From a virus, in the UHGV virus genome UHGV-0135926: a DNA stretch of 17,214 nt. One strand, given 5' to 3'. The translations under genes were made by a program, and so were the position numbers. Below are positions 1 through 17,214 of this stretch, one piece after another. Every line of letters begins with the position of its first letter. Within the stretch, counting starts at the first letter, position 1. The notes under the pieces were generated by a model, which worked only from the letters and a program-made list of their open reading frames with translations, was not told where the DNA came from and did not search any database.

Positions 1-1
1 T

Positions 2-307
2 TTGATAAATTCCGAAGTAAACCCATTTATTCAACAAAACCATTCATTGATGGTTTGTCAGGTTGCGATCAGTCAAGCAGACCATGATTTTCTTGATTGG
101 GACTCCTTTGTAAATTGCATTCAGGCCCATGAAGCATTTGACCTAGAGGTTATCAAAGAGCAGATAGCCGCTGACTATGGTGGGGTTTTGAAGGGGCGTA
201 TTACAGATCAATGTATGCAACAAGTTCGGACTGCTGTTATGGCGTCTAAAACAATGGTAAAACGCCACAAAAGATCGATACTTAATGCGCTTCAACAATA
301 TGAGTAA
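2..307 (+). CDS. Hypothetical protein, possibly 5'-truncated by the window edge (ORF is open to position 2; first in-frame ATG at 50)
   Basis: Open frame from the window edge to TAA at 305-307, followed immediately by a hairpin terminator. AT-richer than the neighbouring operon. No recognisable motif. Confidence 0.4.
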   Translation: MINSEVNPFIQQNHSLMVCQVAISQADHDFLDWDSFVNCIQAHEAFDLEVIKEQIAADYGGVLKGRITDQCMQQVRTAVMASKTMVKRHKRSILNALQQYE

Positions 308-333
308 ACCCGCTATCTGGCGGGTTTATATTC
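306..333 (+). terminator. Rho-independent terminator hairpin between convergent genes
   Basis: Stem aaacccgc (306-313) / gcgggttt (320-327), loop tatctg, followed by tttatatt. Sits between the plus-strand ORF stop and the stop of the minus-strand gene at 342. Confidence 0.5.
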
Positions 334-341
334 AATAAAAT

Positions 342-614
342 TTAGCTAATTTTTCGCTTATCTGTTCTTACTCTCTCCCATTCAATTCTGCCTTCTTCAC
401 GCCGCTGGTCTATATACTCAGCAAGATCCTGAATGTTGATGCAGCGCTTTGCTTTCTGCGATGTTCCTACACGATAAGTTGGGATAGGTAACTGACAGGC
501 ATTTGCTTTCGCTTCTGCTGTGTTAGGGCTCATACCGAAATACTTTTGGCATACCGCTGACAGCTCGATGTTAGGCGTGTTGAACTCAGCCATAAGTAAA
601 AACAAAGTATTCAT
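342..614 (-). CDS. PrtN-family / excisionase-like small DNA-binding protein
   Basis: 90-aa ORF with ATG at 612-614 and GGAG about 8 nt upstream. Sequence (…FGMSPNTAEAKANACQLPIPTYRVGTSQKAKRCINIQDLAEYID…) resembles the pyocin-activator PrtN / Xis-like family from memory. Last gene of the leftward operon. Confidence 0.55.
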   Translation of the reverse strand: MNTLFLLMAEFNTPNIELSAVCQKYFGMSPNTAEAKANACQLPIPTYRVGTSQKAKRCINIQDLAEYIDQRREEGRIEWERVRTDKRKIS

Positions 615-652
615 AGACGTTCTCCATACAACCTGGCTGCACCCAGGGGAAA

Positions 653-1225
653 TTACAGGTCGCTGCTGGTGGCCGGAATCAACTTCTGCCAGATCGCGGA
701 CACGTATTTTGCTTGATGTCGCGCATCGGCCAGTGCGTTATGTGCAACCCCATCGAATGGCATATCTCGCTTTGGATCGAAACCCACCACTCTGCCTAAT
801 GTGACGATGGTTCTGACGTCGTGATCGTTCCAAAATTGCCACGGGCAAACCTGGCCGGCGCGCTCATATGCGCCGCGCAATATAACGTTGTCGAAAGTAG
901 CTCCATTGCCCCAAACTTTTAAATATTTTGGGTTATCAGAATGCCGATTAATGAAATGGCTCAGTTCAGATAGGGCAGACGATATCGGCATCGCATCATC
1001 AACACAGATTGCTGATCGTGCTTCTGAGCTTTGTCCTAACCACCACAGAATAGTGTCACCATCCGGCACCGCTCCCTGCTCCATAGCGCTTTCAAGGTTA
1101 ACGGCGGTGTAAAACTCCTGACCCAATTCACCGCTTTGCGGATCGAAGAATACGGCACCAATGGAGACGATAGGGGCATTCGGTTTTTTGCCCATGGATT
1201 CAAGGTCGATCATTAAGTTGTTCAC
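653..1225 (-). CDS. DEDDh-type 3'-5' exonuclease (DnaQ-like fold, phage-associated)
   Basis: 190 aa. Motifs IDLESMG (Exo I, D-x-E), WGNGATFD (Exo II) and HNALADA (Exo III, H…D) are present. GTG start at 1223-1225 lies 1 nt after the stop of the upstream gene, with AGGAG upstream. Confidence 0.7.
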   Translation of the reverse strand: MNNLMIDLESMGKKPNAPIVSIGAVFFDPQSGELGQEFYTAVNLESAMEQGAVPDGDTILWWLGQSSEARSAICVDDAMPISSALSELSHFINRHSDNPKYLKVWGNGATFDNVILRGAYERAGQVCPWQFWNDHDVRTIVTLGRVVGFDPKRDMPFDGVAHNALADARHQAKYVSAIWQKLIPATSSDL

Positions 1226-1226
1226 G

Positions 1227-2153
1227 TTAAATATTCTCCTGTTTTGGTGCTGCTTTAATCATTGCTGCCCAGCACAACTCAGCCCGGCGCGCCGCCTGGC
1301 GGCATCCACTCAATGCTTCGTATTCCTTCCACTCTTTTTCATCGCTGAAATGCGGATCTGGAACCGATTCGAAGCCGTTAATAATCATGTCCTCGGTCGG
1401 AACGATAGGAACCAGTACGTAACCATCCGGAGTAACCGGAGAGTTGCCCGAGATTGATTCCTGCAATCGTTCCAGCCTCACGTATTCCTGTACGCAGGCG
1501 CCTGAGTAATTATTAAGCCATATAGCAGCCTTTTCTGGTTCTGGCGTATACGTAACTACGTCGCCCGGCTTCCAGCATAGTGCGTACAAGTCGGCGACTG
1601 GTTTAAATTGGGTTTCAGCAAACTTGCAAGCCTGGAGCATGCTTTCTTCGAATTCTGCGACCTGTGGGTCTACTGGCGTAGATAAGTCGCGAACCGCATC
1701 GCCAGCTTGGAGCATGGCGGCGCGGCAGGCGTTCCATCCTCTGACCTCTGCGATTGCAGCTACAGCGTCTATTGCATGCATTTTCGACGCTTCTGGCATC
1801 GGCTTTTCATCTGGCAATACTGGCTCTGCGTTCCTCGATGCCAGCACCTCATCAATCACCTTCAACATATCTGCGAGAATGTAAGCTCTGTTCCCGCCGT
1901 TTGAGTACTGGGTATCATGCTGCAGGTGGTCGCGTATTTGGTGCAGGCGATCGAGTGATACAGGACCGTGCGACGGGTGGTTGTTAGTTGATTTAGAGAA
2001 ATTTCCCCGTTCGTTAATTAAATTACGATGAGTACGCAATTCTCGTAATGCTGAAATTATCTGTGAGAATTTCTCGTCATGAGGCAATGGACCAGAAGAA
2101 TTTACCGCTGATTTAATCAGGCTATCTAACTGCTCATTGGTTATTTTTTCCAT
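1227..2153 (-). CDS. Hypothetical protein (308 aa), no recognisable domain
   Basis: Long ORF. Start chosen at ATG 2151-2153 (MEKITNEQ…), which has AAGGAG 6 nt upstream and overlaps the stop (2153-2155) of the upstream gene. The track's longer start at 2174 has no RBS. Confidence 0.6.
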   Translation of the reverse strand: MEKITNEQLDSLIKSAVNSSGPLPHDEKFSQIISALRELRTHRNLINERGNFSKSTNNHPSHGPVSLDRLHQIRDHLQHDTQYSNGGNRAYILADMLKVIDEVLASRNAEPVLPDEKPMPEASKMHAIDAVAAIAEVRGWNACRAAMLQAGDAVRDLSTPVDPQVAEFEESMLQACKFAETQFKPVADLYALCWKPGDVVTYTPEPEKAAIWLNNYSGACVQEYVRLERLQESISGNSPVTPDGYVLVPIVPTEDMIINGFESVPDPHFSDEKEWKEYEALSGCRQAARRAELCWAAMIKAAPKQENI

Positions 2154-2614
2154 TACCTTCTCCTTATTTCCCAAAGAACGCGTGTAACACCACCATTTCC
2201 TACCGGGTCTCGCTTATCTTTCAGTGCAACGCTTGATGCTGCCCACCCTTTTCTCGCGGGAAGTTCCTTAACCCGGACAAAACCAGCCGCGCGCAGCGAT
2301 GCCCCGGATTCATCCGCTTGGGTGTAGGTTATGCAGCGCTGATAACCCATAGCCTTTGCTGCCCGCCAGATTGCTCCATAAAGAGCGCTGTTAGCGTTGC
2401 GCTCTCCAGTTGTGCAAGTACGGTTAACCTCCAGAGTAAGGCCATCATCGAAATTCCTGGCTATTGGTCTTCCTGCGGTAGCTACGCCAATCAATTCACC
2501 ATCAGAATTTTTCAGACCGATACTAAATTTATGTCCTGTTGGCGGTTTGTTGTGACGGTGATGTTTCGCCACAAATTCTTTGGCAACTTTTAAGGTGATT
2601 GGTGAAATCTGCAT
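2153..2614 (-). CDS. Hypothetical protein (153 aa); possible acyltransferase-like fold (weak)
   Basis: ORF with ATG at 2612-2614, GGGGGAG upstream and its stop overlapping the next start. Family not confidently recognised; the C-terminal …ADESGASLRAAGF… is loosely GNAT-like. Confidence 0.55.
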   Translation of the reverse strand: MQISPITLKVAKEFVAKHHRHNKPPTGHKFSIGLKNSDGELIGVATAGRPIARNFDDGLTLEVNRTCTTGERNANSALYGAIWRAAKAMGYQRCITYTQADESGASLRAAGFVRVKELPARKGWAASSVALKDKRDPVGNGGVTRVLWEIRRR

Positions 2615-3001
2615 TCACTCCCCCTTCACGCCAATGCCAGCGGCGCTCTCAAGTAATTCGTCAGCGGCCTGAATTTCAGGATGTTCGTCATAATCAGGAA
2701 GATAGCGACGGGCTACAGCTGCAAGGCTGTTTAGCACCTTACGGTGGTCTGCTACGCGCTTCTCTGCGGCTTCCAGCTTTTCACGCGCCTCCCGCATATC
2801 GTCACGCATAGCAATCGCAACTGCTTCAAGCGAATCTTTGTCGCGCTGTAGTTGGAGATTCTCATCCAGCAGCGCCAGCACTCGTTGCGCCAGCCAGCGC
2901 TTTTCTTCATCGCCATATGCGTTGTCGGCTATCTCTTTGAGACGCCCTGCTCCAATATCACCGCCATCAGCTCGGTATGCCTGTTTGTTGAGTGCTTTCA
3001 T
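2615..3001 (-). CDS. Ead/Ea22-like coiled-coil early protein
   Basis: 128 aa, charged and alpha-helical (…RWLAQRVLALLDENLQLQRDKDSLEAVAIAMRDDMREAREKLEAAEKR…), resembling the ead/Ea22 family of lambdoid early-left regions. ATG at 2999-3001 overlaps the upstream stop (ATGA). Confidence 0.6.
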   Translation of the reverse strand: MKALNKQAYRADGGDIGAGRLKEIADNAYGDEEKRWLAQRVLALLDENLQLQRDKDSLEAVAIAMRDDMREAREKLEAAEKRVADHRKVLNSLAAVARRYLPDYDEHPEIQAADELLESAAGIGVKGE

Positions 3002-3252
3002 TGGGCTGCTCCCTGTCTGGCGCTATTCAATAGCTGGTTAAACATCATGGTTAAGCTGTTACTGCACCCAAACGGCATATCGTTAACACGGTATGTTGGT
3101 ATGCCCTTGCGAACACCAGACTTCACGATCCGGCCGGTGCCATAGAGTTGCGATAATGCGCCAGCGACCGCGGGTGTCTTTTTGTTCATACCTTTGGCGA
3201 TTTCACCGCTGGTGGTATTCGGATGAGCCTGGAGATATTCAAATACGGTCAT
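2998..3252 (-). CDS. Small hypothetical protein (84 aa), possibly winged-helix DNA-binding
   Basis: ORF with ATG at 3250-3252 overlapping the upstream stop (ATGA); stop overlaps the next start. No firm family assignment. Confidence 0.5.
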   Translation of the reverse strand: MTVFEYLQAHPNTTSGEIAKGMNKKTPAVAGALSQLYGTGRIVKSGVRKGIPTYRVNDMPFGCSNSLTMMFNQLLNSARQGAAQ

Positions 3253-3416
3253 GGCGTTTTACCTTTACGTTCCTGTTCCAGTTGCACCAGAGACTCTTTT
3301 AATGCTGCGAACGTAGCTTCCAGTCTGGTGGCGACTTCGCGCATAAGCGGTGCATGCTTTGGTGGCAATTCAGTAACGGAGGCAAAAGCCTCCGCTACGA
3401 GTTCTTTTACCTTCAT
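3249..3416 (-). CDS. Small hypothetical protein (55 aa), not in the ORF track (below its length cut-off)
   Basis: Hand translation of the minus strand gives MKVKELVAEAFASVTELPPKHAPLMREVATRLEATFAALKESLVQLEQERKGKTP. ATG at 3414-3416 overlaps the TGA of the HD-domain gene (ATGA) and its own TGA overlaps the next ATG, so it fills the gap with perfect coupling. Confidence 0.35.
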   Translation of the reverse strand: MKVKELVAEAFASVTELPPKHAPLMREVATRLEATFAALKESLVQLEQERKGKTP

Positions 3417-3952
3417 GCGGCGCATTGGCGCAGCTCCACCAGTTCGTTAAAGCGATTCATGAACAGGCCATAGGCTTGACCAGGACGGAGAGGAATAACC
3501 TGAACGAGATCAGAGCAGGGAATACCTTCGAGAATTTCCCACTTCGAACCGTCATCGATTTCCAGATCACGGCGCTCGGTAGCTAACATGGTTAGATCGG
3601 CATATTTCACGACGGCAGCTTGCTCAAGCTGGATACCGAATTTAAAGCGGATAAGACCATCAATATAAGTTTCCATGCGCTGGTAGTCAGGCAGCAAGGC
3701 TTTGAGCGGGGCCGGAATATCCTGGCAATATGCCTCCGCAGCGTCGTGCATTAGCGCTTCAAAGGCGAACTCTGGCGGCACAATCTGGCTTACAAGCACA
3801 GAGTGCTGGGCCACACTGTAGAACTCTGGGAGATGCCCAGCGAATCGACAGATGTTGGAAAGAGCAGTCGCGATATCCTCAACATCGATATCGTCGATTG
3901 TGGCGGTCAGGTAGTTAAATTTTTTACCGGAAAATGTCTGAATGTAGCTCAT
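3413..3952 (-). CDS. yfdR: HD-domain phosphohydrolase, YfdR-like 5'-deoxynucleotidase
   Basis: Start chosen at ATG 3950-3952 (MSYIQTF…) with GGAG about 8 nt upstream. H…HD metal-binding signature (…ALMHDAAEAY…). Size (~179 aa) and position after the YfdQ-like gene match CPS-53 yfdR. Confidence 0.75.
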   Translation of the reverse strand: MSYIQTFSGKKFNYLTATIDDIDVEDIATALSNICRFAGHLPEFYSVAQHSVLVSQIVPPEFAFEALMHDAAEAYCQDIPAPLKALLPDYQRMETYIDGLIRFKFGIQLEQAAVVKYADLTMLATERRDLEIDDGSKWEILEGIPCSDLVQVIPLRPGQAYGLFMNRFNELVELRQCAA

Positions 3953-4034
3953 GTCTTTCTCCATATTGGCGCGCTGCACCGCGCAGATTTTGGTTGCACG
4001 AATCCCTCGCCGGTTGGCGATAATTAATGGAATT

Positions 4035-4058
4035 ACGCTTCAATAAATCCCCGCGGCG
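4035..4058 (-). terminator. GC-rich hairpin with flanking A/T runs; candidate partial (bidirectional) terminator inside the leftward operon
   Basis: aaatccccg (4035-4043) / cggggattt (4050-4058), loop cggcgc, located between the YfdQ-like stop (4081) and the YfdR-like start. Confidence 0.4.
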
Positions 4059-4080
4059 CCGGGGATTTAATGCAGAGCAA

Positions 4081-4908
4081 TTAGGCTTTAAAGTTACCGA
4101 TGAAAGTTTCCACTGATTCGCCTTCGAACTTGCTGATCAGCAAATCGCGGAATTCGTTGGCGATCGCTTCTTCCTGAGCTTCAAGTTGGACAATGCGCAG
4201 AACAAAGCAGGGTTCATCGCTAGTCAGCAGGCTGTTACGCAAGCTAAAGCGGCGTTCGCCCAGGCCTTCATACGGCATACATTTGAACTCGAACGCCACA
4301 GGCATTACGTCTTTGCTGCTTGCTTCAACGCTTTGCATCAGCGATTTTTTACCAGCGAAATCACCAGTTTCATGGTCCTGCTGTGTTGCTTGCTGAATAG
4401 TGATACGACGCACAGCCTGAGCCGCCTGGGAAATCTGCATCGTATTGCCATCAGCATCAAACGCCAGCAGGTAATCGCTCCAGTCTTCCAGCCATTCAGC
4501 AATTTGCTTTTGTTTCAGACGTTGACCATCGATCTGCAGTAACGCGCGGAACGGGGCGGTTTTCTTCAGGGTGATTGAAGCAACGTTATCGGCGTGACCA
4601 GGATTATCCAGGGTGCCGATGTTGAACACTGAACGGGCGGTCATGTTGTCAGCGTCAATGAAGCAACGAGCTGGTTCACTGTCGCTGGCGTAACCTTTAG
4701 AATAACGTGCGAAGTCGTCAATACTGGTTGTGGTCATTTCGCCACGAAAGCGGAAACGTTCCAGAGAAAAGCGCTCGAGGCTTTCAACGCCAGTACCCTC
4801 TGGCAGTAATGCGGTCGGGCAAGCCAGGCCATGAATATCATTCAGGTGATAACCGGAAAGAACCAGGTCTTTGACCTGCTTGAAGGTACCGCTGTCTAAC
4901 TGAGACAT
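4081..4908 (-). CDS. yfdQ: YfdQ-family protein (DUF2303-like)
   Basis: 275 aa; ATG at 4906-4908 with AAGGA about 8 nt upstream. Sequence, size and gene order match the CPS-53 yfdP-yfdQ-yfdR arrangement as I recall it. Confidence 0.7.
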   Translation of the reverse strand: MSQLDSGTFKQVKDLVLSGYHLNDIHGLACPTALLPEGTGVESLERFSLERFRFRGEMTTTSIDDFARYSKGYASDSEPARCFIDADNMTARSVFNIGTLDNPGHADNVASITLKKTAPFRALLQIDGQRLKQKQIAEWLEDWSDYLLAFDADGNTMQISQAAQAVRRITIQQATQQDHETGDFAGKKSLMQSVEASSKDVMPVAFEFKCMPYEGLGERRFSLRNSLLTSDEPCFVLRIVQLEAQEEAIANEFRDLLISKFEGESVETFIGNFKA

Positions 4909-4964
4909 AAAAATTCCTTATTAACTGATGATCAAAGTGGTATCAGTGAGTTTGTTGTTGCGGA

Positions 4965-5336
4965 TCACTGAGCCGCTTTAAGCTTTCCATCCACCGCGCC
5001 AGTGATCCCGAACAGCTGACCCTGATCTTCCTGCAGGATGGTGAGCTTCCCGCCTTTGTTGACCCACATCGGGGTTTCGGTTGTGTCCTCTTCGGAGGCT
5101 TTACCACGCGGTGTTGGGGTGCTGTAGTTCAGCTTGTGCTTGATCTTGACGCGCTTCTCTTCAACGGAATTACCCATGCGCTCAAAATCAAAGGTGAGGA
5201 CTACTTTGCCTTTGTTGCCGTTGTTCAGAACGCCAAGCGCGGTGGTGTTAAGTGCTGCCGCGATTTTGTTCATGAACACGCCGGCATCCAGTTCGCCAAG
5301 AAAATCTGGCACTACGGTCATGCGGTCATTACTCAT
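4965..5336 (-). CDS. First gene of the leftward operon; YfdP-like by size and position (123 aa), function unknown
   Basis: ATG at 5334-5336 with GAGGG 7 nt upstream. Not arginine-rich, so not an N-type antiterminator. Confidence 0.6.
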   Translation of the reverse strand: MSNDRMTVVPDFLGELDAGVFMNKIAAALNTTALGVLNNGNKGKVVLTFDFERMGNSVEEKRVKIKHKLNYSTPTPRGKASEEDTTETPMWVNKGGKLTILQEDQGQLFGITGAVDGKLKAAQ

Positions 5337-5466
5337 GGTTTTACCCTCGTTAAGGCGGCTGCCACCGCCGAACTTTCTCCATACTCAACTGGAAGCGCAC
5401 TCCGCTTGTTTCACACCTGTCACCCATAACTGGTAAGTGAAGGAGTGCGCTTTCATGTTGTGATCT

Positions 5467-5517
5467 GAAAAAGGCTGGCGGTTACCGGAAATACACGGGA
5501 AAACACCGGTCCGCCAG
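5467..5517 (-). terminator. Intrinsic terminator in the pL leader (tL-like)
   Basis: Minus-strand RNA: CUGGCGG-ACCGG-(17-nt loop)-CCGGU-AA-CCGCCAG followed by CCUUUUUC. That is 12 bp of stem with a 2-nt bulge. Plus-strand coordinates 5475-5517 for the stem and 5467-5474 for the U-tract. Confidence 0.6.
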
Positions 5518-5797
5518 AACATGGAGTTACTTGTTATTGCTTTAGCCTGCTTTTAACCACATCAGGCGCGGTGGTAGGTATCTTCGGGCGGGGGCCAGTG
5601 ACTAGCTGGCATCCCTACGGTACTTTTCACCGACAACCGCGGGTTAGACGGTTCCGTTTCGTCGGATAGAGCTGTCGACGCTGGTAGTCACTCCAGCCCG
5701 TAACCCCTCCCGAAGACACCTGTCAGCGAATCATCCGGTTATTCATACGTCACCGGCGGCTACTTCGTGGGCGTCCTGCCTGTTCGCTGTTTCGTAT

Positions 5798-5831
5798 AGG
5801 TACATTATGTACCTTGAGGGTACATTGTCAA
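5798..5831 (-). promoter_or_regulatory. pL promoter with overlapping OL operator(s)
   Basis: On the minus strand: TTGACA (plus 5826-5831), 16-nt spacer, CATAAT (plus 5804-5809). A perfect 19-bp palindrome ATGTACC-ttgag-GGTACAT (5807-5825) overlaps the spacer and -10, with an extra half-site forming AGGTACAT-t-ATGTACCT (5798-5814). Confidence 0.6.
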
Positions 5832-5833
5832 GG

Positions 5834-5859
5834 ATAAAAAAACCTGCCGAAGCAGGTTT
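5834..5859 (-). terminator. Terminator of the repressor transcript
   Basis: Stem aaacctgc (5840-5847) / gcaggttt (5852-5859), loop cgaa, followed on the minus strand by a run of seven U (plus-strand A 5836-5842). Sits between the cI stop (5871) and the pL -35. Confidence 0.65.
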
Positions 5860-5870
5860 GTGATGATGGG

Positions 5871-6545
5871 TTAAGGCTTATGCCTGTGCCGTCGTGGTTT
5901 TCCTGAGAAAACAACGGTGCCAATAATCGAGCAATTACCATTGATCCTAATATATGGCTCTGGCCAGTTGGCGTTTAAAGCTTTAAGAAACTTTTCGCCA
6001 CTATCTTCTATTAATCGTTTAAACGTCGTTTCGCCAGAATCATGCATTAAAGCAATAACATCATCGCCATGAGAAGCTGCAACCTCTGGATCTACAAAAA
6101 TCATATCGCCAGGACGATACTCATCGATCATTGAATCACCAATGACGCGTAAGATATAAGTCATTGGCCCGCACGGAACGGGACAAGGATATGTTTCTAC
6201 ACTACTCAAATCTACCTCTGCATAACCAGCATCCGTCCATGCTCCGGCTTGCACCCAGGATATAACCGGGACCATCGTAATTGATCTTTTAACGTCTGAA
6301 ACGTCGGGTGATTTAGCAATGTTGGTAGTTTGATGTTCGGTATCTAGCCAACCTTGAGGCAAGTCAAAACATTTTTCGATATGCCTTGCCATAGCGTCAC
6401 CAATACCTTTGGTGGCACCTTCACCCATAAACCGGCTGGTTTGTGTAGGTTCACGATCGATCATGTTAGCGAAGTAGCTATTACCCCCAACACCATCTCT
6501 CAATTTTCGGGCGTTTAATCGCCTGATTTCCTGGATAGTTTTCAT
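5871..6545 (-). CDS. cI: CI-type repressor with C-terminal LexA-like S24 peptidase domain (SOS-cleavable)
   Basis: C-terminal half resembles P22 C2 / lambda CI (ISWVQAG…, RVIGDSM with catalytic Ser, TFKRL with catalytic Lys, …INGNCSIIGTVV). N-terminal XRE-like HTH. ATG at 6543-6545 chosen over the track's TTG at 6560 because the putative pRM places the TSS on that ATG. Confidence 0.85.
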   Translation of the reverse strand: MKTIQEIRRLNARKLRDGVGGNSYFANMIDREPTQTSRFMGEGATKGIGDAMARHIEKCFDLPQGWLDTEHQTTNIAKSPDVSDVKRSITMVPVISWVQAGAWTDAGYAEVDLSSVETYPCPVPCGPMTYILRVIGDSMIDEYRPGDMIFVDPEVAASHGDDVIALMHDSGETTFKRLIEDSGEKFLKALNANWPEPYIRINGNCSIIGTVVFSGKPRRHRHKP

Positions 6546-6551
6546 CAGCAA

Positions 6552-6630
6552 ATTAAACAATGTGTACCTCTATGGTACAAGTACCTTGTGGGTTCATTTC
6601 TTTCGTGTAATATGTACACAGGAGGTACAT
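6552..6630. promoter_or_regulatory. OR region: three 19-bp operators, pRM (leftward) and pR (rightward)
   Basis: Operators GTGTACC-tctat-GGTACAA (6562-6580), AAGTACC-ttgtg-GGTTCAT (6579-6597), ATGTACA-cagga-GGTACAT (6612-6630). pRM on minus: TTGTAC (6575-6580), 17 nt, TTTAAT (6552-6557), 6 nt, then ATG. pR on plus: TTGTGG (6586-6591), 16 nt, TAATAT (6608-6613). Confidence 0.55.
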
Positions 6631-6633
6631 ATT

Positions 6634-6834
6634 ATGAAAGAGTATTGGGACTCTTTAACTAAAGAGCAGCAAGGCGAATTAGCTGGAAGCGTAGGTTCCA
6701 CGCCTGGCTACCTGCGTTTAGTTTTCAATGGCTACAAAAAGGCAGGTTTTTCCTTGGCTAAAAAGCTGGAGGAAACAACTGCTGGGATTATCAGCAAATC
6801 TGATCTTCGTCCTGACATTTACCCTAAACAGTAG
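6634..6834 (+). CDS. cro: Cro-like / YdaS-like small HTH regulator
   Basis: 66 aa from ATG 6634 with GGAGG 8 nt upstream; the track's upstream extension lacks an RBS and overlaps the operators. Ends …LRPDIYPKQ, typical of YdaS/Cro-like proteins. Divergent from the repressor. Confidence 0.75.
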   Translation: MKEYWDSLTKEQQGELAGSVGSTPGYLRLVFNGYKKAGFSLAKKLEETTAGIISKSDLRPDIYPKQ

Positions 6835-6877
6835 CAGACGAGCTGATTTTTATAACCACAGAATTAAGGGGTTAACC

Positions 6878-7429
6878 GTGGGTAACGAACCTATTTGGAA
6901 AGTCGAACGTCAGCCAGCCTGGCTGGTGGCGGCGATAAAAAAAACGATCACCGATCTACCTGGTGGTTATGCCGAGGCGGCGGAATGGTTGGGCGTGACA
7001 GAGAACGCATTGTTTAACCGCCTTCGTGTTGACGGCGATCAGATCTTCCCGCTGGGCTGGGCAATGGTTTTACAACGTGCTGGTGGTTCAACTCATATCG
7101 CTGATGCCGTTGCGCGCCATTCTCAGGGCGTATTTGTACCGCTGGCAGATGTTGATGATCTGGATAACGCCGATATCAACCAGCGCCTGATGGAGTCCAT
7201 CGAATGGATAGGCCGTCATTCTAATTTTGTACGTAAAGCCACGGCTGATGGGGTGATTGACGCAGATGAGCGCGCTCAGATTGAGGAAAACAGCTATCAG
7301 GTTATTGCGAAGTTCCAGGAGCACGTAGCGCTTCTTTATCGAGTTTTTTGTGTCGCTGAAAAGAGTGACGCCCGCGAGTGTGCAGCTCCGGGCGCCTTGG
7401 CGAACAACTCTTCGAGTATGGAGAAATAA
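6878..7429 (+). CDS. YdaT-like protein at the CII position
   Basis: Start chosen at GTG 6878 (AGGGG 6 nt upstream); the frame has no Met before this point that does not overlap cro. Follows the YdaS-like gene as in the Rac prophage ydaS-ydaT pair. Confidence 0.55.
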   Translation: MGNEPIWKVERQPAWLVAAIKKTITDLPGGYAEAAEWLGVTENALFNRLRVDGDQIFPLGWAMVLQRAGGSTHIADAVARHSQGVFVPLADVDDLDNADINQRLMESIEWIGRHSNFVRKATADGVIDADERAQIEENSYQVIAKFQEHVALLYRVFCVAEKSDARECAAPGALANNSSSMEK

Positions 7430-7601
7430 TCCGCATGAGCAGTTTAACGGCTTTTAACCGTCTACCGCAACTCAGGATGATCCCGGTTTCGGGTACTCCG
7501 TTGTTTCGGTATGAACGCAGATTATCAAACCGCTTGGTTCCGTGTAACCACAGTAGGGCGGTTTCAATTGTGGGGGTCTACAACCGGAGGGCGAAACGCC
7601 T

Positions 7602-7781
7602 GTGCGCGAACTTAACCGAAGGTTCAAAGATCACCGTGGAGTGCCAGTCCGTGTTATCCGCTGGGAGCCAGAAACACAGCGCGTTATCTATCTGCGTGAT
7701 GGCTACCCGCACGAATGCTTCAGCCCACTTGAGCATTTCAGGCAAAAGTTCAGGGAGATAACGGACGATCATGAGCACTAA
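7602..7781 (+). CDS. Candidate small protein (59 aa, GTG start); an antisense ORF on the minus strand is an alternative
   Basis: Hand translation: VRELNRRFKDHRGVPVRVIRWEPETQRVIYLRDGYPHECFSPLEHFRQKFREITDDHEH. GGAGG lies 11 nt upstream; the stop overlaps the replication gene start by 11 nt. Contains rare codons (AGG x2, CGA, ATA), so it is weak. Confidence 0.25.
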   Translation: MRELNRRFKDHRGVPVRVIRWEPETQRVIYLRDGYPHECFSPLEHFRQKFREITDDHEH

Positions 7782-8628
7782 ATTAACCGGCTACGTATGG
7801 GATGGTTGCGCGGCGTCGGGCATGAAGTTGTCTAGTGTCGCGATCATGGCCCGCCTCGCTGATTTCAGCAGCGATGAGGGCGTGTGCTGGCCGTCCATTG
7901 AAACTATTGCTCGCCAGCTTGGCGCAGGGCCGAGCACTATCAGAACGGCAATCGCTAAGCTTGAAAAAGATGGCTGGCTCACGCGTACACAGCGCCGTAA
8001 TGGTAACCGTAATGCTTCGAACGTGTACCGCCTGAATGTGGCGAAACTTCAGGCTGCCGCATTTTCTCAACTGTCAGATTCTGACACGTCAAAATCTGAC
8101 GCATCAAAATTTGACGCCTCAAAAACTGACCCGTCGAAATCCGTCAAAAACGGCGGTTTTGACCCGTCAGAATCTGGCGGGGATCCGTCAGTAAAATCAA
8201 AACAAGATCCACAAGTAACTTCAAAACCCTCTTGTCCGGTTGCGGCGCAACCAGACCCTGAAGTCGTGATTACTGATCAGGCAATTTTGGTTCTGACCCA
8301 TTTGAACAAGATCAGCGGATCCCGGTATCAGAAATCAAAAACATCCCTGGAGAACATCCGTGCCCGACTGCGTGAGGGATACAGCGTTGCAGACCTGCAA
8401 CTGGTTATCGACCTGAAGCATGAGCACTGGCACGAGAACGACGAGCAGTACCAGTACATGCGCCCGGAAACGCTGTTCGGCCCGAAGAAATTCGAGAGCT
8501 ATCTGCAAAGCGCTACCCGCTGGGAGCAGAAGGGACGGCCTAAACGCGCTGACTGGGGTGCGAAAAAGCGCGATGTGATGGCTTTTGGTCCGGTTGATAC
8601 AACGATTCCAGAGGGGTTCAGAGGATGA
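7771..8628 (+). CDS. Replication initiator (lambda O-like role): N-terminal HTH, iteron-encoded repeat linker, conserved phage C-terminal domain
   Basis: 285 aa; the internal peptide repeat SDSDTSKSDASKFDASKTDPSKS is encoded by the iteron array. Position downstream of the CII analogue. Stop overlaps the next start (ATGA). Confidence 0.8.
   Translation: MSTKLTGYVWDGCAASGMKLSSVAIMARLADFSSDEGVCWPSIETIARQLGAGPSTIRTAIAKLEKDGWLTRTQRRNGNRNASNVYRLNVAKLQAAAFSQLSDSDTSKSDASKFDASKTDPSKSVKNGGFDPSESGGDPSVKSKQDPQVTSKPSCPVAAQPDPEVVITDQAILVLTHLNKISGSRYQKSKTSLENIRARLREGYSVADLQLVIDLKHEHWHENDEQYQYMRPETLFGPKKFESYLQSATRWEQKGRPKRADWGAKKRDVMAFGPVDTTIPEGFRG
8071..8198. repeat. Origin-type iteron array inside the replication gene (15-bp period)
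   Basis: Tandem TGACACGTCAAAATC (8082-8096), TGACGCATCAAAATT (8097-8111), TGACGCCTCAAAAAC (8112-8126), TGACCCGTCGAAATC (8127-8141), then degenerate copies to 8198. Followed by an A-rich stretch. Confidence 0.7.
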
Positions 8629-9506
8629 CGTTAAACAAATATTGCCAGTCGCTGGCGGAACTACGTAGCCAACCAGCCCACGAATTGAAAGAAGTTGGCG
8701 ATCAGTGGCGAACACCGGATCTGCTTTTTTGGGGGATCAACGCGCTATTTGGTCCATTAGTTCTGGACTTGTTTGCTGACGCCGACAACGCGAAATGCCC
8801 GGCATGGTACACCGCCGAAGATAACGCGCTGACGCAGGACTGGTCTGAACGTCTGGCAGAACTGGGTGGCGCTGGCTATGGCAACCCACCGTATAGCCGT
8901 TCGCAGTACCACGAGAAACAGGCGATCACTGGTATGACGCACATCATGAAATACGCAGCAGCCCAGCGCGAGAAGGGCGGTCGCTATGTATTCCTGATAA
9001 AAGCCGCGCCGAGTGAAACGTGGTGGCCGGAAGATGCCGATCACATTGTATTCATTCGCGGGCGCATTGGGTTCGATCTGCCTGTGTGGTTTGTACCTGC
9101 TGACGAAAAACAGAAACCCACCAGCGCGTTTTTTGCCGGTGCCATAGCTGTATTCGATAAGTCGTGGCGTGGTGAGCGGTTCAGCTATATCAACCGCACA
9201 GAACTGGAGGCAAAAGGTCGGGAATTTATGGCGCTGGCTCAATTCGCTGTTGGTAAAGAGCAAACAATTGCAGTGCGGACAGCCCAGGAACCAGTAATAC
9301 CATCGGAAACTGAGTCACGTATCTGGCCTCTAGAGGTTGGTCTGGTGTTTAACCAGGTGGAAGGCGTTGACGTATTGAGTGAGGCTCAGCAGAACAAGCT
9401 GAAAGCCAACATCAATCAACTCTGGCTGGAACGAACGGCCACCAGCGAAATTATTACAATTGCGCGTGGTCTTGTTGGCAGCATGCAGGGGGTAACCCAT
9501 GCGTGA
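8625..9506 (+). CDS. Phage Dam-family DNA N6-adenine methyltransferase
   Basis: 293 aa; catalytic NPPY motif (…GYGNPPYSRS…). Translationally coupled to both neighbours (ATGA at 8625, 8-nt overlap with the next gene). Confidence 0.8.
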   Translation: MTLNKYCQSLAELRSQPAHELKEVGDQWRTPDLLFWGINALFGPLVLDLFADADNAKCPAWYTAEDNALTQDWSERLAELGGAGYGNPPYSRSQYHEKQAITGMTHIMKYAAAQREKGGRYVFLIKAAPSETWWPEDADHIVFIRGRIGFDLPVWFVPADEKQKPTSAFFAGAIAVFDKSWRGERFSYINRTELEAKGREFMALAQFAVGKEQTIAVRTAQEPVIPSETESRIWPLEVGLVFNQVEGVDVLSEAQQNKLKANINQLWLERTATSEIITIARGLVGSMQGVTHA

Positions 9507-11433
9507 GATTATCGTTGATAACTTTGCTGGTGGCGGTGGCGCATCAACGGGTATTGAACTGGCGATCGGGCGCAGCGTGGATATTGCGATAAACCACGAC
9601 GAAAACGCCATTGCGATGCACAAGACGAACCACCCGGACACACTGCATTATTGTGAATCCGTATTTGACGTGGATCCGGTAGCCGCCACCGGAGGTCATC
9701 CTGTCGGACTGGCATGGTTTAGCCCGGACTGCCGACACTTCTCGAAGGCAAAAGGCGCAAAGCCTGTGAAAAAAGAGATACGCGGTCTGGCCTGGATTGT
9801 TCTGCGTTGGGCACTGGCAAAGCGACCGCGCGTGATGATGCTGGAGAACGTGGAAGAGTTCAAAACGTGGGGACCGCTGCTGGCCGATGAAATGCGTCCG
9901 GATCCTGCCCGCACTGGCGAAACATTCAATGCATTTGTCGGCATGCTGTCCACTGGCATTCCTGCTGATCACCCGGCACTGGCTGAGGTTTGTGAGTTTC
10001 TGTCTATCGAAAGAGGTAGCGAGCAGGCACAAAAGCTGGTGGATGGGCTGGGATATGATGTTGATTATCGCGAACTACGTGCGTGTGATTACGGCGCGCC
10101 GACGATCCGCAAACGCTTCTTCATGGTTATGCGTTGCGATGGTTGCCCAATCCAGTGGCCTGCTATTACCCATGGGGATCCTAAGTCTCTGGAGGTGCAA
10201 AGTGGCAGGCTGATGCCATGGCGTACCGCTGCGGAATGTATCGACTGGAATATTCCGGCCCTGTCCATCTTCGACCGCAAAAAACCGCTGGCGGAGAACA
10301 CTCTGAAGCGGATCGCGCGCGGCATACAGCGCTTTGTTATCGAAAGTGCGTCGCCGTTTATTGTGAAGTGCAACCACACGAGCTCAAAAAATGCGTATGA
10401 CGCTTTTCGCGGACAGTCACTGAATGAGCCATTACAGACCATTACTAAAAAACTCGGCTACGCGTTAGCCGTTCCACACCTGACAAAATTCCGCACTGGC
10501 GCAACCGGGCAGCCCCTTACCGAACCTGTTCCGACGGTAACCGCTGGCACGTCAAAACGCCCGGGCGGGAACGGGCATGCACTCGGGATTGTTGAGGCTG
10601 CACTGACGCCATTCCTGGCGGGTAATGGTGGTAGTGAATACCAGGCGAAACCGCGCCCGCTGGATAAACCTGCTCATACCATTCTGAAGCAATCCCGAGC
10701 CTGTCTGGTTGCGCCAGTGATAGCCCGCCAGTTTGGGGCCAGCGTCGGCCACCGTGCAGACGAACCGAGCGCAACCATCACCGCTGGTGGTGGCGGTAAA
10801 TCTCAACCGGTAACGCCTACGCTGATTCAGATGGGTTATGGCGAACGACCTGGGCAAGAACCGCGTGTGCTGCGACTGGATAACCCGCTGGGGACCGTTA
10901 CTGCAGGCGGAAATAAATTTGCGACGGTGAGCGCGTTCCTGGCGAAACACTACGGCGGTAACTATACGGGGCCTGGTGTCAGTATGGATGAACCCGCGCA
11001 TTCAGTGACCACTGTCGACCATCATGCGGTAGTTGCCTCTCATCTGGTGAAACTGCGTGGAACATGCCGCGACGGGCAACGCCTTGATGTGCCAATGCCA
11101 ACAATCACTGCTGGTGGCCAACACGTGGGTGAGGTACGCACATTTCTCGAGACGTATTGCGGGGAAAGTGACGATGAATGGCTGGTAACGATCGATGGGG
11201 TTAAATACCAGATCGTTGATATCGGAATGCGCATGTTGCAGCCGCATGAACTCTACAAAGCGCAGGGCTTCCCGGATGGTTACGTTATTGATCAGGACTA
11301 CCGTGGAAATCGCTATGCAAAAGATAAGCAGGTAGCCCGCTGCGGTAATGCGGTACCACCACCATTCGCCAGGGCGCTGGTGGAGGCAAATCTTCCGGAA
11401 CTGTGTGCAGTGCAACAGCAGGAGGTGGCATGA
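9499..11433 (+). CDS. DNA cytosine-5 methyltransferase with a long repeat-containing variable region
   Basis: 644 aa. Motif I FAGGGG, PC-type motif SPDCRHFS, motif VI MLENV, motif VIII TIRKRFFMV, motif IX LQPHELYKAQGFPDGY, motif X RCGNAVPPPF. Between VIII and IX there are seven tandem units with core h-[DNT]-[EKNV]-P-x-x-[TS]-[IV]-T. Confidence 0.85.
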   Translation: MREIIVDNFAGGGGASTGIELAIGRSVDIAINHDENAIAMHKTNHPDTLHYCESVFDVDPVAATGGHPVGLAWFSPDCRHFSKAKGAKPVKKEIRGLAWIVLRWALAKRPRVMMLENVEEFKTWGPLLADEMRPDPARTGETFNAFVGMLSTGIPADHPALAEVCEFLSIERGSEQAQKLVDGLGYDVDYRELRACDYGAPTIRKRFFMVMRCDGCPIQWPAITHGDPKSLEVQSGRLMPWRTAAECIDWNIPALSIFDRKKPLAENTLKRIARGIQRFVIESASPFIVKCNHTSSKNAYDAFRGQSLNEPLQTITKKLGYALAVPHLTKFRTGATGQPLTEPVPTVTAGTSKRPGGNGHALGIVEAALTPFLAGNGGSEYQAKPRPLDKPAHTILKQSRACLVAPVIARQFGASVGHRADEPSATITAGGGGKSQPVTPTLIQMGYGERPGQEPRVLRLDNPLGTVTAGGNKFATVSAFLAKHYGGNYTGPGVSMDEPAHSVTTVDHHAVVASHLVKLRGTCRDGQRLDVPMPTITAGGQHVGEVRTFLETYCGESDDEWLVTIDGVKYQIVDIGMRMLQPHELYKAQGFPDGYVIDQDYRGNRYAKDKQVARCGNAVPPPFARALVEANLPELCAVQQQEVA

Positions 11434-11816
11434 AACTTGTGCTCCCGTTCCCTCCGAGCGTGAACACGTACTGGCGCGCCCCTAATAAGGGGCCGCTGGC
11501 CGGTCGTCACCTCATTAGCGCTGATGCTCGTAAATACCAGAGCGCTGCCTGCGTGGCGATCATTGAGCAATTACGACGTCTCCCGAAGCCATCGACTGAA
11601 CTGGCAGCGGTAGAAATCACTCTGTACCCGCCGGATGCGCGCCGCCGGGATATCGATAATTACAACAAAGCCCTGTTTGACGCGCTGACGCATGCGGGTG
11701 TCTGGGAAGACGACAGCCAGATTAAGCGCATGCTGGTGGAATGGGGACCCGTAGTGCCGAAAGGTCGGGTAGAGATAACGATCAGCAGATATGAACCGGC
11801 GGGTGCAGCCGCCTGA
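11430..11816 (+). CDS. rusA: RusA Holliday-junction resolvase
   Basis: 128 aa from ATG 11430 (AGGAGGTGG upstream, ATGA overlap with the methyltransferase stop). Clear similarity to E. coli RusA (…LPFPPSVNTYW…, …DARRRDIDNYNKALFDALT…). Confidence 0.85.
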   Translation: MKLVLPFPPSVNTYWRAPNKGPLAGRHLISADARKYQSAACVAIIEQLRRLPKPSTELAAVEITLYPPDARRRDIDNYNKALFDALTHAGVWEDDSQIKRMLVEWGPVVPKGRVEITISRYEPAGAAA

Positions 11817-11829
11817 TATGGAGAAAAGT

Positions 11830-12513
11830 ATGAGCCAATTAGCAACAACAGCATTAACCATGTCCAGCAGCGATATTGCTGAGCTGGTGGAATCACGACA
11901 TGACCATGTTAAACGGTCCATTGAACGCCTGGCAGAGCGCGGTGTTATTGAACTCCCCCCAATGGGGGAAGTTAAAAATCACCTCAATCAGTCGGTATCG
12001 GTTTATCTGATAGGGAAGCGGGACAGTTATATCGTTGTCGCGCAGCTGTCGCCGGAGTTTACCGCGCGTCTGGTTGATCGCTGGCAGGAGCTTGAGCAGG
12101 CACAGCAGCAGACGATTCCTCAATCATTCTCTGAAGCCCTACGTCTTGCAGCTGACCTTGCAGAACAAAAACAGCAGTTGACTAACGAACTGGCTGCCGC
12201 GGCGCCGAAGGTAGCGTTTGTTGATCGGTACTGTACAGCCAGTGGGTCAATGTCATTCCGCCAGGTGGCAAAACTGCTTAAGGCCAAAGAGCCAGATCTG
12301 CGGTTATTCCTCCTTGAGAACGACATCATGTATCGCCTTGGCGGAACGATGACCCCACGGCATCAGCATATTGATGCGGGCCGTTTTGAAGTGAAAACCG
12401 GCACATCCGTAACCTCAAATCATGCATTCAGCCAGGCACGTTTCACGGCGAAAGGCGTGCGCTGGATTGGTGGACTGTGGGCAGAACACATTGCCAGGGG
12501 GCAGGTCGCGTGA
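11830..12513 (+). CDS. Rha-family phage regulatory protein with C-terminal KilAC/antirepressor-like domain
   Basis: Start chosen at ATG 11830 (GGAG about 6 nt upstream). N-terminus (…SSSDIAELVESRHDHVKRSIERL…) is Rha-like; the C-terminus is ANT/KilAC-like. Confidence 0.65.
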   Translation: MSQLATTALTMSSSDIAELVESRHDHVKRSIERLAERGVIELPPMGEVKNHLNQSVSVYLIGKRDSYIVVAQLSPEFTARLVDRWQELEQAQQQTIPQSFSEALRLAADLAEQKQQLTNELAAAAPKVAFVDRYCTASGSMSFRQVAKLLKAKEPDLRLFLLENDIMYRLGGTMTPRHQHIDAGRFEVKTGTSVTSNHAFSQARFTAKGVRWIGGLWAEHIARGQVA

Positions 12514-13505
12514 GAGCTCTGCTTACCCCCGAGATCGCCCATCGTATGGGGATTGTGCTGTTCCGTCCCGGTGCGGAACTGATGCACCTCTTCATGCGTG
12601 GTCGCGTTCTGCTCGAGCCTGAACCAGAAGAAATGGCGTCATTCAGTACCGGGGCTGTTCCGGCAGCCATTCAGCCGCTGGCTGATGATCCGGTAATGCG
12701 TCAGGTCTTCGAGAATGAGAGGGTTATTCAGCGTGCCGGTGGGATTTCTTCCCTTGAGCAATGGTTGAGTAATCGGTTTGTATGCCAGTGGCCACATTCA
12801 ACGTGGCACGACAAGAACTTCACAACAATGCGGCACCCACCAGGAAGCATTCGCCTGTGCTGGCATTGCGATCACACTTTGTCGGGGCAGCATACCGAAC
12901 AGCTTGCAGGTATAGCGGCCGGAAACCTGGTATCCTGGATTCTGGAAGTCATTCGGCGTGATTCTGGTTTTCCCGAGTCGCATATCCTGACGCTTCCGGA
13001 ACTGTGCTGGTGGATGGTTAGAAACGACCTGGCTGATGTTATTCCGGAAAGCGTTGCGCACAAGGGGCTACGCCTTCCGGATGAGAAGATCCGCTCGGTC
13101 ATGAGGGAAAGCGACATTGTGCCTTCCGCGTCTGCAACCAGCCTCGTGCAGGAGAAGGCGAAGAAGATCCTAACGCTCTCTGTTGATCCGGAGTCGCCAG
13201 AGTCTTTCATGCTCAGGCCAAAGCGACGCCGCTGGGTAAATGAGACGTACACCCGCTGGGTTAAAACACAACCCTGTGAGTGTTGCCGACGGCCAGCAGA
13301 TGATCCGCACCATATCGTAGGGCACGGTATGGGTGGTACAGCAACAAAAGCCCATGACCTCTTCGTGATCCCTCTGTGCAGAGAGTGCCACGACGAGTTA
13401 CACGCCGATGTACCAGCATTCGAGCAGAAGCATGGTACGCAGCTTGAGCTGCTACTGCGTTTTATGGATCGGGCGCTGGCGATCGGCGTAATTGCGAAAG
13501 CTTAA
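12510..13505 (+). CDS. DUF968 / YdfU-like protein with C-terminal Cys/His HNH-like motif
   Basis: GTG at 12510-12512 overlaps the upstream TGA (GTGA). C-terminal …CECCRRP…HHIVGHGMGG…PLCRECHDELH… resembles the Qin-prophage YdfU family, which sits next to QuuQ in E. coli. Confidence 0.6.
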   Translation: MRALLTPEIAHRMGIVLFRPGAELMHLFMRGRVLLEPEPEEMASFSTGAVPAAIQPLADDPVMRQVFENERVIQRAGGISSLEQWLSNRFVCQWPHSTWHDKNFTTMRHPPGSIRLCWHCDHTLSGQHTEQLAGIAAGNLVSWILEVIRRDSGFPESHILTLPELCWWMVRNDLADVIPESVAHKGLRLPDEKIRSVMRESDIVPSASATSLVQEKAKKILTLSVDPESPESFMLRPKRRRWVNETYTRWVKTQPCECCRRPADDPHHIVGHGMGGTATKAHDLFVIPLCRECHDELHADVPAFEQKHGTQLELLLRFMDRALAIGVIAKA

Positions 13506-13520
13506 ACGTATGGAGACCGT

Positions 13521-14351
13521 ATGAACCTGGATAATGTACTGAAATTTTTTGCGCCGAAAGGTATGCACATATCAGATACCAGCAGAGCGACAGCCAGTGA
13601 ACAACTGACGGTTACTGATGTAATGGCTGCACTGGGGATGACTCAGGCCGATGCGGGGATAGGCCTGGCAATGTTTCTGGGCAAAGCTGGTATCAGCAGC
13701 CAGGACAGGGAGGCGTCAATAGCTTGGCTAACGGAGTACGCGAAAGAGCATGCGCCCATGGCCATTCGTAAAGCGTCAGGGAAAAAGTTTCCCCTCTGCA
13801 TGCGTATTCTTGCCCGGTTTGCCTATAACGATTATTCCTCATCAGCCGCTGATAGCGTGGCATGCCCAAAATGTAGTGGTAAAGGGTTGCTTACAACTAC
13901 TAAAACCGTGACTAAAAGTCATTACACAATGCGATTGCCACAATGGGCAAAAGACCTGAGACAGTCACCATCTGACTTTGAGGTTAAGCGCGATGTAACT
14001 GACACTGATCATACGTTATGTTCCCGCTGCCATGGCACAGGAAAGTTAAGTAAGCGATGCCAGTGCGGCGGCACAGGTAAGACTATTGACCGTAAAGCGA
14101 CAGAACTGCAGGGCGTACCGGTTTACAAAGAATGTAAGCGCTGTGAAGGTCGGGGATACAGCAGGCCAAAATCATCGGTTGCCTATCGAGGTGTTTTTTC
14201 TGAGTTGCCGAGTCTGCCTGACCGAACGTGGCGTTATAGCTGGAAACCATTCTATGAAAGCCTGGTGACCAAATGTTTCCAGGAGGAGAGTTATTCAAGC
14301 TCTCAACTGAATCGGGTGACTAAAAGTGAAGATGTGATAAATATCGCGTAA
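13521..14351 (+). CDS. Q: Late-gene antiterminator Q (QuuQ-like) with four CxxCxGxG-type zinc-finger motifs
   Basis: 276 aa; GGAG 5 nt before the ATG. Position immediately upstream of a pR'/tR' unit and the lysis genes. Motifs CPKCSGKG, CSRCHGTGK, CQCGGTGK, CKRCEGRGY. Family assigned by context and size rather than a clear sequence match. Confidence 0.6.
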   Translation: MNLDNVLKFFAPKGMHISDTSRATASEQLTVTDVMAALGMTQADAGIGLAMFLGKAGISSQDREASIAWLTEYAKEHAPMAIRKASGKKFPLCMRILARFAYNDYSSSAADSVACPKCSGKGLLTTTKTVTKSHYTMRLPQWAKDLRQSPSDFEVKRDVTDTDHTLCSRCHGTGKLSKRCQCGGTGKTIDRKATELQGVPVYKECKRCEGRGYSRPKSSVAYRGVFSELPSLPDRTWRYSWKPFYESLVTKCFQEESYSSSQLNRVTKSEDVINIA

Positions 14352-14367
14352 TTTAGCGTCATGATGT

Positions 14368-14408
14368 TTGCAATGTTGCCGTTTTTGTGTATATTTGACA
14401 TTAACGAT
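14368..14408 (+). promoter_or_regulatory. Late promoter pR' with promoter-proximal pause element
   Basis: TTGCAA (14368-14373), 16 nt, TATATT (14390-14395), then tgacattAACGATGGG (14403-14411). Lambda pR', as I recall it, is TAAATT-tgactc-AACGATGGG with the AACGAT pause-inducing element. Confidence 0.55.
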
Positions 14409-14432
14409 GGGCATTGTATGTTCAGAGTTAAG

Positions 14433-14459
14433 AAACCCGCCACCGAGCGGGTTTTTTTT
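14433..14459 (+). terminator. tR'-type intrinsic terminator
   Basis: Stem aaacccgc (14433-14440) / gcgggttt (14447-14454), loop caccga, followed by a T8 run. Confidence 0.75.
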
Positions 14460-14493
14460 GCACTAGGCCATTCAATCTACGTAAAAATCAATG

Positions 14494-14502
14494 TGTTACA
14501 AT
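14494..14502 (+). promoter_or_regulatory. Candidate extended -10 promoter for the moron gene
   Basis: TGtTACAAT (TG at 14494-14495, hexamer 14497-14502) about 36 nt upstream of the ATG at 14538. No convincing -35. Confidence 0.3.
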
Positions 14503-14537
14503 AGCCGCAAGCAAAACGACAACACAAAGGCGGCATA

Positions 14538-14780
14538 ATGAAATTAACATCTGTTCATATCGAAACTCTGAGTCGCGCAAGCGCTCTTGGACCACGTGAA
14601 ACAATTCAATCTTCTGATCTTCCTCACATTCCAGCGGAAGCGGTGAATTTTGCTATTTCTGATCTCGCTGAGTTGGGTCTGGTAAATGCTGTGCAGAGTA
14701 CGTCTGATTGTGACGACAGCTGGATAGTGAATAGAATTACGTCTAAAGGGAATAGCTATTTAATTGATCTTGAGTCTTAA
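14538..14780 (+). CDS. Moron-encoded small acidic protein (80 aa), function unknown
   Basis: ATG 14538 with AAAGG 7 nt upstream. AT-richer than flanking genes. Sits between tR' and the holin gene, with its own candidate promoter and terminator. Confidence 0.55.
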   Translation: MKLTSVHIETLSRASALGPRETIQSSDLPHIPAEAVNFAISDLAELGLVNAVQSTSDCDDSWIVNRITSKGNSYLIDLES

Positions 14781-14817
14781 CTATCTGATTAATAAATAGG
14801 TACACCACATTTATTAA

Positions 14818-14840
14818 GGCTGCCTTCTGGTGGCCTTTTT
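14818..14840 (+). terminator. Candidate intrinsic terminator after the moron gene
   Basis: RNA stem GGCUGCC / GGUGGCC (two G-U pairs), loop UUCU, followed by UUUUU (14836-14840). Confidence 0.45.
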
Positions 14841-15021
14841 CATATTCAGGGCTCACTGACGGACGGCTCATAACCCAATCCGACAGGCGCTTGCGCAGAG
14901 CCCGTTCTGATTCAGGATCACGGGAATCATCCTCGATACGCATTGTTGATAAATCCAGCCCGTGAAGCCTGATCCTCCTTTCATCACACAGCGCCATCCG
15001 AACTATCGGAGGTGAGAGACC

Positions 15022-15357
15022 ATGAAAATGCACAACGACCCTCACTCCTGGACGGAGTTAATTGAGTTACTTCATAGCTGGTGGCGCGGTGATACGCCAA
15101 TGGGTGCCGTCCTTTTATCGGTAGCGATGGCTGTACTGCGAATTGCGTATGTCGGCGGTGGCTGGAAAAAGATGGTGCTGGAAGGGTTGATGTGTGGCGC
15201 CATGACGCTGACGGCTGTTTCCGCACTCGAGTATTTCAACCTTCCACAGTCTCTTTCCATCGCTATCGGTGGCGCGCTGGGTTTCGTTGGCGTTGAGCAG
15301 GTGCGCTCAATGGCCACGCGTGTTTTCAACGTTCGCTTTGGTGGCGACGCCAAGTAA
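15022..15357 (+). CDS. Class I holin (lambda S-like) with dual-start motif
   Basis: N-terminal M-K-M dual start, three predicted transmembrane segments, charged C-terminus, GGAGG upstream. First gene of the lysis cassette. Confidence 0.8.
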   Translation: MKMHNDPHSWTELIELLHSWWRGDTPMGAVLLSVAMAVLRIAYVGGGWKKMVLEGLMCGAMTLTAVSALEYFNLPQSLSIAIGGALGFVGVEQVRSMATRVFNVRFGGDAK

Positions 15358-15366
15358 GGGATCCCC

Positions 15367-15981
15367 ATGAACCAACAACAATTTCAGCAGGCGGCTGGTA
15401 TCAGCGCCGGGCTTTCTGCACGCTGGTTTCTGCACATTGATGCGGCAATGAAAGAGTTTGGAATTACAGCAGTTAACGATCAGGCCATGTTCATTGCACA
15501 AGTTGGGCATGAATCTGCTGGTTTTACCTCGCTGGTCGAGAGCTTCAACTACTCGGTAGACGGGCTGAAGAAAACCTTTGGTAAGCGCTTGACGCCGTAC
15601 CAGTGCGAAATACTGGGGCGTGTCGATGGTAAACAGGTCGCTCACCAGCCACAAATAGCCAATCTGGTTTACGGTGACCGTATGGGGAATAACAGCCAGG
15701 GTGACGGCTGGAAATATCGCGGTCGTGGCCTGCTTCAAATCACCGGCCGCGAGAACTACACCAAATGCGGTTCGGCGCTGAAGCTTGACCTTGTCAGTAC
15801 GCCAGAACTTCTGACGCAAGAGCGACATGCGGCTCGTTCGGCGGCGTGGTACTTCACCATGCGTGGTTGTCTGCTTTATTCGGGCGACATCGTGCGTGTC
15901 ACGCAGATCATCAATGGTGGCCAGAATGGACTGACTGACCGTAAGGTGCGTTACAGCCGGTCGCTGGCGGAGCTGTCATGA
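15367..15981 (+). CDS. Endolysin, glycoside hydrolase family 19 type
   Basis: 204 aa; GH19-like motifs FIAQVGHESAGF and LLQITGRENY. No N-terminal signal-anchor, so a canonical holin-dependent endolysin. AAGGGA upstream. Confidence 0.85.
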   Translation: MNQQQFQQAAGISAGLSARWFLHIDAAMKEFGITAVNDQAMFIAQVGHESAGFTSLVESFNYSVDGLKKTFGKRLTPYQCEILGRVDGKQVAHQPQIANLVYGDRMGNNSQGDGWKYRGRGLLQITGRENYTKCGSALKLDLVSTPELLTQERHAARSAAWYFTMRGCLLYSGDIVRVTQIINGGQNGLTDRKVRYSRSLAELS

Positions 15982-16379
15982 TGGCGCTTATCACTCTCTT
16001 TGGTTTGTTTAAAGCGCATTGGCGCTGGTGGCTGACTATCGTTGCGCTGGTTATCTTCTCCTGGCTCTGGAATGAAAATACTCGCATCAGTGCCAGCCTG
16101 AACACGCTACAGGATGCGAACGACAGCAACCGCGCTGTAATGGATAACGTACTGAAAACCGTTGCCATCACCAATATGATTCTGGGAGCTAACCAGCATG
16201 CAAAAAACCAGATCGCACTGGAGTCACAGAGAACTCAGGAAGATATCAAAGTGGCTGTTGCGGGTGATGATTGCTCTCGCCGGCCTGTTCCTGCTGCAGC
16301 TGCTGACCGGCTGCGGCAATACGCGGACGGTGTACGTACCAGTGCCGCAGCAACCAGTTCCGTCCAATCTGACCGCTGA
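15978..16379 (+). CDS. Rz: Rz-like inner-membrane spanin (i-spanin)
   Basis: ATGA overlap with the endolysin stop. N-terminal transmembrane segment (WWLTIVALVIFSWLW) followed by a predicted coiled-coil periplasmic domain. Confidence 0.75.
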   Translation: MMALITLFGLFKAHWRWWLTIVALVIFSWLWNENTRISASLNTLQDANDSNRAVMDNVLKTVAITNMILGANQHAKNQIALESQRTQEDIKVAVAGDDCSRRPVPAAAADRLRQYADGVRTSAAATSSVQSDR

Positions 16380-16521
16380 AACCCCGCAGCCATATATTCC
16401 AGACCCGCTGACCTATGGGGCCAGTCTTGATCTGAATGTGAGCCTACTGGGGGCGTTGGGGATGTGTAACAGGGATAAAGCAGACATTCGAACGATTGAG
16501 CAATCACGAGCCTCGCAATAG
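16198..16521 (+). CDS. Rz1: Rz1-like outer-membrane lipoprotein spanin (o-spanin), overlapping Rz in the +1 frame
   Basis: Lipobox LLTGC followed by a Pro-rich mature region (VYVPVPQQPVPSNLTAETPQPYIPDP). True start uncertain: ATG 16198, or internal TTG/ATG near 16258-16267 giving a conventional signal peptide. Extends beyond the Rz stop. Confidence 0.6.
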   Translation: MQKTRSHWSHRELRKISKWLLRVMIALAGLFLLQLLTGCGNTRTVYVPVPQQPVPSNLTAETPQPYIPDPLTYGASLDLNVSLLGALGMCNRDKADIRTIEQSRASQ

Positions 16522-16532
16522 CGGGGCTTTTT
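16509..16532 (+). terminator. Candidate terminator at the end of the lysis cassette
   Basis: Stem agcctcgc (16509-16516) / gcggggct (16521-16528) with one U-G pair, loop aata, then TTTTT. Overlaps the Rz1 stop. Confidence 0.5.
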
Positions 16533-16544
16533 AACAACAGAGGT

Positions 16545-16748
16545 ATGAGTATGGCAGTAGTTCTTACAGCTAAGCAGATTGAGGACCTGGCAGCCTTTGC
16601 GAAGGAAGATGGTCAGCCCCAATACACCATTACCACTGGGACAATCCCGGAATTCGAAGCGGAAGATGGCGAGATTATCCCTGAATATAAAGGGCTGATC
16701 GCCTACTCAGAGTCACTTGAGCACGGTGTGCTGCAACTCGACGACTAG
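16545..16748 (+). CDS. Small acidic hypothetical protein (67 aa)
   Basis: ATG 16545 with AGAGG upstream. Very acidic, no recognisable motif. Lies between the lysis cassette and the HNH gene. Confidence 0.45.
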   Translation: MSMAVVLTAKQIEDLAAFAKEDGQPQYTITTGTIPEFEAEDGEIIPEYKGLIAYSESLEHGVLQLDD

Positions 16749-16813
16749 CGGCATTACAGCAGGCATTCACTGAGTGCCTGCGATAATGCTATGCGTTTTT
16801 TTGGGGAGTGAAT

Positions 16814-17164
16814 ATGCCACCGCGCACACCGAAGGCTTGTCGCGTTCGCGGCTGTCGGAACACCACAACAGACCCGTCTGGCTACTGTGAAAATCACAAA
16901 GGTGAAGGCTGGAAGTCCTATAAGCCAGGTCAATCACGGCAGCAGCGTGGATACGGAACAAAGTGGGAAGTCATACGGGAGCGGATACTTAAGCGCGACA
17001 AAGGGCTGTGTCAGAACCATCTTCGGCAGGGAGTAGTGAAGCAGGCGTCCTGCGTGGACCATATCAAAGCGAAGGCCCACGGCGGCACTGATGAAGACAG
17101 CAACCTTGAAAGCCTGTGTTGGTCGTGTCACGCAGCGAAGACTGCGCGTGAACGGCTCAAATGA
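16814..17164 (+). CDS. HNH endonuclease (terminase-associated type)
   Basis: ATG 16814 with GGGGAG 5 nt upstream (the track begins at GTG 16808). Cys-rich N-terminus (CRVRGCRN…CENH) and HNH core (…CQNH…CVDHIKAKAHGG…NLESLCWSCHAAK). Confidence 0.8.
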   Translation: MPPRTPKACRVRGCRNTTTDPSGYCENHKGEGWKSYKPGQSRQQRGYGTKWEVIRERILKRDKGLCQNHLRQGVVKQASCVDHIKAKAHGGTDEDSNLESLCWSCHAAKTARERLK

Positions 17165-17214
17165 GAATATATGTCATTATCAGTTGGGGTGGGGGGAGGT
17201 ATAATCTCTGCGAC

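Follow-up and report, generated by a model that had tools for sequence, protein, structure and literature searches.

Red of lambda, Erf-Abc of P22 and RecET of Rac share a genomic slot between pL and xis. A class of phages with no Rec module and high Chi has been defined (PMC12315714), and Zheng et al. already explain the missing recombinase. RecBCD-aided growth of LLS was shown, and the left operons of LLS and ST64B carry yfdR, yfdQ and yfdP homologues (PMC12315714). A yfdP-yfdQ-yfdR-yfdS-yfdT cluster is present in CPS-53 (KplE1), a prophage remnant of E. coli K-12 (Noguchi & Katayama 2016, PMC4776307). In E. coli, YfdR binds DnaA, and initiation at oriC is inhibited when yfdQR is overexpressed together with yfdS or yfdT; the DnaA effect required this gene combination at high copy number and, in the authors' view, could be an artefact of overexpression (PMC4776307).

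We analysed a 17,214-nucleotide stretch of viral DNA (UHGV-0135926; hereafter the window), the nearest relatives of which by DNA are ST64B, phiNP, 118970_sal3 and LLS. Positions 342-5336 hold the early-left (pL) operon of a lambdoid prophage of the ST64B/phiNP/LLS type, one of the described class without a Rec module. Citrobacter freundii or a near relative is the probable host; YfdQ has its best matches in C. freundii, at 97-98% identity. The map runs from xis through pL, cI, cro, cII, O, methylases, RusA, Ant and DUF968/HNH to Q and lysis. The window shares with the LLS-type phages this lambdoid map, the lack of a Rec module and of N, yfdP/yfdQ/yfdR in the early-left operon, an O-type initiator without a helicase loader, and numerous Chi sites of almost uniform orientation, with ~80% DNA similarity across yfdR-yfdP. 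It differs in its denser Chi (one site every 1.08 kb of the 17 kb in view; LLS has one every 1.86 kb), in a nin-region RusA-like resolvase, which LLS is said to lack, and in its distal left-operon cargo (the XF1762-family and 308-aa proteins). The reading of the whole locus as a Chi-rich lambdoid pL operon with no Rec module, with accessory cargo and RNA-mediated antitermination, is in our judgement probable.

Gene content of the early-left operon

Ten co-oriented, mostly overlapping minus-strand ORFs occupy the operon (Table 1). After correction of the gene starts by comparison with relatives, the gaps between neighbouring genes from yfdP to xis are 56, 128, -13, -4, -4, 0, -1, 1 and 38 nt, so that seven of the nine junctions overlap or are separated by at most 1 nt. 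The ten genes are all intact, their starts are coupled, and a Shine-Dalgarno-like motif precedes every one. A sequence-only reading had described a leftward early operon of accessory genes. Both elements were borne out, with a pL promoter at 5831-5804 directly past the cI terminator. The ten genes were confirmed, but the large 308-aa protein had been left off, and the "YfdR-like" protein and the "HD hydrolase" are one gene, not two.

Table 1. Features of the operon, its regulatory region and the Chi sites of the window
Feature	Position	Strand	Remarks
PrtN-family excisionase (recombination directionality factor), last operon gene	342..614	-	phrog_1300
DEDDh 3'-5' exonuclease, Rv2179c-like	653..1225	-	PF16473, 3.6e-74
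Chi site GCTGGTGG	665..672	+	antisense to exonuclease gene
308-aa mosaic protein	1227..2153	-	ATG shares one base with upstream stop codon
XF1762-family protein, 153 aa, full-length member	2153..2614	-	NF045478, 200 bits
Ead/Ea22-like coiled coil, 128 aa	2615..3001	-	PF13935, 31.9 bits
Winged-helix protein (MarR/FaeA-like), 84 aa, putative DNA-binding	2998..3252	-	phrog_1687
Chi site	3208..3215	+	antisense to 84-aa gene
58-aa protein (orphan)	3249..3425	-	phrog_12248
yfdR, HD-domain 5'-deoxynucleotidase family	3413..3952	-	phrog_318, 7.5e-97
yfdQ / DUF2303, 275 aa	4081..4908	-	PF10065, 2e-65
yfdP-like, 123 aa	4965..5336	-	phrog_204; precomputed PF27127
pL-leader terminator, strong intrinsic	5465..5517	-	stem 5475-5517, then CCUUUUUCA
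Structured leader RNA, ~64 nt	5725..5788	-	5' end of pL transcript, conserved
pL promoter	5804..5831	-	TTGACA, 16 nt, CATAAT; 11/12 matches
cI terminator, intrinsic	5840..5859	-	8-bp stem, then T run
cI repressor gene	5871-6560	-	Peptidase_S24
Chi, co-oriented, first six of 12 in 6922..16031	6922, 7079, 9526, 10035, 10783, 11110	+	
Chi, opposite strand, only two	9118, 9439	-	
Chi, co-oriented, last six of 12 in 6922..16031	11376, 11732, 11883, 13006, 15077, 16024	+	
RusA-like Holliday-junction resolvase, nin region	11403..11816	+	phrog_34, 1.1e-54

The H...HD...D motif of YfdR is intact; the ORF list extends the gene to a GTG at 3979. PHROGs names its family deoxyribonucleoside 5'-monophosphate phosphatase, and the protein is 69% identical to K-12 YfdR, which is annotated as a 5'-deoxynucleotidase. 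The genes yfdP, yfdQ and yfdR are arranged and spaced as in CPS-53. The window has no homologues of yfdS, yfdT or TorI, its excisionase is of the PrtN type, unlike that of CPS-53, and its phage is apparently intact, whereas CPS-53 is a remnant. The suggestion that the cluster serves host takeover finds published support for YfdR, through its DnaA-binding E. coli orthologue, and none for the other operon genes. By extension from that orthologue, YfdR would most likely bind DnaA domain I and damp host oriC initiation.

The exonuclease has the motifs D7/E9, D112 and H162/D167 and matches PDB 8ken/8kel ("Exodeoxyribonuclease") at about 3e-10. The XF1762-family protein has an acyltransferase fold related to the N-terminal part of Mom, the DNA carbamoylmethylation acyltransferase of phage Mu. 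It scores 27.0 bits with the Pfam Mom model, just under the cut-off of 27.1. The N-terminal part of the Mom profile aligns with the N-terminal ~105-130 of its 153 residues, and the C-terminal half of Mom is missing; the window protein is nonetheless a complete member of its own, shorter family. The accessory genes of the operon are mostly ordinary.

Chi sites and the missing recombination genes

Searches of all left-operon ORFs and the rest of the window against Pfam, PHROGs and NCBIfam returned no Red, RecT, Erf, Sak4, Gam, Abc2 or SSB and no exonuclease-partner, anti-RecBCD, Kil, CIII or N family, in agreement with the earlier statement that no recombinase, Kil, CIII or N is recognisable. 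None of the component families of Red, Erf-Abc or RecET is present in the window. Only 17 kb of the prophage is visible, but a Rec gene beyond it would be unlikely, since both usual places for one, the left operon and nin, lie wholly within. Among the window genes the RusA-like resolvase alone is related to recombination, and it lies outside 342-5336.

The missing recombinase implied a puzzle in the sequence-only reading, but it is one already solved in the literature (PMC12315714), and the window is strikingly rich in Chi. Sixteen copies of GCTGGTGG occur in 17.2 kb, against 0.62 expected and a maximum of 4 in 200 shuffles. [quoted passage not shown] The copies split 14 to 2 between the + and - strands, and all 14 of the + strand GCTGGTG heptamers are followed by G. 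The two sites in the left operon keep the genome-wide orientation against the local gene direction. In 114 related viral loci the pR-sense strand carries 398 Chi sites and its complement 86.

Such dense, co-oriented Chi would stand in for an annealing protein, an exonuclease and a RecBCD inhibitor of the phage's own. It suggests that host RecBCD entering a phage DNA end would switch to recombination mode and load RecA, and the phage RusA-like resolvase could then cut the junctions, a step extrapolated from the class. RecBCD dependence of the window phage itself is likewise inferred from class membership. The slot left free by the Rec module holds mosaic cargo, with a conserved yfdP-yfdQ-yfdR core, variable genes (58-aa, winged-helix, Ead/Ea22, XF1762/Mom-related and 308-aa proteins, DEDDh exonuclease) and the excisionase at the distal end.

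The pL leader RNA

Operator-like repeats (GGTACA...TGTACC) overlap pL. The leader RNA is a three-way junction of P1 (6 bp), P2 (GGC-AGGAC-GCC) and P3 (5 bp). Its core, GGCAGGACGCCCACGAAGUAGC, is invariant in five phages found by similarity, and the same core was used as the search pattern to gather a set of 98 sequences. In the alignment 95.5% of cells are paired, 9 pairs are changed on both sides and covariation is strong, at 0.562 versus 0.145 in shuffles; RNAalifold yields the same helices. A model search detected a single copy in the window (90.4 bits), with no second copy in the pR operon, and the RNA is not represented in Rfam. The hairpin of the downstream terminator has a free energy of -19.4 kcal/mol. 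The terminator lies inside a block of ~110 nt that recurs almost unchanged in E. coli EC2001, with different sequence on either side. Strong terminators follow the leader RNA in 23/105 loci compared with 20/225 in the background, a modest enrichment. A 45-aa ORF (5385-5522) that overlaps the terminator is probably not a gene and has no family match.

HK022 putL and the putL-like RNA of HK639 are cis RNAs of similar size (60-70 nt) that likewise form the first part of the pL transcript, in N-less lambdoid phages with terminators downstream. They consist of two adjacent stem-loops rather than a three-way junction, the window RNA is single-copy with no putR counterpart, unlike put, and neither sequence comparison nor a covariance model matches it to HK022 or the annotated HK639 RNA. 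In the window, transcription from pL would pass through the leader RNA to the strong intrinsic terminator with no N protein. This anatomy most likely indicates RNA-mediated, factor-independent antitermination, like that of HK022 put but by a different RNA, and the leader RNA may substitute for N. An invariant core in five phages of diverse hosts would fit a conserved host target, e.g. RNA polymerase.

The YfdP-YfdQ pair and alternative explanations

The window YfdP and YfdQ are 59% and 57% identical to their K-12 counterparts. They occurred together in 25/25 loci and neither occurred alone; 180 phage records contain each protein, with agreeing taxon counts, and their genes also adjoin in Vibrio and Xanthomonas phages. 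No fold relatives of either protein were recognisable. The only solved structure of a YfdQ homologue is PDB 9o7m, an unpublished entry with 36 YfdQ chains whose example chain is C, and this is compatible with a large oligomer plus other chains. The pair is best viewed as an obligate two-protein module and not as a stand-in recombinase.

The contrary proposal is that YfdP-YfdQ, perhaps with the DEDDh exonuclease, form an unrecognised recombination or DNA-end-handling system, such that the phage is not truly recombinase-less. The pair does occupy the Rec-module slot just downstream of pL. RdgC fills this slot in an E. coli Nissle prophage, RdgC and YfdPQ are mutually exclusive across 79 loci, an SSB gene lies two genes from the pair in VvAW1, and the 9o7m chain count fits an oligomeric protein. 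Deletion of yfdQ reportedly sensitises E. coli to MMS (cited in PMC4776307). However, the pair shares its genome with a recombinase, exonuclease and SSB in Xanthomonas phage Soumapaz, with a Rad52-like recombinase in Vibrio phage 1.232.O and with a full Rec module in ArgO145 (PMC12315714). Together with the extreme Chi enrichment, which argues for host-driven recombination, this makes the proposal very unlikely. That the locus is instead a decaying cryptic prophage that lost its Rec genes and accumulated Chi passively, as the host chromosome does, is barely credible, even though CPS-53 is such a remnant with the same yfdPQR core and PMC12315714 raises a cryptic-prophage caveat for prophage data sets. 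The intact, coupled operon genes with ribosome-binding sites and the intact regulatory region, Q and lysis genes speak against decay, the Chi bias follows the phage map and not gene direction at about 1 site per 1.1 kb, and the plaque-forming LLS, ST64B and phiNP have the same arrangement.

A mainly anti-defence operon, in which the HD protein and the exonuclease degrade nucleotide or oligonucleotide signals and the XF1762/Mom-like protein modifies DNA against restriction, is unlikely. Some counter-defence enzymes use HD and DEDDh folds, expression of the operon from pL is early, the XF1762 protein is related to a DNA-modification acyltransferase, and the phage also has a Dam-type and a 644-aa C5 methyltransferase. 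Nevertheless, yfdR and the exonuclease gene are five genes apart. Of 36 related loci that extend 6 kb or more downstream, 6 have both genes, 9 have yfdR without the exonuclease and 3 the exonuclease without yfdR, and the spacing varies where both are present. Because this co-occurrence is variable and not obligate, the signal-degrading pair put forward in the sequence-only reading fails. A dNMP substrate and binding to DnaA are the properties documented for the YfdR family, none of 79 related loci has the XF1762 gene, which is therefore sporadic cargo, and defence-system models gave no match to the operon proteins beyond a weak generic DEDDh one.

The Chi-rich phage without a Rec module is of a type already known.

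Organization of the Left Operon

The window is a segment of a lambdoid prophage in the conventional lambda orientation, with the gene order xis, early-left operon, pL, cI, cro, cII, O, nin, Q, and lysis. The plus strand carries, in order, cro, a CII-like gene, an O-type initiator, a Dam-type and a 644-aa C5 methyltransferase, a RusA-like resolvase, an antirepressor, a DUF968/HNH protein, Q, and the lysis genes. The CII-like open reading frame overlaps the end of cro by ∼100 nt, and its family match begins at residue 55; the real start of this gene is probably further downstream.

The ten products of the left operon, which is transcribed leftward from pL, were scanned against Pfam, PHROGs, and NCBIfam. 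The resulting assignments are collected in the table. The gene list of the sequence-only reading was essentially correct, except that it had entered YfdR and the HD hydrolase separately, which are a single gene, and had missed the 308-aa protein. After the gene starts had been corrected by means of annotated relatives, the gaps at the nine junctions were 56, 128, −13, −4, −4, 0, −1, 1, and 38 nt. With these gap sizes, the tight coupling claimed for the ten genes holds at seven of the nine junctions and is lost at the other two. A Shine-Dalgarno-like motif precedes every start. The catalytic residues of the DEDDh exonuclease are all present, and the closest solved structures (PDB 8ken and 8kel) are named "Exodeoxyribonuclease."

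An open reading frame that runs past the left end of the window shares 69% identity with the C-terminal portion of an E. coli EC2001 protein of 153 aa. The EC2001 gene follows a Panacea-domain protein and is located between an excisionase and a truncated tRNA-dihydrouridine synthase gene. This neighborhood suggests that the end of the prophage may comprise a toxin-antitoxin-type cargo pair and that integration may be in dusA.

Coordinates of features in the window, with family matches or remarks
Feature	Coordinates	Strand	Match or remark
Open reading frame at left end	2-307	+	runs past window end
PrtN-family excisionase	342-614	-	phrog_1300
Rv2179c-like DEDDh exonuclease	653-1225	-	PF16473, 3.6e-74
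308-aa mosaic protein	1227-2153	-	matches solely PHROGs of unknown function
XF1762-family protein, 153 aa	2153-2614	-	NF045478, 200 bits
Ead/Ea22-like coiled coil	2615-3001	-	PF13935
84-aa winged-helix protein	2998-3252	-	phrog_1687
58-aa protein	3249-3425	-	phrog_12248
YfdR, HD hydrolase	3413-3952	-	phrog_318 "deoxyribonucleoside 5'-monophosphate phosphatase," 7.5e-97
YfdQ/DUF2303	4081-4908	-	PF10065, 2e-65
YfdP-like	4965-5336	-	phrog_204
45-aa open reading frame	5385-5522		
Leader block 1	5465-5575	-	∼110 nt
Stem of intrinsic terminator in block 1	5475-5517		-19.4 kcal/mol
Leader RNA (block 2)	5725-5788	-	∼64 nt
pL, near-consensus sigma-70 promoter	5831-5804	-	TTGACA-16-CATAAT; flanked by GGTACA/TGTACC operator-like repeats
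cI terminator	5859-5840	-	
cI repressor, S24 peptidase	5871-6560	-	family match
CII-like open reading frame	6728-7429	+	
O-type initiator region	7771-8628	+	no helicase loader
Dam-family N6-adenine and 644-aa C5-cytosine methyltransferases	8625-11433	+	
RusA-like Holliday-junction resolvase	11403-11816	+	nin region; phage otherwise without recombination genes

Chi Sites and the Missing Recombinase

The sequence-only reading had recognized no recombinase and no N in the early operon, and the Pfam, PHROGs, and NCBIfam scans bear this out. Red-beta, RecT, Erf, Sak4, Exo, SSB, Gam, Abc2, Kil, CIII, and N gave no family match in the left operon or the rest of the window, in a search whose reach was the families detectable by profile in the three collections and which covered all ten operon products. 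Erf, Abc2, RecT, and Gam also gave no tblastn match in 79 related loci.

About one-fifth of lambdoid phages have neither a Rec module (the phage recombination genes) nor a RecBCD inhibitor (Zheng, Casjens, Davidson, Amundsen, and Smith, Genome Res 2025, PMC12315714). Instead, these phages contain many copies of Chi (GCTGGTGG), the recognition site of the host RecBCD enzyme, nearly all in the same orientation, and growth of the type phage LLS is improved by RecBCD (PMC12315714). The early-left operon of LLS is nearest to those of ST64B and phiNP and has yfdR, yfdQ, and yfdP homologues (PMC12315714). ST64B, phiNP, 118970_sal3, and LLS are the closest DNA relatives of the window too.

Chi is the commonest octamer of the window, with 16 copies against 0.62 expected and a maximum of 4 across 200 shuffles. 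Fourteen copies are on the plus strand and 2 on the minus strand in 17.2 kb, spread over 665-16031, within the limits that define the class (per genome, at least 8 Chi in the active orientation and at most 6 in the other). The two copies within the left operon keep the genome-wide orientation, which there is opposite to the direction of the genes. All 14 plus-strand GCTGGTG heptamers have G as the next base, which points to selection for the full octamer. The density of 1 Chi per 1.08 kb compares with 1 per 1.86 kb in LLS and is ∼4 times the figure quoted for E. coli K-12 in PMC12315714. The same strand bias was observed across 114 related viral loci (398 versus 86). With its lambdoid gene order, the lack of any early-left Rec, SSB, or anti-RecBCD gene, and this Chi bias, the phage in the window is a member of the no-Rec-module/high-Chi (LLS type) class. 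The missing recombinase has a published explanation, which the window fits quantitatively.

Like the window, LLS has an O-type initiator without a helicase loader and has no N; the helicase-loader feature has been noted for LLS and 34 other lambdoid phages (Zheng et al., PMC12315714). A DnaA-binding YfdR may, speculatively, be relevant to DnaB recruitment in such phages. The two phages differ in the nin region, where LLS is said to lack a counterpart of the RusA-like resolvase. In the window phage the host would provide end processing and strand exchange, with the phage resolvase acting in junction resolution.

A class published in 2025 gains a Citrobacter-type example, and a Rec-less lambdoid phage can be recognized from a 17-kb fragment through Chi density and strand bias. 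The result also corrects an appealing but unsupported reading, in that a missing recombinase is not evidence of hidden function in the genes of the left operon.

Functions of the Left Operon Genes

The yfd genes have the arrangement of CPS-53, the E. coli K-12 remnant carrying yfdP to yfdT, in which a DUF2303 protein comes after a YfdP-family protein and before the HD-domain YfdR. Identities to the K-12 proteins are 59% for YfdP, 57% for YfdQ, and 69% for YfdR, and order and spacing are alike. The metal-binding H...HD...D pattern of YfdR is intact (QH at 49-50, HD at 69-70), and its nearest solved structure is PDB 2gz4 (2.4e-10). The score against the Pfam YfbR-like family was 17.2, under the cut-off of 25.9. 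Motif and family profile together place YfdR among the HD-domain 5'-deoxynucleotidases of the YfbR/YfdR type.

The proposal that the operon is a host-takeover cluster finds support in the literature for one gene. K-12 YfdR binds domain I of DnaA via Phe46 and is a moderate competitor of DiaA and DnaB (Noguchi and Katayama, PMC4776307). Initiation at oriC in K-12 was inhibited by multicopy yfdQ and yfdR together with either yfdS or yfdT, an effect that the authors caution could stem from overexpression (PMC4776307). No homologue of yfdS or yfdT is present in the window, so that the K-12 oriC function can be transferred only in part.

The sequence-only reading had further suggested, as speculation, that the HD hydrolase and the exonuclease are a degrading pair. 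The two genes are, however, five genes apart and co-occur variably. Of the 36 related loci that extend 6 kb or more downstream, 6 have both YfdR and the exonuclease, 9 have YfdR alone, and 3 have the exonuclease alone, and the spacing between the two genes ranges from 0.6 to 2.6 kb. They do not form a module. The 153-aa protein matched Mom (PF25680) with 27.0 bits, where the cut-off is 27.1, over profile positions 3-118 of 202, and so does not give the full-length match above the curated threshold expected of a Mom DNA-modification acyltransferase. It is not a truncated pseudogene. As judged by its full-length family match, the protein is a complete XF1762-family member, related only to the N-terminal acyltransferase part of Mom. 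The XF1762 gene was found in none of the 79 related loci, and PADLOC detected no defense system among the operon products beyond a weak generic DEDDh match. Because of these three results (no HD-exonuclease module, no XF1762 gene in related loci, and only a weak PADLOC match), an anti-defense role for the left operon is not supported by the sequence comparisons. The 17 kb contain three genes of DNA-modification type, the Dam-family and C5-cytosine methyltransferases and the XF1762/Mom-related protein; the C5-cytosine enzyme has extra domains.

YfdP and YfdQ are obligate partners. For each of them there are 180 phage records, with taxon counts that nearly coincide, and the two were found together in 25 of 25 cases among the 79 distinct related loci. 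Vibrio phages VvAW1 and 1.232.O and Xanthomonas phage Soumapaz have the two genes side by side. YfdP homologues have the precomputed Pfam family PF27127. As a main reading, we rejected the idea that YfdQ is a hidden recombinase or an analogue of RdgC. RdgC does fill the yfdP-yfdQ slot in a prophage of E. coli Nissle 1917 (6081-6998, minus strand) with an otherwise syntenic left operon, and none of the 79 related loci has both RdgC and YfdPQ. Nevertheless, Soumapaz and 1.232.O have canonical recombinases besides YfdP and YfdQ, in accord with the argument of Zheng et al. (PMC12315714) that genes of the YfdP/YfdQ type are not cryptic recombinases. Moreover, predicted models of YfdQ and YfdP gave no structural similarity to solved members of the Rad52/Redbeta/Erf, RecT, RecA/Sak4, or Gp2.5 folds in a library with entries to April 2026 that does not include PDB 9o7m. 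That entry, "YfdQ Protein," matches YfdQ in a PDB sequence search (E = 1e-86; 36 chains, example chain C), and a literature search returned no publication on it. The entry may show how YfdQ assembles and with which partners. YfdP-YfdQ, which may be a new early-phage protein machine, has a structure that is solved but unpublished; in phages that infect enterobacteria, vibrios, and xanthomonads, few unexplained early gene pairs are as common.

A Conserved Leader RNA at the Start of the pL Transcript

Between pL and yfdP runs a leader of ∼460 nt, with a folding z-score of −3.0 relative to shuffled controls. Two blocks within it are conserved. The first of them (block 1) has a near-identical counterpart in E. 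coli EC2001, where the flanks have diverged, and ends in a strong intrinsic terminator consisting of a stem followed by CCUUUUUCA. The 45-aa open reading frame was considered as a candidate for N, Kil, or CIII and discarded, as it belongs to no family and overlaps the terminator hairpin.

Block 2, the leader RNA, is at the extreme 5' end of the pL transcript and outside the interval (342-5336) of the sequence-only reading. It is 80-97% identical across at least 51 phage records with unrelated flanks and repressors. These include ST64B, SfV, SfII, SfIV, phiNP, mEp237, mEp460, SPN3UB, SEN34, Yersinia YeP1-3, Pantoea AH07, Pectobacterium ZF40, Klebsiella phages, and Aeromonas pAEv1818. The RNA stands at the head of early operons in these records and in more than 110 viral contigs, which together come from Escherichia, Shigella, Salmonella, Citrobacter, Yersinia, Pectobacterium, Pantoea, Klebsiella, and Aeromonas. 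The RNA directly follows the repressor gene in all four phages inspected and is unannotated in most records. A scan of viral contigs for the exact core yielded more than 120 loci.

The 98 distinct sequences form a three-helix junction (P1, P2, and P3 around a core) in which 95.5% of cells are paired. Both sides vary in 9 of the 14 pairs. P1 alternates between CGAA/UUCG, UCAUC/GAUGA, and CCACC/GGUGG, and at several positions of P3 all of four pair types occur. Covariation scored 0.562 versus 0.145 in shuffles (0 of 500 attained 0.562), with slid controls at 0.128 or less, and RNAalifold independently gave the same three helices. The invariance of the core and P2 in the 98 sequences reflects ascertainment, because the core served as the search pattern; the core is also invariant in five phages found by similarity. 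Within 70 nt upstream of the RNA, 47 of 97 flanks have a strong sigma-70 promoter, versus 1 of 64 controls, and in related loci that have one, 12-23 nt separate the end of the −10 element from P1.

The covariance model of the RNA (R1) detected a single copy in the window, with 90.4 bits. A complete copy, scoring 71.8 bits, was also detected within the terminal repeat of the T5-like Providencia phage vB_PreS_PR1 (2979-3058, plus strand). That copy is at the head of a transcription unit leading to PR1_7, PR1_6, and the pre-early DNA-transfer genes A2 and A1. PR1 is virulent, and the leader RNA is therefore not limited to lambdoid pL leaders.

The RNA is not a known Rfam family, since the whole window gave no match at gathering thresholds; at E ≤ 1 the interval 5300-5900 gave two chance matches only, at 5824-5900, outside the leader RNA. 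A literature search with the core sequence found no paper. A proposed functional parallel is put of HK022, likewise a promoter-proximal cis-acting RNA at the pL transcript start of an N-less lambdoid phage. RNAs of the put type are characterized by suppression of termination that mutations in the rpoC zinc-binding domain block. However, HK022 put consists of two stem-loops and exists as putL and putR copies, whereas the window RNA is a three-way junction in one copy. Identity with the put RNA of HK022 or HK639 was rejected, as R1 gave no match in either phage, the annotated HK639 putL-like RNA included, and blastn-short was negative too.

Its position and conservation, the downstream terminator, and the lack of N lead us to regard the leader RNA as a candidate N-independent antiterminator, which would be a functional analogue but not a homologue of put. 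Tentatively, and as a possibility rather than a probability, a new class of cis-acting leader RNA with a three-way junction and a sequence unrelated to put would switch on the N-less pL operon by making RNA polymerase resist the terminator 200 nt downstream, as an analogue of HK022 put. Two observations weigh against antitermination. There is no second, pR-side copy in the window, where the next best R1 score was 10 bits, and strong terminators 3' of the RNA are only modestly enriched across related loci (22% versus 9% in a strict scan). A lenient scan was uninformative (83% versus a background of 65%), and a universal terminator 3' of the RNA is unsupported. If the leader RNA is an antiterminator, it would explain early expression in a large group of N-less lambdoid phages and in some T5-like phages and would be a second, independent RNA solution to the problem that HK022 put solves.

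Follow-up and report, generated by a model that had tools for sequence, protein, structure and literature searches.

The pL leader of the lambdoid prophage analysed here is a modular non-coding regulatory region, and the RNA at its 5′ end, a three-way junction designated module A, may, with a probability put at roughly 40% on sequence comparisons, be a cis-acting antitermination or anti-Rho element that depends on host factors. The existence of structured RNAs in this leader is solid. Module A and a second RNA, module B, belong to no Rfam family, and neither an annotation nor a description of them was found in the literature search, which for module A covered the motif, antitermination in the carrier phages and put-like RNAs. 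A preprint on Pas sRNAs was considered as an account of module A and set aside; it concerns sRNAs of the late region.

The window, that is, the whole stretch of 17,214 nucleotides (UHGV virus genome UHGV-0135926), covers the early region of an SfV/ST64B/e14-type lambdoid prophage. In the related SfV, ST64B and E. coli prophage, the repressor is labelled LexA-family or cI, and YfdP and YfdQ are likewise annotated as neighbours. The rest of the minus-strand early-left operon encodes Ead/Ea22-like, Mom-like, Rv2179c-like exonuclease and PrtN/excisionase-like proteins, while the plus strand carries the genes for cro, a CP76-type cII, a replication protein, Dam and C5 methylases, RusA, an antirepressor, a DUF968 protein, a PF03589 Q antiterminator and the lysis functions. 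One prophage brings together three DNA-modification functions, namely a Dam methylase, a 644-aa protein with a C5-cytosine methylase domain and a Mom-like protein (8625-11433 on the plus strand; 2153-2614 on the minus strand).

Promoter pL, the sole promoter-like site detected across 4800-6900, lies between the terminator hairpin of the repressor gene and the leader, and its operator-like repeat is also present on the pR side (repeat D3). Transcription is predicted to start at ~5797, which, with the start of yfdP at 5336, gives a leader of ~461 nt. The earlier reading of the letters alone (the sequence-only reading) had described some 460 nt after pL as devoid of a plausible ORF, and this description is borne out: the promoter matches in 11 of 12 positions, and the minus-strand ORFs of the leader comprise just 20, 24, 25, 30 and 45 codons. 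These small ORFs are present, yet none is conserved among relatives, and they were rejected as genes. For the 45-codon ORF (5522-5385), the AUG of the window is CCCUG in most relatives, and indels of 1 and 2 nt occur within the frame; the ORFs within module B fall in a region whose interior relatives swap completely. A conserved small ORF, which the sequence-only reading had itself named as evidence against its proposal, was not found. The entire leader is more stable than shuffled sequence (z = -3.0).

Comparison of 80 IMG/VR loci encoding the same YfdP with SfV, ST64B and an E. coli prophage revealed the leader as a mosaic, in which four pieces, modules A, B, C (terminator included) and D, assort independently across relatives. 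The leaders of related prophages had been proposed as the place to look for covariation, and modules A and B, hairpin D and the terminator all show it there. The coordinates of all features are compiled in the table.

Table. Features of the pL region in the window, with positions counted from its first letter.
Feature	Position	Strand	Remarks
cI-type repressor gene (Peptidase_S24)	5871-6560	-	Pfam PF00717, E = 7e-25; same transcription direction as pL
Intrinsic terminator of the repressor transcript	5859-5840	-	just 5′ of pL; 8-bp GC-rich hairpin, then UUUUUAUCC
pL promoter	5831-5804	-	TTGACA-16-CATAAT, 11/12 matches; overlaps operator repeats
Module A, three-way-junction RNA	5789-5724	-	~66 nt; alignment A1, model R1
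Module A, P1	5789-5783 with 5730-5724	-	5-7 bp across the alignment
Module A, small hairpin	5780-5778 with 5772-5770	-	3 bp, GGA-containing loop
Module A, near-invariant single strand	5769-5757	-	CCACGAAGUAGCCG
Module A, P2	5756-5752 with 5739-5735	-	5 bp: two constant C-G and three covarying pairs
Module A, P2 loop		-	12 nt, GGCRUAYGAAKA
Module A, AUGA junction	5734-5731	-	
Module B, multi-helix RNA	5721-5576	-	fold z = -3.8
Module B, closing helix	5721-5704 with 5593-5576	-	17-19 bp; 16 pairs in alignment A2, invariant there and so uninformative for covariation
Module B, hairpin P3	5696-5681	-	compensatory changes
Module B, hairpin P5	5610-5594	-	compensatory changes
Module B, P3/P5 kissing loops	5690-5685 with 5604-5599	-	complementary
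Module C, upstream part	5575-5518	-	A/C-rich spacer with short hairpin GCCUG...CAGGC; conserved in 33 unique relatives
Leader intrinsic terminator	5517-5468	-	hairpin 5517-5475, CC, U5 at 5472-5468
Module D, long hairpin between terminator and yfdP	5455-5390	-	inverted repeat I5
Small hairpin GGCGGUGGCAGCCGCC and yfdP Shine-Dalgarno GAGGG	5371-5337	-	kept in relatives
yfdP, first gene of the pL operon	4965-5336	-	Shine-Dalgarno GAGGG at 5348-5344
yfdQ (DUF2303), next after yfdP	4081-4908	-	

The P1 helix of module A starts ~9 nt after the predicted start site. In alignment A1, which holds 134 distinct sequences of module A, 92.7% of the cells are paired, as against 20-43% with slid partners, and 287 cells show double changes, compared with 69 in shuffles (0 of 500 shuffles reached as high a count). 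Both sides change in 9 of the 15 pairs, and 33 G-U cells would be mismatches on the opposite strand. P1 comes in at least four kinds of helix (GCGAA/UUCGC, CCACC/GGUGG, GUCAUC/GAUGAC and GGAAC/GUUCC) and P2 in nine, around a junction of ~25 nt that is near-invariant. The helix swaps, the G-U cells and this junction together argue for selection on module A as RNA. The invariance of its core 18-mer is owed in part to the collection of sequences by that same 18-mer, but the core is nearly unchanged also in the set collected by YfdP, and module A is conserved far more than the sequence flanking it. With covariance model R1, a single copy is found in the window (5713-5796, 96.9 bits), whose P2 loop reads GAC where more than 90% of the copies have GGC.

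Module A is widespread. An exact match to the core 18-mer is present in at least 120 viral contigs, one copy each, and of 100 viral loci (1 Mb) searched with the model, 99 have module A; the sole exception, L171, had matched the search pattern by chance. A second, weaker copy is confined to L162 (971-1041, minus strand, 44.9 bits), ~600 nt 3′ of the first and on the same strand. Among phage records, 51 contain module A and none annotates it; the carriers include ST64B, SfV, SfII, SfIV, mEp237, mEp460, Yersinia YeP1-3, Pectobacterium ZF40, Citrobacter phiNP, Pantoea AH07, SPN3UB, SEN34 and Klebsiella phages, and an Aeromonas phage record shows a partial match by BLAST alone, with no model score. 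About one third of the complete E. coli genomes (1820 of 5426) carry it, in up to four copies and unannotated. Copies verified with the model occur in Leclercia, Enterobacter, Phytobacter, Pseudocitrobacter, Pantoea, Serratia, Rouxiella, Xenorhabdus and Photorhabdus; scanning species genomes for the 18-mer also returned many chance matches in high-GC MAGs, which the model scores at 19-27 bits, compared with at least 70 bits for the true copies of Enterobacterales. E. coli K-12 has one copy, in prophage e14 between the repressor gene ymfK and ymfJ (72.7 bits; L205 7101-7185, minus strand, equivalent to NC_000913 ~1,202,100-1,202,184). This copy has one extra nucleotide in the invariant core and a changed P2 loop; it may be decaying, in a prophage that is defective. 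K-12 is a handy experimental system.

The region is highly mosaic: a ClpX-zinc-finger-like gene or SfV orf33 takes the place of module B in relatives, and the whole leader could be taken for non-functional debris of recombination and lost genes. Such a view is strongly disfavoured by the covariation, which extends from modules A and B to the terminator and hairpin D, and with module A near-invariant across several families of Enterobacterales and in the 1820 E. coli genomes, it is hardly credible.

The position of module A is as constant as its core. It follows strong sigma-70 promoters at a distance of 5-20 nt in at least ten unrelated operator/immunity types, and in the lambdoid carriers inspected it lies just 3′ of pL, always downstream of the repressor gene. 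In classical cI/cro/cII/O/P phages (mEp237, SPN3UB, SEN34), it takes the nutL/N position immediately 5′ of kil/gam/recE-type genes, and no N is annotated in them. In T5-like Providencia phages, module A stands at the head of the pre-early operon, within the terminal repeat. In one of them, PR1, the operon comprises PR1_7, PR1_6, A2 and A1, and module A lies ~10-13 nt downstream of an extended -10 promoter, with CGCUCUUUAAAAA ~10 nt after it; the pre-early operon of T5 is transcribed before any phage protein is made. Many relatives have module A just 12-30 nt 5′ of the first gene, with no long leader and no obvious terminator, and the first genes that follow differ completely between phages. 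The same core is found in mosaic phages of Escherichia, Salmonella, Yersinia, Pantoea, Serratia, Xenorhabdus, Photorhabdus and Pectobacterium, and this spread, together with the T5-like pre-early operon, implies a conserved partner of module A. On the pR side of the window, model and repeat searches found neither a second module A nor a pL/pR repeat.

A link to the Nus machinery is suggested by boxA. The leader was correctly read as lacking it: a scan of 5337-5800 for CGCUCUUA or GCUCUUUAACAA found no site with two or fewer mismatches, and a boxB-type hairpin of ~15 nt with a GNRA-like pentaloop is not obvious by eye in the leader. Nor was an N-like gene detected in the window by Pfam and PHROGs on the candidate early genes or by a scan of R/K density, searches that a very divergent N might escape. 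Of 147 non-redundant leaders from relatives, 24 (~16%) have an rrn-type boxA (GCUCUUUAACAA or CGCUCUUUAAAAA) on the sense strand 3′ of A or B, at a distance of 7-57 nt and usually 28-29 nt after A; none has a boxA upstream. The 12-nt core GCUCUUUAACAA presumably matches the boxA of the rrn operons. It is usually preceded by a small covarying hairpin, GCGNCC-loop-GGACGC, and one class of relatives has the order module A, a small gene, module B, and then hairpin and boxA. The hairpin followed by GCUCUUUAACAA also occurs in the pL leaders of relatives as a stand-alone nut-like module (L089 1333-1365, L069 1140-1185, L327 3045-3075), with no recognisable N gene. A boxA-like ACTCTTTAACTA at 6650-6661 on the plus strand of the window, two mismatches from GCTCTTTAACAA, lies ~40 nt into the predicted pR transcript, in the start of cro; it could be chance, the window containing five such matches where 1.4 are expected.

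The location at the nutL position, as well as the boxA of some relatives, would also suit a nut-like site for an unrecognised antiterminator encoded by the phage, dependent on protein as with lambda N. In three relatives (L046, L073, L202), module A is followed by a first gene whose 70-aa product has the Arg-rich N-terminus MNAAQRRKAYRK, which, judged from its residues, is reminiscent of the arginine-rich motifs of N-type proteins and adds to the case. The protein falls into no PHROG family, however, and neither a homologue of it nor an N-like family or another Arg-rich early protein was detected in the window. The genes after module A being wholly different between phages, and module A heading the pre-early operon of a T5-like phage, also speak against a dedicated phage protein, and in a non-exhaustive look no protein family stood out as common to all carriers. 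This alternative is improbable.

Module B, which follows module A in the window, is a separately mobile structured RNA; it is always on the strand of module A, though not always adjoining it. RNAalifold and pair counts on alignment A2 (14 distinct relatives) support its fold. Its second helix, UUACGG/CCGUAG, is backed by wobble changes, and an inner hairpin with the conserved loop UAACCC by compensatory ones, while the contact between the loops of P3 and P5 shows one compensatory pair, C-G in nine sequences and U-A in five. In a third variant class, the closing helix and the architecture are kept with kissing sequences UGAUUA/UAAUCA, the interior being wholly replaced between classes. The closing helix could be a site of RNase III processing, or module B an accessory RNA.

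The intrinsic terminator of the leader forms a hairpin of 12 bp with a 17-nt loop (-19.5 kcal/mol, z = -1.9), and its stem covaries in relatives (CUGGCGG/CCGCCAG, CUGGUGG/CCACCAG, CUGGCUG/CAGCCAG), with a U5 tract after each. Its presence was rightly noted in the sequence-only reading, but the epithet "strong" overstated what these values make a moderate terminator. Beyond it, the pL operon of the window has one weak terminator-like site on the transcribed strand; in SfV, a terminator is annotated 3′ of the first pL gene. The upstream part of module C is weakly structured, with no gain in stability over shuffled sequence (z = +1.3). Module D, in contrast, folds with z = -3.45 (segment 5337-5460), and the base of its stem shows a G-C to C-G swap in relatives. 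Other relatives have unrelated long hairpins in its position, which suggests either a structural requirement or exchangeable RNA cassettes. A 13-nt RNA sequence, GAGUAUGGAGAAA, occurs twice with 100% match (inverted repeat I4), at 5386-5374 on the minus strand, just 5′ of the hairpin at the yfdP ribosome-binding site in the pL leader, and at 7414-7426 on the plus strand, where cII ends in the pR transcript. Roughly where the window has modules C and D, the pL leaders of two relatives contain matches to the STnc100 sRNA (RF02076; L003, that is ST64B, 2355-2473, and L089 2132-2355), scoring 35 and 42 bits against a gathering score of 47; sRNA genes may be particularly frequent in pL leaders.

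The arrangement in the window, with module B directly 5′ of module C and the terminator, invites the idea of a riboswitch-like leader or attenuator, in which B or A would sense a signal that decides whether the terminator at 5517-5468 forms; the junction and kissing loops of module B are indeed typical of ligand-binding aptamers. Such a device would need to hold sensor and terminator together, yet the two occur independently in relatives, no aptamer of Rfam is matched, and the replacement of the interior of B between classes is unusual for a ligand pocket. An alternative pairing of B or C with the terminator was looked for, and conservation was not seen: CCACCGCGCC, which by inspection could pair with the terminator's 5′ arm as an antiterminator, no longer does so where the stem differs, in the L151-type variant. 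Attenuation of this kind is very improbable.

The reading that is favoured, antitermination by module A through host factors, would work as follows. Module A would fold as soon as the host RNA polymerase leaves pL and, presumably independently of phage proteins, act in cis on RNA polymerase and/or Nus factors to yield a termination-resistant elongation complex. The modified complex would carry transcription through the ~460 nt of untranslated leader, a natural target of Rho, and pass the terminator into yfdP, yfdQ and the remaining early-left operon, so that in N-less lambdoid phages module A might fill the niche of nutL and N, or of putL. Several observations point in this direction: the fixed 5′ position of module A, combined with the boxA that accompanies it in some relatives and its place in a T5-like pre-early operon; a near-invariant unpaired core among phages without an obvious common protein; and a covarying terminator between module A and the first gene. 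Along these lines, the carriers mEp237 and mEp460 belong by name to a phage collection that a passage in PMC11893012, citing Kameyama 1999, describes as Nus-dependent. Against antitermination stand the single copy of module A per phage, with no copy at pR, unlike nut and put; the absence of boxA, the one weak further terminator-like site and the GAC in the P2 loop of the window; and the many relatives in which module A adjoins the first gene, where a role in stability or translation as a 5′-UTR fits equally. A crude terminator finder applied to the 1.5 kb after module A gave 1.6 in the sense and 2.35 in the antisense direction, that is, no sense excess, and is uninformative.

An alternative, offered in part by the sequence-only reading as a small RNA ending at the leader terminator, is that the leader encodes an ncRNA of ~330 nt (A, B and C, ending at 5468), or processed pieces of it, with a trans-acting role as decoy, sponge or anti-defence RNA, or else that module A is a 5′ stabiliser or translation element, the read-through into yfdP being a mere leak of a moderate terminator. 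A conserved terminator would suit a defined ncRNA end; modules B and D, structured and moron-like, are mobile as self-contained units, and the STnc100-like matches below threshold in the pL leaders of relatives fit the same picture. In many phages module A abuts the ribosome-binding site of the first gene, and it displays a conserved GGA hairpin loop and a second conserved GGAUGA, which we take to resemble binding sites of RNA-binding regulators. A plain stabiliser, on the other hand, needs no near-invariant junction of ~25 nt, the association with boxA points to transcription elongation, and the leader lacks a promoter-like site for yfdP itself. We regard this account as rather unlikely.

If antitermination by module A is taken together with the remaining observations, module A might represent, separately from put, the second class of RNA that acts as a protein-independent processive antiterminator or against Rho, docking on host RNA polymerase or Nus factors, sometimes with boxA, and providing an immediate-early "ignition" element for N-less lambdoid prophages (e14, SfV, ST64B and relatives) and T5-like pre-early operons, while module B would represent a further new class with covarying kissing loops; this combined proposal is put forward as tentative. 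No account was found of how N-less, put-less lambdoid phages such as SfV, the serotype-converting Shigella phages, ST64B and e14 pass their early-left terminators and Rho. Module A, very common, conserved, unannotated and in the right position, is a concrete candidate for this read-through, and the T5-like pre-early leaders that contain it suggest that invading genomes might generally launch their first transcripts in this way. Should it need no phage protein to act on host RNA polymerase or Nus factors, it would join a single RNA class known to do so, and would also be a compact tool for terminator-proof expression. Even with another function, modules A and B are two families supported by covariation, and as such candidates for RNA databases and prophage annotation.

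Among known RNAs, the prophage sRNAs of the STnc100 type (RF02076) resemble modules A and B in being prophage-borne, but have no match in the window. The covariance-model scan for known sRNAs that the sequence-only reading had recommended came back empty for the leader: Rfam 15 gives no match in the window at gathering thresholds and none at E ≤10 on the transcribed strand of 5337-5800, and the relatives show sub-threshold STnc100-like matches alone, elsewhere in their leaders.

The put elements are comparable in proposed function. The putL and putR sites of HK022 are cis-acting, protein-independent antiterminator RNAs that bind the zinc-binding domain of the β′ subunit of RNA polymerase, and rpoC mutations in this domain abolish their read-through of terminators. 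Like put, module A is a structured RNA of ~70 nt at the 5′ end of the pL transcript of an N-less lambdoid phage, with a terminator 3′ of it and presumably a host component as partner. The topology differs, put RNA consisting of two tandem stem-loops (PMC9378689) and module A of a three-way junction. Furthermore, put in HK022 and nut in lambda have a copy at pR, while module A is single, and module A is sometimes coupled to boxA, unlike put. Sequence searches point the same way: the leader has no blastn match in the HK022 immunity region, the module A model gave no match in HK022 (best E >4), and putL matched 21 of 50,697 phage records by blastn, compared with the 51 that contain module A, with none of the carriers SfV, ST64B, SfII, SfIV, mEp237 and mEp460 among the 21. 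A list of put-like sequences was reportedly given by King in 2011. Membership of module A in the put family was rejected on these searches and on copy number, and module B is not placed there either. Of the suggestion that the leader forms a put-like structured RNA, the covarying structured RNA thus stands and the kinship with put does not; module A may work like put, yet outside its family.

Module A shares its genomic position with nutL of lambda, and its relatives have a consensus boxA next to a small hairpin, whereas the window lacks boxA and an N-like gene, and no boxB was recognised by eye. The order also differs, hairpin then boxA in the relatives, as in rrn, but boxA then boxB in lambda nut. 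The antitermination leader of rrn operons is built as boxB-boxA-boxC and works with NusA, NusB, NusE, NusG, SuhB and S4. It has no counterpart of module A, and boxA is missing from the window. Related boxA elements shield untranslated CRISPR arrays from Rho (PMC7665894). Both the rrn and the CRISPR systems protect long untranslated transcripts with host factors only, as is proposed for module A, and rrn-type antitermination by boxA alone is the closest analogue for those relatives that carry boxA.

Follow-up and report, generated by a model that had tools for sequence, protein, structure and literature searches.

What is the role of the long interrupted hairpin that stands immediately upstream of the first early-left gene in the viral genome UHGV-0135926? 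The stretch of this genome analysed here (17,214 nucleotides, called the window throughout) had been described in an earlier note as carrying a 16-bp interrupted hairpin at this place. Two roles had been suggested for it, an RNase III site or a site of translational control, and it had been likened to the RNase III-sensitive hairpin in the lambda N leader. From the comparisons reported below we favour, with a probability of about 0.65, the reading that the hairpin is a cis-acting RNA in the untranslated PL leader and one member of a family that serves as RNase III processing sites.

The hairpin and its surroundings in the window

On the minus strand of the window the order of features is: cI-like repressor; its terminator; PL; leader; leader terminator; hairpin; GC hairpin; SD; yfdP; and YfdQ/DUF2303 (Table 1). 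The terminator, the GC hairpin, and the RBS that the note had seen around the hairpin are indeed present in the order it gave. The PL-like promoter, described as strong, recurs together with its operator in locus L016. Between PL and the hairpin lies an untranslated and structured leader of about 330-340 nt, in which neither an N-like ORF nor a nut site was found. The hairpin of the leader terminator (-19.5 kcal/mol, z -2.56) is situated only 5 nt upstream of the hairpin element, while the short GC hairpin on the other side is kept in L016 and in phage mEp390. A Pfam search with the first early-left gene gave no match. ARAGORN predicted no tRNA in the window, and a tRNA-Arg annotation that seemed to lie under one of the BLAST matches to the hairpin proved to be an adjacent gene.

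Table 1. Features of the window in and around the early-left leader.
Feature	Coordinates	Strand	Description
Hairpin element	5386..5462	-	77 nt, CACAACAUGAAAGCGCACUCC-[interior]-GGAGUGCGCUUCCAGUUG; member of a conserved family; from fold, covariance model and homologues
Basal helix, 5' strand	5442..5462	-	CACAAC, bulged A5456, UG, A5453 opposite C, then AAGCGCACUCC; 20-pair helix
Basal helix, 3' strand	5386..5403	-	GGAGUGCGCUU-C-CA-GUUG
Variable interior	5404..5441	-	UUCAC/GUGAA, ACC/GGU and GUUA/UGAC stems, UGGG loop; ACAAGC on the 3' side unpaired
cI-like repressor (Peptidase_S24)	5871..6560	-	upstream of the hairpin, same strand
Repressor terminator	5840..5859	-	
PL-like promoter TTGACA-16-CATAAT	5804..5831	-	overlaps the palindromic operator ATGTACC-N5-GGTACAT; source of the leftward transcript that bears the hairpin
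Leader intrinsic terminator	5468..5517	-	stem CUGGCGG/CCGCCAG 5517-5475 plus U5 5472-5468
Short GC hairpin GGCGGUGGCAGCCGCC	5354..5369	-	between the element and the yfdP SD
First early-left gene, YfdP family	4965..5336	-	123 aa; ATG at 5336; SD GAGGG 5348-5344; named after the RefSeq homologue

The two inverted repeats on which the original description was based are exactly where it had put them and are perfectly complementary: aagcgcactcc (5393-5403) pairs with ggagtgcgctt (5442-5452) over 11 bp, and ttcac (5410-5414) with gtgaa (5437-5441) over 5 bp. What had been taken for a 16-bp interrupted hairpin, though, is really a 77-nt element with a basal helix of ~20 bp (motif CACAAC-N-UG-A-AAGCGCAC...) and belongs to a widespread family. 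On the leftward RNA the pairing extends outwards through UG/CA and CAAC/GUUG (5462-5454 with 5392-5386), the irregularities of the basal helix being one bulged A (A5456) and one A.C mismatch (A5453.C5392), and inwards through ACC/GGU and GUUA/UGAC to a cap formed by the UGGG loop. The element (76-77 nt of RNA) has an MFE of -32.8 kcal/mol; 200 dinucleotide shuffles gave -18.3 +/- 3.1 (z -4.67), and none of them was equally stable. It is also one of only five inverted repeats in the 17.2-kb window that have arms of at least 11 nt lying no more than 80 nt apart. No U-tract follows the hairpin on either strand (the next letters are AGUAUGGAG leftward and UCAUGUUGUG rightward) and it is missing from the list produced by the terminator scan, which rules it out as an intrinsic terminator.

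The leader holds several other recognizable segments. The first ~70 nt of the PL transcript (5725-5791, minus strand) are 85-94% identical across phages of several genera, i.e. Yersinia, Pantoea, Pectobacterium (ZF40), Klebsiella, Citrobacter (phiNP), and Salmonella (ST64B), which have little else nearby in common; this segment occupies the position of putL in HK022, has no evident put consensus, and has a fold of ordinary stability (z -1.0). The motif ACCACCGCGCCUGAUGUGGUUAAAAGCAGGC (5545-5575, minus strand) recurs directly upstream of family hairpins at many loci, including e14 of K-12. Its bases can be arranged in an H-type pseudoknot (CCAC/GUGG plus GCCUG/CAGGC); at other loci a 5-bp stem capped by a GAAAGA loop, boxB-like in appearance, takes its place, and this stem covaries (GCCUG/CAGGC versus GCCGG/CCGGC). 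Transcripts ending at the leader terminator would yield a discrete non-coding RNA of ~330 nt (5468-5800, minus strand); by eye, the hairpin of this terminator (GGCGG..GUUUUCCCGUG..CCGCC plus U5) resembles the DicF terminator, and the Rfam DicF model gave no match to it. Finally, a mini-ORF of 10 codons (AUG GAG AAA GUU CGG CGG UGG CAG CCG CCU UAA; 5350-5382, minus strand) begins just past the hairpin, crosses the GC hairpin, and stops 11 nt before the AUG of yfdP.

A large family of hairpins

BLAST located further copies of the 77 nt of 5386-5462, embedded in other flanking sequence, in phage mEp390 and several prophages of E. coli. Exact-word scans of IMG/VR, one for each arm, returned at least 120 contigs apiece, and from the matches listed we extracted 164 instances representing 82 distinct sequences; a scan of genome contigs with a 14-mer gave almost only chance matches. 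A covariance model (R1) built from 50 window-type sequences scores the window hairpin at 89.7 bits, and searching with it uncovered two diverged groups of paralogues, sub2 and sub3, beside the window type (sub1). Altogether the family comprises more than 240 copies at ~145 viral or prophage loci. The arms of the window type are almost invariant (CACAAC-N-UG-A-AAGCGCAYUCC ... GGAGUGCGCUU-C-CA-GUUGUG); those of sub2 read AAGCGCGUUC/GAACGCGCUY, and those of sub3 AAGAGCACUG/CAGUGCUCUU with variants. The interior varies from ~20 to 90 nt across the family, the upper end (~90 nt) being reached in sub3. In the window type it measures ~35 nt and comes in several types that differ in their mutually compensating stems and contain an unpaired GGUUUGUWAC-like segment, each type keeping a small hairpin with a G-rich loop. 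Rfam 15 recognized no family in the window hairpin at either gathering or permissive thresholds, and leaves the homologous Qin hairpin (see below) likewise uncovered; a full-text search for the arm sequences in the library consulted found no paper. The hairpin family is uncatalogued, having no Rfam family match.

In sub3 members the 3' arm (GUGCUCUUACC or GUGCUCUUUCC; e.g. L046 7757-7866 and L013 7464-7538) contains UGCUCUU(A/U), the core of the antitermination signal boxA, which is paired in the helix; the equivalent segment of the window, UGCGCUUCC, has two mismatches to it.

Conservation across the family bears directly on the coding potential of the hairpin. An ATG-initiated ORF of 22 codons (5457-5389) does run through it, with first codons that are similar in relatives, and could be read as encoding a small leader peptide (MKAHSFTYQLWVTGVKQAECASS). 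This is extremely improbable: the ORF lacks an SD; the A of its ATG is the bulge position, which occurs as A, G, C, or U or is deleted; it spans anywhere between 8 and more than 23 codons as the stop codon moves; and the conservation of the 3' arm continues past the early stops. Since start, length, and stop are all unconserved, the coding interpretation was rejected.

Covariation was assessed on an arms-only alignment of 60 distinct elements across the 20 pairs of the basal helix. The cells of this helix are paired in 85.7% of cases compared to 75.2% in shuffles (a value of 85.7% was reached by none of 500), and the covariation score is 0.343 versus 0.175; controls in which the arms were slid pair in 36-48%. 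Across the superfamily 14 of the 20 basal pairs change on both sides. Evidently, with covariation above that of both shuffles and slid controls, the basal helix is under selection. The helix shows no strand bias, however (86 G.U cells versus 70 A.C cells), and for sub2 copies the antisense strand gives the better fold; both observations are unexpected under a pure sense-RNA model.

The lack of any preference for G.U over A.C is what one would expect if the selection acted on DNA, i.e. if the arms were bound by a phage or host protein, or the repeat were a small element capable of moving or recombining, with the RNA fold being incidental. Both arms are nearly invariant, recognition of identical half-sites would also produce changes on two arms, and BLAST alignments between phages are often interrupted at its borders. 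We nevertheless regard an inverted repeat working at the DNA level as quite improbable: the span of interior lengths is incompatible with a fixed dimer spacing, the orientation to the operon is constant and the copies are not dispersed, neither target-site duplications nor empty sites were seen, G.U pairs are found in the interior hairpins on the sense strand, and the homologue in Qin is processed as RNA.

The discrete types of the interior, on the other hand, are reminiscent of specificity loops, and raise the question whether the element acts in trans, as a C4/CI-like antisense RNA released by RNase P or as a decoy for the small RNA GcvB. Its 77 nt are the size of P1 C4, and CCA follows the stem. 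The nearly invariant 5' flank CACAACA (5456-5462 in the window, and family-wide) moreover equals the R1 target consensus of GcvB, CACAACA (PMC4104026). Such a role is very unlikely all the same. A duplex scan of the window transcript for a C4-like target gave nothing outstanding, and neither the Rfam C4 model nor P1 matched; the CCA is paired with UGG in many variants, and CACAAC is sequestered in the helix by pairing with GUUGUG; and there is no terminator or Hfq-type 3' end.

Arrangement of the hairpins in early-left leaders

The 145 loci carry single elements (57), pairs (79), or triplets (9). The usual order in these arrays is sub1 followed by sub2 or sub3, so that the arms of neighbouring elements cannot cross-pair. 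All 40 sub2 copies start a few nucleotides past a T-run, as do 27 of the 82 sub3 and 9 of the 120 sub1 copies, that of the window included; in the cases inspected (L016, mEp390, e14, and the window) this T-run is the U-tract of an intrinsic terminator. Other copies start 5-50 nt after a PL-type promoter, and further ones directly follow the conserved motif CCACCGNGCCUGAUGUGGUKAAAAGMCAGGC.

When the ORFs of 141 loci were clustered, a cI-like repressor was found upstream on the same strand in 98 of them. Genes for cro, YmfL, DUF4222, and replication lie divergent from the element, and those for Ead/Ea22, ParB-like proteins, YfdQ, and integrase downstream on the same strand. From this clustering the element always lies in sense orientation in an untranslated early-left leader; no family copy was found in the rightward operon. 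The leaders examined are 340-900 nt long, untranslated, and highly structured. Locus L016 agrees with the window in PL, operator, and yfdP, yet its leader is built differently: PL, E1 (at ~+5), 170 nt, terminator, E2, GC hairpin, and RBS. Leader modules are thus shuffled among phages.

Two further observations concern these leaders. In the prophage of E. coli PCP07014 (L003 2739-3082) a tRNA-Arg gene is sandwiched between a sub1 copy ending 1 nt short of it and a downstream sub2 copy; the same arrangement occurs in at least 13 viral contigs. With the tRNA flanked in this way, the hairpins may delimit a tRNA precursor. In addition, the palindromic motif UAUGGCACAUGUGCC (GGCACATGTGCC) is present in mEp390 (L001 2925-2955) and downstream of many type D/E elements; in these leaders it turns up repeatedly, both before and after the hairpins.

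The many family members close behind a PL-like promoter bring to mind the put sites, and HK022 putL likewise starts close after PL (PMC9378689). A nascent hairpin that binds RNA polymerase and confers processive read-through might be expected in a phage with no N-like gene between PL and the element, and would account for arm sequences conserved beyond the needs of pairing. The case for a put-like antiterminator is nonetheless highly unlikely to hold. HK022 putL and putR and the HK639 putL-like RNA have a common consensus that is absent from the window element; the latter has no similarity to these RNAs, and R1 found no match in the HK022 and HK639 put loci. A put site consists of two short stems rather than one 20-bp helix, and the rightward operon has no copy. 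In the window and in all 40 sub2 copies, furthermore, the element lies directly downstream of the terminator and therefore cannot act on it.

The hairpins of e14 and Qin in E. coli K-12

As the immunity region of the phage group to which the window belongs resembles that of e14, the prophages of K-12 were examined. In e14 we found the upstream motif together with a short E1, a terminator, and E2; as a group these overlap the doubtful ORF ymfH, and the two hairpins are at NC_000913.3 1,201,103-1,201,198 and 1,201,374-1,201,428. Sub-threshold Rfam matches to DicF and STnc100 between the two e14 hairpins in turn led us to Qin, where R1 has a match of 38.8 bits (E 4e-11) at L312 2669-2761, corresponding to NC_000913.3 1,649,168-1,649,260. 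This hairpin is flanked by ydfC and dicF, in a part of the dicBF operon that is not translated; it is in sense orientation, and the dicA repressor gene lies upstream on the same strand. Its geometry (7 bp, bulge, 2 bp, A.C mismatch, and at least 10 bp) is the same as in the window.

Processing of DicF by RNase III was reportedly described by Faubladier et al. in 1990 and was confirmed by Ragunathan et al. in 2023. A 190-nt DicF species shares its 3' end with the 53-nt DicF and is gone in an rnc mutant; primer extension assigned its 5' end to cleavage by RNase III 'between positions 813 and 814' (bioRxiv 10.1101/2023.04.14.536235). The literature is not uniform as to which end is concerned, two reviews having RNase III make the 3' end of a 72-nt DicF instead. 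The cut can be placed on the Qin sequence by two routes. Going by length, 189 nt back from the 3' end of DicF (L312 2935) leads to 2746; going by numbering, +813/814 leads to 2750/2751 if the origin is assumed to be the start (~1938/1939) of the predicted dicBp promoter, TTGACC-17-TAATCT. Both estimates fall in the 3' arm of the hairpin (2736-2758; GUGCG^CUUC^CGGUUGUG, arm stretch GUGCGCUUCCGGUUGUG). The 3' arms of window and Qin are alike over 15 nt with a single difference (GUGCGCUUCCAGUUG), and the computed cut zone (L312 2746-2751) lies within a stretch, GUGCGCUUCC, that is identical in the window alignment. From these lengths and numbers we infer that the RNase III cut of Qin lies inside the hairpin.

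The link with DicF itself does not extend to the family. Raising the E limit to 10 still gave no Rfam DicF match in the window, and none of 14 related loci had a DicF at gathering score, the sub-threshold DicF-like match being confined to e14; DicF proper is not a general partner of these hairpins. The sub-threshold STnc100 matches (L312 2947-3087 in Qin and L310 5193-5414 in e14) begin inside or right after a 3' arm-like ..GUUGUGGUGAAUGCGGCU.., and an RNase III cut in a hairpin of this kind may supply the start of RNAs of the STnc100 type.

The annotated ymfH of e14 (L310 5100-5460 on the minus strand, about 1,201,100-1,201,460 of NC_000913.3) overlaps two family hairpins and a terminator, and this region is probably a non-coding RNA and not a gene. 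In mEp390 the ORF mEp390_036 (L001 2634-2876) likewise looks spurious and is located in a structured leader.

Probable processing of the early-left leader

The support for the RNase III site that the note had suspected is homology to the Qin dicBF hairpin: because the 5' end of the DicF precursor, by length and numbering, falls in that hairpin, the copy in the window is most likely an RNase III site as well. The canonical substrate of E. coli RNase III is a quasi-continuous helix of at least 20 bp. Transcripts that read through the leader terminator would carry the hairpin to the enzyme. Alignment to the Qin site predicts a cut in the basal helix, in the 3' arm at ~5395-5390, with a second one probably opposite it on the 5' arm. 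Cleavage would separate the structured leader of ~340 nt from the yfdP-yfdQ mRNA and the latter would then begin, at a new 5' end, ~55 nt before its AUG. By analogy with Qin, the window copy would be cut in the same manner, and the stability or expression of the downstream mRNA may be affected. Translational control by occlusion of the RBS, the other role originally suggested, finds no support: the SD and AUG of yfdP are unpaired in the centroid structures whether the hairpin is present or removed. An effect on expression would more likely be exerted through mRNA stability or through the new 5' end.

A simpler function would be that of a plain stabilising or anti-Rho structure, in which a 5' stem-loop protects the mRNA or bars Rho and RNase III plays no part. 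The length and high degree of structure of the untranslated leaders (340-900 nt) would fit, some copies stand at the 5' end of the primary transcript, and a U-rich single-stranded stretch that is a potential RNase E target precedes many of them. This leaves unexplained, however, the conservation of the arm sequences and of the bulge and mismatch, as well as the RNase III-dependent end in the Qin homologue, and we consider it unlikely.

Processing by RNase III remains our preferred interpretation of the hairpin. RNase III is not known to need arms as conserved in sequence as these, for which reason an additional recognising factor, or a role at the DNA level, may come into play. A wider and quite tentative picture, which we hold to be possible rather than probable, is that lambdoid phages of the e14, Qin, ST64B, and SfV kinds use these hairpins as a modular system by which RNase III punctuates their early-left leaders. 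Non-cross-pairing arrays (sub1, then sub2 or sub3), often placed right after terminators, would release individual units such as the DicF precursor, STnc100-like RNAs, or even tRNA-Arg, and the nearly invariant boxes CACAAC/GUUGUG and AGNGCAC/GUGCNCU would be recognised, besides RNase III, by an extra phage or host factor.

That RNase III makes the end of the DicF precursor in Qin was already known; the family as a whole, with its breadth, its covariation, its organisation in arrays, and its coupling to terminators, matches no Rfam entry, and its arm sequences are absent from the papers of the library consulted. The comparison connects an anonymous phage-leader hairpin with a site in E. coli prophage RNA at which RNase III cleavage has been mapped by experiment, one of only a few such sites. 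The Qin site turns out not to be isolated: it is one copy of a large covarying family spread over hundreds of lambdoid phages and prophages, including e14 and Qin of K-12. The analysis provides a concrete and testable model for the processing of long untranslated early-left leaders in N-less lambdoid phages, suggests how prophage small RNAs such as DicF and STnc100 may obtain their ends, and flags ymfH (e14) and mEp390_036 as probable mis-annotated ORFs overlapping these RNA elements.

Comparison with known systems

The lambda N leader, to which the hairpin had been compared from the outset, is an apt analogy and not a relative. In both cases a long irregular hairpin, in which RNase III cleavage is expected, lies between the early-left promoter and the first gene. 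The lambda hairpin is found between nutL and the RBS of N, and modulates N-mediated translational repression. The window, in contrast, has no N gene, no nut site, and an unsequestered RBS, and R1 gave no match in the PL-N region of lambda (34500-36000), its best score of 6.4 bits falling elsewhere.

With putL and putR of HK022 and the putL-like RNA of HK639 the element shares its nature as a cis-acting structured RNA near the start of an early operon in N-less lambdoid phages. It differs from them in sequence and architecture, and also in position: a put site must precede the terminators, whereas the window element follows one.

The antisense RNAs C4 of P1 and P7 and CI of P4, which are hairpin-type RNase P substrates, are comparable in size (~77-79 nt), have a terminal stem, and arise by processing of the leader transcript of a phage. 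In the c4 locus of P1, C4 uses its loops to pair with sites a short way downstream; for the window element, by contrast, no comparable target was found in the window transcript and no Rfam C4 match, and R1 is without a match in P1. The M3 RNA of phi80 was also considered as a relative and was rejected, being an oop-like antisense RNA.

The RNase III sites of the T7 early region and of the rpsO-pnp leader are also long hairpins with bulges or internal loops, and they punctuate polycistronic or leader RNA. The rpsO-pnp site, too, follows a terminator and precedes an RBS. In sequence, these sites are not known to be related to the window hairpin.

The nearest counterpart is the hairpin of Qin dicBF. 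Their settings differ: in Qin the hairpin comes after three small genes and before DicF, and its cleavage yields a 190-nt precursor of the small RNA, whereas in the window the hairpin follows the leader terminator and directly precedes the first gene, DicF is undetected, and the interior is unrelated. The two are homologous, however (38.8 bits), and have the same geometry (6-7 bp, a 1-nt bulge, 2 bp, A.C, and at least 10 bp); and both lie, in sense orientation, in an untranslated part of a repressor-controlled early-left operon with the repressor upstream on the same strand.

What the first reader, a model, noticed from the sequence alone, without database searches (positions are those of the whole stretch)
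5577..5720. Long-range 17-bp helix enclosing about 110 nt of nested inverted repeats in the pL leader
Arms ggtatcttcgggcgggg (5577-5593) and cccctcccgaagacacc (5704-5720) are complementary at 15 of 17 positions; in the leftward RNA one of the two mismatches is a G-U pair. Inside, agtgacta (5597-5604) pairs with tagtcact (5685-5692), and each of these is also part of a competing local hairpin (ccag…ctgg and gctgg…ccagc). Mutually exclusive pairings of this kind are typical of regulatory RNA switches. The segment is GC-rich and non-coding.
Basis: seen in the sequence. Interest (0 to 1): 0.55.

Follow-up and report, generated by a model that had tools for sequence, protein, structure and literature searches.

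The report
New knotted RNA in prophage leader

Summary
Arms 5577-5593 and 5704-5720 pair at 15 of 17 positions, and the inner repeats exist.

Comparison with about 100 related prophages gives a consistent picture.
- The RNA is the minus strand, that is, the pL transcript.
- A nearly invariant 17-bp helix (P1) closes a compact core.
- The core has two hairpins whose loops kiss.
- The core also has an H-type pseudoknot that carries a nested hairpin.
- Every core helix shows compensatory changes.
- A second type (160 nt) has the same P1 and the same topology but a different interior sequence.
- No Rfam family matches. There is no similarity to HK022 put.

The module sits between a very widespread 66-nt leader element at the pL start and a conserved intrinsic terminator 60-105 nt downstream. 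Phage Flotzy has the same backbone without the module, so it is optional cargo.

In ST64B the annotated sRNA STnc1310 maps from inside the 3' strand of P1 to that terminator. This suggests cleavage in P1.

Best guess (confidence about 0.35): P1 is a processing stem, probably cut by RNase III, that releases a folded immediate-early RNA particle. Cis effects on termination or on RNA stability remain live rivals.

It is a new RNA family of moderate to high interest.

The parts
5804..5831 (-). pL promoter: -35 TTGACA (5831-5826), 16-nt spacer, -10 CATAAT (5809-5804). The start site is inferred at about 5797. It overlaps the operator repeats GGTACAT (5798-5814 palindrome, 5819-5826).
   Evidence: 11 of 12 match to consensus. 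(repeats D3, I9).
5724..5789 (-). 66-nt leader element next to the transcription start. It has a closing stem CAGCGAA (5789-5783) / UUCGCUG (5730-5724), a hairpin, and an invariant GGACGCCCACGAAGUAGC. It is a separate and far more widespread module, lying upstream of the finding in the RNA.
5704..5720 (-). P1, 5' strand in the RNA (RNA positions 1-17, GGUGUCUUCGGGAGGGG).
   Evidence: The duplex energy is -30.6 kcal/mol. The sequence is nearly invariant in both types.
5680..5697 (-). P2 hairpin (RNA 24-41): stem 5697-5693 / 5684-5680, loop AGUGACUA 5692-5685.
   Evidence: helix 2 has 2 pairs with changes on both sides.
5661..5665 (-). P3, 5' strand (RNA 56-60, CCGAC). It pairs with 5630-5634.
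   Evidence: Pair sets seen across subclasses: CCGAC/GUCGG, CCAC/GUGG, CCGC/GCGG, CUGGUG/CACCAG, CUUGGUG/CAUCAGG.
5654..5657 (-). P4, 5' strand (RNA 64-67, ACGG). It pairs with 5617-5620 and crosses P3, which makes an H-type pseudoknot.
   Evidence: helix 4 is 99% paired, with 2 pairs changed on both sides (ACAG/CUGU, ACGUC/GACGU).
5636..5652 (-). P5 hairpin nested in the pseudoknot (RNA 69-85): stem 5652-5648 / 5640-5636, loop CUAACCC 5647-5641, with a conserved AACCC.
   Evidence: helix 5 has 3 pairs changed on both sides, and a U-G closing pair on the minus strand.
5630..5634 (-). P3, 3' strand (RNA 87-91, GUCGG). It is followed by the A-rich loop UGAAAAGU (5629-5622).
5617..5620 (-). P4, 3' strand (RNA 101-104, CCGU). 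It is followed by the invariant AGGG (5616-5613).
5594..5610 (-). P6 hairpin (RNA 111-127): stem 5610-5606 / 5598-5594, loop CUAGUCA 5605-5599. The loop bases 5604-5599 kiss the P2 loop bases 5690-5685.
   Evidence: helix 7 has 3 pairs changed on both sides, and kissing helix 3 is 96% paired with a compensatory change. L153.
5577..5593 (-). P1, 3' strand (RNA 128-144, CCCCGCCCGAAGAUACC). In ST64B the annotated sRNA STnc1310 begins at the equivalent of GAAGAUACC, about 5585 here.
5545..5567 (-). Spacer hairpin GCCUG...CAGGC between the element and the terminator. It belongs to the leader backbone and is also present in Flotzy and Nissle, which lack the element.
5468..5517 (-). Conserved intrinsic terminator-like hairpin CUGGCGG...CCGCCAG (5517-5475) followed by CC and UUUUU (5472-5468), 105 nt after the element.
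   Evidence: 89 of 111 loci have it 60-105 nt downstream; compensatory CUGGCUG/CAGCCAG in Flotzy.

Best explanation
The segment is a self-contained, optional RNA module of a family that has not been catalogued. It has two structural types, and the window carries type I. It lies in the immediate-early, pre-terminator part of the pL transcript of ST64B/SfV-like lambdoid prophages.

Shown:
- The leftward RNA folds into a 17-18-bp clamp helix (P1) that closes a compact core.
- The core has two hairpins (P2, P6) joined by a 5-6-bp kissing-loop contact.
- The core also has an H-type pseudoknot (P3 crossing P4) that carries a nested hairpin (P5).
- It is one fixed fold, not a switch.
- The RNA is made when pL is derepressed.
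- It follows a 66-nt conserved element at the 5' end of the transcript.
- It precedes a conserved intrinsic terminator by 60-105 nt.
- Related phages carry the same leader with nothing, or with a small protein gene, in its place.

Inferred:
- P1 is a processing stem for a double-strand-specific endonuclease, most likely RNase III. Cleavage in P1 would release the folded core of about 125 nt as a discrete particle, much as ribosomal RNAs are cut out of their flanking stems. The same cut would create the 5' end of the short downstream RNA that ends at the terminator (STnc1310 in ST64B).
- The released core then acts as a structured RNA that binds a host or phage factor early in the lytic programme. 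I cannot name that factor.
For: Structure:
- Across 37 distinct type I sequences, 94% of cells are paired.
- 11 pairs have changes on both sides, and 97 cells carry a change on both sides.
- 0 of 500 shuffles reach the observed values, and shifted registers drop to 32-47% paired.
- P3 takes five different pair sets across subclasses.
- Type II has the same topology with its own compensatory changes.
- New kissing-loop and P1 compensatory variants appear in metagenomes.

Strand:
- The promoter is on the minus strand.
- G-U pairs favour the minus strand 56 to 24.
- The P3 subclass with the pair set CUUGGUG/CAUCAGG has two G-U pairs only on the minus strand.

Context:
- The repressor gene lies upstream on the same strand in 104 of 113 loci.
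- The 66-nt element lies upstream in about 88 of 113 loci, sometimes with a 62-93-aa ORF in between.
- The conserved terminator lies 60-105 nt downstream in 89 of 111 loci.

Optional cargo:
- Flotzy has the identical backbone with a clean absence of the module.
- Nissle has a zinc-finger protein gene in the same slot.

Processing and termination:
- Owen et al. 2020 (PMC7067206) annotate ncRNA STnc1310 at D23580 2099207-2099280, downstream of the ST64B repressor. It is induced about tenfold by peroxide and nitric oxide, together with the next genes.
- By offset from the repressor gene this maps to L001 about 2510-2437. That runs from 8-9 nt inside the 3' strand of P1 to the U-tract of the terminator. 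No promoter-like sequence lies upstream of its 5' end.
- P1 is a stable duplex of -30.6 kcal/mol.
- P1 is nearly invariant in sequence in both types. This fits sequence-specific recognition rather than mere pairing.
Against: - No cleavage has been shown. The 5' boundary of STnc1310 comes from RNA-seq coverage, and it could reflect poor capture of the tightly folded upstream RNA.
- Only the 74-nt downstream fragment was annotated as an sRNA, not the core. This argues against a very abundant released core.
- P1 has 17-18 bp with an internal A-G mismatch, which is shorter than the usual two helical turns of strong RNase III substrates.
- No partner of the core is known.
- No protein gene co-occurs with the element in a way that names a partner. 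The downstream yfdP/yfdQ/yfdR-like genes are present in only about two thirds of loci.
- A simple hairpin would be enough for a processing site. The elaborate core is unexplained unless it has a function of its own, and that function is inferred rather than observed.
Confidence: 0.35

Rival explanations
1. Cis-acting modifier of transcription. The folded RNA stays with, or sterically acts on, the RNA polymerase that made it. It would work like put, or as a structured block to Rho loading on a leader that is untranslated for about 460 nt. The effect would be to change read-through of the conserved terminator 60-105 nt downstream and so expression of the early-left genes.
For: - It is always placed just upstream of a conserved intrinsic terminator.
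- No N-like gene is evident in the window.
- The fold is compact and rich in tertiary contacts, with an invariant helix. put RNA likewise has a compact fold that contacts RNA polymerase (PMC9378689).
- Three loci (L051, L076, L127) have the element and the terminator without the 66-nt element.
Against: - Flotzy and Nissle carry the same terminator and the same 66-nt element without this RNA, so it is not needed for the basic circuit.
- The spacer to the terminator is long and comes in two unrelated versions of 61 and about 102 nt.
- There is no second copy in the pR operon.
- There is no similarity to HK022 put.
- Small ORFs can lie between it and the promoter.
Confidence: 0.2
2. Maturation or stability device for the downstream RNA. 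In this reading the functional product is the short terminated RNA (STnc1310-like) or the early-left mRNA. P1 masks its future 5' end (GAAGAUACC...) until a nuclease cuts the helix. The core is only a folding scaffold that makes sure P1 forms. Known precedents are the lambda N-leader and sib sites, where RNase III cleavage sets translation or decay.
For: - The annotated STnc1310 starts inside the 3' strand of P1 and ends at the terminator, and it is the species that accumulates.
- The only part of that RNA shared by the two spacer versions and by both element types is the invariant half of P1. This could explain why P1 is conserved in sequence.
Against: - A scaffold role does not explain a conserved topology of six helices with a pseudoknot and kissing loops, kept in two sequence-unrelated types.
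- The upper part of P1 (GGGG/CCCC and the A-G mismatch), which would not be in that product, is just as invariant.
- No target of such an sRNA is known.
Confidence: 0.15
3. Ligand- or temperature-sensing riboswitch that gates the downstream terminator. The first reader's version is included here: a switch between the long-range 8-bp pairing and the two local hairpins.
For: - A complex fold lies upstream of a terminator.
- One possible competition remains. The P5 loop (AACCC in type I, UACCC in type II) is complementary to GGGUU / GGGUA at the top of P1, so it competes with the top G-C pairs of P1. This was read by eye from the alignments, and no formal count was run.
Against:
- The junction and core sequences are not conserved between type I and type II, which is unlike ligand pockets.
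- P1 at -30.6 kcal/mol is far too stable to be gated.
- No sequence overlaps with the terminator, and the spacer is 60-105 nt and variable.
- No Rfam riboswitch matches.
Confidence: 0.06
4. A DNA-level feature: a miniature inverted-repeat mobile element, a cruciform, or a recombination joint whose conserved arms are terminal repeats.
For: - The ends are conserved while the interior varies.
- The element shows clean presence or absence relative to Flotzy.
- It has several different neighbours on the promoter side.
Against: - There is one copy per phage, always in the same leader and the same orientation.
- It is present in 1 of 5426 E. coli genomes, and the matches to this leader region run at a median of one place per genome.
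- No target-site duplication is seen.
- The interior shows compensatory changes that preserve the hairpins, a pseudoknot and a loop-loop contact. G-U asymmetry favours one strand. These are signatures of selection on an RNA.
Confidence: 0.03

Closest known systems
HK022 putL/putR antiterminator RNAs
   Same: Both are structured RNAs in the early leader of a lambdoid phage that has no evident N gene. Both lie upstream of early terminators and have a compact fold with tertiary contacts.
   Different: put is about 70 nt with two stem-loops, lies right after the promoter, and occurs in two copies (PL and PR). This element is 144-163 nt with six helices, a pseudoknot and kissing loops. It is single-copy, separated from the start site by another element or by ORFs, optional in otherwise identical leaders, and has no detectable similarity to the HK022 early region.
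RNase III processing stems (lambda N-leader hairpin; the stems flanking 16S and 23S rRNA)
   Same: A long helix is formed by sequences flanking a folded RNA. In lambda it lies in the pL leader between the antitermination site and the first gene. An RNA 5' end maps inside the helix in ST64B.
   Different: Cleavage is not demonstrated here. The helix is shorter (17-18 bp with an A-G mismatch). What it encloses is a small knotted domain of unknown function, not a plain loop or an rRNA. The comparison with lambda rests on my own knowledge of the N leader.
STnc1310, an annotated ncRNA of Salmonella prophage ST64B
   Same: It lies in the same leader, directly adjacent, and overlaps the last 8-9 nt of P1. 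It shows that this leader is transcribed on induction and that transcripts end at the conserved terminator (PMC7067206).
   Different: STnc1310 as annotated is the 74-nt piece downstream of the fold. The 145-nt structured domain itself is not described there, and STnc1310 has no assigned function.
phi29 packaging RNA (pRNA)
   Same: A helix formed by the 5' and 3' ends closes a domain with two loops that are complementary to each other, and these loops covary among relatives.
   Different: pRNA loops pair between molecules to build a ring on the packaging motor of phi29-like phages. Here the host phages are lambdoid, there is no such motor, and whether the loop pairing is within or between molecules is unknown. 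This resemblance is recalled from memory and was not tested.

Membership tests
Any Rfam 15 family | Covariance-model match at or near the family's gathering score | tested here: not met
   No match in the window at gathering score. Nothing overlaps 5577-5720 at E up to 10. None for type II or the other subclasses.
HK022 put RNA | Sequence or structure similarity to putL/putR | tested here: not met
   The covariance model of the element finds nothing in the HK022 early region at E up to 10.
HK022 put RNA | About 70 nt with two stem-loops, immediately downstream of the promoter, one copy each after PL and PR | tested here: not met
   The element is 144-163 nt with six helices. It lies 76 nt or more from the start site, behind another element or ORFs. 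There is a single copy per locus, and the window covers the pR operon.
HK022 put RNA | Suppresses downstream terminators in cis by binding RNA polymerase | not testable with these tools
   This needs reporter or in vitro transcription assays. The same terminator occurs without the element in Flotzy.
Transcriptional riboswitch | Sequence-conserved ligand-binding core | tested here: not met
   Type I and type II share topology and P1, but not junction or core sequence.
Transcriptional riboswitch | Expression platform that overlaps or abuts the sensor | tested here: not met
   The spacer is 60-105 nt and comes in two unrelated versions. No convincing alternative pairing between P1 and the terminator was found by inspection.
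RNase III processing stem | Extended double-stranded helix formed by flanking sequences | tested here: inconclusive
   P1 has 17 bp (18 with the flanking A-U), energy -30.6 kcal/mol, and one invariant A-G mismatch. This is shorter than the usual two helical turns or so.
RNase III processing stem | RNA ends generated inside the helix in vivo, dependent on RNase III | tested here: inconclusive
   The 5' end of STnc1310 maps 8-9 nt inside the 3' strand of P1, by coordinate offset from published annotation. Dependence on RNase III is not known.
Miniature inverted-repeat element (ERIC-like) | Many dispersed copies per genome, with target-site duplication | tested here: not met
   One copy per phage. 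Present in 1 of 5426 E. coli genomes. No duplication at the Flotzy junction.
tRNA / tmRNA | Cloverleaf or tmRNA detected by ARAGORN | tested here: not met
   No gene found in the window.
phi29-type pRNA | End-to-end helix plus two mutually complementary, covarying loops | tested here: met
   P1 plus the P2 and P6 loops. At one loop position the pairs are C-G 17, U-A 17, U-G 3. L153 adds a second compensatory position.
phi29-type pRNA | Encoded by a phi29-like phage and assembled in trans on its packaging motor | tested here: not met
   The host element is a lambdoid prophage with a LexA-like repressor, a Q antiterminator and RusA. Assembly in trans is not testable here.

The most novel reading that the evidence does not exclude
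The fold is a phage-encoded immediate-early RNA effector. It would be the first thing made from pL after derepression, cut out of the leader at its processing stem, and it would act in trans on a host or phage factor, for example as a decoy for a defence or RNA-surveillance protein. It would occupy the same cargo slot that related phages fill with small proteins. Alternatively, it could be a second class of RNA-only antiterminator, structurally unrelated to put.
Probability: 0.3. Interest if true: 0.8.

Novelty: new variant of a known kind. Interest (0 to 1): 0.6.

Why it matters
How lambdoid phages without N (the ST64B, SfV and e14 group, present in a large share of enterobacterial genomes) organise their early-left transcription is poorly understood.

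This work defines a leader architecture: promoter, then a 66-nt conserved element, then a cargo slot, then a conserved terminator. One recurrent cargo is a 145-160-nt RNA with the structural complexity of a riboswitch or a small ribozyme. It has a pseudoknot, kissing loops and an invariant clamp helix, and it comes in two types with the same topology.

RNAs with this much conserved tertiary structure almost always have a specific biochemical job. This one has a tractable experimental system: the ST64B prophage of Salmonella Typhimurium, inducible by peroxide, with an already annotated adjacent sRNA. If the core proves to be a released effector or a new antiterminator, it would add an RNA to the short list of phage immediate-early functions.

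Tried and rejected
- Rfam scans of the window, of type II and of four other subclasses gave nothing relevant.
- Similarity to the HK022 put region was tested with BLAST for the 66-nt element and with covariance models for both elements. None was found.
- A second copy in the pR operon or elsewhere in the window or the loci was not found.
- ARAGORN found no tRNA or tmRNA.
- A coding reading was rejected. There is no ORF, the length classes are 144, 146, 147 and 149 nt, and the substitutions are compensatory rather than codon-like.
- A plus-strand RNA was considered because its MFE z-score is better (-3.2 against -2.3). It was rejected on promoter orientation and G-U asymmetry.
- An alternative pairing of CTACGG (5616-5621) with CCGTA (5698-5702) was rejected. 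It is not kept in the P3 subclass with the pair set CUUGGUG/CAUCAGG or in L113, whereas the P4 pairing is.
- The MAFFT and first covariance-model alignments misplace P3, so P3 was analysed per sequence instead.
- The small ORFs and the zinc-finger gene that share the slot, and the downstream genes, were scanned against PHROGs and Pfam. All are of unknown function.
- Full-text searches for sequence strings of either element found no relevant paper.
- Kroeger et al. 2012, the likely source of STnc1310, is not held.
- An Hfq interactome supplement does not list STnc1310. It shows only a different terminator-like RNA further down the ST64B leader.
- The 'tug-of-war' antitermination idea needs a spacer of 0-4 nt, which is not the case here.
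Full report
**1. The observation**

GGTATCTTCGGGCGGGG (5577-5593) and CCCCTCCCGAAGACACC (5704-5720) are complementary at 15 of 17 positions. The match extends to 25 nt at 80% (5569-5593 / 5704-5728). It also confirms the inner 8-mers AGTGACTA (5597-5604) and TAGTCACT (5685-5692) at 8 of 8.

No ORF of 40 aa or more overlaps 5523-5870. Taken alone, the 15-of-17 match is weak evidence. Five of 40 dinucleotide shuffles of the window contain one such match. The folding z-scores are modest, -2.3 for the leftward RNA and -3.2 for the other strand. The case rests on relatives.

**2. Where it sits**

The window is the early region of a lambdoid prophage.
- A LexA-like (Peptidase S24) repressor gene lies at 5871-6560 on the minus strand. 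It is followed by its terminator at 5859-5840.
- Next comes a near-consensus promoter on the minus strand, TTGACA-16-CATAAT at 5831-5804, embedded in GGTACAT operator repeats.
- To the right lie cro and cII-like genes, replication genes, methylases, RusA, an antirepressor, a Q-type antiterminator and lysis genes.
- To the left lie yfdP-, yfdQ- (DUF2303) and yfdR-like genes and others.

No N-like gene is evident.

**3. Relatives**

BLAST shows that 5576-5790 is shared as a block with Salmonella phage ST64B (81.5% identity) and with one E. coli genome out of 5426 (95.8%). Only the promoter-proximal part, about 5723-5794, is widespread: 1817 E. coli genomes, plus SfV, SfII, SfIV, e14, ZF40, and Yersinia, Aeromonas and even T5-like Providencia phages.

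Pattern scans gave the following.
- Public viral contigs: more than 110 loci carrying the element.
- Species-representative genomes: seven hits, in Phytobacter (two), Atlantibacter, Serratia, Citrobacter braakii, Kosakonia and Klebsiella spallanzanii.
- Metagenomes: 50 more.

After removing duplicates there are 37 type I sequences (144-162 nt, the window's type) and 28 type II sequences (160-163 nt). Type II has practically the same arms but an interior that does not align with type I.

**4. The fold**

Read as the leftward RNA, position 1 is window 5720 and position 144 is window 5577. The type I sequences support six helices.

| Helix | RNA positions | Notes |
|---|---|---|
| P1 | 1-17 with 128-144 | clamp helix |
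| P2 | 24-28 / 37-41 | hairpin, loop AGUGACUA |
| P3 | 56-60 / 87-91 | |
| P4 | 64-67 / 101-104 | crosses P3, giving an H-type pseudoknot with an A-rich third loop |
| P5 | 69-73 / 81-85 | hairpin nested in the pseudoknot, loop CUAACCC |
| P6 | 111-115 / 123-127 | hairpin, loop CUAGUCA |

A 5-6-bp contact joins the P2 and P6 loops: UGACUA (31-36) with UAGUCA (117-122).

The pairs were counted on the covariance-model alignment of the 37 sequences.
- 94.1% of cells are paired.
- 11 pairs show changes on both sides, in 97 cells.
- None of 500 shuffles reaches the observed paired fraction, covariation score or number of double-changed cells.
- Sliding the partners by 1-3 columns drops pairing to 32-47%.
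- By helix: P2 has 2 double-changed pairs, P4 has 2, P5 has 3 and P6 has 3. The kissing helix has one position split C-G 17, U-A 17, U-G 3.

P3 is misaligned by both MAFFT and the model, so it was extracted per sequence. It appears as CCGAC/GUCGG, CCAC/GUGG, CCGC/GCGG, CCCGAC/GUCGGG, CUGGUG/CACCAG and CUUGGUG/CAUCAGG.

Metagenomic variants add a second compensatory position in the kissing helix (UGAUUA with CAAUCA in L153). They also add a G-C to A-U change in P1.

Type II has its own versions of the same parts: P2 (GCGG/CCGC), kissing loops (UGAUUA with UAAUCA, and GAUAA with UUAUC in L047 and L078), a pseudoknot (AUUCCU/AGGAAU crossing GCUGGU/ACCAGC), a nested hairpin (GGC/GCC, loop AUACCCA) and an extended P6. 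It shows several compensatory changes of its own. The two types thus share one topology.

**5. The strand**

The promoter points leftward. In 104 of 113 loci the repressor gene lies upstream on the same strand.

Non-Watson-Crick cells in the helices are G-U on the minus strand 56 times. They would be G-U on the plus strand 24 times, and most of those are terminal pairs. The P3 subclass with the pair set CUUGGUG/CAUCAGG has two G-U pairs that would be A-C mismatches on the other strand.

P1 position 4 runs G-U 22, A-U 13, G-C 2. The functional molecule is the pL transcript.

**6. Not a switch of the kind proposed**

Six of those eight pairs are loop nucleotides, and only 5597-5598 are shared with a stem. 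The stems and the loop-loop helix each covary, so they coexist. This is a kissing-loop tertiary contact inside one fold.

One possible competition does remain and is unresolved.
- The P5 loop (AACCC in type I, UACCC in type II) is complementary to GGGUU / GGGUA at the top of P1.
- There is a compensatory difference between the two types, and there are wobble-compatible variants.
- A few variants break the pairing.
- The displaced CCCC could pair with the invariant AGGG.

I read this by eye from the alignments and record it as unexplained. No formal count was run.

**7. P1 is special**

Unlike the other helices, P1 hardly varies in sequence, in either type. An A-G mismatch at RNA positions 13/132 is invariant. 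The duplex is worth -30.6 kcal/mol. This points to recognition of the helix itself, or of one of its strands after cleavage, rather than to mere closure.

**8. Leader architecture**

Upstream in the RNA, starting about 8 nt after the inferred start site, lies a 66-nt element (5789-5724). It has a covarying closing stem and hairpin and an invariant GGACGCCCACGAAGUAGC.
- It precedes the finding in about 88 of 113 loci, directly or with a 62-93-aa ORF in between.
- It is single-copy and is absent from HK022.

Downstream, 89 of 111 loci have the same terminator-like hairpin, CUGGCGG...CCGCCAG followed by a U-run, 60-105 nt after P1. In the window it lies at 5517-5475 with Us at 5472-5468.

Phage Flotzy has the same 66-nt element, spacer hairpin and terminator, the last with a compensatory CUGGCUG/CAGCCAG. 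It lacks the 144-nt element cleanly. E. coli Nissle has a 121-aa zinc-finger protein gene in the same place.

So the finding is optional cargo in a slot between a promoter-proximal leader element and the first terminator. This is the position that the N gene holds in lambda (my knowledge of lambda).

**9. Experimental anchor**

Owen et al. 2020 (PMC7067206) report that in the ST64B prophage of S. [quoted passage not shown] Their table gives these values.

| Feature | D23580 coordinates | TPM, most conditions | TPM, peroxide / nitric oxide shock |
|---|---|---|---|
| Repressor | 2098186-2098881 | | |
| STnc1310 | 2099207-2099280 | about 200-500 | 2249 / 2373 |
| Next gene | | | 1085 / 1276 |

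Using the repressor gene as anchor (L001 3531-2836), STnc1310 maps to L001 about 2510-2437, give or take 1 nt. The sequence there runs from GAAGAUACC, 8-9 nt inside the 3' strand of P1, to the U-run of the terminator. Nothing promoter-like precedes that 5' end.

This shows that the leader is transcribed on induction and that many transcripts stop at the terminator. It also suggests, without proving, an endonucleolytic cut inside P1. The boundary could also be a coverage artefact of the tightly folded upstream RNA.

**10. What it most likely does**

I favour, at about 0.35, the following reading. P1 is a processing stem, with RNase III the obvious candidate. The knotted core is released as a discrete immediate-early RNA that binds some factor.

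The reasons are:
- its cargo-like, optional distribution;
- its gene-like self-containment;
- the invariant helix;
- the RNA end that maps in that helix;
- a conserved tertiary architecture that a mere processing hairpin would not need.

The main rivals are:
- a cis effect on elongation or termination at the nearby terminator (0.2);
- a role limited to maturing or stabilising the downstream RNA (0.15).

A riboswitch (0.06) and a DNA-level element (0.03) are unlikely, for the reasons listed under the rivals.

**11. Comparison with known systems**

No Rfam family matches any variant. It is not a put RNA by sequence, size, copy number or position. It could still work like one.

It resembles RNase III processing stems and, in outline, phi29 pRNA (end-to-end helix plus two covarying complementary loops). 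It fails the contextual criteria for pRNA. The adjacent STnc1310 is known only as an expressed ncRNA of unknown function.

I therefore class it as a new variant of a known kind, a structured leader RNA of a lambdoid early operon. It represents a new RNA family with two structural types.

**12. Verdict**

- The feature is real, conserved and structurally rich, and it is uncatalogued.
- Interest is 0.6.

Noticed in passing
window 5724-5789 (minus strand): A 66-nt leader element starts about 8 nt after the inferred pL start site. It has a covarying closing stem and hairpin and an invariant GGACGCCCACGAAGUAGC. It is present in 1817 of 5426 complete E. coli genomes and in SfV, e14, ZF40, and Aeromonas and T5-like Providencia phages. 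In the Providencia phage a boxA-like CGCUCUUUAA follows it. It is not in Rfam, occurs once per phage, and is absent from HK022. It is probably the core antitermination or stability element of these leaders.
   Followed up: partly
window 5468-5517 (minus strand): A conserved intrinsic terminator-like hairpin, CUGGCGG...CCGCCAG followed by CC and UUUUU, lies in the untranslated leader. It is found 60-105 nt after the element in 89 of 111 loci. Flotzy has a compensatory stem change (CUGGCUG/CAGCCAG). The simple terminator scan misses it because its loop is long.
   Followed up: partly
L001 about 2437-2510 (ST64B), equivalent to window about 5585 down to 5468: The published Salmonella ncRNA STnc1310 (74 nt, induced by peroxide and nitric oxide) maps from inside the 3' strand of P1 to the terminator U-run. 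The mapping uses the coordinate offset from the repressor gene, and the reads themselves were not examined.
   Followed up: partly
L183 (phage Flotzy) 1339-1412 and flanks; L131 (E. coli Nissle) 1690-2055: The slot between the 66-nt element and the terminator holds different things in different phages. It is empty in Flotzy. It holds a 121-aa ClpX-type zinc-finger protein gene in Nissle. In several viral contigs it holds ORFs of 62-93 aa of unknown function together with the RNA.
   Followed up: partly
window 5613-5616, 5641-5645 and 5701-5707: The P5 loop AACCC (type II: UACCC) is complementary to GGGUU (type II: GGGUA) at the top of P1, with a compensatory difference between the two types. 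This competes with the top G-C pairs of P1, whose CCCC partner could instead pair with the invariant AGGG. It may be an alternative conformation or a triple interaction. I read it by eye from the alignments, and no formal count was run.
   Followed up: no
E. coli genome search; genome-contig search: The 145-nt element is in only 1 of 5426 complete E. coli genomes, although the same leader backbone is in about a third of them. It is found in Salmonella (ST64B) and in single representatives of Citrobacter, Klebsiella, Phytobacter, Kosakonia, Atlantibacter and Serratia. This host bias is unexplained.
   Followed up: no
L001 4787-4975; L041 8021-8206: ST64B and one viral contig carry isrK and a C4 antisense RNA in the rightward operon, both at Rfam gathering score. 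The window has neither.
   Followed up: no
ST64B leader, SL1344 coordinates 2073533-2073618: A second terminator-like RNA lies further down the ST64B leader (GUCGGCGUC...GACGCCGAC followed by a U-run). It appears in an Hfq iRIL-seq chimera with another ST64B gene, in the supplement of PMC10703908.
   Followed up: no
window 5385-5522 (minus strand): The 45-aa ORF listed here overlaps the terminator hairpin and has no family match. It is probably not a gene.
   Followed up: partly

Follow-up and report, generated by a model that had tools for sequence, protein, structure and literature searches.

The window analysed here is a stretch of 17,214 nucleotides of the virus genome UHGV-0135926, and all positions refer to it. 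A repressor gene, cro and ymfL follow one another in that order, and a candidate pL site lies between the repressor stop and the early-left genes. The features on which the argument draws are as follows, in order of position:

5468-5517, minus strand: hairpin resembling a terminator (CUGGCGG...CCGCCAG with CCUUUUU after it); the first early-left ORF (4965-5336, minus strand) starts about 130 nt further downstream
5576-5721, minus strand: putative second folded domain in the pL leader, closed by an 18-bp helix (GGUGUCUUCGGGAGGGG / CCCCGCCCGAAGAUACC) that encloses three hairpins
5722-5788, minus strand: 67-nt structured RNA element with stems P1, P2 and P3, covering roughly +10 to +76 of the transcript predicted from pL
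5788-5804, no strand: OL2, weaker 17-bp candidate operator TGTACC-TATAC-GAAACA (minus-strand reading), 2 mismatches to the pattern
5804-5809, minus strand: pL -10 hexamer CATAAT, 16-bp spacer, from the promoter scan, its six positions invariant in 73 distinct sequences
5808-5824, no strand: OL1, perfect 17-bp candidate operator TGTACC-TTGAG-GGTACA, 0 mismatches to the pattern, filling the pL spacer and the first -10 bases
5826-5831, minus strand: pL -35 hexamer TTGACA, from the promoter scan, present at 101 of 102 close loci
5833-5859, minus strand: intrinsic terminator of the cI (pRM) transcript, from a terminator scan and an inverted repeat
5871-6545, minus strand: cI-type repressor gene, 224 aa, N-terminal HTH and C-terminal S24 autopeptidase/dimerisation domain
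6563-6579, no strand: OR3, perfect candidate operator TGTACC-TCTAT-GGTACA, over the predicted pRM spacer
6580-6596, no strand: OR2, candidate operator AGTACC-TTGTG-GGTTCA, overlapping the predicted pR -35 and abutting the predicted pRM -35
6613-6629, no strand: OR1, candidate operator TGTACA-CAGGA-GGTACA, covering the predicted start of pR and the Shine-Dalgarno sequence of cro
6634-6834, plus strand: cro-like gene, 66 aa, with a YmfT/YdaS-like HTH (Pfam YdaS_toxin, weak, E=8e-4, below the gathering score)

The repressor matches Pfam Peptidase_S24 (E=6e-25), its C-terminal domain aligns with that of lambda cI (1f39, E=4e-11), and a candidate cleavage site at Ala100-Gly101 was assigned by inspection together with Ser138 (GDSM) and Lys176 (FKRL). 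Pfam called no HTH in the window protein itself, so the HTH was assigned from a profile of 10 homologues, three of which match HTH_3/HTH_31; against the HTH domains of phage repressors this N-terminal profile finds 5D50 (E=6e-8) and 7NKV (E=2e-5). Downstream of the gene, the terminator consists of a stem AAACCUGC/GCAGGUUU (5840-5847/5852-5859), a UUCG loop and a U-run ending 1-2 nt before the pL -35, and in homologues both sides of the stem change (AACCTGC/GCAGGTT, AGCCCGC/GCGGGTT, GAGCCTGCG/CGCGGGCT) around an invariant T-run. The sRNAs svsR and co293, which belong to SfV-like and e14 prophages (PMC12803456), were considered and set aside as irrelevant to pL/OL, lying at the cI 3' end on the opposite strand or close to the attachment site.

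The promoter scan gives pL as the sole sigma-70-type match between 5200 and 7000, with a score of 11/12 where 2.8 weaker matches are expected, and the usual 7-nt distance places the predicted start of transcription around A5797 of the minus strand. The first-pass annotation had packed the cI terminator, pL and OL into about 60 bp with no rex- or sieB-like gene, and the coordinates agree: the cI stop ends at 5871, the terminator spans 5833-5859 and the two hexamers 5826-5831 and 5804-5809, and the ORF list of the window holds no ORF between the cI stop and pL. It had further described a perfect 19-bp palindrome (5807-5825) and a second, 8-1-8 palindrome (5798-5814), and the repeat search finds both exactly where they were placed: arms 5807-5813/5819-5825 (ATGTACC/GGTACAT, 7 nt, 100% complementary, 5-nt gap) and arms 5798-5805/5807-5814 (AGGTACAT/ATGTACCT, 8 nt, 100%, 1-nt gap). 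The description of the first as lying over the -10 is correct as to overlap, but the palindrome in fact fills the 16-bp spacer and reaches no more than 3 nt into the -10. OL2, its centre 20 bp from that of OL1, starts on the final base of the -10 and extends over +1 to about +10. Between cI and cro there are six half-sites, making up the three 17-bp OR sites; pR and pRM were assigned there by inspection only. The OR1 spacer retains GGAGG, the cro ribosome-binding site, and a possible LexA box in OR1 (CTGT-N8-TACA), checked by eye, was not a match.

Palindromy taken alone is weak evidence at this locus, because perfect 7-N(1-5)-7 palindromes are common: the window holds 11, against 5.6 +/- 2.6 in 300 dinucleotide shuffles, an excess of about 2-fold. 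The heptamer ATGTACC occurs five times in the window where 1.32 copies are expected, and at least five were reached in 2 of 200 shuffles. The full pattern TGTACC-N5-GGTACA, with up to 2 mismatches allowed, gives five sites in the window against 0.42 expected, a number reached in none of 200 shuffles, and all five (OL1, OL2 and the three OR sites) are confined to the two intergenic regions on either side of the repressor gene. It is thus the shared motif and not the rarity of the palindromes that is significant, and the evidence that these sites are operators is comparative. The claim that the half-site recurs three times in OR fails for exact ATGTACC, which occurs there once (6624-6630), and holds for the 6-mer TGTACC/GGTACA (6563, 6574, 6624). 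In the same way ATGTACC needs trimming as the consensus for repressor specificity: what is conserved is the 6-mer TGTACC, arranged 6-5-6, and the flanking A is common but not universal, the OR3 half-sites reading TTGTACC and GTGTACC.

Conservation among relatives was read from an OL alignment of 73 distinct sequences from 101 related loci whose cI proteins are 74-100% identical. The alignment anchor contained the -35 and the first half-site, so that the invariance of these two rests on the 101 of 102 loci that match the anchor; the -10 lay outside it. In the 73 sequences the -35, the -10 and the half-sites stand at 2.0 bits, with one OL1 half-site position divided between G and A (62:11), whereas the 5-bp spacer of OL1 is hypervariable (0.24-0.93 bits per column), the two OL spacers together range over 0.2-0.9 bits and the flanks vary. 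OL2 has an invariant proximal half-site, a variable spacer and a conserved distal G.AAC(A), and in 65 distinct OR sequences the same pattern of constrained half-sites and free spacers is seen at all three sites, the OR3 spacer being hypervariable. The pL arrangement is missing at one cI homologue that is 84% identical (locus L010). With half-sites constrained and the central spacer free, the sites appear to be conserved as protein-binding sites. The distal half of OL2, GAAACA, matches four of six consensus positions and adjoins the 5' flank of the downstream RNA module, for which reason OL2 is held with less confidence than OL1; since the AACA of that flank is also found in phages with other repressors, the conservation of this half may be due in part to something other than the repressor. 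The distal half is also retained, as GAAACA, GTTACA, GGAACG or GGAACT, at loci that have no downstream RNA element.

More distant homologues bear on what protein reads these sites. Those of Proteus (59% identical) and Salinicola (53%) have the recognition segment REPTQxSR and keep TGTACC-N5-GGTACA, those of Kushneria (44%) have VEPPAASRV and TTAACC-N5-GGTTAA, and those of Acinetobacter (41%) have KGQSQTSQ and TTACC-N5-GGTAA; where the recognition helix is another, the half-sites differ and the operator geometry is unchanged. ST64B, ZF40, mEp237 and pAEv1818 share the RNA element and carry other repressors, and the operator motifs at their corresponding promoters are different ones.

The strongest alternative arrangement takes the 8-1-8 palindrome as a binding site in its own right that shares the central half-site, such that two dimers would compete for or straddle three half-sites and there would be no site at 5788-5804. 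The register is that of the first-pass annotation, and the 7-1-7 core of the palindrome, GGTACAT-T-ATGTACC (5799-5813), is a perfect inverted repeat conserved in 73 of 73 sequences. The invariant centre is, however, the -10 hexamer, so its conservation needs no protein site, and the outer pair 5798/5814 varies in homologues. The half-sites of the 8-1-8 palindrome (GGTACA..TGTACC) are moreover arranged tail-to-tail with a 3-bp gap, whereas the five sites here and those of the distant homologues are head-to-head with a 5-bp gap, and a symmetric HTH dimer cannot read the two arrangements equivalently. Where OR3 abuts OR2 a comparable palindrome results trivially from the junction (GGTACAAGTACC), with a different spacing again, and this arrangement does not account for the G.AAC conserved at 5793-5789, which stands at the canonical distance from the half-site 5799-5804. 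A shared half-site is therefore improbable as an account of these data; the second palindrome exists, but is better taken as the place where OL1, the -10 core and OL2 meet.

It is very unlikely that the inverted repeats act as nucleic-acid hairpins, for instance by lengthening the cI terminator or by forming a cruciform. They are perfect, lie directly downstream of the terminator and would be transcribed in any read-through from pRM, but the operator arms, because they never vary, show none of the compensatory change seen in the adjacent terminator stem, the imperfect OR1, OR2 and OL2 are poor hairpin formers and are still conserved, and the palindrome keeps its place against the -35 and -10 hexamers to the exact base pair. 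That the palindromic 4-mer GTAC inside each half-site is a target of DNA modification or restriction, as the Dam-like (8625-9506) and C5-cytosine (9499-11433) methyltransferase genes of the early-right operon might suggest, is hardly credible and was rejected, because GTAC is neither depleted nor unusual in any other way (51 copies in the window against 39 in shuffles) and because it is lost in distant homologues, where the half-site changes with the recognition helix (TTAACC, TTACC) and the geometry is kept; the conservation also includes the flanking T and CC and the fixed 6-5-6 spacing, and the sites lie only beside the repressor gene.

The preferred reading is that 5788-5831 is very probably the pL/OL region of a lambdoid prophage whose immunity is of the SfV/e14 (YmfK) type, with two operators for a cI-type repressor. 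Its nearest known counterparts are the immunity regions of SfV/SfIV and of e14, a cryptic prophage of E. coli K-12. Gene order is the same in SfV, e14 and the window (cI = YmfK, cro = YmfT, YmfL), and the window proteins share 82% (cI) and 86% (Cro) identity with their SfV counterparts, cI residues 28-41, with the putative recognition segment MIDREPTQTSRFMG, being identical. SfV and e14 also have the layout found here, namely terminator, TTGACA, ATGTACC-N5-GATACAT, AATGTACC-N5-GAAACA and RNA element; TGTACC/G(G/A)TACA stands at the same positions as in the window in the OL and OR of SfV and in the OL of e14, and the SfV OR has the same three sites. OL1 is perfect here and carries one G-to-A change in SfV and e14. 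Nucleotide identity is about 77% and the spacers differ, as do the early-left genes, which are ST64B-like sb37/sb36 here, orf33 in SfV and ymfJ in e14. Since SfV and e14 share this layout, the pL/OL of the window belongs to a known kind, and the lambda-like switch is an ordinary one of an already known type. An OL is annotated neither in the SfV record U82619.2, which marks only OR, as 'putative operator region', nor in the MG1655 record. The comparative evidence bears out the central claims that pL lies here, that OL is built of GTAC-core half-sites, that OR has the same specificity and that the layout is compact and has no rex-like gene.

The following mechanism would account for this arrangement. 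A strong sigma-70 promoter (TTGACA, 16 bp, CATAAT) would fire leftward on the minus strand directly after the cI terminator, with OL1 and OL2 interleaved with it and each presumably bound by one dimer of the cI-type repressor. Repressor on OL1 alone should suffice to exclude RNA polymerase, and dimers at OL1 and OL2 could bind cooperatively, because the 20-bp spacing brings the two sites to roughly the same side of the helix. The three sites between cI and cro would be read by the same repressor, and on SOS induction its RecA-stimulated self-cleavage would free pL. Repressor binding, cooperativity, the start site and SOS cleavage are all steps that we infer from sequence, and the literature, apart from the primary SfV and e14 papers, yielded no binding, footprinting or start-site data for SfV or e14.

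What the predicted transcript would carry at its 5' end is less ordinary. RNAalifold on 49 diverse copies of the 67-nt element finds double compensatory changes at 10 of 13 pairs, 95% of cells paired against 72.5% in shuffles, and a covariation score of 0.545 against 0.147 when shuffled and at most 0.13 when slid; the unpaired CCCACGAAGUAGC, the loop GCAUAYGAA and AUGA are invariant. A covariance model scores 88.7 bits on the window copy and finds no second copy, downstream of pR or elsewhere, in the 17-kb window, the next best match having 10 bits (E=0.2). Rfam recognised no family in the whole window at gathering score and only chance-level matches in 5300-5900 at E<=10; an STnc370-like match (23.8 bits, gathering score 54) is simply the terminator. 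A literature search for the core sequence of the element returned nothing relevant. One in three complete E. coli genomes contains the element. It stands behind many unrelated repressors, and both virulent phages of the T5-like kind and the leader of ymfJ in the K-12 prophage e14 carry it. In ST64B, ZF40, mEp237, pAEv1818 and PR1 it lies 15-35 nt past a promoter-like site, and a blastn search matched 51 phage records, among which HK022 and HK639 are absent. This RNA, unannotated and widely shared, is more unusual than the switch itself.

For the leader, the MFE fold gives z=-3.0. The domain at 5576-5721, with 17 distinct copies in two interior variants and a consensus fold from 5 sequences in which 7 of 38 pairs are compensatory, is partially supported as a structured unit, and the terminator-like hairpin at 5468-5517 was missed by a simple terminator scan because its stem has internal loops. 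A terminator-like site lies within 600 nt downstream of the RNA element in 51% of contexts, against 34% in the upstream control and 64% in antisense. A boxA accompanies the element in 19 of 135 contexts, a related subset only, and the window leader holds no boxA-like motif; nor is there an N gene or nutL downstream of pL, the 460 nt after the promoter holding only an unsupported 45-aa ORF. One tentative explanation, which we put forward as a possibility and not as the expected outcome, is that pL drives a previously undescribed class of phage cis-acting RNA in which the 67-nt module, moving as a unit behind many unrelated sets of repressor and operators, modifies the elongation complex, in the role that N/nut or put has in other lambdoid phages. 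If this is true, pL/OL would be the immunity-specific front end of a portable cassette of promoter plus antiterminator.

The operator TGTACC-N5-GGTACA and the pL/OL architecture are hereby defined comparatively for the YmfK/SfV-cI repressor family, which covers an E. coli K-12 prophage and the Shigella serotype-converting phages; immunity groups become predictable from sequence, and the natural series of helix and half-site variants at fixed geometry lends itself to studies of specificity. The pL/OL result is useful and not surprising. The leader RNA could matter more, as the 5' end of the early-left transcript in many N-less phage lineages, and it makes early control in N-less lambdoids other than HK022 testable in K-12.

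Parallels with lambda are extensive. As in lambda, there are 17-bp pseudo-palindromic operators over promoter hexamers, a tripartite OR between divergent cI and cro, a repressor with an HTH N-terminus and an S24/cI-type C-terminus, and a terminator that shields pL from transcription coming from pRM. The operators are unrelated in sequence to those of lambda, whose consensus is TATCACCGCCAGTGGTA, and where lambda has three OL sites only two are detectable in the window. There is also no rexA/rexB between cI and OL and no N/nutL downstream, and OR2 and OR3 abut. The operators of HK022 likewise contain GTAC (for example TGTAC-TATTG-GTAC), but their half-site spacing differs by 2 bp, and because the DNA-binding domain of HK022 cI is unrelated to that of the window repressor, alignment being confined to the S24 domain, this likeness appears coincidental or convergent. 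The leader invites a second comparison with HK022, a phage without N in which a structured RNA of about 70 nt likewise begins a few nt from the pL start (PMC9378689). The window RNA is put-like in position, starting about 10 nt past the predicted +1 just after the early promoter in a phage of the SfV type, and SfV, SfII and SfIV are without N, cII and cIII (PMC3851460). The folds are different, the window RNA having a closing stem P1 and two hairpins and put consisting of two tandem stem-loops without P1 (PMC9378689), and the covariance model, run with filters off, gave no match to HK022 22000-31500 (best 8 bits, E=1.4, inside IS903), so the leader RNA was rejected as a form of HK022 put. The closest solved relative of the repressor N-terminal domain is Rep of the Salmonella phage SPC32H (PDB 5D50, E=6e-8 over the whole domain), which binds palindromic sites, and which is a tetramer without an S24 domain that is inactivated by an antirepressor and not by self-cleavage (PMC9638917).

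Both palindromes that the first-pass annotation described at pL, the leftward early promoter, are present where it placed them, ATGTACC-TTGAG-GGTACAT at 5807-5825 and AGGTACAT-T-ATGTACCT at 5798-5814, each with arms that are 100% complementary. Palindromy by itself is weak evidence, because perfect 7-N(1-5)-7 palindromes number 11 in the 17-kb window and 5.6 +/- 2.6 in 300 shuffles that preserve dinucleotides; the feature that rises above chance is one half-site used repeatedly. ATGTACC occurs 5 times where 1.32 occurrences are expected, and the 17-bp pattern TGTACC-N5-GGTACA, matched with at most 2 mismatches, has 5 copies (5788-5804, 5808-5824, 6563-6579, 6580-6596 and 6613-6629) against 0.42 expected, five being reached in 0 of 200 shuffles. 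All five are confined to the two intergenic regions on either side of the cI-type repressor gene, in the following setting.

4081-4908, minus strand: early-left gene of an ST64B sb37/sb36-like set, DUF2303 (YfdQ-like; Pfam, E=2e-65)
4965-5336, minus strand: first early-left gene, 123 aa, of the same ST64B sb37/sb36-like set, without family match
5468-5517, minus strand: terminator-like long hairpin with CCUUUUU after it, some 130 nt upstream of the first early-left ORF
5576-5721, minus strand: second structured domain of the pL leader, with partial covariation support
5788-5804, minus-strand reading TGTACC-TATAC-GAAACA: predicted operator OL2, canonical register
5809-5804, minus strand: pL -10, CATAAT, after a 16-bp spacer
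5831-5826, minus strand: pL -35, TTGACA
5859-5840, minus strand: stem of the intrinsic terminator of the cI transcript, followed by a U-run, directly upstream of pL
5871-6545, minus strand: cI-type repressor gene, 224 aa
6634-6834, divergent from cI: cro-like gene
6878-7429, divergent from cI: YmfL-family gene (NCBIfam equivalog, E=1e-55)
8625-9506, plus strand: early-right operon, Dam-like N6-adenine DNA methyltransferase gene (Pfam Dam, E=1e-43)
9499-11433, plus strand: early-right operon, gene encoding a C5-cytosine methylase domain (E=5e-20) in a protein of 644 aa

The two methyltransferase genes overlap each other. In its C-terminal half the repressor consists of an S24 peptidase domain (Pfam, E=6e-25), whose closest match is the C-terminal domain of lambda cI (1f39, E=4e-11), and on inspection of the translation an Ala-Gly pair (100-101) fits the cleavage site while GDSM and FKRL fit the Ser/Lys dyad. 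Within the N-terminal 72 residues Pfam gives no HTH call; a profile from ten homologues matches the solved phage-repressor DNA-binding domain 5D50 over the full domain (E=6e-8), as well as the solved phage repressor 7NKV (E=2e-5), and three of the ten have HTH_3/HTH_31 matches. The nearest annotated relatives, about 77% identical in nucleotides, are the ymfK/ymfT/ymfL genes of e14, a cryptic prophage of E. coli K-12, and two Shigella phages, SfV and SfIV; the window's own version is in no complete E. coli genome, and the best genome match is a Kluyvera prophage (98% protein identity). For an SfV-like prophage, a 2026 paper puts the 77-nt sRNA svsR opposite the 3' end of cI, a placement that rests on 58% identity to e14 co293 (PMC12803456); the equivalent place in the window is 5871-5950.

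Phylogenetic footprinting drew on 135 loci encoding relatives of the repressor, the 102 with at least 74% identity forming the footprint set. TTGACA[A/G]TGTACC lies downstream of the cI stop in 101 of these 102 loci, in 73 distinct sequences; the alignment was anchored on the -35 and first half-site, whose constancy is therefore measured by the 101/102, and the other columns are free. Across the 73 sequences G(G/A)TACATAATGTACC (5813-5799) does not vary except at its one G/A position, the spacer (5818-5814) of OL1, the predicted operator between the hexamers, carries only 0.24-0.93 bits per position, positions 5798-5795 are variable, and G.AACA at 5793 and 5791-5788 is conserved. A site read by a symmetric dimer is expected to show just this signature, half-sites under constraint and a free centre, and the same arrangement recurs between cI and cro in 65 distinct sequences, at OR3 (TGTACC-N5-GGTACA), at OR2 directly adjoining it (TGAACC-N5-GGTACT on the cI strand) and at OR1, 16 bp beyond OR2, the spacer of which is partly fixed because the cro Shine-Dalgarno sequence lies within it. 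One close cI homologue (84% identical), in an uncultured Enterobacteriaceae MAG (L010), has no pL/OL anchor; right after its cI stop stands TGTACCTATCGAACCAACTTGGTACACAG, with neither terminator nor TTGACA, and this locus may be a rearranged or degraded prophage.

The 8-1-8 palindrome had been proposed as the second operator and is real, but a site in that register is unlikely, and the canonical OL2 at 5788-5804 is preferred. It is a tail-to-tail arrangement, GGTACA...TGTACC, with 3 bp between the hexamers, whereas at all the other sites, in the window and in homologues, the hexamers stand head-to-head and 5 bp apart. The centre of the palindrome, which is invariant, is the -10 hexamer, and its outermost pair (5798/5814) varies. 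Together with the canonical OL2, these properties lead us to read it as the place where OL1, the -10 core and OL2 join, and a similar junction palindrome occurs where OR3 and OR2 abut. The distal half of OL2 is weak but conserved, being kept (GAAACA, GTTACA, GGAACG, GGAACT) in loci with unrelated downstream sequence. By these comparisons OL1 is very likely an operator; OL2 probably is one too, with less certainty, because part of its distal half also falls in the 5' flank of an RNA module that is separate from it.

In more distant homologues the half-site changes with the recognition helix. The Proteus (59% identical) and Salinicola (53%) repressors keep REPTQxSR, and their loci keep TGTACC-N5-GGTACA; that of Kushneria (44%, VEPPAASRV) is accompanied by TTAACC-N5-GGTTAA-type sites at the equivalent promoters, and that of Acinetobacter (41%, KGQSQTSQ) by (A/T)TTACC-N5-GGTAA sites. 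The 6-5-6 geometry and the inner ACC...GGT are thus constant while the outer bases vary with the helix, which is hard to explain unless the repressor reads these predicted operators. ST64B, ZF40, mEp237 and Aeromonas pAEv1818 share the sequence downstream of pL and have unrelated repressors and quite different promoter repeats; the boundary of the immunity module is the edge of OL2. Motif reuse, footprint and co-variation together uphold the pL/OL interpretation, with its second operator re-registered.

The promoter is the only sigma-70-type match in 5200-7000, scoring 11/12, and across homologues both sides of the terminator stem upstream of it change while the T-run is constant. The compact layout without a rex/sieB-like gene was correctly described, since no ORF separates the cI stop from pL. 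STnc370, the only weak Rfam match nearby, was rejected as an RNA here, the match scoring 23.8 bits against a gathering score of 54 and 5807-5867 on the plus strand being the terminator read backwards. OL1 occupies the whole -35/-10 spacer, where a bound dimer should shut out RNA polymerase, and OL2 would cover the last -10 base, +1 and the first 10 transcribed bases. From centre to centre they are separated by 20 bp, or about two turns of the helix, a spacing that would fit cooperative binding through the lambda-like C-terminal domain; at OR the centre distances are 17 bp (OR3-OR2) and 33 bp (OR2-OR1), which would favour pairing of OR1 with OR2, the pR and pRM hexamers being by-eye assignments only.

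The stretch between pL and the first early-left ORF is about 460 nt long, and its first 67 nt (5788-5722, minus strand) form an element conserved in 51 phage records with differing repressors. A viral-contig scan for a 14-nt core, with the loci already collected, gave 140 distinct copies, each shortly past a promoter-like site, with homology stopping sharply after the element. An alignment of 49 diverse copies supports three stems, the closing P1, the 3-bp P2, which is invariant, and the hairpin P3, with double compensatory changes at 10 of 13 pairs; paired cells make up 95%, compared with 72.5% for shuffles (0 of 500 get that far), and the score for covariation, 0.545, compares with 0.147 for shuffles and no more than 0.13 when the structure is slid. 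Long unpaired stretches (CCCACGAAGUAGC, GCAUAYGAA, AUGA) are invariant. Nothing in Rfam 15 matches it, whether at E<=10 or at the gathering score. The window has a single copy by covariance model (88.7 bits), with no second one after pR; the model also finds nothing in the HK022 region with putL and putR, and it finds a copy in the ymfJ leader of K-12 e14 (74 bits); by blastn the element is in 1811 of 5426 complete E. coli genomes, all sampled matches being unannotated, and it also lies within the terminal repeat of T5-like Providencia phages. In SfV-type phages N, cII and cIII are missing, though cI and Cro are present (PMC3851460), and position and this absence of N suggest a possible put-like role in transcription elongation, a cis-acting antiterminator being one hypothesis. 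Terminator-like sites follow the element in 51% of contexts, against 34% in the upstream control and 64% on the antisense strand. A hairpin and boxA-like CGCTCTTTAACAA stand 10-35 nt past it in 19 of 135 distinct contexts (L059, L065, L099, L102, L115, L123, L143 and other loci), which is about 47-fold above background in copies that are related to each other; T5-like phage PR1 has CGCTCTTTAAAAA without the hairpin, and no boxA-like motif follows the window's own copy.

The domain at 5576-5721 is closed by a conserved helix of 18 bp (GGUGUCUUCGGGAGGGG / CCCCGCCCGAAGAUACC), inside which lie about 115 nt that come in at least two sequence variants; of 38 predicted pairs 7 are compensatory (5 sequences), and Rfam has no match; in some loci such a domain lies about 250 nt from the first element, and so it looks like an independent module. 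If the hairpin at 5468-5517 acts as a terminator, the product of unmodified transcription from pL would be a non-coding RNA about 325 nt long, and read-through would be needed for the early-left genes. These first genes are unlike those after pL in SfV and e14, which places a mosaic joint within or just past the leader.

Operators with GTAC cores are also found at pL of HK022 (TGTAC-TATTG-GTAC and TGAAC-TTTAA-GTACA; L138, NC_002166 27500-31500, minus strand, about 830-880). Their half-site spacing is 2 bp shorter than in the window, and the two repressors have the S24 domain alone in common, with unrelated DNA-binding domains; the likeness may be convergence. SfV has a cI of 82% identity, in which the putative recognition segment is the same as here, and a Cro of 86% identity, and both SfV and e14 share with the window the order of terminator, -35, OL1, -10 and OL2. 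The SfV GenBank record marks only OR, as 'putative operator region', and the K-12 record has no annotation between ymfK and ymfJ; YmfK is described as a repressor sensitive to SOS (PMC8249747). What deserves following is the unannotated leader RNA, and the region itself is, on comparative grounds, a predicted lambda-type pL/OL for the YmfK/SfV repressor family, ordinary though well defined.

Follow-up and report, generated by a model that had tools for sequence, protein, structure and literature searches.

In bacteriophage lambda, the repressor and cro genes diverge from back-to-back promoters that are overlaid by three palindromic 17-bp operators. The middle operator lies near position -42/-43 of the maintenance promoter pRM, the pRM -10 element is 6 nt before the repressor ATG, and a second operator cluster is located at pL. 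The cI mRNA of lambda is leaderless. This property is noted by Romero et al. 2014 (PMC4681348), who cite Walz et al. 1976. In the same paper, dRNA-seq mapped the transcription start of ymfK, the repressor gene of the e14 element, to the A of the ATG, which leaves a 0-nt leader (Table S3). The site, RVS_(I)-1202156, is a class I start that is active in the e14 lysogen. Its coordinate differs by one base between two tables of that paper, being 1202157 in Table S2 and 1202156, with leader 0, in Table S3; we found that 1202156 in U00096.2 equals 1202933 in NC_000913.3, which is the first base of ymfK. Leaderless-type mRNAs are also made from two further mobile-element repressor genes of E. coli K-12, racR (Rac) and dicA (Qin), whose start codons lie 0 to 3 nt from the mapped starts (PMC4681348, Table S3), although they differ from the repressor described below in protein family and operators. 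In SfV, a phage with a repressor of the e14 type, the GenBank record labels the 69 bp equivalent to the region studied here "putative operator region." Among the papers searched, none treats SfV, e14, operator, and repressor together.

We analyzed a stretch of 17,214 nucleotides from UHGV virus genome UHGV-0135926 (here called the window), whose nearest genome match is a Kluyvera prophage. A cI-type repressor gene occupies positions 5871 to 6545 on the minus strand and encodes 224 amino acids from an ATG at 6545. It is an orthologue of e14 ymfK and SfV cI: the protein aligns with YmfK over 223 amino acids without gaps at 83% identity, and the annotations of SfV, SfIV, and e14 all give the same 675-nt coding sequence beginning at the ATG. 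Residues 93 to 212 match Pfam Peptidase_S24 (E value, 6e-25), a C-terminal autocleavage domain. Its best solved relative is the C-terminal domain of lambda cI (1f39; E value, 3.6e-11), and a lambda-like VQAG cleavage motif and a GDSM motif are visible in the translation. The N-terminal DNA-binding domain matched no Pfam helix-turn-helix (HTH) family. An intrinsic terminator of the repressor gene, with an 8-bp stem followed by a T run, is found at 5840 to 5859 (minus strand), and SfV has a terminator annotated at the matching position.

Across an 88-bp intergenic gap, a divergent gene at 6634 to 6834 (plus strand) encodes a cro-like protein of 66 amino acids, an orthologue of e14 ymfT with a YdaS-family HTH. 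It is 86% identical to YmfT and belongs to PHROG 35 (transcriptional repressor); its match to Pfam YdaS is weak and falls under the curated cutoff. The gene at 6878 to 7429 (plus strand) encodes a CII-like regulator of the YmfL family (NCBIfam phage_reg_YmfL; E value, 1e-55, above the curated cutoff), which also matches Pfam Phage_CP76 and PHROG 101 (CII-like activator). According to the paper describing SfIV, homologues of cII, cIII, and N are absent from SfII, SfV, and SfIV, whereas the window encodes this CII-like protein.

The gene order is that of e14, with the repressor gene read leftward and the ymfT-like cro and ymfL-like genes read rightward. The annotated neighbors in E. coli are ymfK, ymfT, and ymfL, and this synteny was found in 447 E. 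coli genomes (matches covering at least 80% of the query), as well as in SfV and SfIV. In e14 and in SfV and SfIV, whose immunity regions are nearly identical to that of e14, the repressor and the cro-like protein have the same lengths as in the window (224 and 66 amino acids), and the operator half-sites, the three OR sites in register, the two OL sites with pL, and the geometry of the pRM -35, -10, and ATG are shared as well. Nucleotide identity to the SfV, SfIV, and e14-type loci is ~77%, a divergence of about 23%, and the proteins are 83 to 86% identical. The window differs in its operator spacers and discriminator (TTGCTG, compared to TTCGTT in e14), in a cro leader that is 2 nt shorter, and in its early-left flanking genes. 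Its host, too, is probably different: Kluyvera or one of its relatives instead of Escherichia or Shigella. We are confident that this locus is best read as the immunity switch that serves a lambdoid prophage of the e14/SfV type. The switch itself is real but ordinary, being of the already-known e14/SfV kind.

The intergenic gap contains three putative operators that follow the pattern (a)TGTACC-N5-GGTACA(t), a palindrome of 17 to 19 bp. The OR3-like site (6563 to 6579; TGTACC-TCTAT-GGTACA) is a perfect palindrome with no mismatches. The OR2-like site (6580 to 6596; AGTACC-TTGTG-GGTTCA) has two mismatches, and the OR1-like site (6613 to 6629; TGTACA-CAGGA-GGTACA), which is also inverted repeat I8, has one. 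The symmetry of OR1 runs to 27 bp (TAATATGTAC/GTACATATTA, 6608 to 6634). Two more sites are found beyond the repressor gene, over pL: an OL1-like site without mismatches (5808 to 5824; TGTACC-TTGAG-GGTACA) and an OL2-like site with two (5788 to 5804; TGTTTC-GTATA-GGTACA). Sites with at most two mismatches number five in the window, compared to 0.42 expected; none of 200 shuffles reached five, and all five are confined to the two intergenic gaps flanking the repressor gene. An earlier note on this DNA had described three 19-bp operators at a uniform 17-bp spacing. The three palindromes are present, and the 19-bp length is defensible, since in OR1 and OL1 the symmetry continues into A/T flanks. 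The uniform spacing was wrong: the centers at 6571, 6588, and 6621 give spacings of 17 bp and 33 bp. The 16-nt gap between OR2 and OR1 occurs in 57 of 57 distinct OR segments, and no operator-like sequence is found at 6597 to 6613, the position expected for a fourth operator from a regular 17-bp spacing.

Conservation was assessed in a comparative set of 103 related loci with 58 distinct repressor-upstream sequences; 57 distinct OR segments could be extracted in one register. The OR region aligns without gaps with those of SfV, SfIV, PhiR29_1, and e14, with TGTACC/GGTACA half-sites in a common three-site register. Among the 57 sequences, half-site conservation is 0.95 to 1.00. The half-sites of OR3 are conserved at 0.99 to 1.00, whereas its 5-nt spacer is conserved at only 0.55 and has 36 variants, and this combination of conserved half-sites and a free spacer is the signature of a protein-binding palindrome. 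In OR2, whose spacer contains the TTG of the pR -35, conservation is 1.00 for the GGTTCA half-site and 0.95 for AGTnnC. The right half-site of OR1 is invariant. Alternatively, the palindromes could be chance repeats, RNA hairpins, or terminators, and a terminator scan did pick out 6579 to 6563 (minus strand), where a T-rich tail comes after a 6-bp stem. However, none of the other copies is followed by a T tail. The half-sites show invariance and no covariation, and the loop is free to vary. The five copies, a number that no shuffle reached, sit precisely in the promoter regions on either side of the repressor gene, and the arrangement recurs in many Enterobacterales genera. We therefore give this alternative almost no credence and reject the terminator call at 6579 to 6563 as a by-product of the palindrome.

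These putative operators lie over the candidate promoters. pRM, as read from the sequence, has a -35 element TTGTAC at 6575 to 6580 and a -10 element TTTAAT at 6552 to 6557 (both on the minus strand), separated by a 17-bp spacer; the -10 element lies 6 nt upstream of ATG 6545. The -35 element is made of the right half-site of OR3 and the first base of OR2 and forms an invariant GGTACAAG block in the alignments. In the family, the -10 element has the form TnTAAT or TTAAAT. The TTTAAT of the window lacks the usual A at -11, which would fit a promoter that needs help. On the plus strand, the predicted pR consists of a -35 element TTGTGG at 6586 to 6591 (TTGnnG in relatives, with the TTG conserved), a 16-bp spacer, and a -10 element TAATAT at 6608 to 6613 (TAATAT, CATAAT, or TAGAAT in relatives). 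With its predicted start at ~6620, the leader would be about 14 nt long. The Shine-Dalgarno (SD) sequence of cro, AGGAGG at 6620 to 6625 (plus strand), has an invariant GGAGG and forms an anti-SD duplex of -11.4 kcal/mol. The overlaps reported in the earlier note are borne out: OR3 covers the pRM -35 (6580 to 6575) plus its spacer, OR2 covers the pR -35, and OR1 spans the predicted pR start and the cro SD and reaches the last base of the pR -10. The table of Romero et al. lists no forward-strand start across the equivalent e14 region in K-12, where a pR/ymfT start was sought; this is consistent with repression of pR.

The leftward early operon is driven by pL (TTGACA-16 bp-CATAAT; 5804 to 5831, minus strand), which matches the consensus at 11 of 12 positions and is conserved in e14. 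OL1 lies within the pL spacer, and OL2 takes in the predicted start of pL together with the final base of the -10 element. A consensus promoter scan of 5700 to 6900 passed pL alone. pRM and pR are poor matches that fell below its threshold; they were read by eye and are backed by conservation. An Rfam scan of the whole window returned nothing at the gathering threshold, and a permissive Rfam scan of 5600 to 5880 gave only subthreshold chance matches. A conserved element in the pL leader was considered as a counterpart of HK022 putL, a candidate rejected because blastn found no similarity and the supplements of the put paper contain no matching sequence.

The divergent gene pair, the related S24 domain, the three 17-bp palindromes over back-to-back promoters, the middle operator at -43 of pRM, the 6-nt distance from the pRM -10 to the ATG, and the second operator cluster at pL are thus common to the window and lambda, in keeping with the lambda-like tripartite OR over divergent pRM and pR that the earlier note had described. 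The operator sequence and the N-terminal DNA-binding domain of the repressor, however, are unrelated to those of lambda. Operators are spaced 17 and 33 bp apart in the window and 23 to 24 bp apart in lambda, OR3 is centered at -26 of pRM rather than at about -19, and OL has two sites, compared to three in lambda. A further difference from lambda is that the cro SD lies inside OR1, with the short predicted pR leader.

We conclude that the repressor mRNA very probably begins on the A of ATG 6545, with a 0-nt leader. The start at 6545 (minus strand) is assigned by homology, since the e14 promoter (TTGTAC-17 bp-TTTAAT-6 bp-ATG), whose start has been mapped, aligns with that of the window without gaps; the same start had been proposed in the earlier note from the promoter sequence. 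The repressor start codon is ATG in all 58 distinct upstream sequences (103 loci). In 55 of them the -10 ends 6 nt short of the start codon and in 3 it ends 7 nt short, and the bases between are unconserved. These 1-nt length differences, seen in three loci, indicate that the stretch from the -10 to the ATG is noncoding. Also in agreement with the earlier note, no SD sequence precedes ATG 6545: the best duplex with the anti-SD within the 20 nt upstream has an energy of +1.0 kcal/mol, compared to the -11.4 kcal/mol of cro, and the corresponding values across relatives range from +1.0 to -5.3 kcal/mol. The repressors of more distant relatives in Kushneria (44% amino acid identity) are preceded by a -10 about 18 nt upstream and by an SD-like GAGAG or GAGAAT. 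The layout of these distant relatives indicates that the leaderless arrangement is a trait of the enterobacterial clade, and perhaps also of Salinicola, but not of all homologues.

The ORF lister had begun the repressor gene at a TTG at 6558 to 6560 (minus strand), which would yield 229 amino acids. As the earlier note had recognized, this codon is upstream of the candidate transcription start; it lies at -15 to -13 of pRM and would therefore be absent from the pRM transcript. If the repressor were nonetheless translated from TTG 6560, using the SD-like GAGG at 6567 to 6570 on a longer transcript, its mRNA would not be leaderless. The TTG is in frame with no stop codon before the ATG, and the GAGG, which went unmentioned in the earlier note, is 6 nt upstream and forms a duplex of -7.2 kcal/mol with the anti-SD. 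Start codons are found at the equivalent position in 32 of the 58 distinct sequences (ATG in 18 and TTG in 14). The remaining 26, however, have CTG (8), CGG (7), or another codon (11), including GGT in e14 and SfV. CTG is present even in locus L067, whose repressor is reported by the scan as identical to that of the window over 224 residues (100%). In-frame stops follow the equivalent codon in L016, L023, L024, and L120, and 1-nt indels occur between the TTG position and the ATG. The TTG is also situated between the -10 and OR3 of a promoter whose e14 counterpart starts at the ATG, the codon at which the SfV, SfIV, and e14 annotations begin. With ATG in 58 of 58 sequences and a start codon at -15 in only 32, we consider initiation from TTG 6560 highly improbable and, like the earlier note, prefer a leaderless start at ATG 6545.

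Both starts might instead be used. The leaderless 224-amino-acid repressor would be made from pRM in lysogens, and a form with five additional residues would be made from a longer leftward transcript, produced either by read-through or from an establishment promoter that the CII-like YmfL protein would activate; in this subclade, the TTG or ATG at -15 would be led by an SD. A CII-like gene is present, and on a longer transcript it is the -15 codon, rather than ATG 6545, that would have an SD. A start codon at -15 and (A/G)AGG occur together in near relatives of the window, and in e14 transcription starts on the reverse strand are listed where ymfL meets ymfM. On the other hand, the first base of the -15 codon can be T, A, or C while TG or GG is kept, which suggests constraint on a promoter rather than on a start codon. 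The e14 and SfV loci lack a start codon at -15, our analysis turned up no establishment promoter, and the relatives are not independent samples. We regard the use of two starts as unlikely and retain the single leaderless start at ATG 6545.

Taken together, these features suggest how the switch would operate. Codons other than AUG function poorly when they stand at a 5' end. By homology with e14, pRM (TTGTAC, 17 bp, TTTAAT) would begin transcription at the A of ATG 6545. With this start and with neither a 5' leader nor an SD, the maintenance mRNA would be translated by the leaderless route, which needs a 5'-terminal AUG. From the geometry of the sites, repressor would turn off cro and the early-right operon by occupying OR1, which overlies the pR start, and OR2, which overlies the pR -35. 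OR2, centered at -43 of pRM, may serve in activation of pRM, as it does for lambda cI. Lambda cI activates pRM from that position by touching sigma region 4. OR3, centered at -26 of pRM, would turn pRM off at high repressor levels or upon Cro binding, and RecA-stimulated self-cleavage at the VQAG motif would relieve repression. In a lambda-type switch, repressor fills OR1 and OR2 cooperatively before OR3; for the window, the filling order and the activation of pRM from OR2 are inferred from this layout.

The operators and the leaderless start could hold even if the logic were not that of lambda. OR3, and not OR1, is the best match to the consensus, so if match reflects affinity, the filling order would be unlike that of lambda. 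The spacings of 17 and 33 bp, compared to 23 to 24 bp in lambda, also mean that lambda-style pairwise cooperativity cannot simply be assumed. OR3 might then be the strongest site, pRM would be autorepressed rather than activated from OR2, and the cooperative pair on pR would be OR1 and OR2, which lie three helical turns (33 bp) from each other and share a face of the DNA. Consistent with this wiring, OR3 has no mismatches and is the best conserved site, and OR2 is the weakest, with a conserved GGTTCA deviation. The abutting 17-bp spacing puts OR2 and OR3 on different helix faces, whereas the distances of 33 bp between OR1 and OR2 and 20 bp between OL1 and OL2 are near whole turns. However, consensus match is a poor guide to affinity, and the class I start in e14 indicates that pRM is active in the lysogen with repressor present. 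The lack of an A at -11 and the position of OR2 at -43 fit activation. This wiring is a real but lesser possibility, and we favor the lambda-like reading. We think it improbable that such a departure from lambda wiring would be found jointly with a second start whose SD is formed by the OR3 spacer and half-site.

For annotation of this locus and its relatives, ATG 6545 (224 amino acids) should be used as the repressor start instead of the TTG chosen by the ORF lister, and the intergenic regions can now be annotated with three OR and two OL sites and with pRM, pR, and pL. The 17/33-bp spacing and the -10 without an A at -11 make the switch a reasonable, if not urgent, subject for comparison with lambda. 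The comparison also yields a clean operator consensus for this prophage immunity group, which is large and common and for which no footprint has been published. Finally, the leaderless geometry of e14 ymfK is not an oddity of K-12 but a conserved trait of the family, found in 103 loci and in many genera of the Enterobacterales.

Two divergent genes flank an 88-bp intergenic region (6546-6633). The leftward gene (5871-6545, minus strand) encodes a 224-residue repressor with a C-terminal Peptidase_S24 domain (E = 6e-25), a lambda-like VQAG cleavage motif, and a GDSM serine motif; among solved structures it is closest to the lambda cI C-terminal domain (1f39, E = 3.6e-11). The rightward gene (6634-6834, plus strand) lies behind a strong AGGAGG and encodes a 66-residue cro-like protein (PHROG 35, with a weak YdaS match). 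It is followed by a gene for a CII-like regulator of the YmfL family (6878-7429, plus strand). The motif TGTACC-N5-GGTACA occurs with two or fewer mismatches just five times in the 17.2 kb, against 0.42 expected, and none of 200 shuffles reached five; with three mismatches allowed, 11 matches against 4.8 expected merge with background. Three matches lie between the genes, namely OR3 (6563-6579, no mismatches), OR2 (6580-6596, two), and OR1 (6613-6629, one), and two lie on the far side of the repressor gene, OL1 (5808-5824, none) and OL2 (5788-5804, two). On this count, the three operators proposed in an earlier note are real. The A/T flanks make their proposed length of 19 bp defensible. The proposed 17-bp spacing holds for one interval between centers but not for the other, which is 33 bp, and operator-like sequence was absent from 6597-6613.

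We compared 57 distinct OR segments. Conservation was 0.95 to 1.00 in the six half-sites and 0.55 in the OR3 spacer, which occurred as 36 pentamer variants. The OR2 spacer is fixed in part, since the pR -35 TTG lies within it, and the OR1 spacer is fixed because it contains the cro Shine-Dalgarno (SD) sequence GGAGG. As a sequence pattern, constant arms around a free center argue for recognition by a protein over an RNA hairpin. A terminator-like call on 6579-6563 was rejected, as its arms are invariant and its center is free. The deviant OR2 half-site, GGTTCA, was itself invariant, suggesting that the weakness of OR2 is functional. A 27-bp symmetry with perfect 10-nt arms (TAATATGTAC and GTACATATTA) encloses OR1 at 6608-6634; it takes in the pR -10, predicted pR start, and cro SD and reaches the A of the cro ATG. 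Because RNA from about 6620 onward could not form this hairpin, the symmetry is presumably a property of the DNA.

The leftward repressor promoter, pRM (minus strand), reads as the earlier note had laid it out: TTGTAC (6580-6575), a 17-bp spacer, TTTAAT (6557-6552), the 6 nt TTGCTG, and the A of the ATG at 6545. The predicted cro promoter, pR (plus strand), consists of TTGTGG (6586-6591), a 16-bp spacer, and TAATAT (6608-6613). A start near 6620 is expected and would give a leader of just about 14 nt with the cro SD at its beginning; OR1 overlies this start and the DNA encoding the SD. Both promoters match the consensus weakly, below the threshold of the promoter scan, and the absence of the usual A at -11 from the pRM -10 fits an activator-dependent pRM. 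The sole promoter called by the scan of the switch region was the near-consensus leftward early promoter, pL (TTGACA, 16 bp, CATAAT; 11 of 12 consensus positions), which OL1 and OL2 overlie.

Shigella phages SfV and SfIV and Escherichia phages PhiR29 and PhiR49 have immunity regions about 77% identical to the switch in nucleotide sequence. A comparable relationship links it to the e14-type ymfK-ymfT-ymfL locus in 447 E. coli genomes, K-12 included, counting matches over 80% or more of the query. The repressor and YmfK of e14 share 83% identity, the cro-like protein and YmfT 86%, in both cases ungapped, and no gap interrupts the alignment of the intergenic regions of the window and its relatives between the repressor ATG and the end of the third operator. 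The GenBank record of SfV marks a "putative operator region," whose ends lie 17 nt upstream of cI and 6 nt upstream of cro and which is the same stretch as window positions 6562-6630.

The e14 promoter has the same register as that of the window (TTGTAC, 17 bp, TTTAAT, TTCGTT, ATG). Differential RNA-seq of E. coli K-12 start sites placed ymfK among only five mRNAs with a leader shorter than 10 nt (Romero et al. 2014, PMC4681348). The gene start is 1202156, the nearest start site RVS_(I)-1202156, and the leader 0 nt; this older coordinate is 1202933 in NC_000913.3, where ymfK begins. Table S2 of that study gives the site as 1202157, an ambiguity of 1 nt that leaves the message leaderless either way. 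Its start-site table lists no forward-strand site across the e14 switch region, consistent with pR being repressed in that prophage in K-12. Two reverse-strand sites are reported at the e14 ymfL/ymfM junction (1203046 and 1203132 in U00096.2; Romero et al., PMC4681348). These sites, at 4821-4824 and 4910 of our e14 locus (L004) and equivalent to about 7437 and beyond in the window, run antisense to the early-right operon, in the direction of cro and the repressor gene. The first is surrounded by GTTAAACTG(T/C)TCATGCG, which is conserved in the window yet overlaps coding sequence; the site may or may not mark an establishment-type promoter.

A viral-contig scan yielded 80 loci beyond the 55 of a one-genome-per-species scan. 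Among those 55, the nearest was a Kluyvera sp. prophage (98% amino acid identity); loci at 59 to 89% belonged to Pseudocitrobacter, Klebsiella, Enterobacter, Atlantibacter, Leclercia, Trabulsiella, Phytobacter, Pantoea, Rahnella, Serratia, and Proteus, among others. Enterobacterial-type repressors and operators also occurred in a metagenome-assembled genome labeled Geobacteraceae (89% repressor identity) and on a 4.2-kb Martelella alba scaffold (74%), probably through contamination or mis-binning rather than host range. The 103 enterobacterial loci, pooled, comprised 58 distinct sequences over positions -50 to +3. In all 58 the repressor start codon was ATG, and the -10-like hexamer was TTTAAT in 35, TGTAAT in 9, TCTAAT in 6, TTAAAT in 6, and another in 2. 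The gap from -10 to ATG was 6 nt in 55 sequences and 7 nt in 3. Because its bases vary freely and its length differs by one base in three loci, this stretch is noncoding. Within the 20 nt preceding the ATG, the strongest anti-SD pairing ranged from +1.0 to -5.3 kcal/mol (+1.0 in the window), against -11.4 kcal/mol for cro. These are the sequence features expected of a leaderless promoter: a fixed spacing between -10 and ATG, an ATG that is obligatory, and the lack of an SD. Together with the 0-nt ymfK leader, this geometry supports by homology the leaderless repressor mRNA proposed earlier. Distant homologs (Kushneria, 44% amino acid identity) have the -10 about 18 nt upstream and an SD-like element; the leaderless layout is therefore a trait of the clade, not common to all relatives.

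A longer repressor ORF would begin at TTG 6560, which occupies pRM positions -15 to -13, between the -10 and OR3. An SD-like GAGG, unmentioned in the earlier note, lies 6 nt upstream of it (-7.2 kcal/mol). The equivalent codon in the 58 sequences is ATG in 18, TTG in 14, CTG in 8, CGG in 7, and another in 11. It is GGT in e14 and SfV, and CTG in a relative whose repressor matches that of the window over all 224 residues (100% identity as reported by the scan). Four sequences (L016, L023, L024, and L120) carry in-frame stops after it. This variation and these stops rule out TTG 6560 as a conserved start, and the invariant ATG upholds the earlier choice of 6545. Minor use of the TTG on longer transcripts, specific to a subclade, is very improbable.

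By homology, the first base transcribed from pRM would be the A of ATG 6545, and translation of the maintenance message would be leaderless. The operator centers lie at -26 (OR3), -43 (OR2), and -76 (OR1) relative to pRM. Lambda cI activates pRM from the -43-type position. From this geometry, repressor on OR1 and OR2 would shut pR, OR2 would occupy the activating position, and OR3 would switch pRM off at high repressor levels or on Cro binding; SOS-induced self-cleavage of the repressor would lift repression. Unlike in lambda, OR2 and OR3 abut, and since 17 bp is about 1.6 helical turns, they face different sides of the helix. The near-whole-turn spacings of OR1-OR2 (33 bp) and OL1-OL2 (20 bp) would make these the natural cooperative pairs, and the best consensus match is OR3, not OR1. 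The filling order is therefore not fixed as that of lambda. A switch logic other than lambda's would also fit, though we consider it unlikely.

The leftward early transcript carries a conserved element some 65 nt long (GAACAGGCAGGACGCCCACGAAGUAGCCGCCGG...CCGGAUGAUUCG; 5718-5785, minus strand) at its 5' end, immediately beyond the pL start predicted near 5797. The window has a single copy of this element. It is also found in the K-12 e14 prophage, and 51 phage records with unrelated cI genes, among them ST64B, SfII, SfV, ZF40, mEp460, mEp237, and SPN3UB, share it at 80 to 97% identity. Most phage records leave it unannotated, and a few call it a hypothetical protein or repeat region. Its inner stem covaries (CCGG/CCGG, UACC/GGUA, CUGG/CCAG; four pairs changed on both sides), and no Rfam family corresponds to it. 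It occupies the same position as HK022 putL, an RNA antiterminator that closely follows pL (PMC9378689), but blastn found no similarity between the two. SfV-type phages are reported to be without N. The predicted pL transcript would run about 460 nt (5336-5797, minus strand) before the first sizeable ORF (ATG at 5336, 123 residues, no Pfam match), so that its untranslated leader, with the element inside it, would be GC-rich and unusually long. The OL/pL region of HK022 (L065, 800-880, minus strand) has GTAC-containing repeats (TGTACTATTGGTAC and AAGTACAT). The N-terminal domain of its repressor appears, by eye, unrelated to that of the window, and the repeats may be coincidental or may show convergent use of half-sites.

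As a prophage immunity switch, it is of a known and very common type, for which the operator region was already flagged in the SfV record and the e14 repressor mRNA was published as leaderless in 2014. The practical value of the analysis lies in a corrected repressor start codon and a well-supported annotation of the operators and promoters.

What the first reader, a model, noticed from the sequence alone, without database searches (positions are those of the whole stretch)
8625..11433. Translationally coupled Dam-like and C5 methyltransferase pair inside the replication module, with no restriction enzyme
Two orphan methyltransferases of different chemistry overlap each other and the initiator gene, so they are expressed early with replication. 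This is consistent with broad self-protection against host restriction. I saw no endonuclease partner in the window.
Basis: partly seen in the sequence, partly recalled or inferred. Interest (0 to 1): 0.45.

Follow-up and report, generated by a model that had tools for sequence, protein, structure and literature searches.

The report
Prophage Dam plus multi-module cytosine methyltransferase
A Salmonella-type lambdoid prophage carries two restriction-less DNA methyltransferase genes after its replication gene; the pair is ordinary, but the cytosine enzyme holds seven shuffled recognition modules and always follows a small uncharacterised domain.

Summary
ORF 8625-9506 is a phage N6-adenine methyltransferase (PF05869/TIGR01712). 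ORF 9499-11433 is a C5-cytosine methyltransferase. They overlap each other, the O-like initiator gene and rusA by 4-8 nt. No restriction endonuclease model matched any window ORF.

The pair itself is not new: orphan methyltransferases in phage replication modules, including large (~700 aa) m5C enzymes with relaxed specificity, are published.

Two features went beyond the finding.
1. The C5 enzyme has the family-wide motif IV P-D-C instead of P-C. Between motifs VIII and IX it carries seven tandem ~35-aa units that resemble the M.HhaI recognition-loop core. Close homologues carry 5-9 units and differ by whole units. Unit types are conserved across distant phages but sit at different positions. 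This points to a multispecific enzyme like those of Bacillus phages SPR and phi3T.
2. The last ~65 aa of the "Dam" protein form a separate conserved domain, which I call X. X lies directly upstream of this C5 gene in 76 of 76 informative enterobacterial loci, either alone or fused to different amino-methyltransferases.

The most likely role is broad protective methylation of replicating phage DNA. Target sites, multispecificity and the role of X remain untested.

The parts
7771..8628 (+). O-like replication initiator gene (context). It contains iteron-like repeats, a probable origin, at about 8073-8230.
   Evidence: Pfam HTH_36 plus Phg_2220_C. PHROG families for replication initiation O-like proteins. 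Direct and inverted repeats of TGACxCGTCxAAATC.
8625..9506 (+). Dam-X gene (293 aa): an N6-adenine methyltransferase domain fused to the C-terminal X domain.
   Evidence: ATGA overlap with the upstream gene.
8679..9221 (+). PF05869 Dam catalytic domain (aa 19-199). DLFAD lies at 8766-8780 and NPPY at 8883-8894.
   Evidence: Pfam E 9.5e-44. TIGR01712 above its cutoff. Motif positions.
9297..9494 (+). X domain (aa ~225-290; WPLEV at 9324-9338, INQLWLER at 9411-9434). A conserved ~65-aa module found directly upstream of this type of C5 gene.
   Evidence: phmmer and HMM hits in 76 of 80 IMG/VR loci. PHROG 16025 and the C-terminus of phrog_111. No Pfam or PDB relative.
9499..11433 (+). C5-cytosine DNA methyltransferase gene (644 aa) of the phage 'P-D-C' family.
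9499..10368 (+). Catalytic lobe, motifs I-VIII. FAGGGG lies at 9523-9540, SPDCRHFS (catalytic Cys78) at 9721-9744, ENV at 9844-9852 and TIRKR at 10102-10116.
   Evidence: Motif positions. These columns are invariant in alignments A1 and A2. pLDDT above 90.
10384..11181 (+). Array of seven tandem TRD-like units (aa 296-561): 10411-10506, 10507-10650, 10651-10746, 10747-10866, 10867-10977, 10978-11073, 11074-11181.
   Evidence: The unit HMM finds 7 hits with E about 1e-7 each. Homologues show whole-unit insertions and deletions. Unit types are conserved in distant homologues at other positions. The region has low pLDDT.
11182..11433 (+). C-terminal part of the catalytic fold, motifs IX-X. RMLQPHELYKAQGFP lies at 11230-11274 and GNAVPPP at 11344-11364.
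   Evidence: pLDDT about 90.
11430..11816 (+). rusA gene (context). Its ATG overlaps the C5 stop codon (ATGA), and AGGAGG lies 4 nt upstream.
   Evidence: Pfam RusA. Sequence.

Best explanation
Setting (shown). The window is the early-right operon of an ST64B/phiNP/Flotzy-like lambdoid prophage, most likely of Salmonella enterica.

Expression (inferred). After induction or infection, transcription from the cro side reads through the O-like initiator gene. It then reads two orphan DNA methyltransferase genes whose start codons overlap the preceding stop codons, so the proteins would be made together with the replication proteins.

First protein. It is a PF05869 N6-adenine methyltransferase (shown). 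It carries an extra C-terminal ~65-aa X domain (shown).

Second protein. It is a C5-cytosine methyltransferase with an intact catalytic core whose motif IV reads P-D-C (shown). Its variable region is an array of seven diverged copies of the minimal recognition element, comparable to recognition loops I and II of M.HhaI (shown at sequence level).

How the array works (inferred). Each unit would dock in turn on the single catalytic lobe and direct methylation of its own short target. One polypeptide would then methylate several unrelated sites, as the multispecific enzymes of Bacillus phages SPR, phi3T, H2 and rho11s do. Gain, loss and exchange of whole units among related prophages would retune the set of protected sites.

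Biological role (inferred). Adenine and cytosine methylation together pre-protect newly replicated phage DNA against the type II and other methylation-sensitive restriction systems of the next host.

Role of X (speculative). X most likely acts with the C5 enzyme as a partner or tether.
For: Enzyme identities:
-.
- All catalytic residues are invariant across 71 and 120 diverse homologues: P76, D77, C78, E116-N117-V118, R204, R206, G616-N617.
- 139 of 150 family representatives have DCxx[FHY]S and none has PCxx[FHY]S.

The array:
- A unit HMM finds seven hits in the window protein.
- The 120 closest homologues (at least 78% identical) carry 5-9 units, in architectures such as CDEABF, CDEAABF (the window), CDEAABBG and CDABF. 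Examples differ by clean in-register whole-unit deletions or insertions.
- Units within the protein are only 15-42% identical to each other. Each nevertheless has counterparts of at least 50% identity (best 66-92%) in distant representatives (about 42-76% identical overall, mostly 45-60%), and these can sit at different positions. Module 5 is position 2 in F116 and position 1 in phi2LM21.
- M.HhaI residues 232-289 were verified. They share the pattern G-x-G-E-R ... T-[LV]-[ST]-A-x-G-G ... hydrophobic strand with the units.
- AlphaFold folds the catalytic lobe confidently but not the array. That fits independent, DNA-dependent modules better than a regular repeat fold.

Experimental precedent in relatives:
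- Prophage m5C enzymes JCM7686_0772 and _2655 gave partial protection at AGCT, GGCC, GCGC, CCGG, CCNGG, CCWGG, CCSGG, ACGT, CTCGAG, CAGCTG, GCN7GC and other sites. They gave none at CGCG, GATC, CTAG, CATG, GANTC or CCATGG.
- PMC5537653 links these enzymes to Phi2LM21_p23. Phi2LM21_p23 is 38% identical to the window protein over 99% of its length.

Orphan status.

Operon context.

An adenine methyltransferase recurs next to this C5 family in phiNP, Flotzy, F116 and phi2LM21.
Against: - No methylation data exist for this protein or any close relative.
- The characterised relatives are distant. Their unit arrays were not inspected, and their authors read the result as relaxed specificity rather than multispecificity.
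- Phi2LM21_p23 showed no activity in E. coli.
- The units (30-48 aa) are at the small end of published TRD sizes, as I recall them.
- The structure model gives no support for any docking geometry.
- No sequence homology to the Bacillus phage enzymes was shown.
- Enteric hosts often carry methylation-dependent nucleases (McrBC, Mrr), which would penalise heavy m5C. This is general knowledge and was not tested here.
- GATC is over-represented in the window (89 observed against 64.8 +/- 7.5 expected) and clusters beside the putative origin. That fits a replication-control role for the adenine enzyme at least as well.
Confidence: 0.55

Rival explanations
1. The methyltransferases mainly serve the phage's own replication, packaging or gene timing rather than anti-restriction. 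The adenine enzyme would keep origin or pac GATC-type sites fully methylated during rapid replication, as P1 Dmt does for pac.
For: - The genes directly follow the initiator gene.
- Iteron-like repeats at 8073-8230 are followed by five GATC sites within 137 nt.
- GATC is over-represented in the window.
- PMC5537653 proposes a replication role for methyltransferase genes in phage replication modules.
- The EcoSal review states that P1 packaging needs Dam methylation at pac sites.
Against: - The host supplies Dam, so the benefit is unclear.
- Other GATC clusters of 3-4 sites occur elsewhere in the window.
- A regulatory role does not explain a seven-module C5 enzyme whose modules are gained, lost and shuffled between close relatives.
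- 16 of 80 Dam-X loci lack the C5 gene, as ST64B does. The C5 enzyme is therefore dispensable for the phage cycle.
Confidence: 0.2
2. The repeat region is not a set of alternative recognition domains. It is one extended, loosely structured DNA-binding region that gives a single relaxed specificity, for example a short CC- or GC-type context. The number of units only tunes affinity or processivity.
For: [quoted passage not shown]
- Protection was partial at all sites.
- AlphaFold gives no defined fold for the region.
Against: - The protected sites (AGCT, ACGT, GCGC, GGCC, CCGG, CTCGAG) share no common short context, while CGCG and CCATGG were not protected.
- Units are strongly diverged from each other, but each type is conserved across distant phages. 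That pattern is expected for specialised modules, not generic spacers.
- Every unit keeps the framework P-x-x-T-[IV]-T-x-G-G, like M.HhaI loop II.
Confidence: 0.2
3. The X domain has nothing to do with the C5 enzyme. It is either the normal C-terminal domain of these amino-methyltransferases or an independent small protein. Its constant position would only reflect a conserved recombination boundary of the mosaic phage genome.
For: - In a sample of 80 X-containing loci, 16 Dam-X loci and one small-X locus are followed directly by rusA with no C5 gene. ST64B is an example.
- X was not detected next to distant C5 homologues in Ralstonia, Paenibacillus, phi2LM21 or F116.
- No X-C5 fusion occurs among the 150 representatives.
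Against: - 76 of 76 enterobacterial C5 loci with upstream sequence have X ending 4-8 nt into the C5 start, across C5 identities of 57-99%.
- X occurs alone as an ~85-aa ORF in 30 of those loci and in hundreds of protein clusters.
- X is fused to at least three kinds of upstream partner: PF05869 Dam, a protein with a DPPH motif and a protein with a DPPW motif.
- Its codon differences are highest at third positions.
Confidence: 0.45
4. One or both genes are inactive passengers, or the C5-like enzyme transfers something other than methyl, because its motif IV lacks the canonical Pro-Cys.
For: - Phi2LM21_p23 was inactive in E. coli.
- Prophage methyltransferases are often silent in lysogens.
- A C5-carboxymethyltransferase (8yf3) is among the structural matches.
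Against: - Both ORFs are intact and all catalytic columns are invariant.
- Near-identical copies are widespread; the closest cluster has 1124 member sequences.
- P-D-C is the family norm.
- Inteins sit exactly before this Cys in some members, and inteins typically target essential active-site residues.
- Relatives blocked m5C-sensitive restriction enzymes.
Confidence: 0.1

Closest known systems
Multispecific C5-methyltransferases of Bacillus phages (M.SPRI, M.Phi3TI, M.H2I, M.Rho11sI; Trautner laboratory, cited in PMC12707154 and PMC8936443)
   Same: A temperate-phage orphan enzyme with one catalytic core. Several recognition modules lie in tandem between motifs VIII and IX. Modules differ between related phages. 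The proposed role is protection against many restriction systems.
   Different: No sequence homology was shown. Here there are 5-9 shorter units instead of 3-4. Motif IV is P-D-C, not P-C-Q. The hosts are Gram-negative. A conserved X domain precedes the gene. Multispecificity is inferred, not measured.
Large (~700 aa) prophage m5C methyltransferases with relaxed specificity: JCM7686_0772/_2655 of Paracoccus aminophilus (PMC3925955), Phi2LM21_p23 of Sinorhizobium (PMC5537653), ARM81 phage enzymes of Aeromonas (cited there)
   Same: Same protein family: Phi2LM21_p23 is 38% identical to the window protein over 99% of its length. It also carries tandem units. The genes lie in or beside replication modules, have no endonuclease partner and often sit next to an adenine methyltransferase gene.
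   Different: The published work does not describe the tandem-unit architecture, the P-D-C motif or an X domain. X was not detectable in phi2LM21. The neighbouring adenine enzyme there is CcrM-like (GANTC), not PF05869.
Phage P1 Dmt (bifunctional Dam plus C5 methyltransferase)
   Same: An enterobacterial temperate phage combines N6-adenine and C5-cytosine methyltransferase activities in one repressor-controlled early unit.
   Different: Dmt is a single polypeptide with the opposite order: a canonical G-T-P-C-Q C5 domain at the N-terminus and a D12-class Dam at the C-terminus. It gave no phmmer hit to either window protein, no hit to the X HMM and no real unit match. It is an analogue, not a homologue.
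PF05869/TIGR01712 phage Dam enzymes (HP1 Dam, T1 Dam, VT2/933W Dam; these examples are from my own knowledge)
   Same: Same catalytic family, an NPPY motif and a small (~170 aa) core.
   Different: The window protein has an added ~95-aa C-terminal extension that contains X. Relatives also carry a ~150-aa insert or an N-terminal PP-loop (PAPS-reductase-like) domain. GATC specificity is assumed, not shown.

Membership tests
Phage N6-adenine methyltransferase (Pfam PF05869 Dam / NCBIfam TIGR01712) | Profile score above the curated cutoffs | tested here: met
   PF05869 scored 149.5 bits against a cutoff of 28.1. TIGR01712 scored 204.8 bits against 97.05.
Phage N6-adenine methyltransferase (Pfam PF05869 Dam / NCBIfam TIGR01712) | Catalytic (D/N)PPY motif and AdoMet-binding motif | tested here: met
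   NPPY at aa 87-90 and DLFAD at aa 48-52.
Phage N6-adenine methyltransferase (Pfam PF05869 Dam / NCBIfam TIGR01712) | Methylates adenine in GATC | not testable with these tools
   No methylome data. GATC is not avoided in the window, which says nothing decisive.
DNA C5-cytosine methyltransferase (PF00145) | Motifs I (FxGxG), VI (ENV), VIII (RxR) and X (GN) | tested here: met
   F9-A-G-G-G-G, E116-N-V, R204-K-R206 and G616-N. These columns are invariant in alignments A1 and A2.
DNA C5-cytosine methyltransferase (PF00145) | Motif IV Pro-Cys dipeptide carrying the catalytic Cys | tested here: inconclusive
   The Cys is present (C78) and aligns with the PC Cys of 3g7u. The preceding residue is Asp, giving S-P-D-C. 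This holds family-wide: 139 of 150 representatives.
DNA C5-cytosine methyltransferase (PF00145) | C5-methyltransferase fold | tested here: met
   The catalytic lobe has pLDDT above 90. Foldseek probability is 1.00 to 3g7u, DNMT1, MET1, M.HaeIII and M.HhaI.
Multispecific phage C5-methyltransferase (SPR/phi3T type) | Several contiguous recognition modules between motifs VIII and IX | tested here: met
   Seven units, each keeping the P-x-x-T-[IV]-T-x-G-G framework. They resemble the verified M.HhaI loop region.
Multispecific phage C5-methyltransferase (SPR/phi3T type) | Modules can be removed or exchanged independently | tested here: inconclusive
   Natural homologues differ by clean whole-unit insertions and deletions, and carry unit types at different positions. 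The activity of these variants is unknown.
Multispecific phage C5-methyltransferase (SPR/phi3T type) | Several distinct target sequences methylated by one polypeptide | not testable with these tools
   The only data are on distant relatives: partial protection at about 16 unrelated sites.
Multispecific phage C5-methyltransferase (SPR/phi3T type) | Sequence homology to the Bacillus phage enzymes | not tested
   Bacillus is not among the 10 most frequent organism names of the tblastn search against phage records. No direct comparison was made.
Type II restriction-modification system | Cognate restriction endonuclease gene adjacent to the methyltransferase gene | tested here: not met
   The neighbours are the O-like initiator gene and rusA. 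No restriction-endonuclease model matched any window ORF in Pfam or among the PADLOC families listed.
P1 Dmt-type bifunctional methyltransferase | Both domains in one polypeptide, homologous to Dmt | tested here: not met
   Here there are two separate ORFs. phmmer found no hit between Dmt and either window protein.

The most novel reading that the evidence does not exclude
The X domain is an obligatory partner of this clade of C5 methyltransferases. It docks on the catalytic lobe. When fused to an adenine methyltransferase, it builds a two-chemistry complex. The C5 array is a cassette system in which each ~35-aa unit encodes one target, so prophages re-program a multi-target 'methylation coat' by swapping units. 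That would be a Gram-negative counterpart of the Bacillus multispecific enzymes: far more modular, with minimal recognition domains whose code could be read and engineered.
Probability: 0.2. Interest if true: 0.7.

Novelty: new variant of a known kind. Interest (0 to 1): 0.5.

Why it matters
- **A readable recognition code.** If each short unit specifies one target, this widespread family offers a natural library of minimal, portable C5 recognition modules. The family has 2,558 clusters at 50% identity with E up to 1e-30. It would also show that multispecific anti-restriction methylation is common in phages of enteric bacteria, not a Bacillus curiosity.
- **Practical relevance.** It would bear on phage host range and phage therapy, because such phages would be pre-protected against many restriction systems. 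It would also bear on the reading of m5C signals in Salmonella, Klebsiella and Citrobacter methylomes.
- **The X domain.** It has no family annotation beyond a PHROG label, yet it is invariably linked to the gene in enterobacteria. It is a cheap experimental target.
- **If the mundane readings hold.** The locus is then an ordinary orphan methyltransferase pair of a lambdoid prophage.

Tried and rejected
- **Single-sequence AlphaFold of the C5 protein.** Useless: mean pLDDT 33.
- **AlphaFold with a 120-sequence alignment.** It folded only the catalytic lobe. The array stayed below pLDDT 50, so no docking model could be derived.
- **Sequence search of one unit against the PDB.** No hits.
- **Profile of the whole family against the PDB.** It aligned only catalytic motifs.
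- **X domain against known families.** No Pfam family. Best PDB match E = 0.31, not meaningful.
- **X outside enterobacteria.** Not found in phi2LM21, F116, Ralstonia or Paenibacillus loci. A universal X-C5 pairing was therefore rejected.
- **P1 Dmt as a homologous fused version.** Rejected: different subfamilies, opposite domain order, no X.
- **'PAPS reductase' between the O gene and the C5 gene in Flotzy and ST64B.** Rejected as a label: those proteins are Dam-X or Dam-insert-X. True PP-loop-Dam-X fusions do exist elsewhere.
- **Rosetta-stone X-C5 or Dam-C5 fusions among the long family members.** None found. Those inspected owe their extra length to inteins, longer unit arrays or N-terminal extensions.
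- **Literature.** Seven full-text searches found no description of the tandem-unit array or of X in proteobacterial phages. Trautner 1996 and Murphy 2013 are not held.
- **BLAST self-comparison of the array.** It found no repeats; motif anchoring and an HMM were needed.

Full report

Yes. The + strand carries three consecutive ORFs:
- 7771-8628 (285 aa)
- 8625-9506 (293 aa)
- 9499-11433 (644 aa)

The first is an O-like initiator, with HTH_36 and Phg_2220_C domains and PHROG replication-initiation families.

The second matches Pfam PF05869 'Dam' (E 9.5e-44, aa 19-199). It also matches the NCBIfam equivalog TIGR01712 'phage N-6-adenine-methyltransferase' at 204.8 bits against a cutoff of 97. It has NPPY at aa 87-90.

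The third matches PF00145 (E 5.4e-20) in three stretches. It matches PDB C5 methyltransferases by sequence. Its AlphaFold catalytic lobe (pLDDT above 90) matches 3g7u, DNMT1, MET1, M.HaeIII and M.HhaI by fold.

The overlaps are as described: ATGA at 8625-8628 and 8 nt at 9499-9506, each with a purine-rich run 6-8 nt upstream. The C5 stop also overlaps the rusA ATG (ATGA at 11430-11433, with AGGAGG upstream). Tight coupling is therefore a property of the whole operon.

**2. Context**

The window is the early region of a mosaic lambdoid prophage. Its gene order is:
- a cI-like S24 repressor gene (5871-6560, minus strand)
- cro-like and CII-like genes
- the O-like initiator gene
- the two methyltransferase genes
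- rusA
- a Rha/KilAC antirepressor gene
- a DUF968/HNH gene
- the Q antiterminator gene
- a lysis cassette
- a small HNH gene

The nearest isolated phages are Eeyore, Flotzy, phiNP, LLS and ST64B. They match at about 80% identity over at most 37% of the window. The closest C5 protein cluster is from Salmonella enterica, 98% identical with 1124 member sequences.

Between the cro side and Q, the consensus scan found no more promoter-like or terminator-like sites than in shuffled sequence. Early co-transcription with the replication gene is therefore a reasonable inference.

No ORF matched a restriction-endonuclease family in Pfam. PADLOC matched 36 families over 32 ORFs; the 25 listed are all methyltransferase models and the other 11 were not shown.

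**3. The C5 enzyme is not ordinary**

*Motif IV.* It reads S-P-D-C-R-H-F-S, whereas the canonical form is P-C-Q-x-F-S. This is family-wide:
- 139 of 150 representatives at 50% identity have DCxx[FHY]S and none has PCxx[FHY]S.
- P76, D77 and C78 are invariant in two diverse alignments, along with ENV, RxR and GN.

*Seven repeated units.* Between motif VIII (aa 202-206) and motif IX (aa 578-592) lie seven units of 30-48 aa. Their pattern is: G-rich loop, then L-(D/N)-E-P-x-x-T-[IV]-T-A-G-G, then a hydrophobic strand.

I verified that M.HhaI residues 232-289 read VGKGGQGERIYSTRGIAITLSAYGGGIFAKTGGYLVNGKTRKLHPRECARVMGYPDSY. From established structural work on M.HhaI (my own knowledge), residues 233-240 and 250-257 are the two recognition loops. 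Compare window unit 5 together with the loop that precedes it: MGYGERPGQEPRVLRLDNPLGTVTAGGNKFATVSAFL. It follows the same G-x-G-E-R ... T-V-T-A-G-G ... strand layout. Each unit therefore looks like a minimal recognition domain.

*Modular variation.* The family behaves as a set of modules:
- The 120 closest homologues (at least 78% identical) are 570-700 aa long and carry 5-9 units.
- Clustering the units gives architectures CDEABF (34 proteins), CDEAABBG (29), CDEAABF (16, the window type), CDEAABG (12), CDAABF, CDEAABBF, CDABF and others.
- The sequences show clean in-register whole-unit deletions or insertions. For example, P0025 lacks unit 5 and P0003 has an extra unit.
- Within the window protein the modules are only 15-42% identical to each other.
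- Each module type nevertheless has counterparts of at least 50% identity (best 66-92%) in distant representatives. These are about 42-76% identical overall (mostly 45-60%), and the counterpart can sit at a different position. Module 5 is second in Pseudomonas phage F116 and first in Sinorhizobium phage phi2LM21; module 4 is third in P0170 and sixth in P0155.

Diverged, type-conserved, shuffled modules are what specialised recognition domains predict. Generic structural repeats would not show this pattern.

AlphaFold, given a 120-sequence alignment, left the array below pLDDT 50. That is uninformative, but it does not suggest a regular solenoid or propeller.

**4. What is known about relatives?**

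The family is large: 8,362 cluster representatives at E up to 0.001 and 2,558 at E up to 1e-30. It occurs in many phages, including Burkholderia, Vibrio, Pseudomonas F116, Sinorhizobium phi2LM21, Halobacterium phiH, Gordonia and Mycobacterium phages.

PMC3925955 tested two Paracoccus prophage relatives. Both gave partial protection against 16 enzymes, including those cutting AGCT, GGCC, GCGC, CCGG, CCNGG, CCWGG, CCSGG, ACGT, CTCGAG, CAGCTG and GCN7GC. Neither protected CGCG, GATC, CTAG, CATG, GANTC or CCATGG. The authors call this relaxed specificity. A multi-module enzyme would produce the same pattern.

The held reviews describe tandem recognition domains only for Bacillus phages. I found no paper describing the array in proteobacterial phages.

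**5. The 'Dam' protein is a fusion, and its tail is the constant neighbour of the C5 gene**

Pfam covers only aa 19-199. The last ~65 aa carry the motifs WP-x-EV ... Q-x-K-L-K-x-x-I-N-x-L-W-L-E ... I-I-x-x-A-x-x-L. I call this region X.

In 80 IMG/VR loci encoding C5 homologues 57-99% identical to the window protein, every locus with upstream sequence (76 of 76) has X at the end of the ORF directly upstream of the C5 gene. In the loci where the C5 start could be placed, the upstream stop overlaps it by 4 nt (35 loci) or 8 nt (20 loci).

X occurs in these forms:
- alone, as an ~85-aa ORF (30 loci)
- fused behind PF05869 Dam (the window, phiNP)
- fused behind Dam plus a ~150-aa insert (Flotzy, where it is mislabelled PAPS reductase)
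- fused behind a PP-loop (PAPS-reductase-like) domain plus Dam
- fused behind a small protein with a DPPH motif
- fused behind a protein with a DPPW motif that I read as MT-A70-like (by eye; not scanned)

Other facts about X:
- Nucleotide differences fall mainly at third codon positions: 29,036 against 16,940 and 11,524. The region is therefore under coding selection.
- It has no Pfam family and no PDB sequence relative.
- It corresponds to PHROG 16025 and to the C-terminus of phrog_111. Both are labelled 'DNA methyltransferase'; I take the label to come from the fusions.
- 993 protein clusters match it. The best 120 are all short proteins of about 71-106 aa, mostly 85 aa. Those that carry a name are called hypothetical proteins of Enterobacteriaceae.

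The dependence is one-sided. Of 80 X-containing loci, 57 are followed by the C5 gene. Sixteen Dam-X loci and one small-X locus are followed directly by rusA, as in ST64B.

X was not found next to distant C5 homologues in phi2LM21, F116, Ralstonia or Paenibacillus. No X-C5 fusion exists among the 150 representatives.

X may be a partner or tether for the C5 enzyme. It may instead be an independent domain at a conserved mosaic boundary. I rate the two readings as roughly even.

**6. Mechanism**

Best-supported reading (confidence about 0.55). On induction or infection, the early-right transcript yields the initiator and both methyltransferases. The adenine enzyme and the multi-module cytosine enzyme methylate replicating phage DNA at several unrelated short sites. 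Progeny then enter new hosts already protected against many methylation-sensitive restriction systems. Gain, loss and exchange of units retune the protected set.

| Status | Claims |
|---|---|
| Shown | Gene identities, intact catalytic motifs, operon layout, absence of an endonuclease gene, unit architecture and its modular variation |
| Inferred | Activity, number and nature of targets, timing of expression, anti-restriction benefit, role of X |

Main rivals:
- A replication or packaging role. Five GATC sites lie within 137 nt beside iteron-like repeats at 8073-8230, and GATC is over-represented at 89 against 64.8 +/- 7.5 expected.
- A single relaxed specificity rather than several discrete ones.

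**7. Comparison and novelty**

P1 Dmt combines the same two chemistries but is an unrelated fusion. It has a canonical PCQ C5 domain at the N-terminus and a D12-class Dam at the C-terminus, and gave no phmmer hit to either window protein.

The pairing of an adenine methyltransferase gene with this C5 family recurs in phiNP, Flotzy, F116 and phi2LM21. It is absent in Ralstonia and Paenibacillus prophages.

RefSeq already annotates such E. coli genes as 'phage N-6-adenine-methyltransferase' and 'DNA cytosine methyltransferase'. The finding as written is therefore known biology.

Three things appear undescribed in the literature I could search: the 5-9-unit recognition array with whole-unit shuffling, the family-wide P-D-C motif, and the X domain. 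I file the locus as a new variant of a known kind, with moderate interest.

Noticed in passing
window 2153-2614 (-): A 153-aa ORF in the early-left operon matches PHROG 1384 'Mom-like DNA modification protein' (E 2.5e-41, profile positions 21-159 of 245). It is borderline to Pfam Mom (27.0 bits against a cutoff of 27.1). It may be a third, perhaps truncated, DNA-modification gene in the same prophage.
   Followed up: partly
window 8073-8230 and 8182-8321: Iteron-like direct and inverted repeats (TGACxCGTCxAAATC, three or more copies, plus two 22-nt repeats that start with GATC) lie inside the O-like gene and are probably the origin. Five GATC sites lie within 137 nt (8182-8321) and overlap the downstream end of the repeat cluster.
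   Followed up: partly
window 1-17214: GATC is over-represented: 89 sites against 64.8 +/- 7.5 in dinucleotide-preserving shuffles, and none of 200 shuffles reached 89.
   Followed up: no
proteins P0130, P0184, P0192 (distant C5 homologues): Inteins of about 380-420 aa are inserted exactly between D and C of the P-D-C motif (SPD|CFPAGT...VVHN|CKHFS). The catalytic Cys is therefore the +1 extein residue.
   Followed up: no
L002 3849-5183 (phage Flotzy); ST64B 32333-33205; L035 3265-5004; L076 3214-5004: Genes annotated 'phosphoadenosine phosphosulfate reductase' in Flotzy and ST64B are really Dam-insert-X or Dam-X proteins with no PAPS-reductase Pfam hit. True triple fusions of a PP-loop (SGGRTS) domain with Dam and X exist in other IMG/VR loci and probably seeded the label.
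   Followed up: partly
ST64B (NC_004313) 32333-33606; 16 of 80 loci in L086-L165: Dam-X is followed directly by rusA with no C5 gene. The C5 gene behaves as an optional cassette inserted between the X stop codon and rusA.
   Followed up: yes
window 10501-11000: This 500-nt block has the highest G+C of the window (0.60 against about 0.52 on either side). It coincides with units 1-6 of the recognition array. The cause may be Gly/Pro/Ala-rich coding or a foreign origin.
   Followed up: no
window 12477-13505 (+) and 16808-17164 (+): Two HNH-type nuclease genes: a DUF968 / PHROG 96 gene 1 kb downstream of the C5 gene, and a small HNH gene after the lysis cassette. Both look like phage housekeeping nucleases (my reading; P1 pdcB is also annotated as an HNH endonuclease). 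A link to methylation status was not examined.
   Followed up: no
L001 10791-11843 (Citrobacter phage phiNP): phiNP, which has the same O / Dam-X / C5 order, carries a third methyltransferase gene (annotated DNA-adenine methylase) between Q and the holin gene. The window has no gene of that kind there.
   Followed up: no
L004 2072-5789 (Pseudomonas phage F116): The F116 homologue of the C5 enzyme (687 aa, 8-9 units) is flanked on both sides by overlapping adenine-methyltransferase-like genes. The upstream one is D12 class; the downstream one gave only weak methyltransferase hits. Together they form a three-gene methyltransferase block.
   Followed up: partly

What the first reader, a model, noticed from the sequence alone, without database searches (positions are those of the whole stretch)
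10420..11130. C5-cytosine methyltransferase with seven tandem TRD-like repeats: candidate multispecific enzyme
Between catalytic motifs VIII and IX the 644-aa enzyme has seven consecutive 30-45 aa units, each beginning h-[DNT]-[EKNV]-P-x-x-[TS]-[IV]-T (LNEPLQTIT, LTEPVPTVT, LDKPAHTIL, ADEPSATIT, LDNPLGTVT, MDEPAHSVT, LDVPMPTIT). Tandem target-recognition domains are the hallmark of the multispecific C5 methyltransferases of Bacillus phages. A seven-unit version in an enterobacterial phage would be unusual.
Basis: partly seen in the sequence, partly recalled or inferred. Interest (0 to 1): 0.6.

Follow-up and report, generated by a model that had tools for sequence, protein, structure and literature searches.

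The report
Phage cytosine methylase with seven recognition cassettes
A Salmonella prophage gene encodes a DNA cytosine methyltransferase carrying seven different, swappable copies of the small module that normally reads the target sequence, so one enzyme may mark several different DNA sequences and shield the phage from many restriction enzymes; this is inferred from sequence only and has not been tested.

Summary
ORF 9499-11433 (+) encodes an intact 644-aa C5-cytosine methyltransferase. Seven h-[DNT]-x-P-x-x-[TS]-[IV]-[TL] units lie between motifs VIII and IX, exactly at the quoted positions (7 found, 0.08 expected by chance).

The units are old, diverged paralogues (about 26% identical, no DNA repeat). 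They are under purifying selection at least as strong as the catalytic core (dN/dS 0.03 against 0.06).

Close homologues (79-98% identical) show 12 architectures built from 9 unit types. Internal units are gained or lost cleanly and always in the same register. Family-wide there are at least 16 recurrent cassette types. A type is almost never used twice in one protein, and a third of frequent type pairs occur in both orders.

The same core motif marks each unit in the variable regions of the Bacillus phage multispecific enzymes (sequences fetched here) and the DNA-reading segments of M.HaeIII and M.HhaI.

The gene is an orphan in the nin region of a lambdoid prophage, next to a Dam-type methylase.

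A multispecific anti-restriction methylase is the best reading (about 0.55), but no methylation data exist and AlphaFold2 was uninformative. Seven units is not unusual: the family has thousands of members with about 2-12 units. This is a new variant of a known kind.

The parts
9499..11433 (+). Complete gene for a 644-aa C5-cytosine DNA methyltransferase. Its start overlaps the upstream Dam-type methylase gene by 8 nt, and an AGGGGG Shine-Dalgarno-like run lies upstream of the ATG.
9523..10128 (+). N-terminal catalytic core: motif I FAGGGG (9523-9540), motif IV SPDC with the catalytic Cys78 (9721-9744), motif VI ENV (9844-9861), motif VIII TIRKRFFMV (10102-10128).
   Evidence: These residues are invariant in alignments A1 and A2. 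AF2 pLDDT is mostly 78-98 here apart from one low loop at 82-90. Foldseek matches 3g7u, DNMT1, M.HaeIII and M.HhaI.
10135..10356 (+). Conserved 74-aa region after motif VIII (…PIQWPAITHG…PWRTAAECIDW…PLAENTLKRIARGIQRFV…). It is the family-specific scaffold that precedes the cassette array.
   Evidence: The consensus and many invariant columns appear. AF2 models it partly (helix 266-281).
10354..10467 (+). Cassette U1 (type C, aa 286-323, core LNEPLQTIT). It is the first cassette and is present in all 121 close homologues.
10468..10605 (+). Cassette U2 (type E, aa 324-369, core LTEPVPTVT, with a long Gly-rich turn). It is cleanly absent from P0062 and P0106.
10606..10704 (+). Cassette U3 (type F, aa 370-402, core LDKPAHTIL). 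It is cleanly absent from P0040 and P0117.
10705..10806 (+). Cassette U4 (type D, aa 403-436, core ADEPSATIT followed by AGGGGKSQ). It is cleanly absent from P0079.
10807..10926 (+). Cassette U5 (type G, aa 437-476, …GYGERPGQEPRVLRLDNPLGTVTAGGNKF). It is absent from 37 cluster representatives with the CEFDAB architecture. It is found in 145 distant proteins. It aligns colinearly with the M.HhaI TRD core.
10927..11031 (+). Cassette U6 (type A, aa 477-511, core MDEPAHSVTTVDHH). It is the best match in the array to the DEPAFTVNTIDRHG segment shared by the four Bacillus phage enzymes.
11032..11133 (+). Cassette U7 (type B, aa 512-545, core LDVPMPTITAGGQH). It is the last cassette and is present in all close homologues. 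Its Thr lies 43 aa before motif IX; by my own count on the sequences printed, the corresponding distance is roughly 20-40 aa in M.HhaI, M.HaeIII and Dcm.
   Evidence: sequences
11134..11226 (+). Remnant of the family's canonical final cassette (…PLHTVTTKDRFGLVTV…). In the query clade a 16-aa deletion removed its P-x-x-T-x-T core, leaving FLETYCGESDDEWLVTIDGVKYQIVDIG.
   Evidence: Alignment with P0076. Type 5 is present in 156 distant proteins.
11227..11370 (+). C-terminal catalytic part: motif IX MRMLQPHELYKAQGFPDGY (11227-11283) and motif X GNAVPPPFA (11344-11370).
8625..9506 (+). Neighbouring phage Dam-type N6-adenine methyltransferase (293 aa). Its end overlaps the start of the C5 enzyme gene, which suggests translational coupling.
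   Evidence: Pfam PF05869, E 9.5e-44. The same gene pair occurs in E. coli prophages.

Best explanation
The gene encodes an orphan, phage-borne C5-cytosine methyltransferase. Its target-recognition region is an array of seven different, self-contained recognition cassettes of about 33-46 aa. Each cassette consists of a beta-strand-like hydrophobic stretch, a Gly-rich and basic loop (often G-Q), the segment h-D/E-E-P-x-x-T-V/I-T, and a Gly-rich turn. That layout matches the DNA-reading core of the single recognition domain of ordinary C5 methylases.

The most likely mechanism (inferred) is that one catalytic core uses the cassettes alternately. Each active cassette would direct methylation of its own short target sequence. 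Made from the delayed-early nin region during lytic growth together with the adjacent Dam-type adenine methylase, the enzyme would then pre-methylate progeny phage DNA against several host Type II restriction systems at once. Some cassettes may be inactive pseudo-domains, as I recall was reported for the Bacillus enzymes.

Shown here: an intact enzyme, the cassette anatomy, cassette modularity, selection on the array, and the prophage context. Inferred: that each cassette confers a separate specificity, and the anti-restriction role.
For: (1) All catalytic motifs are intact and invariant in the family.
(2) Seven units are present against 0.08 expected by chance.
(3) The real sequences of M.SPRI, M.Rho11sI, M.H2I and M.Phi3TI show 3, 4, 4 and 2 tandem [S/P]xT[IL]T…G.G units spaced 30-49 aa apart in their VIII-IX regions. 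This is the same design. The VIII-IX distance is 106-121 aa in M.HhaI, M.HaeIII and Dcm, 186-279 aa in the Bacillus phage enzymes, and about 368 aa here.
(4) Type-specific cassette HMMs pick out exactly these cores in the Bacillus enzymes and RQWNEPAFTVQASGR in M.HaeIII (z 2.3-4.3, at most 7 of 300 shuffles reaching the score). U6 matches DEPAFTVNTIDRHG (z 4.6-5.1). The U5 cassette aligns colinearly with the M.HhaI segment …GKGGQGERIYSTRGIAITLSAYGGG… (z 3.7).
(5) Modularity: there are 12 architectures from 9 types among proteins at least 78% identical. Each internal cassette is individually dispensable, and the joints are always in the same register.
(6) The array is constrained: dN/dS is 0.03 against 0.06 for the core, at dS above 1. 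Orthologous cassettes in proteins 45-60% identical overall are conserved about as well as the catalytic core, while the seven cassettes of the query are only about 26% identical to each other.
(7) Non-redundancy: the same type occurs twice in one protein 17 times against 144 expected. Shuffling: 32 of 97 frequent type pairs occur in both orders.
(8) The canonical last cassette has been deleted in the query clade, so another cassette must serve in its place.
(9) Context: a lambdoid prophage nin region with no restriction gene nearby. Distant members in Bordetella, Brevibacillus and Terrimicrobium are also in prophage early regions, and 97 phage records carry the array.
Against: There are no methylation data for any member of this family in the searchable literature.

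Unit-level similarity to proven TRDs is weak and rests largely on a short motif. Many comparisons were made. A unit profile finds no C5-MTase in the PDB.

AlphaFold2 gave pLDDT below 50 for the whole array, with both a full-length alignment and a three-cassette alignment. There is therefore no structural support that a cassette folds or docks as a TRD.

The non-redundancy and order statistics ignore the phylogenetic relatedness of the proteins, and the Louvain types are approximate.

Conserved order among close homologues and type-specific conservation would also fit one large composite domain.

How one catalytic core could use seven alternative cassettes is structurally unexplained. To my knowledge this is also unexplained for the Bacillus enzymes.
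Confidence: 0.55

Rival explanations
1. The seven units fold together into one large composite DNA-binding domain, so the enzyme has a single specificity, possibly long or degenerate. Losing or gaining a unit would tune that one specificity or the affinity; it would not add or remove a target.
For: Among close homologues the order C-E-F-D-G-A-(A/H)-B is fixed, and the first and last units are always present. Type-specific conservation is also expected for a non-repetitive multi-part domain. The low-confidence AF2 fragment model pairs the strand of one unit with the strand of the next.
Against: Every internal unit can be missing in otherwise 85-97% identical proteins. Across the family a third of frequent type pairs occur in both orders. 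The canonical last unit is deleted in the query clade without loss of the reading frame or of conservation. A single cassette already spans the whole M.HhaI recognition core.
Confidence: 0.2
2. The enzyme is a relaxed-specificity or near non-specific cytosine methylase (very short motif). The array would act mainly as a general DNA-binding or processivity region, by analogy with non-specific phage adenine methylases such as M.EcoGII.
For: The context is an orphan prophage methylase, like M.EcoGII (review PMC12707154). The loops are Gly-rich and basic. AF2 sees no fixed fold.
Against: General DNA binding does not require seven different cassette types. It also does not explain each type being conserved across phyla as strongly as the catalytic core, or the near-absence of duplicated types.
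Confidence: 0.12
3. The array is a flexible or disordered linker, or a protein-interaction region, with no part in DNA sequence recognition.
For: AF2 predicts coil with pLDDT below 50 for aa 283-575. The region has many Gly, Pro and Thr residues.
Against: dN/dS is 0.03 at dS above 1, lower than in the catalytic core. The array occupies exactly the position of the TRD. Without it the enzyme would have no T-[IVL] recognition core at all, because the canonical last unit is deleted.
Confidence: 0.05

Closest known systems
Multispecific C5-cytosine methyltransferases of Bacillus temperate phages (M.SPRI, M.Phi3TI, M.Rho11sI, M.H2I; SPbeta group)
   Same: Both are phage-borne orphan C5-MTases with a single catalytic core. 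Both have an enlarged motif VIII-IX region holding tandem, non-overlapping units of roughly 30-50 aa, each with a …P/S-x-T-[ILV]-T…Gly-rich core. In both, natural variants differ by which units they carry: SPR has 3, rho11s and H2 have 4, and phi3T has 2, against the 12 architectures here. U6 resembles their shared DEPAFTVNTIDRHG unit.
   Different: The lineage of catalytic core and scaffold is different. Unit-level similarity is only marginal. The query has seven cassettes, the family has up to about 12, and there are at least 16 recurrent cassette types. Hosts include Gram-negative bacteria and many phyla. The specificities are unknown and untested here, whereas I recall from the literature (Trautner and colleagues) that each Bacillus TRD was mapped genetically to a target; I could not read those papers here.
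Monospecific bacterial C5-MTases with solved DNA complexes (M.HhaI, M.HaeIII)
   Same: The ten-motif catalytic core is the same. One cassette is colinear with the M.HhaI TRD core: loop, strand, T-L, Gly-rich loop. Cassette HMMs hit the NEPAFTVQASGR segment of M.HaeIII.
   Different: Those enzymes have one such unit and a VIII-IX distance of 106-117 aa. Here there are seven units in about 368 aa.
Putative methyltransferase of E. coli prophage CP-933R (PDB 3g7u)
   Same: It is the closest solved structure by both sequence and fold for the catalytic domain, and it is also prophage-borne.
   Different: It is 376 aa long and the match covers only the catalytic motifs. There is no match to the array.
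M.BceSV (Bacillus cereus ATCC 10987 prophage), reported as a multi-specific C5-MTase
   Same: It is a prophage-encoded orphan. It was reported as multi-specific when cloned and silent in the lysogen (PMC3526280; PMC11347163).
   Different: It is again a Bacillus enzyme.

Membership tests
C5-cytosine DNA methyltransferase (Pfam PF00145) | Conserved motifs I, IV (P-C), VI (ENV), VIII, IX and X in the canonical order | tested here: met
   PF00145 E 5.4e-20, above the gathering score. Motif-level alignments to 3g7u and DNMT1. Invariant F9, G11-14, P76, C78, E116-N117-V118, R204, R206, R578, E584, G616 and N617. Foldseek hits to C5-MTase cores.
Multispecific phage C5-MTase (SPbeta-group type) | Enlarged variable region between motifs VIII and IX holding two or more tandem, non-overlapping TRD units, each with a T-[LIV] core | tested here: met
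   Seven units spaced 32-48 aa apart in a roughly 368-aa VIII-IX region. The same layout appears in the fetched SPR, rho11s, H2 and phi3T sequences.
Multispecific phage C5-MTase (SPbeta-group type) | TRDs are modular: natural relatives differ by presence, absence or exchange of individual TRDs | tested here: met
   There are 12 architectures from 9 types among proteins at least 78% identical, with in-register joints. Types are shuffled and non-redundant family-wide.
Multispecific phage C5-MTase (SPbeta-group type) | Each TRD independently confers methylation of a distinct target sequence | not testable with these tools
   This needs methylome data from the cloned gene and from cassette deletions. 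None were found in the literature searches.
Multispecific phage C5-MTase (SPbeta-group type) | Phage or prophage-borne orphan with no cognate restriction endonuclease | tested here: met
   The neighbours are a Dam-type MTase, RusA, Ant/Rha, DUF968 and Q. The same holds for three distant members.
Multispecific phage C5-MTase (SPbeta-group type) | Common descent of the TRD units with the SPbeta-group TRDs (significant sequence similarity beyond the generic motif) | tested here: inconclusive
   The unit HMM gives i-E 0.2-2.5. Type HMMs give z 2.3-4.3. The best local alignment, U6 against DEPAFTVNTIDRHG, gives z 4.6-5.1. The array works like these enzymes on paper, but it is not shown to belong to their lineage.
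Monospecific Type II C5-MTase | A single TRD with a VIII-IX distance of about 100-140 aa | tested here: not met
   The distance is 106 aa in M.HhaI, 117 in M.HaeIII and 121 in Dcm, against about 368 aa with seven units here.

The most novel reading that the evidence does not exclude
All or most of the seven cassettes are autonomous readers that take turns on one catalytic core. That would give at least five to seven independent target specificities from one polypeptide, more than any characterised methyltransferase. The whole family would then be a combinatorial library of at least 16 recurrent cassette types, about 2-12 per protein, reshuffled by in-register recombination. Phages from Proteobacteria to Firmicutes and Verrucomicrobia would use it as an evolvable master key against restriction systems.
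Probability: 0.3. Interest if true: 0.8.

Novelty: new variant of a known kind. Interest (0 to 1): 0.6.

Why it matters
Multispecific cytosine methylases are a textbook curiosity known from a handful of Bacillus phages, with 2-4 recognition domains. A 2025 review still cites only those (PMC12707154).

If this family works the same way, three things follow:
- The strategy would be widespread. There are thousands of clusters in many phyla and 97 sequenced phages, and the family is common in Salmonella, E. coli, Klebsiella, Citrobacter and Enterobacter prophages.
- The strategy would be far more elaborate than known.
- It would be invisible to routine PacBio methylomics, which detects m5C poorly and would miss enzymes that are silent in lysogens, as was reported for M.BceSV.

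It would bear on phage host range, horizontal transfer and phage-therapy design. It would also give a natural parts list of about 35-aa DNA-reading cassettes, with natural single-cassette knock-outs, for working out and engineering C5-MTase specificity. Finally, it poses a structural question that, as far as I know, is still open for the Bacillus enzymes: how one catalytic domain uses alternative recognition modules.

Tried and rejected
(1) AlphaFold2 on the full protein with a 143-sequence alignment. The catalytic core was confident, but aa 283-575 had pLDDT below 50 and no secondary structure.

(2) AlphaFold2 on cassettes U5-U7 with a 72-row alignment of three-cassette segments. Mean pLDDT was 52 and pTM 0.23, with only two weakly paired strands. 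Both runs are uninformative about the fold. I do not read them as evidence for disorder, given the dN/dS result.

(3) A 34-position unit profile against the PDB found no C5-MTase hit.

(4) A general unit HMM against the Bacillus enzymes gave only marginal hits.

(5) The Dcm (CCWGG) variable region shows no similarity to the array (z -0.1).

(6) DNA-level direct and tandem repeat searches found none, which rejects recent amplification or a contingency locus.

(7) Single-linkage clustering of units chained into one cluster of 1,345 units. I replaced it with Louvain communities.

(8) My regular expression under-counts degenerate units such as EPLRTQC and EPLHTIPT. The counts of 0-2 units are therefore artefacts: the shortest members still show about 4 units by eye.

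(9) Five full-text literature searches and several paper look-ups found no description of this family or of any enterobacterial multispecific C5-MTase. The Trautner 1996 and Xu 2012 papers are not held.

(10) Foldseek of the full model against the PDB matched only catalytic domains.

(11) I did not attempt to assign target sequences to cassettes, because REBASE and characterised TRD sets are not available in these tools. The resemblance of U6 to the Bacillus and M.HaeIII EPAFTV units is a lead for a GGCC-like target, not a finding.
Full report
**1. What is in the window**

The window is part of a lambdoid prophage, and the closest proteins are from Salmonella enterica (98% identity). Pfam assignments, in gene order, are as follows:
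- a 3'-5' exonuclease;
- DUF2303;
- an Ead/Ea22-like protein;
- a cI-type S24 repressor;
- a cII-like regulator;
- a replication protein (Phg_2220_C);
- a Dam-type N6-adenine methyltransferase (8625-9506);
- the gene in question (9499-11433);
- RusA;
- an Ant/Rha antirepressor;
- DUF968;
- antiterminator Q;
- holin and endolysin.

No restriction endonuclease is nearby. The gene is therefore an orphan methylase in the nin (delayed-early) region. Its ATG overlaps the end of the Dam-type gene by 8 nt and follows an AGGGGG run.

**2. The observation**

The ORF is 644 aa and is a bona fide C5-cytosine methyltransferase:
- Pfam PF00145 matches with E 5e-20.
- Motif-level matches to PDB 3g7u and DNMT1 cover motifs I-IV, VIII and IX-X.
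- The catalytic residues are invariant in two family alignments.

Shuffling the protein 20,000 times gives on average 0.08 matches to the loose core P..[TS][IV][TL], and never more than 3, against 7 observed. All seven lie between motif VIII (aa 202-210) and motif IX (aa 577-595). There is no repeat at the DNA level, and the units are only about 26% identical to each other. They are therefore old paralogues and not a recent amplification.

**3. Anatomy of a unit**

An iterated profile built from about 1,100 distinct units gives the consensus …ALVxAFLxKYYGGxxxGQSLDEPLPTVTAGGxH…. Counting positions from the Pro, per-position frequencies over 1,480 distinct units show a fixed scaffold:
- Gly at -6;
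- a hydrophobic residue at -3;
- acidic residues at -2 and -1;
- Leu at +1;
- Thr at +3;
- Val or Ile at +4;
- Thr at +5;
- Ala-Gly-Gly at +6 to +8;
- His at +10, followed by A-L-V.

The variable, type-specific positions are -5 (Q, S, H or A), -4, +2 and +7 to +11.

Alignment of close homologues that differ in unit number shows that every gain or loss has its joints in the same register. The joint falls at the hydrophobic strand that follows the T-x-T-A-G-G turn. This defines the exchangeable cassette as strand, then Gly-rich and basic loop, then h-D-E-P-x-x-T-V-T, then Gly-rich turn. In the query the cassettes are aa 286-323, 324-369, 370-402, 403-436, 437-476, 477-511 and 512-545.

**4. Is it constrained?**

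I compared the gene with E. coli homologues about 81% identical in nucleotide sequence (phage Flotzy and strain MSB1_9D). Over the array, dN/dS is 0.03. Over the N-terminal catalytic core it is 0.06. Synonymous divergence exceeds 1 in both. A third, more distant homologue gives 0.09 against 0.07. A region evolving this conservatively is not an unconstrained linker.

**5. Modularity**

Among the query and 120 cluster representatives at least 78% identical to it, the units fall into 9 types. These build 12 architectures in the order C-E-F-D-G-A-(A/H)-B(-I):
- The query is CEFDGAB (31 representatives).
- CEFDAB is the most common (37 representatives).
- Each internal cassette (E, F, D, G, A, H) is missing from some otherwise near-identical protein.
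- The first and last cassettes are always present.

In the wider family the numbers are as follows:
- An exhaustive search finds 8,362 clusters at 50% identity with E <= 1e-3, and 2,558 with E <= 1e-30.
- The motif count per protein runs from a few to 12. The low counts are under-estimates, because degenerate units escape the pattern.
- The motif VIII-IX distance ranges from 206 to 573 aa, with a median of 379.

Clustering 2,424 cassettes gives at least 16 recurrent types. All seven query types recur in proteins only 45-60% identical overall. There they are conserved about as well as the catalytic core: median identity is 0.47-0.69 against 0.57-0.82.

Two further statistics bear on how the cassettes work:
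- The same type almost never occurs twice in one protein. For internal cassettes, 17 cases were observed against 144 expected if types were dealt at random.
- Of 97 frequent type pairs, 32 occur in both orders.

Both statistics ignore the relatedness of the proteins, and the typing is approximate. Even so, the picture is of distinct, non-redundant modules that can be lost, gained and reordered.

**6. Comparison with real target-recognition domains**

I retrieved the original GenBank records of the four classical multispecific enzymes, from phages SPR, rho11s, H2 and phi3T. Their variable regions contain 3, 4, 4 and 2 tandem units, spaced 30-49 aa apart. Examples are:
- …SPTITTNKGEG;
- …SHTLSASDWRG;
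- …SPTLTTMGGGH;
- …EPAFTVNTIDRHG.

This is the same design as in the query. I recall from the literature that these units are the genetically mapped TRDs. I could not read those papers here.

The statistical support for similarity is modest:
- A general unit HMM hits the Bacillus units only marginally (i-E 0.2-2.5).
- Type-specific HMMs, searched against the variable regions alone, always land on exactly these cores and on RQWNEPAFTVQASGR of M.HaeIII (z 2.3-4.3).
- The best local alignment of the whole array to the SPR and rho11s variable regions pairs U6 (DEPAHSVTTVDHHAVV) with DEPAFTVNTIDRHGVA (z 4.6-5.1, 0 of 300 shuffles).
- The M.HhaI variable region aligns colinearly with the U5 cassette. 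Its GKGGQGER loop falls on GERPGQEPR, its T-L on T-V, and its SAYGGG loop on TAGGN (z 3.7).

From my memory of the M.HhaI-DNA structure, those two loops and the T-L dipeptide make the base-specific contacts. If so, a single cassette contains a complete recognition core.

The E. coli Dcm variable region shows no similarity to the array. A unit profile finds nothing in the PDB.

**7. A telling deletion**

Most family members end the array with a canonical cassette, …EPLHTVTTKDRFGLVTV…, just before motif IX. This is type 5, found in 156 distant proteins. In the query clade a 16-aa deletion has removed its core, leaving …YCGESDDEWLVTIDG…. Cassette U7 now sits 43 aa before motif IX. By my own count on the sequences printed, that is close to the spacing in M.HaeIII and Dcm (about 40 aa). 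The enzyme remains under strong selection. So the canonical cassette is dispensable and another must be able to serve in its place.

**8. Structure**

AlphaFold2 with a 143-sequence alignment models the catalytic domain well but gives pLDDT below 50 for aa 283-575. A second run on cassettes U5-U7, with an alignment of three-cassette segments, gave pLDDT 52. Structure prediction neither supports nor refutes the interpretation. None of the PDB searches returned a multi-TRD enzyme.

**9. Context elsewhere**

Distant members in Bordetella bronchialis, Brevibacillus brevis and Terrimicrobium sacchariphilum all lie in prophage early or replication regions without a restriction gene. The array region is found in 97 phage records infecting Pseudomonas, Vibrio, Aeromonas, Rhizobium, Burkholderia, Pectobacterium, Myxococcus, Roseburia and others. 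All are annotated only as generic cytosine methylases. Pfam and NCBIfam recognise only the catalytic ends of the protein.

**10. Interpretation**

The best-supported reading is a multispecific, anti-restriction C5-methyltransferase whose cassettes are alternative recognition modules (confidence about 0.55).

The main rival is that the cassettes form one composite domain with a single specificity (about 0.2). Fixed order among close relatives favours it. The dispensability of every internal cassette, reordering across the family and the size of a single cassette relative to the M.HhaI core count against it.

A relaxed-specificity enzyme (about 0.12) and a mere linker (about 0.05) fit the conservation pattern poorly.

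**11. Novelty**

In the searchable literature, multispecific C5-MTases are reported only from Bacillus phages and prophages. I could not consult REBASE. I therefore rate this as a new variant of a known kind. The principle is the same, but the protein lineage is different, the array is much larger, the cassette repertoire is large, and the hosts are Gram-negative bacteria and many other phyla.

What is notable is the family itself.

Noticed in passing
window 8625-9506 (+); L005 1674-3008; L006 1674-3008: The upstream Dam-type N6-adenine methylase (293 aa, PF05869 over aa 19-199) has a roughly 90-aa C-terminal extension with no family match. In E. coli relatives the corresponding gene is 444 aa. 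It is annotated as a PAPS reductase in phage Flotzy and as a phage N-6-adenine-methyltransferase in RefSeq. The adenine and cytosine methylase genes overlap in all three loci.
   Followed up: partly
window 2153-2611 (-): A 152-aa ORF in the early-left operon gives a Mom-family (PF25680) hit just below the curated cut-off (26.3 against 27.1 bits, E 6.7e-6). It may be a second DNA-modification function in the same prophage.
   Followed up: no
window 11134-11226 (+): The query clade has lost the core of the family's canonical last cassette through a 16-aa deletion. Only 2 of the 121 close representatives (P0076, P0087) retain it.
   Followed up: yes
L009 2564-5435 (Bordetella bronchialis prophage): The Bordetella homologue (P0272) lies a few genes downstream of what looks like a diversity-generating retroelement: two Lcl_C-domain proteins, bAvd and a reverse transcriptase. 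A small SAM-methyltransferase-like ORF lies directly upstream of the methylase.
   Followed up: no
window 11403-11816 (+): The longest RusA ORF starts at a GTG 31 nt inside the end of the methylase gene. The true start may be the internal ATG (MKLVLPF…) at about 11433, which would give an ATGA-type overlap with the methylase stop codon.
   Followed up: no
window 12477-13505 (+): The DUF968 protein (342 aa) also gives a weak HNHc_6 nuclease hit (21.7 bits, below the cut-off). It is a common lambdoid nin-region gene and not an obvious restriction partner of the methylases.
   Followed up: no
P0130, P0184, P0202, P0215, P0231 (representatives search): Some family members are 990-1,113 aa long, and the region homologous to the query starts at about residue 440-650. 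Large N-terminal extensions or fusions of unknown nature are therefore present.
   Followed up: no

What the first reader, a model, noticed from the sequence alone, without database searches (positions are those of the whole stretch)
13521..14351. Q-position antiterminator carrying four DnaJ-like CxxCxGxG motifs
The 276-aa protein at the Q position has four Cys-rich motifs of the form CxxCxGxG in its C-terminal half, the pattern of the DnaJ zinc-finger domain. It would be worth checking how this relates to the zinc-binding region of characterised Q families.
Basis: partly seen in the sequence, partly recalled or inferred. Interest (0 to 1): 0.4.

Follow-up and report, generated by a model that had tools for sequence, protein, structure and literature searches.

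The report
Phi80-type lambda-family Q antiterminator
This is an ordinary late-gene antiterminator of the phage lambda Q family, in the longer form already seen in phage phi80 and in E. coli K-12, in which two of the four "DnaJ-like" cysteine motifs are lambda Q's own zinc ribbon and the other two close an inserted hairpin whose job is still unknown.

Summary
The ORF 13521-14351 (276 aa) is real. It carries three exact CxxCxGxG motifs (C115, C167, C205) and one CxCxGxG variant (C180).

It is a full-length member of the Q-lambda family (PF03589, 157.7 bits; E 7e-44 to PDB 7UBM chain Q). Relative to lambda Q it has a ~63-residue insert (residues 113-175) immediately before lambda's zinc ribbon.
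- Motifs 3 and 4 align with lambda C118/C121 and C144/C147.
- Motifs 1 and 2 flank a predicted long beta-hairpin and probably bind a second zinc. This makes two zinc ribbons in tandem, not DnaJ's interleaved arrangement.

The same four-motif form occurs in phi80 Q, Fels-1 Q, K-12 Qin YdfT/QuuQ and 132 of 250 phage records. Public databases already tag it with PF00684.

Directly downstream lies a lambda-like pR'. It has the conserved AACGATGGG pause element, a clade-invariant spacer (GTTGCCGTTTTTGTG), two terminators and the lysis cassette.

The one unexplained point is the 26-residue hairpin tip. It is 88-96% identical in homologs only about 50% identical overall, with many synonymous changes, so it is probably a binding surface for an unknown partner.

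Verdict: already known and low interest.

The parts
13521..14351 (+). Q gene, 276 aa; long (phi80-type) member of the Q-lambda family
13521..13700 (+). Residues 1-60: homolog of the lambda Q N-terminal segment, which refolds into the RNA-exit-channel nozzle
   Evidence: Query 1-112 aligns with lambda 1-114. The role of lambda residues 1-60 is taken from PMC9388147.
13863..13886 (+). Motif 1, C115-P-K-C118-S-G-K-G (exact CxxCxGxG); first knuckle of the inserted zinc module
   Evidence: C115 and C118 are 98% conserved.
13887..14018 (+). Residues 123-166: predicted long beta-hairpin (strands 123-135 and 154-166) with two short helices at its tip; absent from lambda Q
   Evidence: Secondary structure is the same in two independent AF2 models. 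Insert boundaries come from the lambda alignment.
13914..13991 (+). Residues 132-157, hairpin tip KSHYTMRLPQWAKDLRQSPSDFEVKR: the most conserved segment within its clade
   Evidence: 88-96% identical in homologs that are 47-51% identical overall. About half of the identical-residue codons differ synonymously.
14019..14042 (+). Motif 2, C167-S-R-C170-H-G-T-G (exact); second knuckle of the inserted module
   Evidence: C167 and C170 are invariant in 105 sequences.
14058..14078 (+). Motif 3, C180-Q-C182-G-G-T-G (CxCxGxG variant); aligns with lambda Q C118/C121
   Evidence: HMMER alignment to lambda Q. 98% conserved.
14079..14132 (+). Residues 187-204: homolog of the lambda Q arm (strand-helix-strand), including TELQG, which corresponds to lambda TELWG 133-137 with E134, the sigma region 4 contact
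   Evidence: Alignment. Model elements E187-189, H191-197, E202-204. Lambda contacts are from PMC9388147 and its preprint.
14133..14156 (+). Motif 4, C205-K-R-C208-E-G-R-G (exact); aligns with lambda Q C144/C147
   Evidence: Invariant.
14367..14395 (+). pR'-like late promoter: -35 TTTGCA (14367-14372), 17-nt spacer with candidate Q-binding element ATGTTGCCGTTTTTGTG (14373-14389), -10 TATATT (14390-14395)
   Evidence: Promoter scan. Collinear with lambda pR' and with the annotated phi80 pR' and Q site. The spacer is invariant in 8 loci whose Q proteins are 76-96% identical.
14403..14411 (+). AACGATGGG: homolog of the lambda sigma-dependent pause element
   Evidence: AACG-TGGG is invariant in window, Kp4866-6, K-12 Qin, phi80 and lambda.
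14431..14459 (+). First intrinsic terminator (tR'-like): 10-bp GC-rich stem followed by a run of eight T
   Evidence: Folding of the 69-nt stretch 14402-14470, which also holds an upstream hairpin, gives -22.9 kcal/mol, z -3.1. The terminator is conserved in related loci.
14538..14780 (+). 80-aa ORF of unknown function in the late leader (moron slot)
   Evidence: phrog_32916. Replaced by a different gene in locus L007, which has an identical Q.
14816..14842 (+). Second intrinsic terminator, upstream of the holin gene
   Evidence: Terminator scan. Folding z -3.3.
15022..16379 (+). Lysis cassette presumed to be under Q control: holin 15022-15357, endolysin 15367-15981, Rz-like spanin 15978-16379
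   Evidence: PHROG hits phrog_126, phrog_181 and phrog_214.

Best explanation
The gene encodes the late-gene antiterminator of a lambdoid prophage, most likely from Citrobacter or Salmonella. It belongs to the Q-lambda family, in the long subtype also seen in phi80 Q and E. coli K-12 Qin YdfT/QuuQ.

Inferred mechanism, by homology with lambda Q:
- The helix-turn-helix body and the zinc-ribbon arm bind a Q-binding element between the -35 and -10 of the adjacent pR'.
- Q engages RNA polymerase paused by sigma70 at the AACGATGGG element.
- The N-terminal ~60 residues refold into a nozzle on the RNA exit channel.
- The modified polymerase reads through the terminators at 14431-14459 and 14816-14842 into the lysis and morphogenesis genes.

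The four Cys motifs are not a captured DnaJ domain:
- Motifs 3 and 4 are lambda Q's own zinc ribbon.
- Motifs 1 and 2 sit at the two ends of a ~63-residue insert. They most likely bind a second zinc that clasps the base of a long beta-hairpin projecting from the base of the Q arm.
- The strongly conserved hairpin tip probably contacts a conserved partner (host RNA polymerase, sigma or NusA). That partner is unknown.
For: Shown here:
- PF03589 at 157.7 bits and phrog_127 E 3.6e-94.
- Lambda Q aligns in two pieces, query 1-112 with lambda 1-114 and query 176-268 with lambda 114-207. C180/C182/C205/C208 fall on lambda C118/C121/C144/C147, with the same 23-residue spacing between C182 and C205.
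- Equal 13-residue strands directly follow motif 1 and directly precede motif 2 in both models.
- All 8 Cys are at least 98% conserved.
- phi80 Q, Fels-1 Q and K-12 YdfT have the same four motifs.
- The pR', pause element and terminator are collinear with lambda and with the annotated phi80 pR'.
- The promoter spacer is invariant across 8 loci.
- In L007, Q plus promoter are inherited as a unit while the downstream genes differ.
- The hairpin tip is under purifying selection.

Inferred from PMC9388147: the loading and nozzle mechanism, and that the insert lies between lambda residues that touch the RNA polymerase beta' zinc-binding domain.
Against: - No activity was measured.
- The zinc pairing is deduced from predicted secondary structure only.
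- Motif 3 has CxC geometry, which is unusual for a zinc knuckle.
- The partner of the hairpin tip is a guess.
Confidence: 0.85

Rival explanations
1. The four motifs form a genuine DnaJ-type cysteine-rich domain: two interleaved zinc centres (motif 1 with 4, motif 2 with 3) in a V-shaped hairpin. It would have been acquired from a chaperone and would act in protein binding or folding, giving Q a chaperone-like activity.
For: - PF00684 reaches its gathering score, 32.7 against 32.7.
- TIGR02349 DnaJ_bact gives E 2.2e-6.
- Some homologs are auto-named 'molecular chaperone'.
Against: - There is no J domain and no DnaJ C-terminal domain.
- Motifs 3 and 4, with the segment between them, are homologous to lambda Q's zinc ribbon with identical spacing.
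- The two long strands both lie between motifs 1 and 2, which places those two knuckles together.
- The profile against DnaJ 1exk gives only E 0.0037 over 26 positions, against 3e-10 for lambda Q.
- Lambda Q, a pure antiterminator, already has two CxxCxGxG knuckles.
Confidence: 0.08
2. The insert is a neutral or decaying decoration in a cryptic prophage. The extra cysteines bind no metal and contribute nothing, and the protein works, if at all, exactly like short lambda Q.
For: - Lambda, P22 and HK022 Q work without the insert (one search shows them as short forms).
- K-12 YdfT sits in a cryptic prophage.
- The hairpin strands are highly variable, 7-19% identical.
Against: - All four extra cysteines are 98-100% conserved across Enterobacterales.
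- The tip is 88-96% identical at about 50% overall identity, with roughly half of the identical-residue codons synonymously changed.
- The long form is present in viable phages such as phi80 and Fels-1.
Confidence: 0.05
3. The extra hairpin is a second DNA-reading arm that lengthens or changes the Q-binding element, rather than contacting host proteins.
For: - In lambda Q, residues next to the zinc ligands touch QBE positions 11-13, and the insert enters exactly there.
- The tip carries R, K and W residues.
- The promoter spacer is invariant within the clade.
Against: Q proteins with nearly identical tips sit next to different promoter spacers: GTTGCCGTTTTTGTG, TTCCCGAATCTGTGT and ATTGAATGGAATGGAC. 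The tip also carries several acidic residues.
Confidence: 0.15

Closest known systems
Bacteriophage lambda Q (PDB 4MO1, 7UBJ-7UBN; Pfam PF03589)
   Same: - Homologous over the full length (E 7e-44). This covers the N-terminal nozzle segment, the four-helix body with helix-turn-helix, the zinc ribbon with two CxxCxGxG-type knuckles, and the TEL(W/Q)G arm tip.
- Same gene position.
- Same pR' layout, with the AACGATGGG pause element.

   Different: - 276 aa against 207 aa, from a ~63-residue insert between lambda residues 114 and 117 that carries two extra knuckles and a long hairpin.
- The first lambda-equivalent knuckle is CxC rather than CxxC.
- The promoter spacer (Q-binding element) sequence differs.

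Phage phi80 Q (gp17, JX871397 41137-41946). Its DNA-binding regions were studied by Guo and Roberts, J Bacteriol 2004, a paper cited in PMC9388147 but not readable here
   Same: - Same long architecture with four motifs (CDCCDGGG, CKPCNGKG, CRCHGKG, CDRCGGRG), including the CxC third motif.
- A related tip motif, Y..P.W.K...PSD[FW]E.
- pR' with a Q site between -35 and -10, a TAACGCTGGG pause element and two terminators before the holin.

   Different: - Only 38% identical overall.
- A different Q-binding sequence: TCGCGGA is annotated in the phi80 record.
- The tip is 38% identical.

E. coli K-12 Qin prophage YdfT (QuuQ), 250 aa
   Same: - 38% identical over the full length, with four motifs.
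- Preceded by the DUF968 gene ydfU, as here.
- Its downstream promoter carries AACGATGGG and a terminator.

   Different: - A shorter hairpin with an unrelated tip.
- The third motif is a regular CxxC (CRGCKGKG); the fourth ends NR rather than xG.
- It lies in a cryptic prophage.

DnaJ/Hsp40 cysteine-rich domain (Pfam PF00684; PDB 1EXK, 1NLT, 7ZHS) and relatives anti-TRAP and BSD2
   Same: - The CxxCxGxG knuckle motif repeated four times.
- Pfam score at threshold.

   Different: - No J domain and no substrate-binding domains.
- Predicted tandem rather than interleaved zinc sites.
- Very unequal spacing: 44, 5 and 18 residues lie between successive 8-residue motifs.
- Sequence similarity is limited to the knuckles (E 0.0037).

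Q21 (PF06530) and Q82 (PF06323) families
   Same: Same regulatory role and same genome position, according to PMC9388147.
   Different: No sequence or fold relationship. This protein hits neither family. Gifsy-1 AntQ, which sits next to isrK, is annotated as similar to phage 82 Q and is therefore unrelated.

Membership tests
Q-lambda family (Pfam PF03589) | Profile match above the curated cut-off | tested here: met
   157.7 bits against 26.7. phrog_127 'anti-termination protein Q-like' E 3.6e-94 over 1-268.
Q-lambda family (Pfam PF03589) | Full-length homology to lambda Q, including the N-terminal segment that forms the nozzle | tested here: met
   phmmer against 7ubm_Q: query 1-112 with lambda 1-114 (E 1e-20) and query 176-268 with lambda 114-207 (E 2e-20).
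Q-lambda family (Pfam PF03589) | Four zinc-ribbon cysteines (lambda C118, C121, C144, C147) and the arm between them | tested here: met
   C180, C182, C205 and C208 align with them. The C-to-C spacing of 23 is kept and TELQG corresponds to lambda TELWG. The first knuckle is CxC. Metal binding itself was not tested.
Q-lambda family (Pfam PF03589) | Lambda Q fold (helical body with helix-turn-helix, plus arm) | tested here: met
   [not shown]
Q-lambda family (Pfam PF03589) | Gene placed between the nin/RusA region and a late promoter that has a Q site between -35 and -10, a sigma-dependent pause element, a terminator and then lysis genes | tested here: met
   Gene order. Promoter and pause element are collinear with lambda and phi80. 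Terminators.
Q-lambda family (Pfam PF03589) | Antitermination activity at its own qut site | not testable with these tools
   Needs a pR'-tR'-reporter or an in vitro transcription assay.
Long (phi80/QuuQ-type) subgroup of the Q-lambda family | Insert of ~35-65 residues with two extra Cys knuckles immediately before the lambda-type zinc ribbon | tested here: met
   Alignment with phi80 Q, Fels-1 Q, K-12 YdfT and 100+ homologs. 132 of 250 phage records cover at least 80% of the query. About 22-25 clusters at 50% identity match the whole module.
DnaJ cysteine-rich domain (Pfam PF00684) | Four CxxCxGxG repeats, profile match above cut-off | tested here: inconclusive
   Three exact repeats plus one CxCxGxG. 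The score of 32.7 bits equals the 32.7 cut-off and covers only residues 167-214, profile positions 1-53 of 65. The hit is marked 'faint' in the precomputed table.
DnaJ cysteine-rich domain (Pfam PF00684) | Embedded in a type I Hsp40, with a J domain before it and the C-terminal substrate-binding domain around it | tested here: not met
   No J-domain or DnaJ_C hit at E up to 1. The flanks are lambda Q body.
DnaJ cysteine-rich domain (Pfam PF00684) | Interleaved zinc centres (motif 1 with 4, motif 2 with 3) | tested here: inconclusive
   Predicted strands 123-135 and 154-166 both lie between motifs 1 and 2, and motifs 3 and 4 keep lambda's ribbon. This argues for tandem sites. No coordinates or metal were available.
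DnaJ cysteine-rich domain (Pfam PF00684) | Fold similarity to solved cysteine-rich domains | tested here: inconclusive
   [not shown]

The most novel reading that the evidence does not exclude
The inserted zinc-clasped hairpin is a functional module that lambda Q lacks. It is present in roughly half of the Q-lambda-family genes found in the sequenced-phage collection searched here. Its tip is the most strongly conserved part of the protein across Q proteins that use different promoter spacers. The tip would make an additional contact with the host transcription machinery (RNA polymerase beta' zinc-binding domain, flap, sigma region 4 or NusA). Long-form Q proteins would then load onto, or hold, RNA polymerase differently from the solved lambda Q complexes.
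Probability: 0.3. Interest if true: 0.45.

Novelty: already known. Interest (0 to 1): 0.18.

Why it matters
There is little new here. The protein is an annotated 'antitermination protein'. Its exact sequence is present in public Enterobacterales assemblies and gut metagenomes. Its Antiterm plus DnaJ_CXXCXGXG domain combination is already recorded. The same architecture is found in phi80 Q, which has been studied experimentally.

The check is useful in three ways:
- It clarifies that the 'DnaJ-like' motifs are largely the Q-lambda zinc ribbon itself, so auto-annotations such as 'molecular chaperone' for some homologs are misleading.
- It shows that all solved Q-lambda structures represent only the short form.
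- It shows that the extra hairpin has a tip under unusually strong purifying selection, and its partner would be worth finding for anyone working on Q loading.

Tried and rejected
- **Internal duplication.** I tested whether the insert is a duplicate of the lambda-type ribbon. hhalign of residues 110-176 against 176-216 aligns only the 10-column knuckle, so there is no evidence beyond the motif.
- **Recent recombination at the tip.** Rejected, because about half of the identical-residue codons differ, including changes between the two Ser codon families.
- **Rfam on 14300-15100.** Only sub-threshold hits: Trp_leader 23 bits, isrK 15.9 bits. These reflect the leader hairpin and terminator.
- **The isrK lead.** It led to Gifsy-1 AntQ, whose record describes it as similar to phage 82 Q, so it is irrelevant here.
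- **Literature.** Searches for QuuQ, for Q with zinc and DnaJ, and for CXXCXGXG with antitermination found nothing on the four-motif form. Guo and Roberts 2004 and Vorobiev 2014 are not held.
- **Source organism.** An exact-DNA scan of representative genomes found nothing. A protein-based scan found Citrobacter sp. at 96% as the nearest relative.
- **Model coordinates.** They are not exposed, so Cys-Cys distances could not be measured.

Full report
**Observation.** The ORF at 13521-14351 on the + strand is real. It runs from ATG to TAA, encodes 276 aa, and has a GGAG ribosome-binding site 6 nt upstream. It contains three exact CxxCxGxG motifs: C115PKCSGKG, C167SRCHGTG and C205KRCEGRG. A fourth motif is a one-residue-shorter variant, C180QCGGTG, which is CxCxGxG. 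The motifs span residues 115-212, so they sit in the middle of the protein rather than strictly in the C-terminal half. In an alignment of 105 homologs reaching down to about 38% identity, all eight cysteines are 98-100% conserved. 67 of 103 long homologs have exactly this '3 exact + 1 CxC' pattern. The pattern is therefore a conserved feature and not a chance occurrence.

**What the protein is.**
- It scores 157.7 bits against Pfam PF03589 (Antiterm, the Q-lambda family; cut-off 26.7) and E 3.6e-94 against PHROG 127 'anti-termination protein Q-like'.
- Against PDB sequences the best match is lambda Q (7ubm_Q, E 7e-44). It aligns in two collinear pieces: query 1-112 with lambda 1-114, and query 176-268 with lambda 114-207.
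- The protein is thus lambda Q from end to end, with about 63 extra residues (113-175) inserted just before lambda's zinc ribbon.
- An AlphaFold2 model built on the 105-sequence alignment has mean pLDDT 81.8.

**How the four motifs relate to the zinc site of characterised Q proteins.** Lambda Q's own zinc ribbon is made of two CxxCxGxG knuckles, C118RDCHGTG and C144GRCKGVG.
- Motifs 3 and 4 here align with those knuckles. The 23-residue spacing between the second and third ligand is identical.
- The intervening arm is conserved, including TELQG for lambda TELWG. That segment contains E134, the residue that faces sigma region 4 in the lambda complex.
- Motifs 1 and 2 lie at the two ends of the insert.
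- In both the full-length model and an independent model of residues 108-216 (pLDDT 76), motif 1 is followed directly by a 13-residue strand (123-135). Motif 2 is preceded directly by another 13-residue strand (154-166). Two short helices lie between the strands.
- The simplest reading is a long beta-hairpin whose base is clasped by a second zinc bound to motifs 1 and 2. That makes two zinc ribbons in tandem.
- This pairing is an inference.

**Is it a DnaJ domain?** Only at the level of the knuckle motif.
- PF00684 scores 32.7 bits, exactly its cut-off, and covers only residues 167-214.
- No J domain or DnaJ C-terminal domain is detected.
- A profile of the Cys-rich region finds lambda Q at E 3e-10 but DnaJ (1exk) only at E 0.0037, over 26 positions.
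- The predicted topology is tandem, whereas the DnaJ arrangement, as I recall it from the published DnaJ structures (not checked here), is interleaved: motif 1 with 4 and motif 2 with 3.
- A profile-profile comparison of the insert with the lambda-type ribbon aligns only the 10-column knuckle, so there is no evidence for an internal duplication either.

**How common the architecture is.**
- phi80 Q (gp17), Fels-1 Q and E. coli K-12 Qin YdfT/QuuQ all have the same four motifs.
- phi80 and most homologs share the CxC third motif. YdfT has a regular CxxC there.
- In the phage collection, 250 records encode a relative. In 132 of them the match covers at least 80% of the query (long form). Lambda, P22, HK022 and their relatives match in two pieces covering 72% (short form).
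- Homologs occur in Salmonella, Citrobacter, E. coli, Cronobacter, Yersinia, Serratia, Photorhabdus, Xenorhabdus and Morganella. Nearly all already carry the precomputed Pfam combination PF27659 + PF03589 + PF00684. A few are even named 'molecular chaperone'.
- A profile of the Cys-rich region finds 124 clusters at 50% identity (E up to 0.001). About 22-25 of them match the whole module at full Q length.
- The exact protein is on record in many assemblies, including a 5.3-Mb NCBI chromosome and human gut metagenomes. The nearest species-representative genome is a Citrobacter sp., at 96%.
- phi80 Q was studied experimentally by Guo and Roberts (J Bacteriol 2004; cited in PMC9388147). I could not read that paper.

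**Does it act on the adjacent late transcription unit?** The sequence downstream is collinear with lambda pR'.
- Lambda reads catgatATTGACT-17 nt-TAAATTtgactcAACGATGGG.
- The window reads catgatGTTTGCA-17 nt-TATATTtgacattAACGATGGG.
- In a five-way alignment of window, Klebsiella phage Kp4866-6, K-12 Qin, phi80 and lambda, the -35, the -10 and the AACG-TGGG pause element are invariant.
- The phi80 record annotates its Q-binding site at the same place in the spacer.
- In eight loci whose Q proteins are 76-96% identical, the spacer GTTGCCG(T/C)TTTTGTG is essentially invariant. Non-coding identity there is 84%, higher than the 72% nucleotide identity of the Q gene itself against Kp4866-6.
- An intrinsic terminator follows at 14431-14459. 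The 69-nt stretch 14402-14470 folds at -22.9 kcal/mol, z -3.1.
- Next come an 80-aa ORF of unknown function, a second terminator at 14816-14842, and then holin, endolysin and Rz.
- In locus L007 an identical Q is followed by the same promoter and spacer. The sequence diverges right after the pause element, into a different terminator, cargo gene and holins. Q and its promoter site therefore travel together as one module.

**Mechanism.** This is inferred by homology with the lambda structures in PMC9388147.
1. The body and arm bind the Q-binding element.
2. The arm tip contacts repositioned sigma region 4 at the paused complex.
3. Zinc-ribbon residues contact the beta' zinc-binding domain.
4. 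The N-terminal ~60 residues, which are 44-88% conserved across the family, refold into a nozzle on the RNA exit channel.
5. The polymerase then ignores the two terminators.

The lambda residues reported to touch the beta' zinc-binding domain are 110-112, 117 and 122-126. They flank the insertion point, and their counterparts are kept here (S108-A110, R179, G183-K187). The extra hairpin therefore emerges at the interface between Q, DNA and RNA polymerase.

**The one unexplained feature.**
- The hairpin tip (residues 132-157, KSHYTMRLPQWAKDLRQSPSDFEVKR) is 88-96% identical in about 25 homologs that are only 47-51% identical overall.
- The hairpin strands on either side of it are only 7-19% identical.
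- Codon comparison rules out recent recombination. Against P0049 the tip is 96% identical in protein but 76% in DNA, and 13 of 25 identical-residue codons differ. Against P0057 the figure is 12 of 23.
- These Q proteins sit next to different promoter spacers. The tip is therefore unlikely to read the phage-specific DNA site and more likely binds a conserved host component.
- phi80 and Fels-1 keep a looser version of the motif. Other clades and K-12 YdfT have unrelated, shorter tips.

**Verdict.** The object is an ordinary, already annotated member of the Q-lambda family, in the phi80/QuuQ long form. The DnaJ resemblance is a shared zinc-knuckle motif that lambda Q already has. What remains open is what the second zinc module and its conserved tip do. 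That is a modest, testable question for structural work on Q loading.

Noticed in passing
window 12477-13505 (+): A DUF968/HNH-type gene (phrog_96, PF06147) lies directly upstream of Q. This is the same ydfU-ydfT gene pair as in the E. coli K-12 Qin prophage.
   Followed up: partly
window 14538-14780 (+); locus L007 3841-4491: An 80-aa ORF of unknown function (phrog_32916) sits between the two late-leader terminators, in a moron slot. In a gut-metagenome contig with an identical Q, the slot holds a different 216-aa gene and different holins. The mosaic joint lies right after the pause element.
   Followed up: partly
window 13914-13991 (Q residues 132-157): The hairpin tip of the inserted zinc module is far more conserved (88-96%) than the rest of the protein (about 50%) in one clade. 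It shows abundant synonymous change. Its partner is unknown.
   Followed up: partly
window 14364-14460 (+): Sub-threshold Rfam hits (Trp_leader 23 bits, isrK 15.9 bits, Thr_leader) fall on the short pR'-proximal transcript. They probably only reflect its hairpin plus terminator. Short pR' transcripts are regulatory sRNAs in some phages: StxS, named from memory of PMC7547250, whose abstract I saw, and IsrK.
   Followed up: partly
[not shown]
   Followed up: no
window 8625-9506 and 9499-11433 (+); 2153-2614 (-): Two adjacent DNA-methyltransferase-like genes are present. One also hits a PAPS-reductase-like PHROG; the other is 644 aa. A Mom-like DNA modification gene lies in the early region, so the prophage carries an unusually heavy DNA-modification load.
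   Followed up: no
window 16808-17164 (+): An HNH endonuclease gene lies just before the terminase small subunit seen in related loci. As I recall, this HNH-terminase pairing is usual for cos-type packaging modules.
   Followed up: no
homologs P0086, P0089 (Xenorhabdus): Some long-form Q proteins are named 'molecular chaperone' in public records, apparently because of the DnaJ cysteine-rich-domain hit. This is likely a mis-annotation.
   Followed up: no
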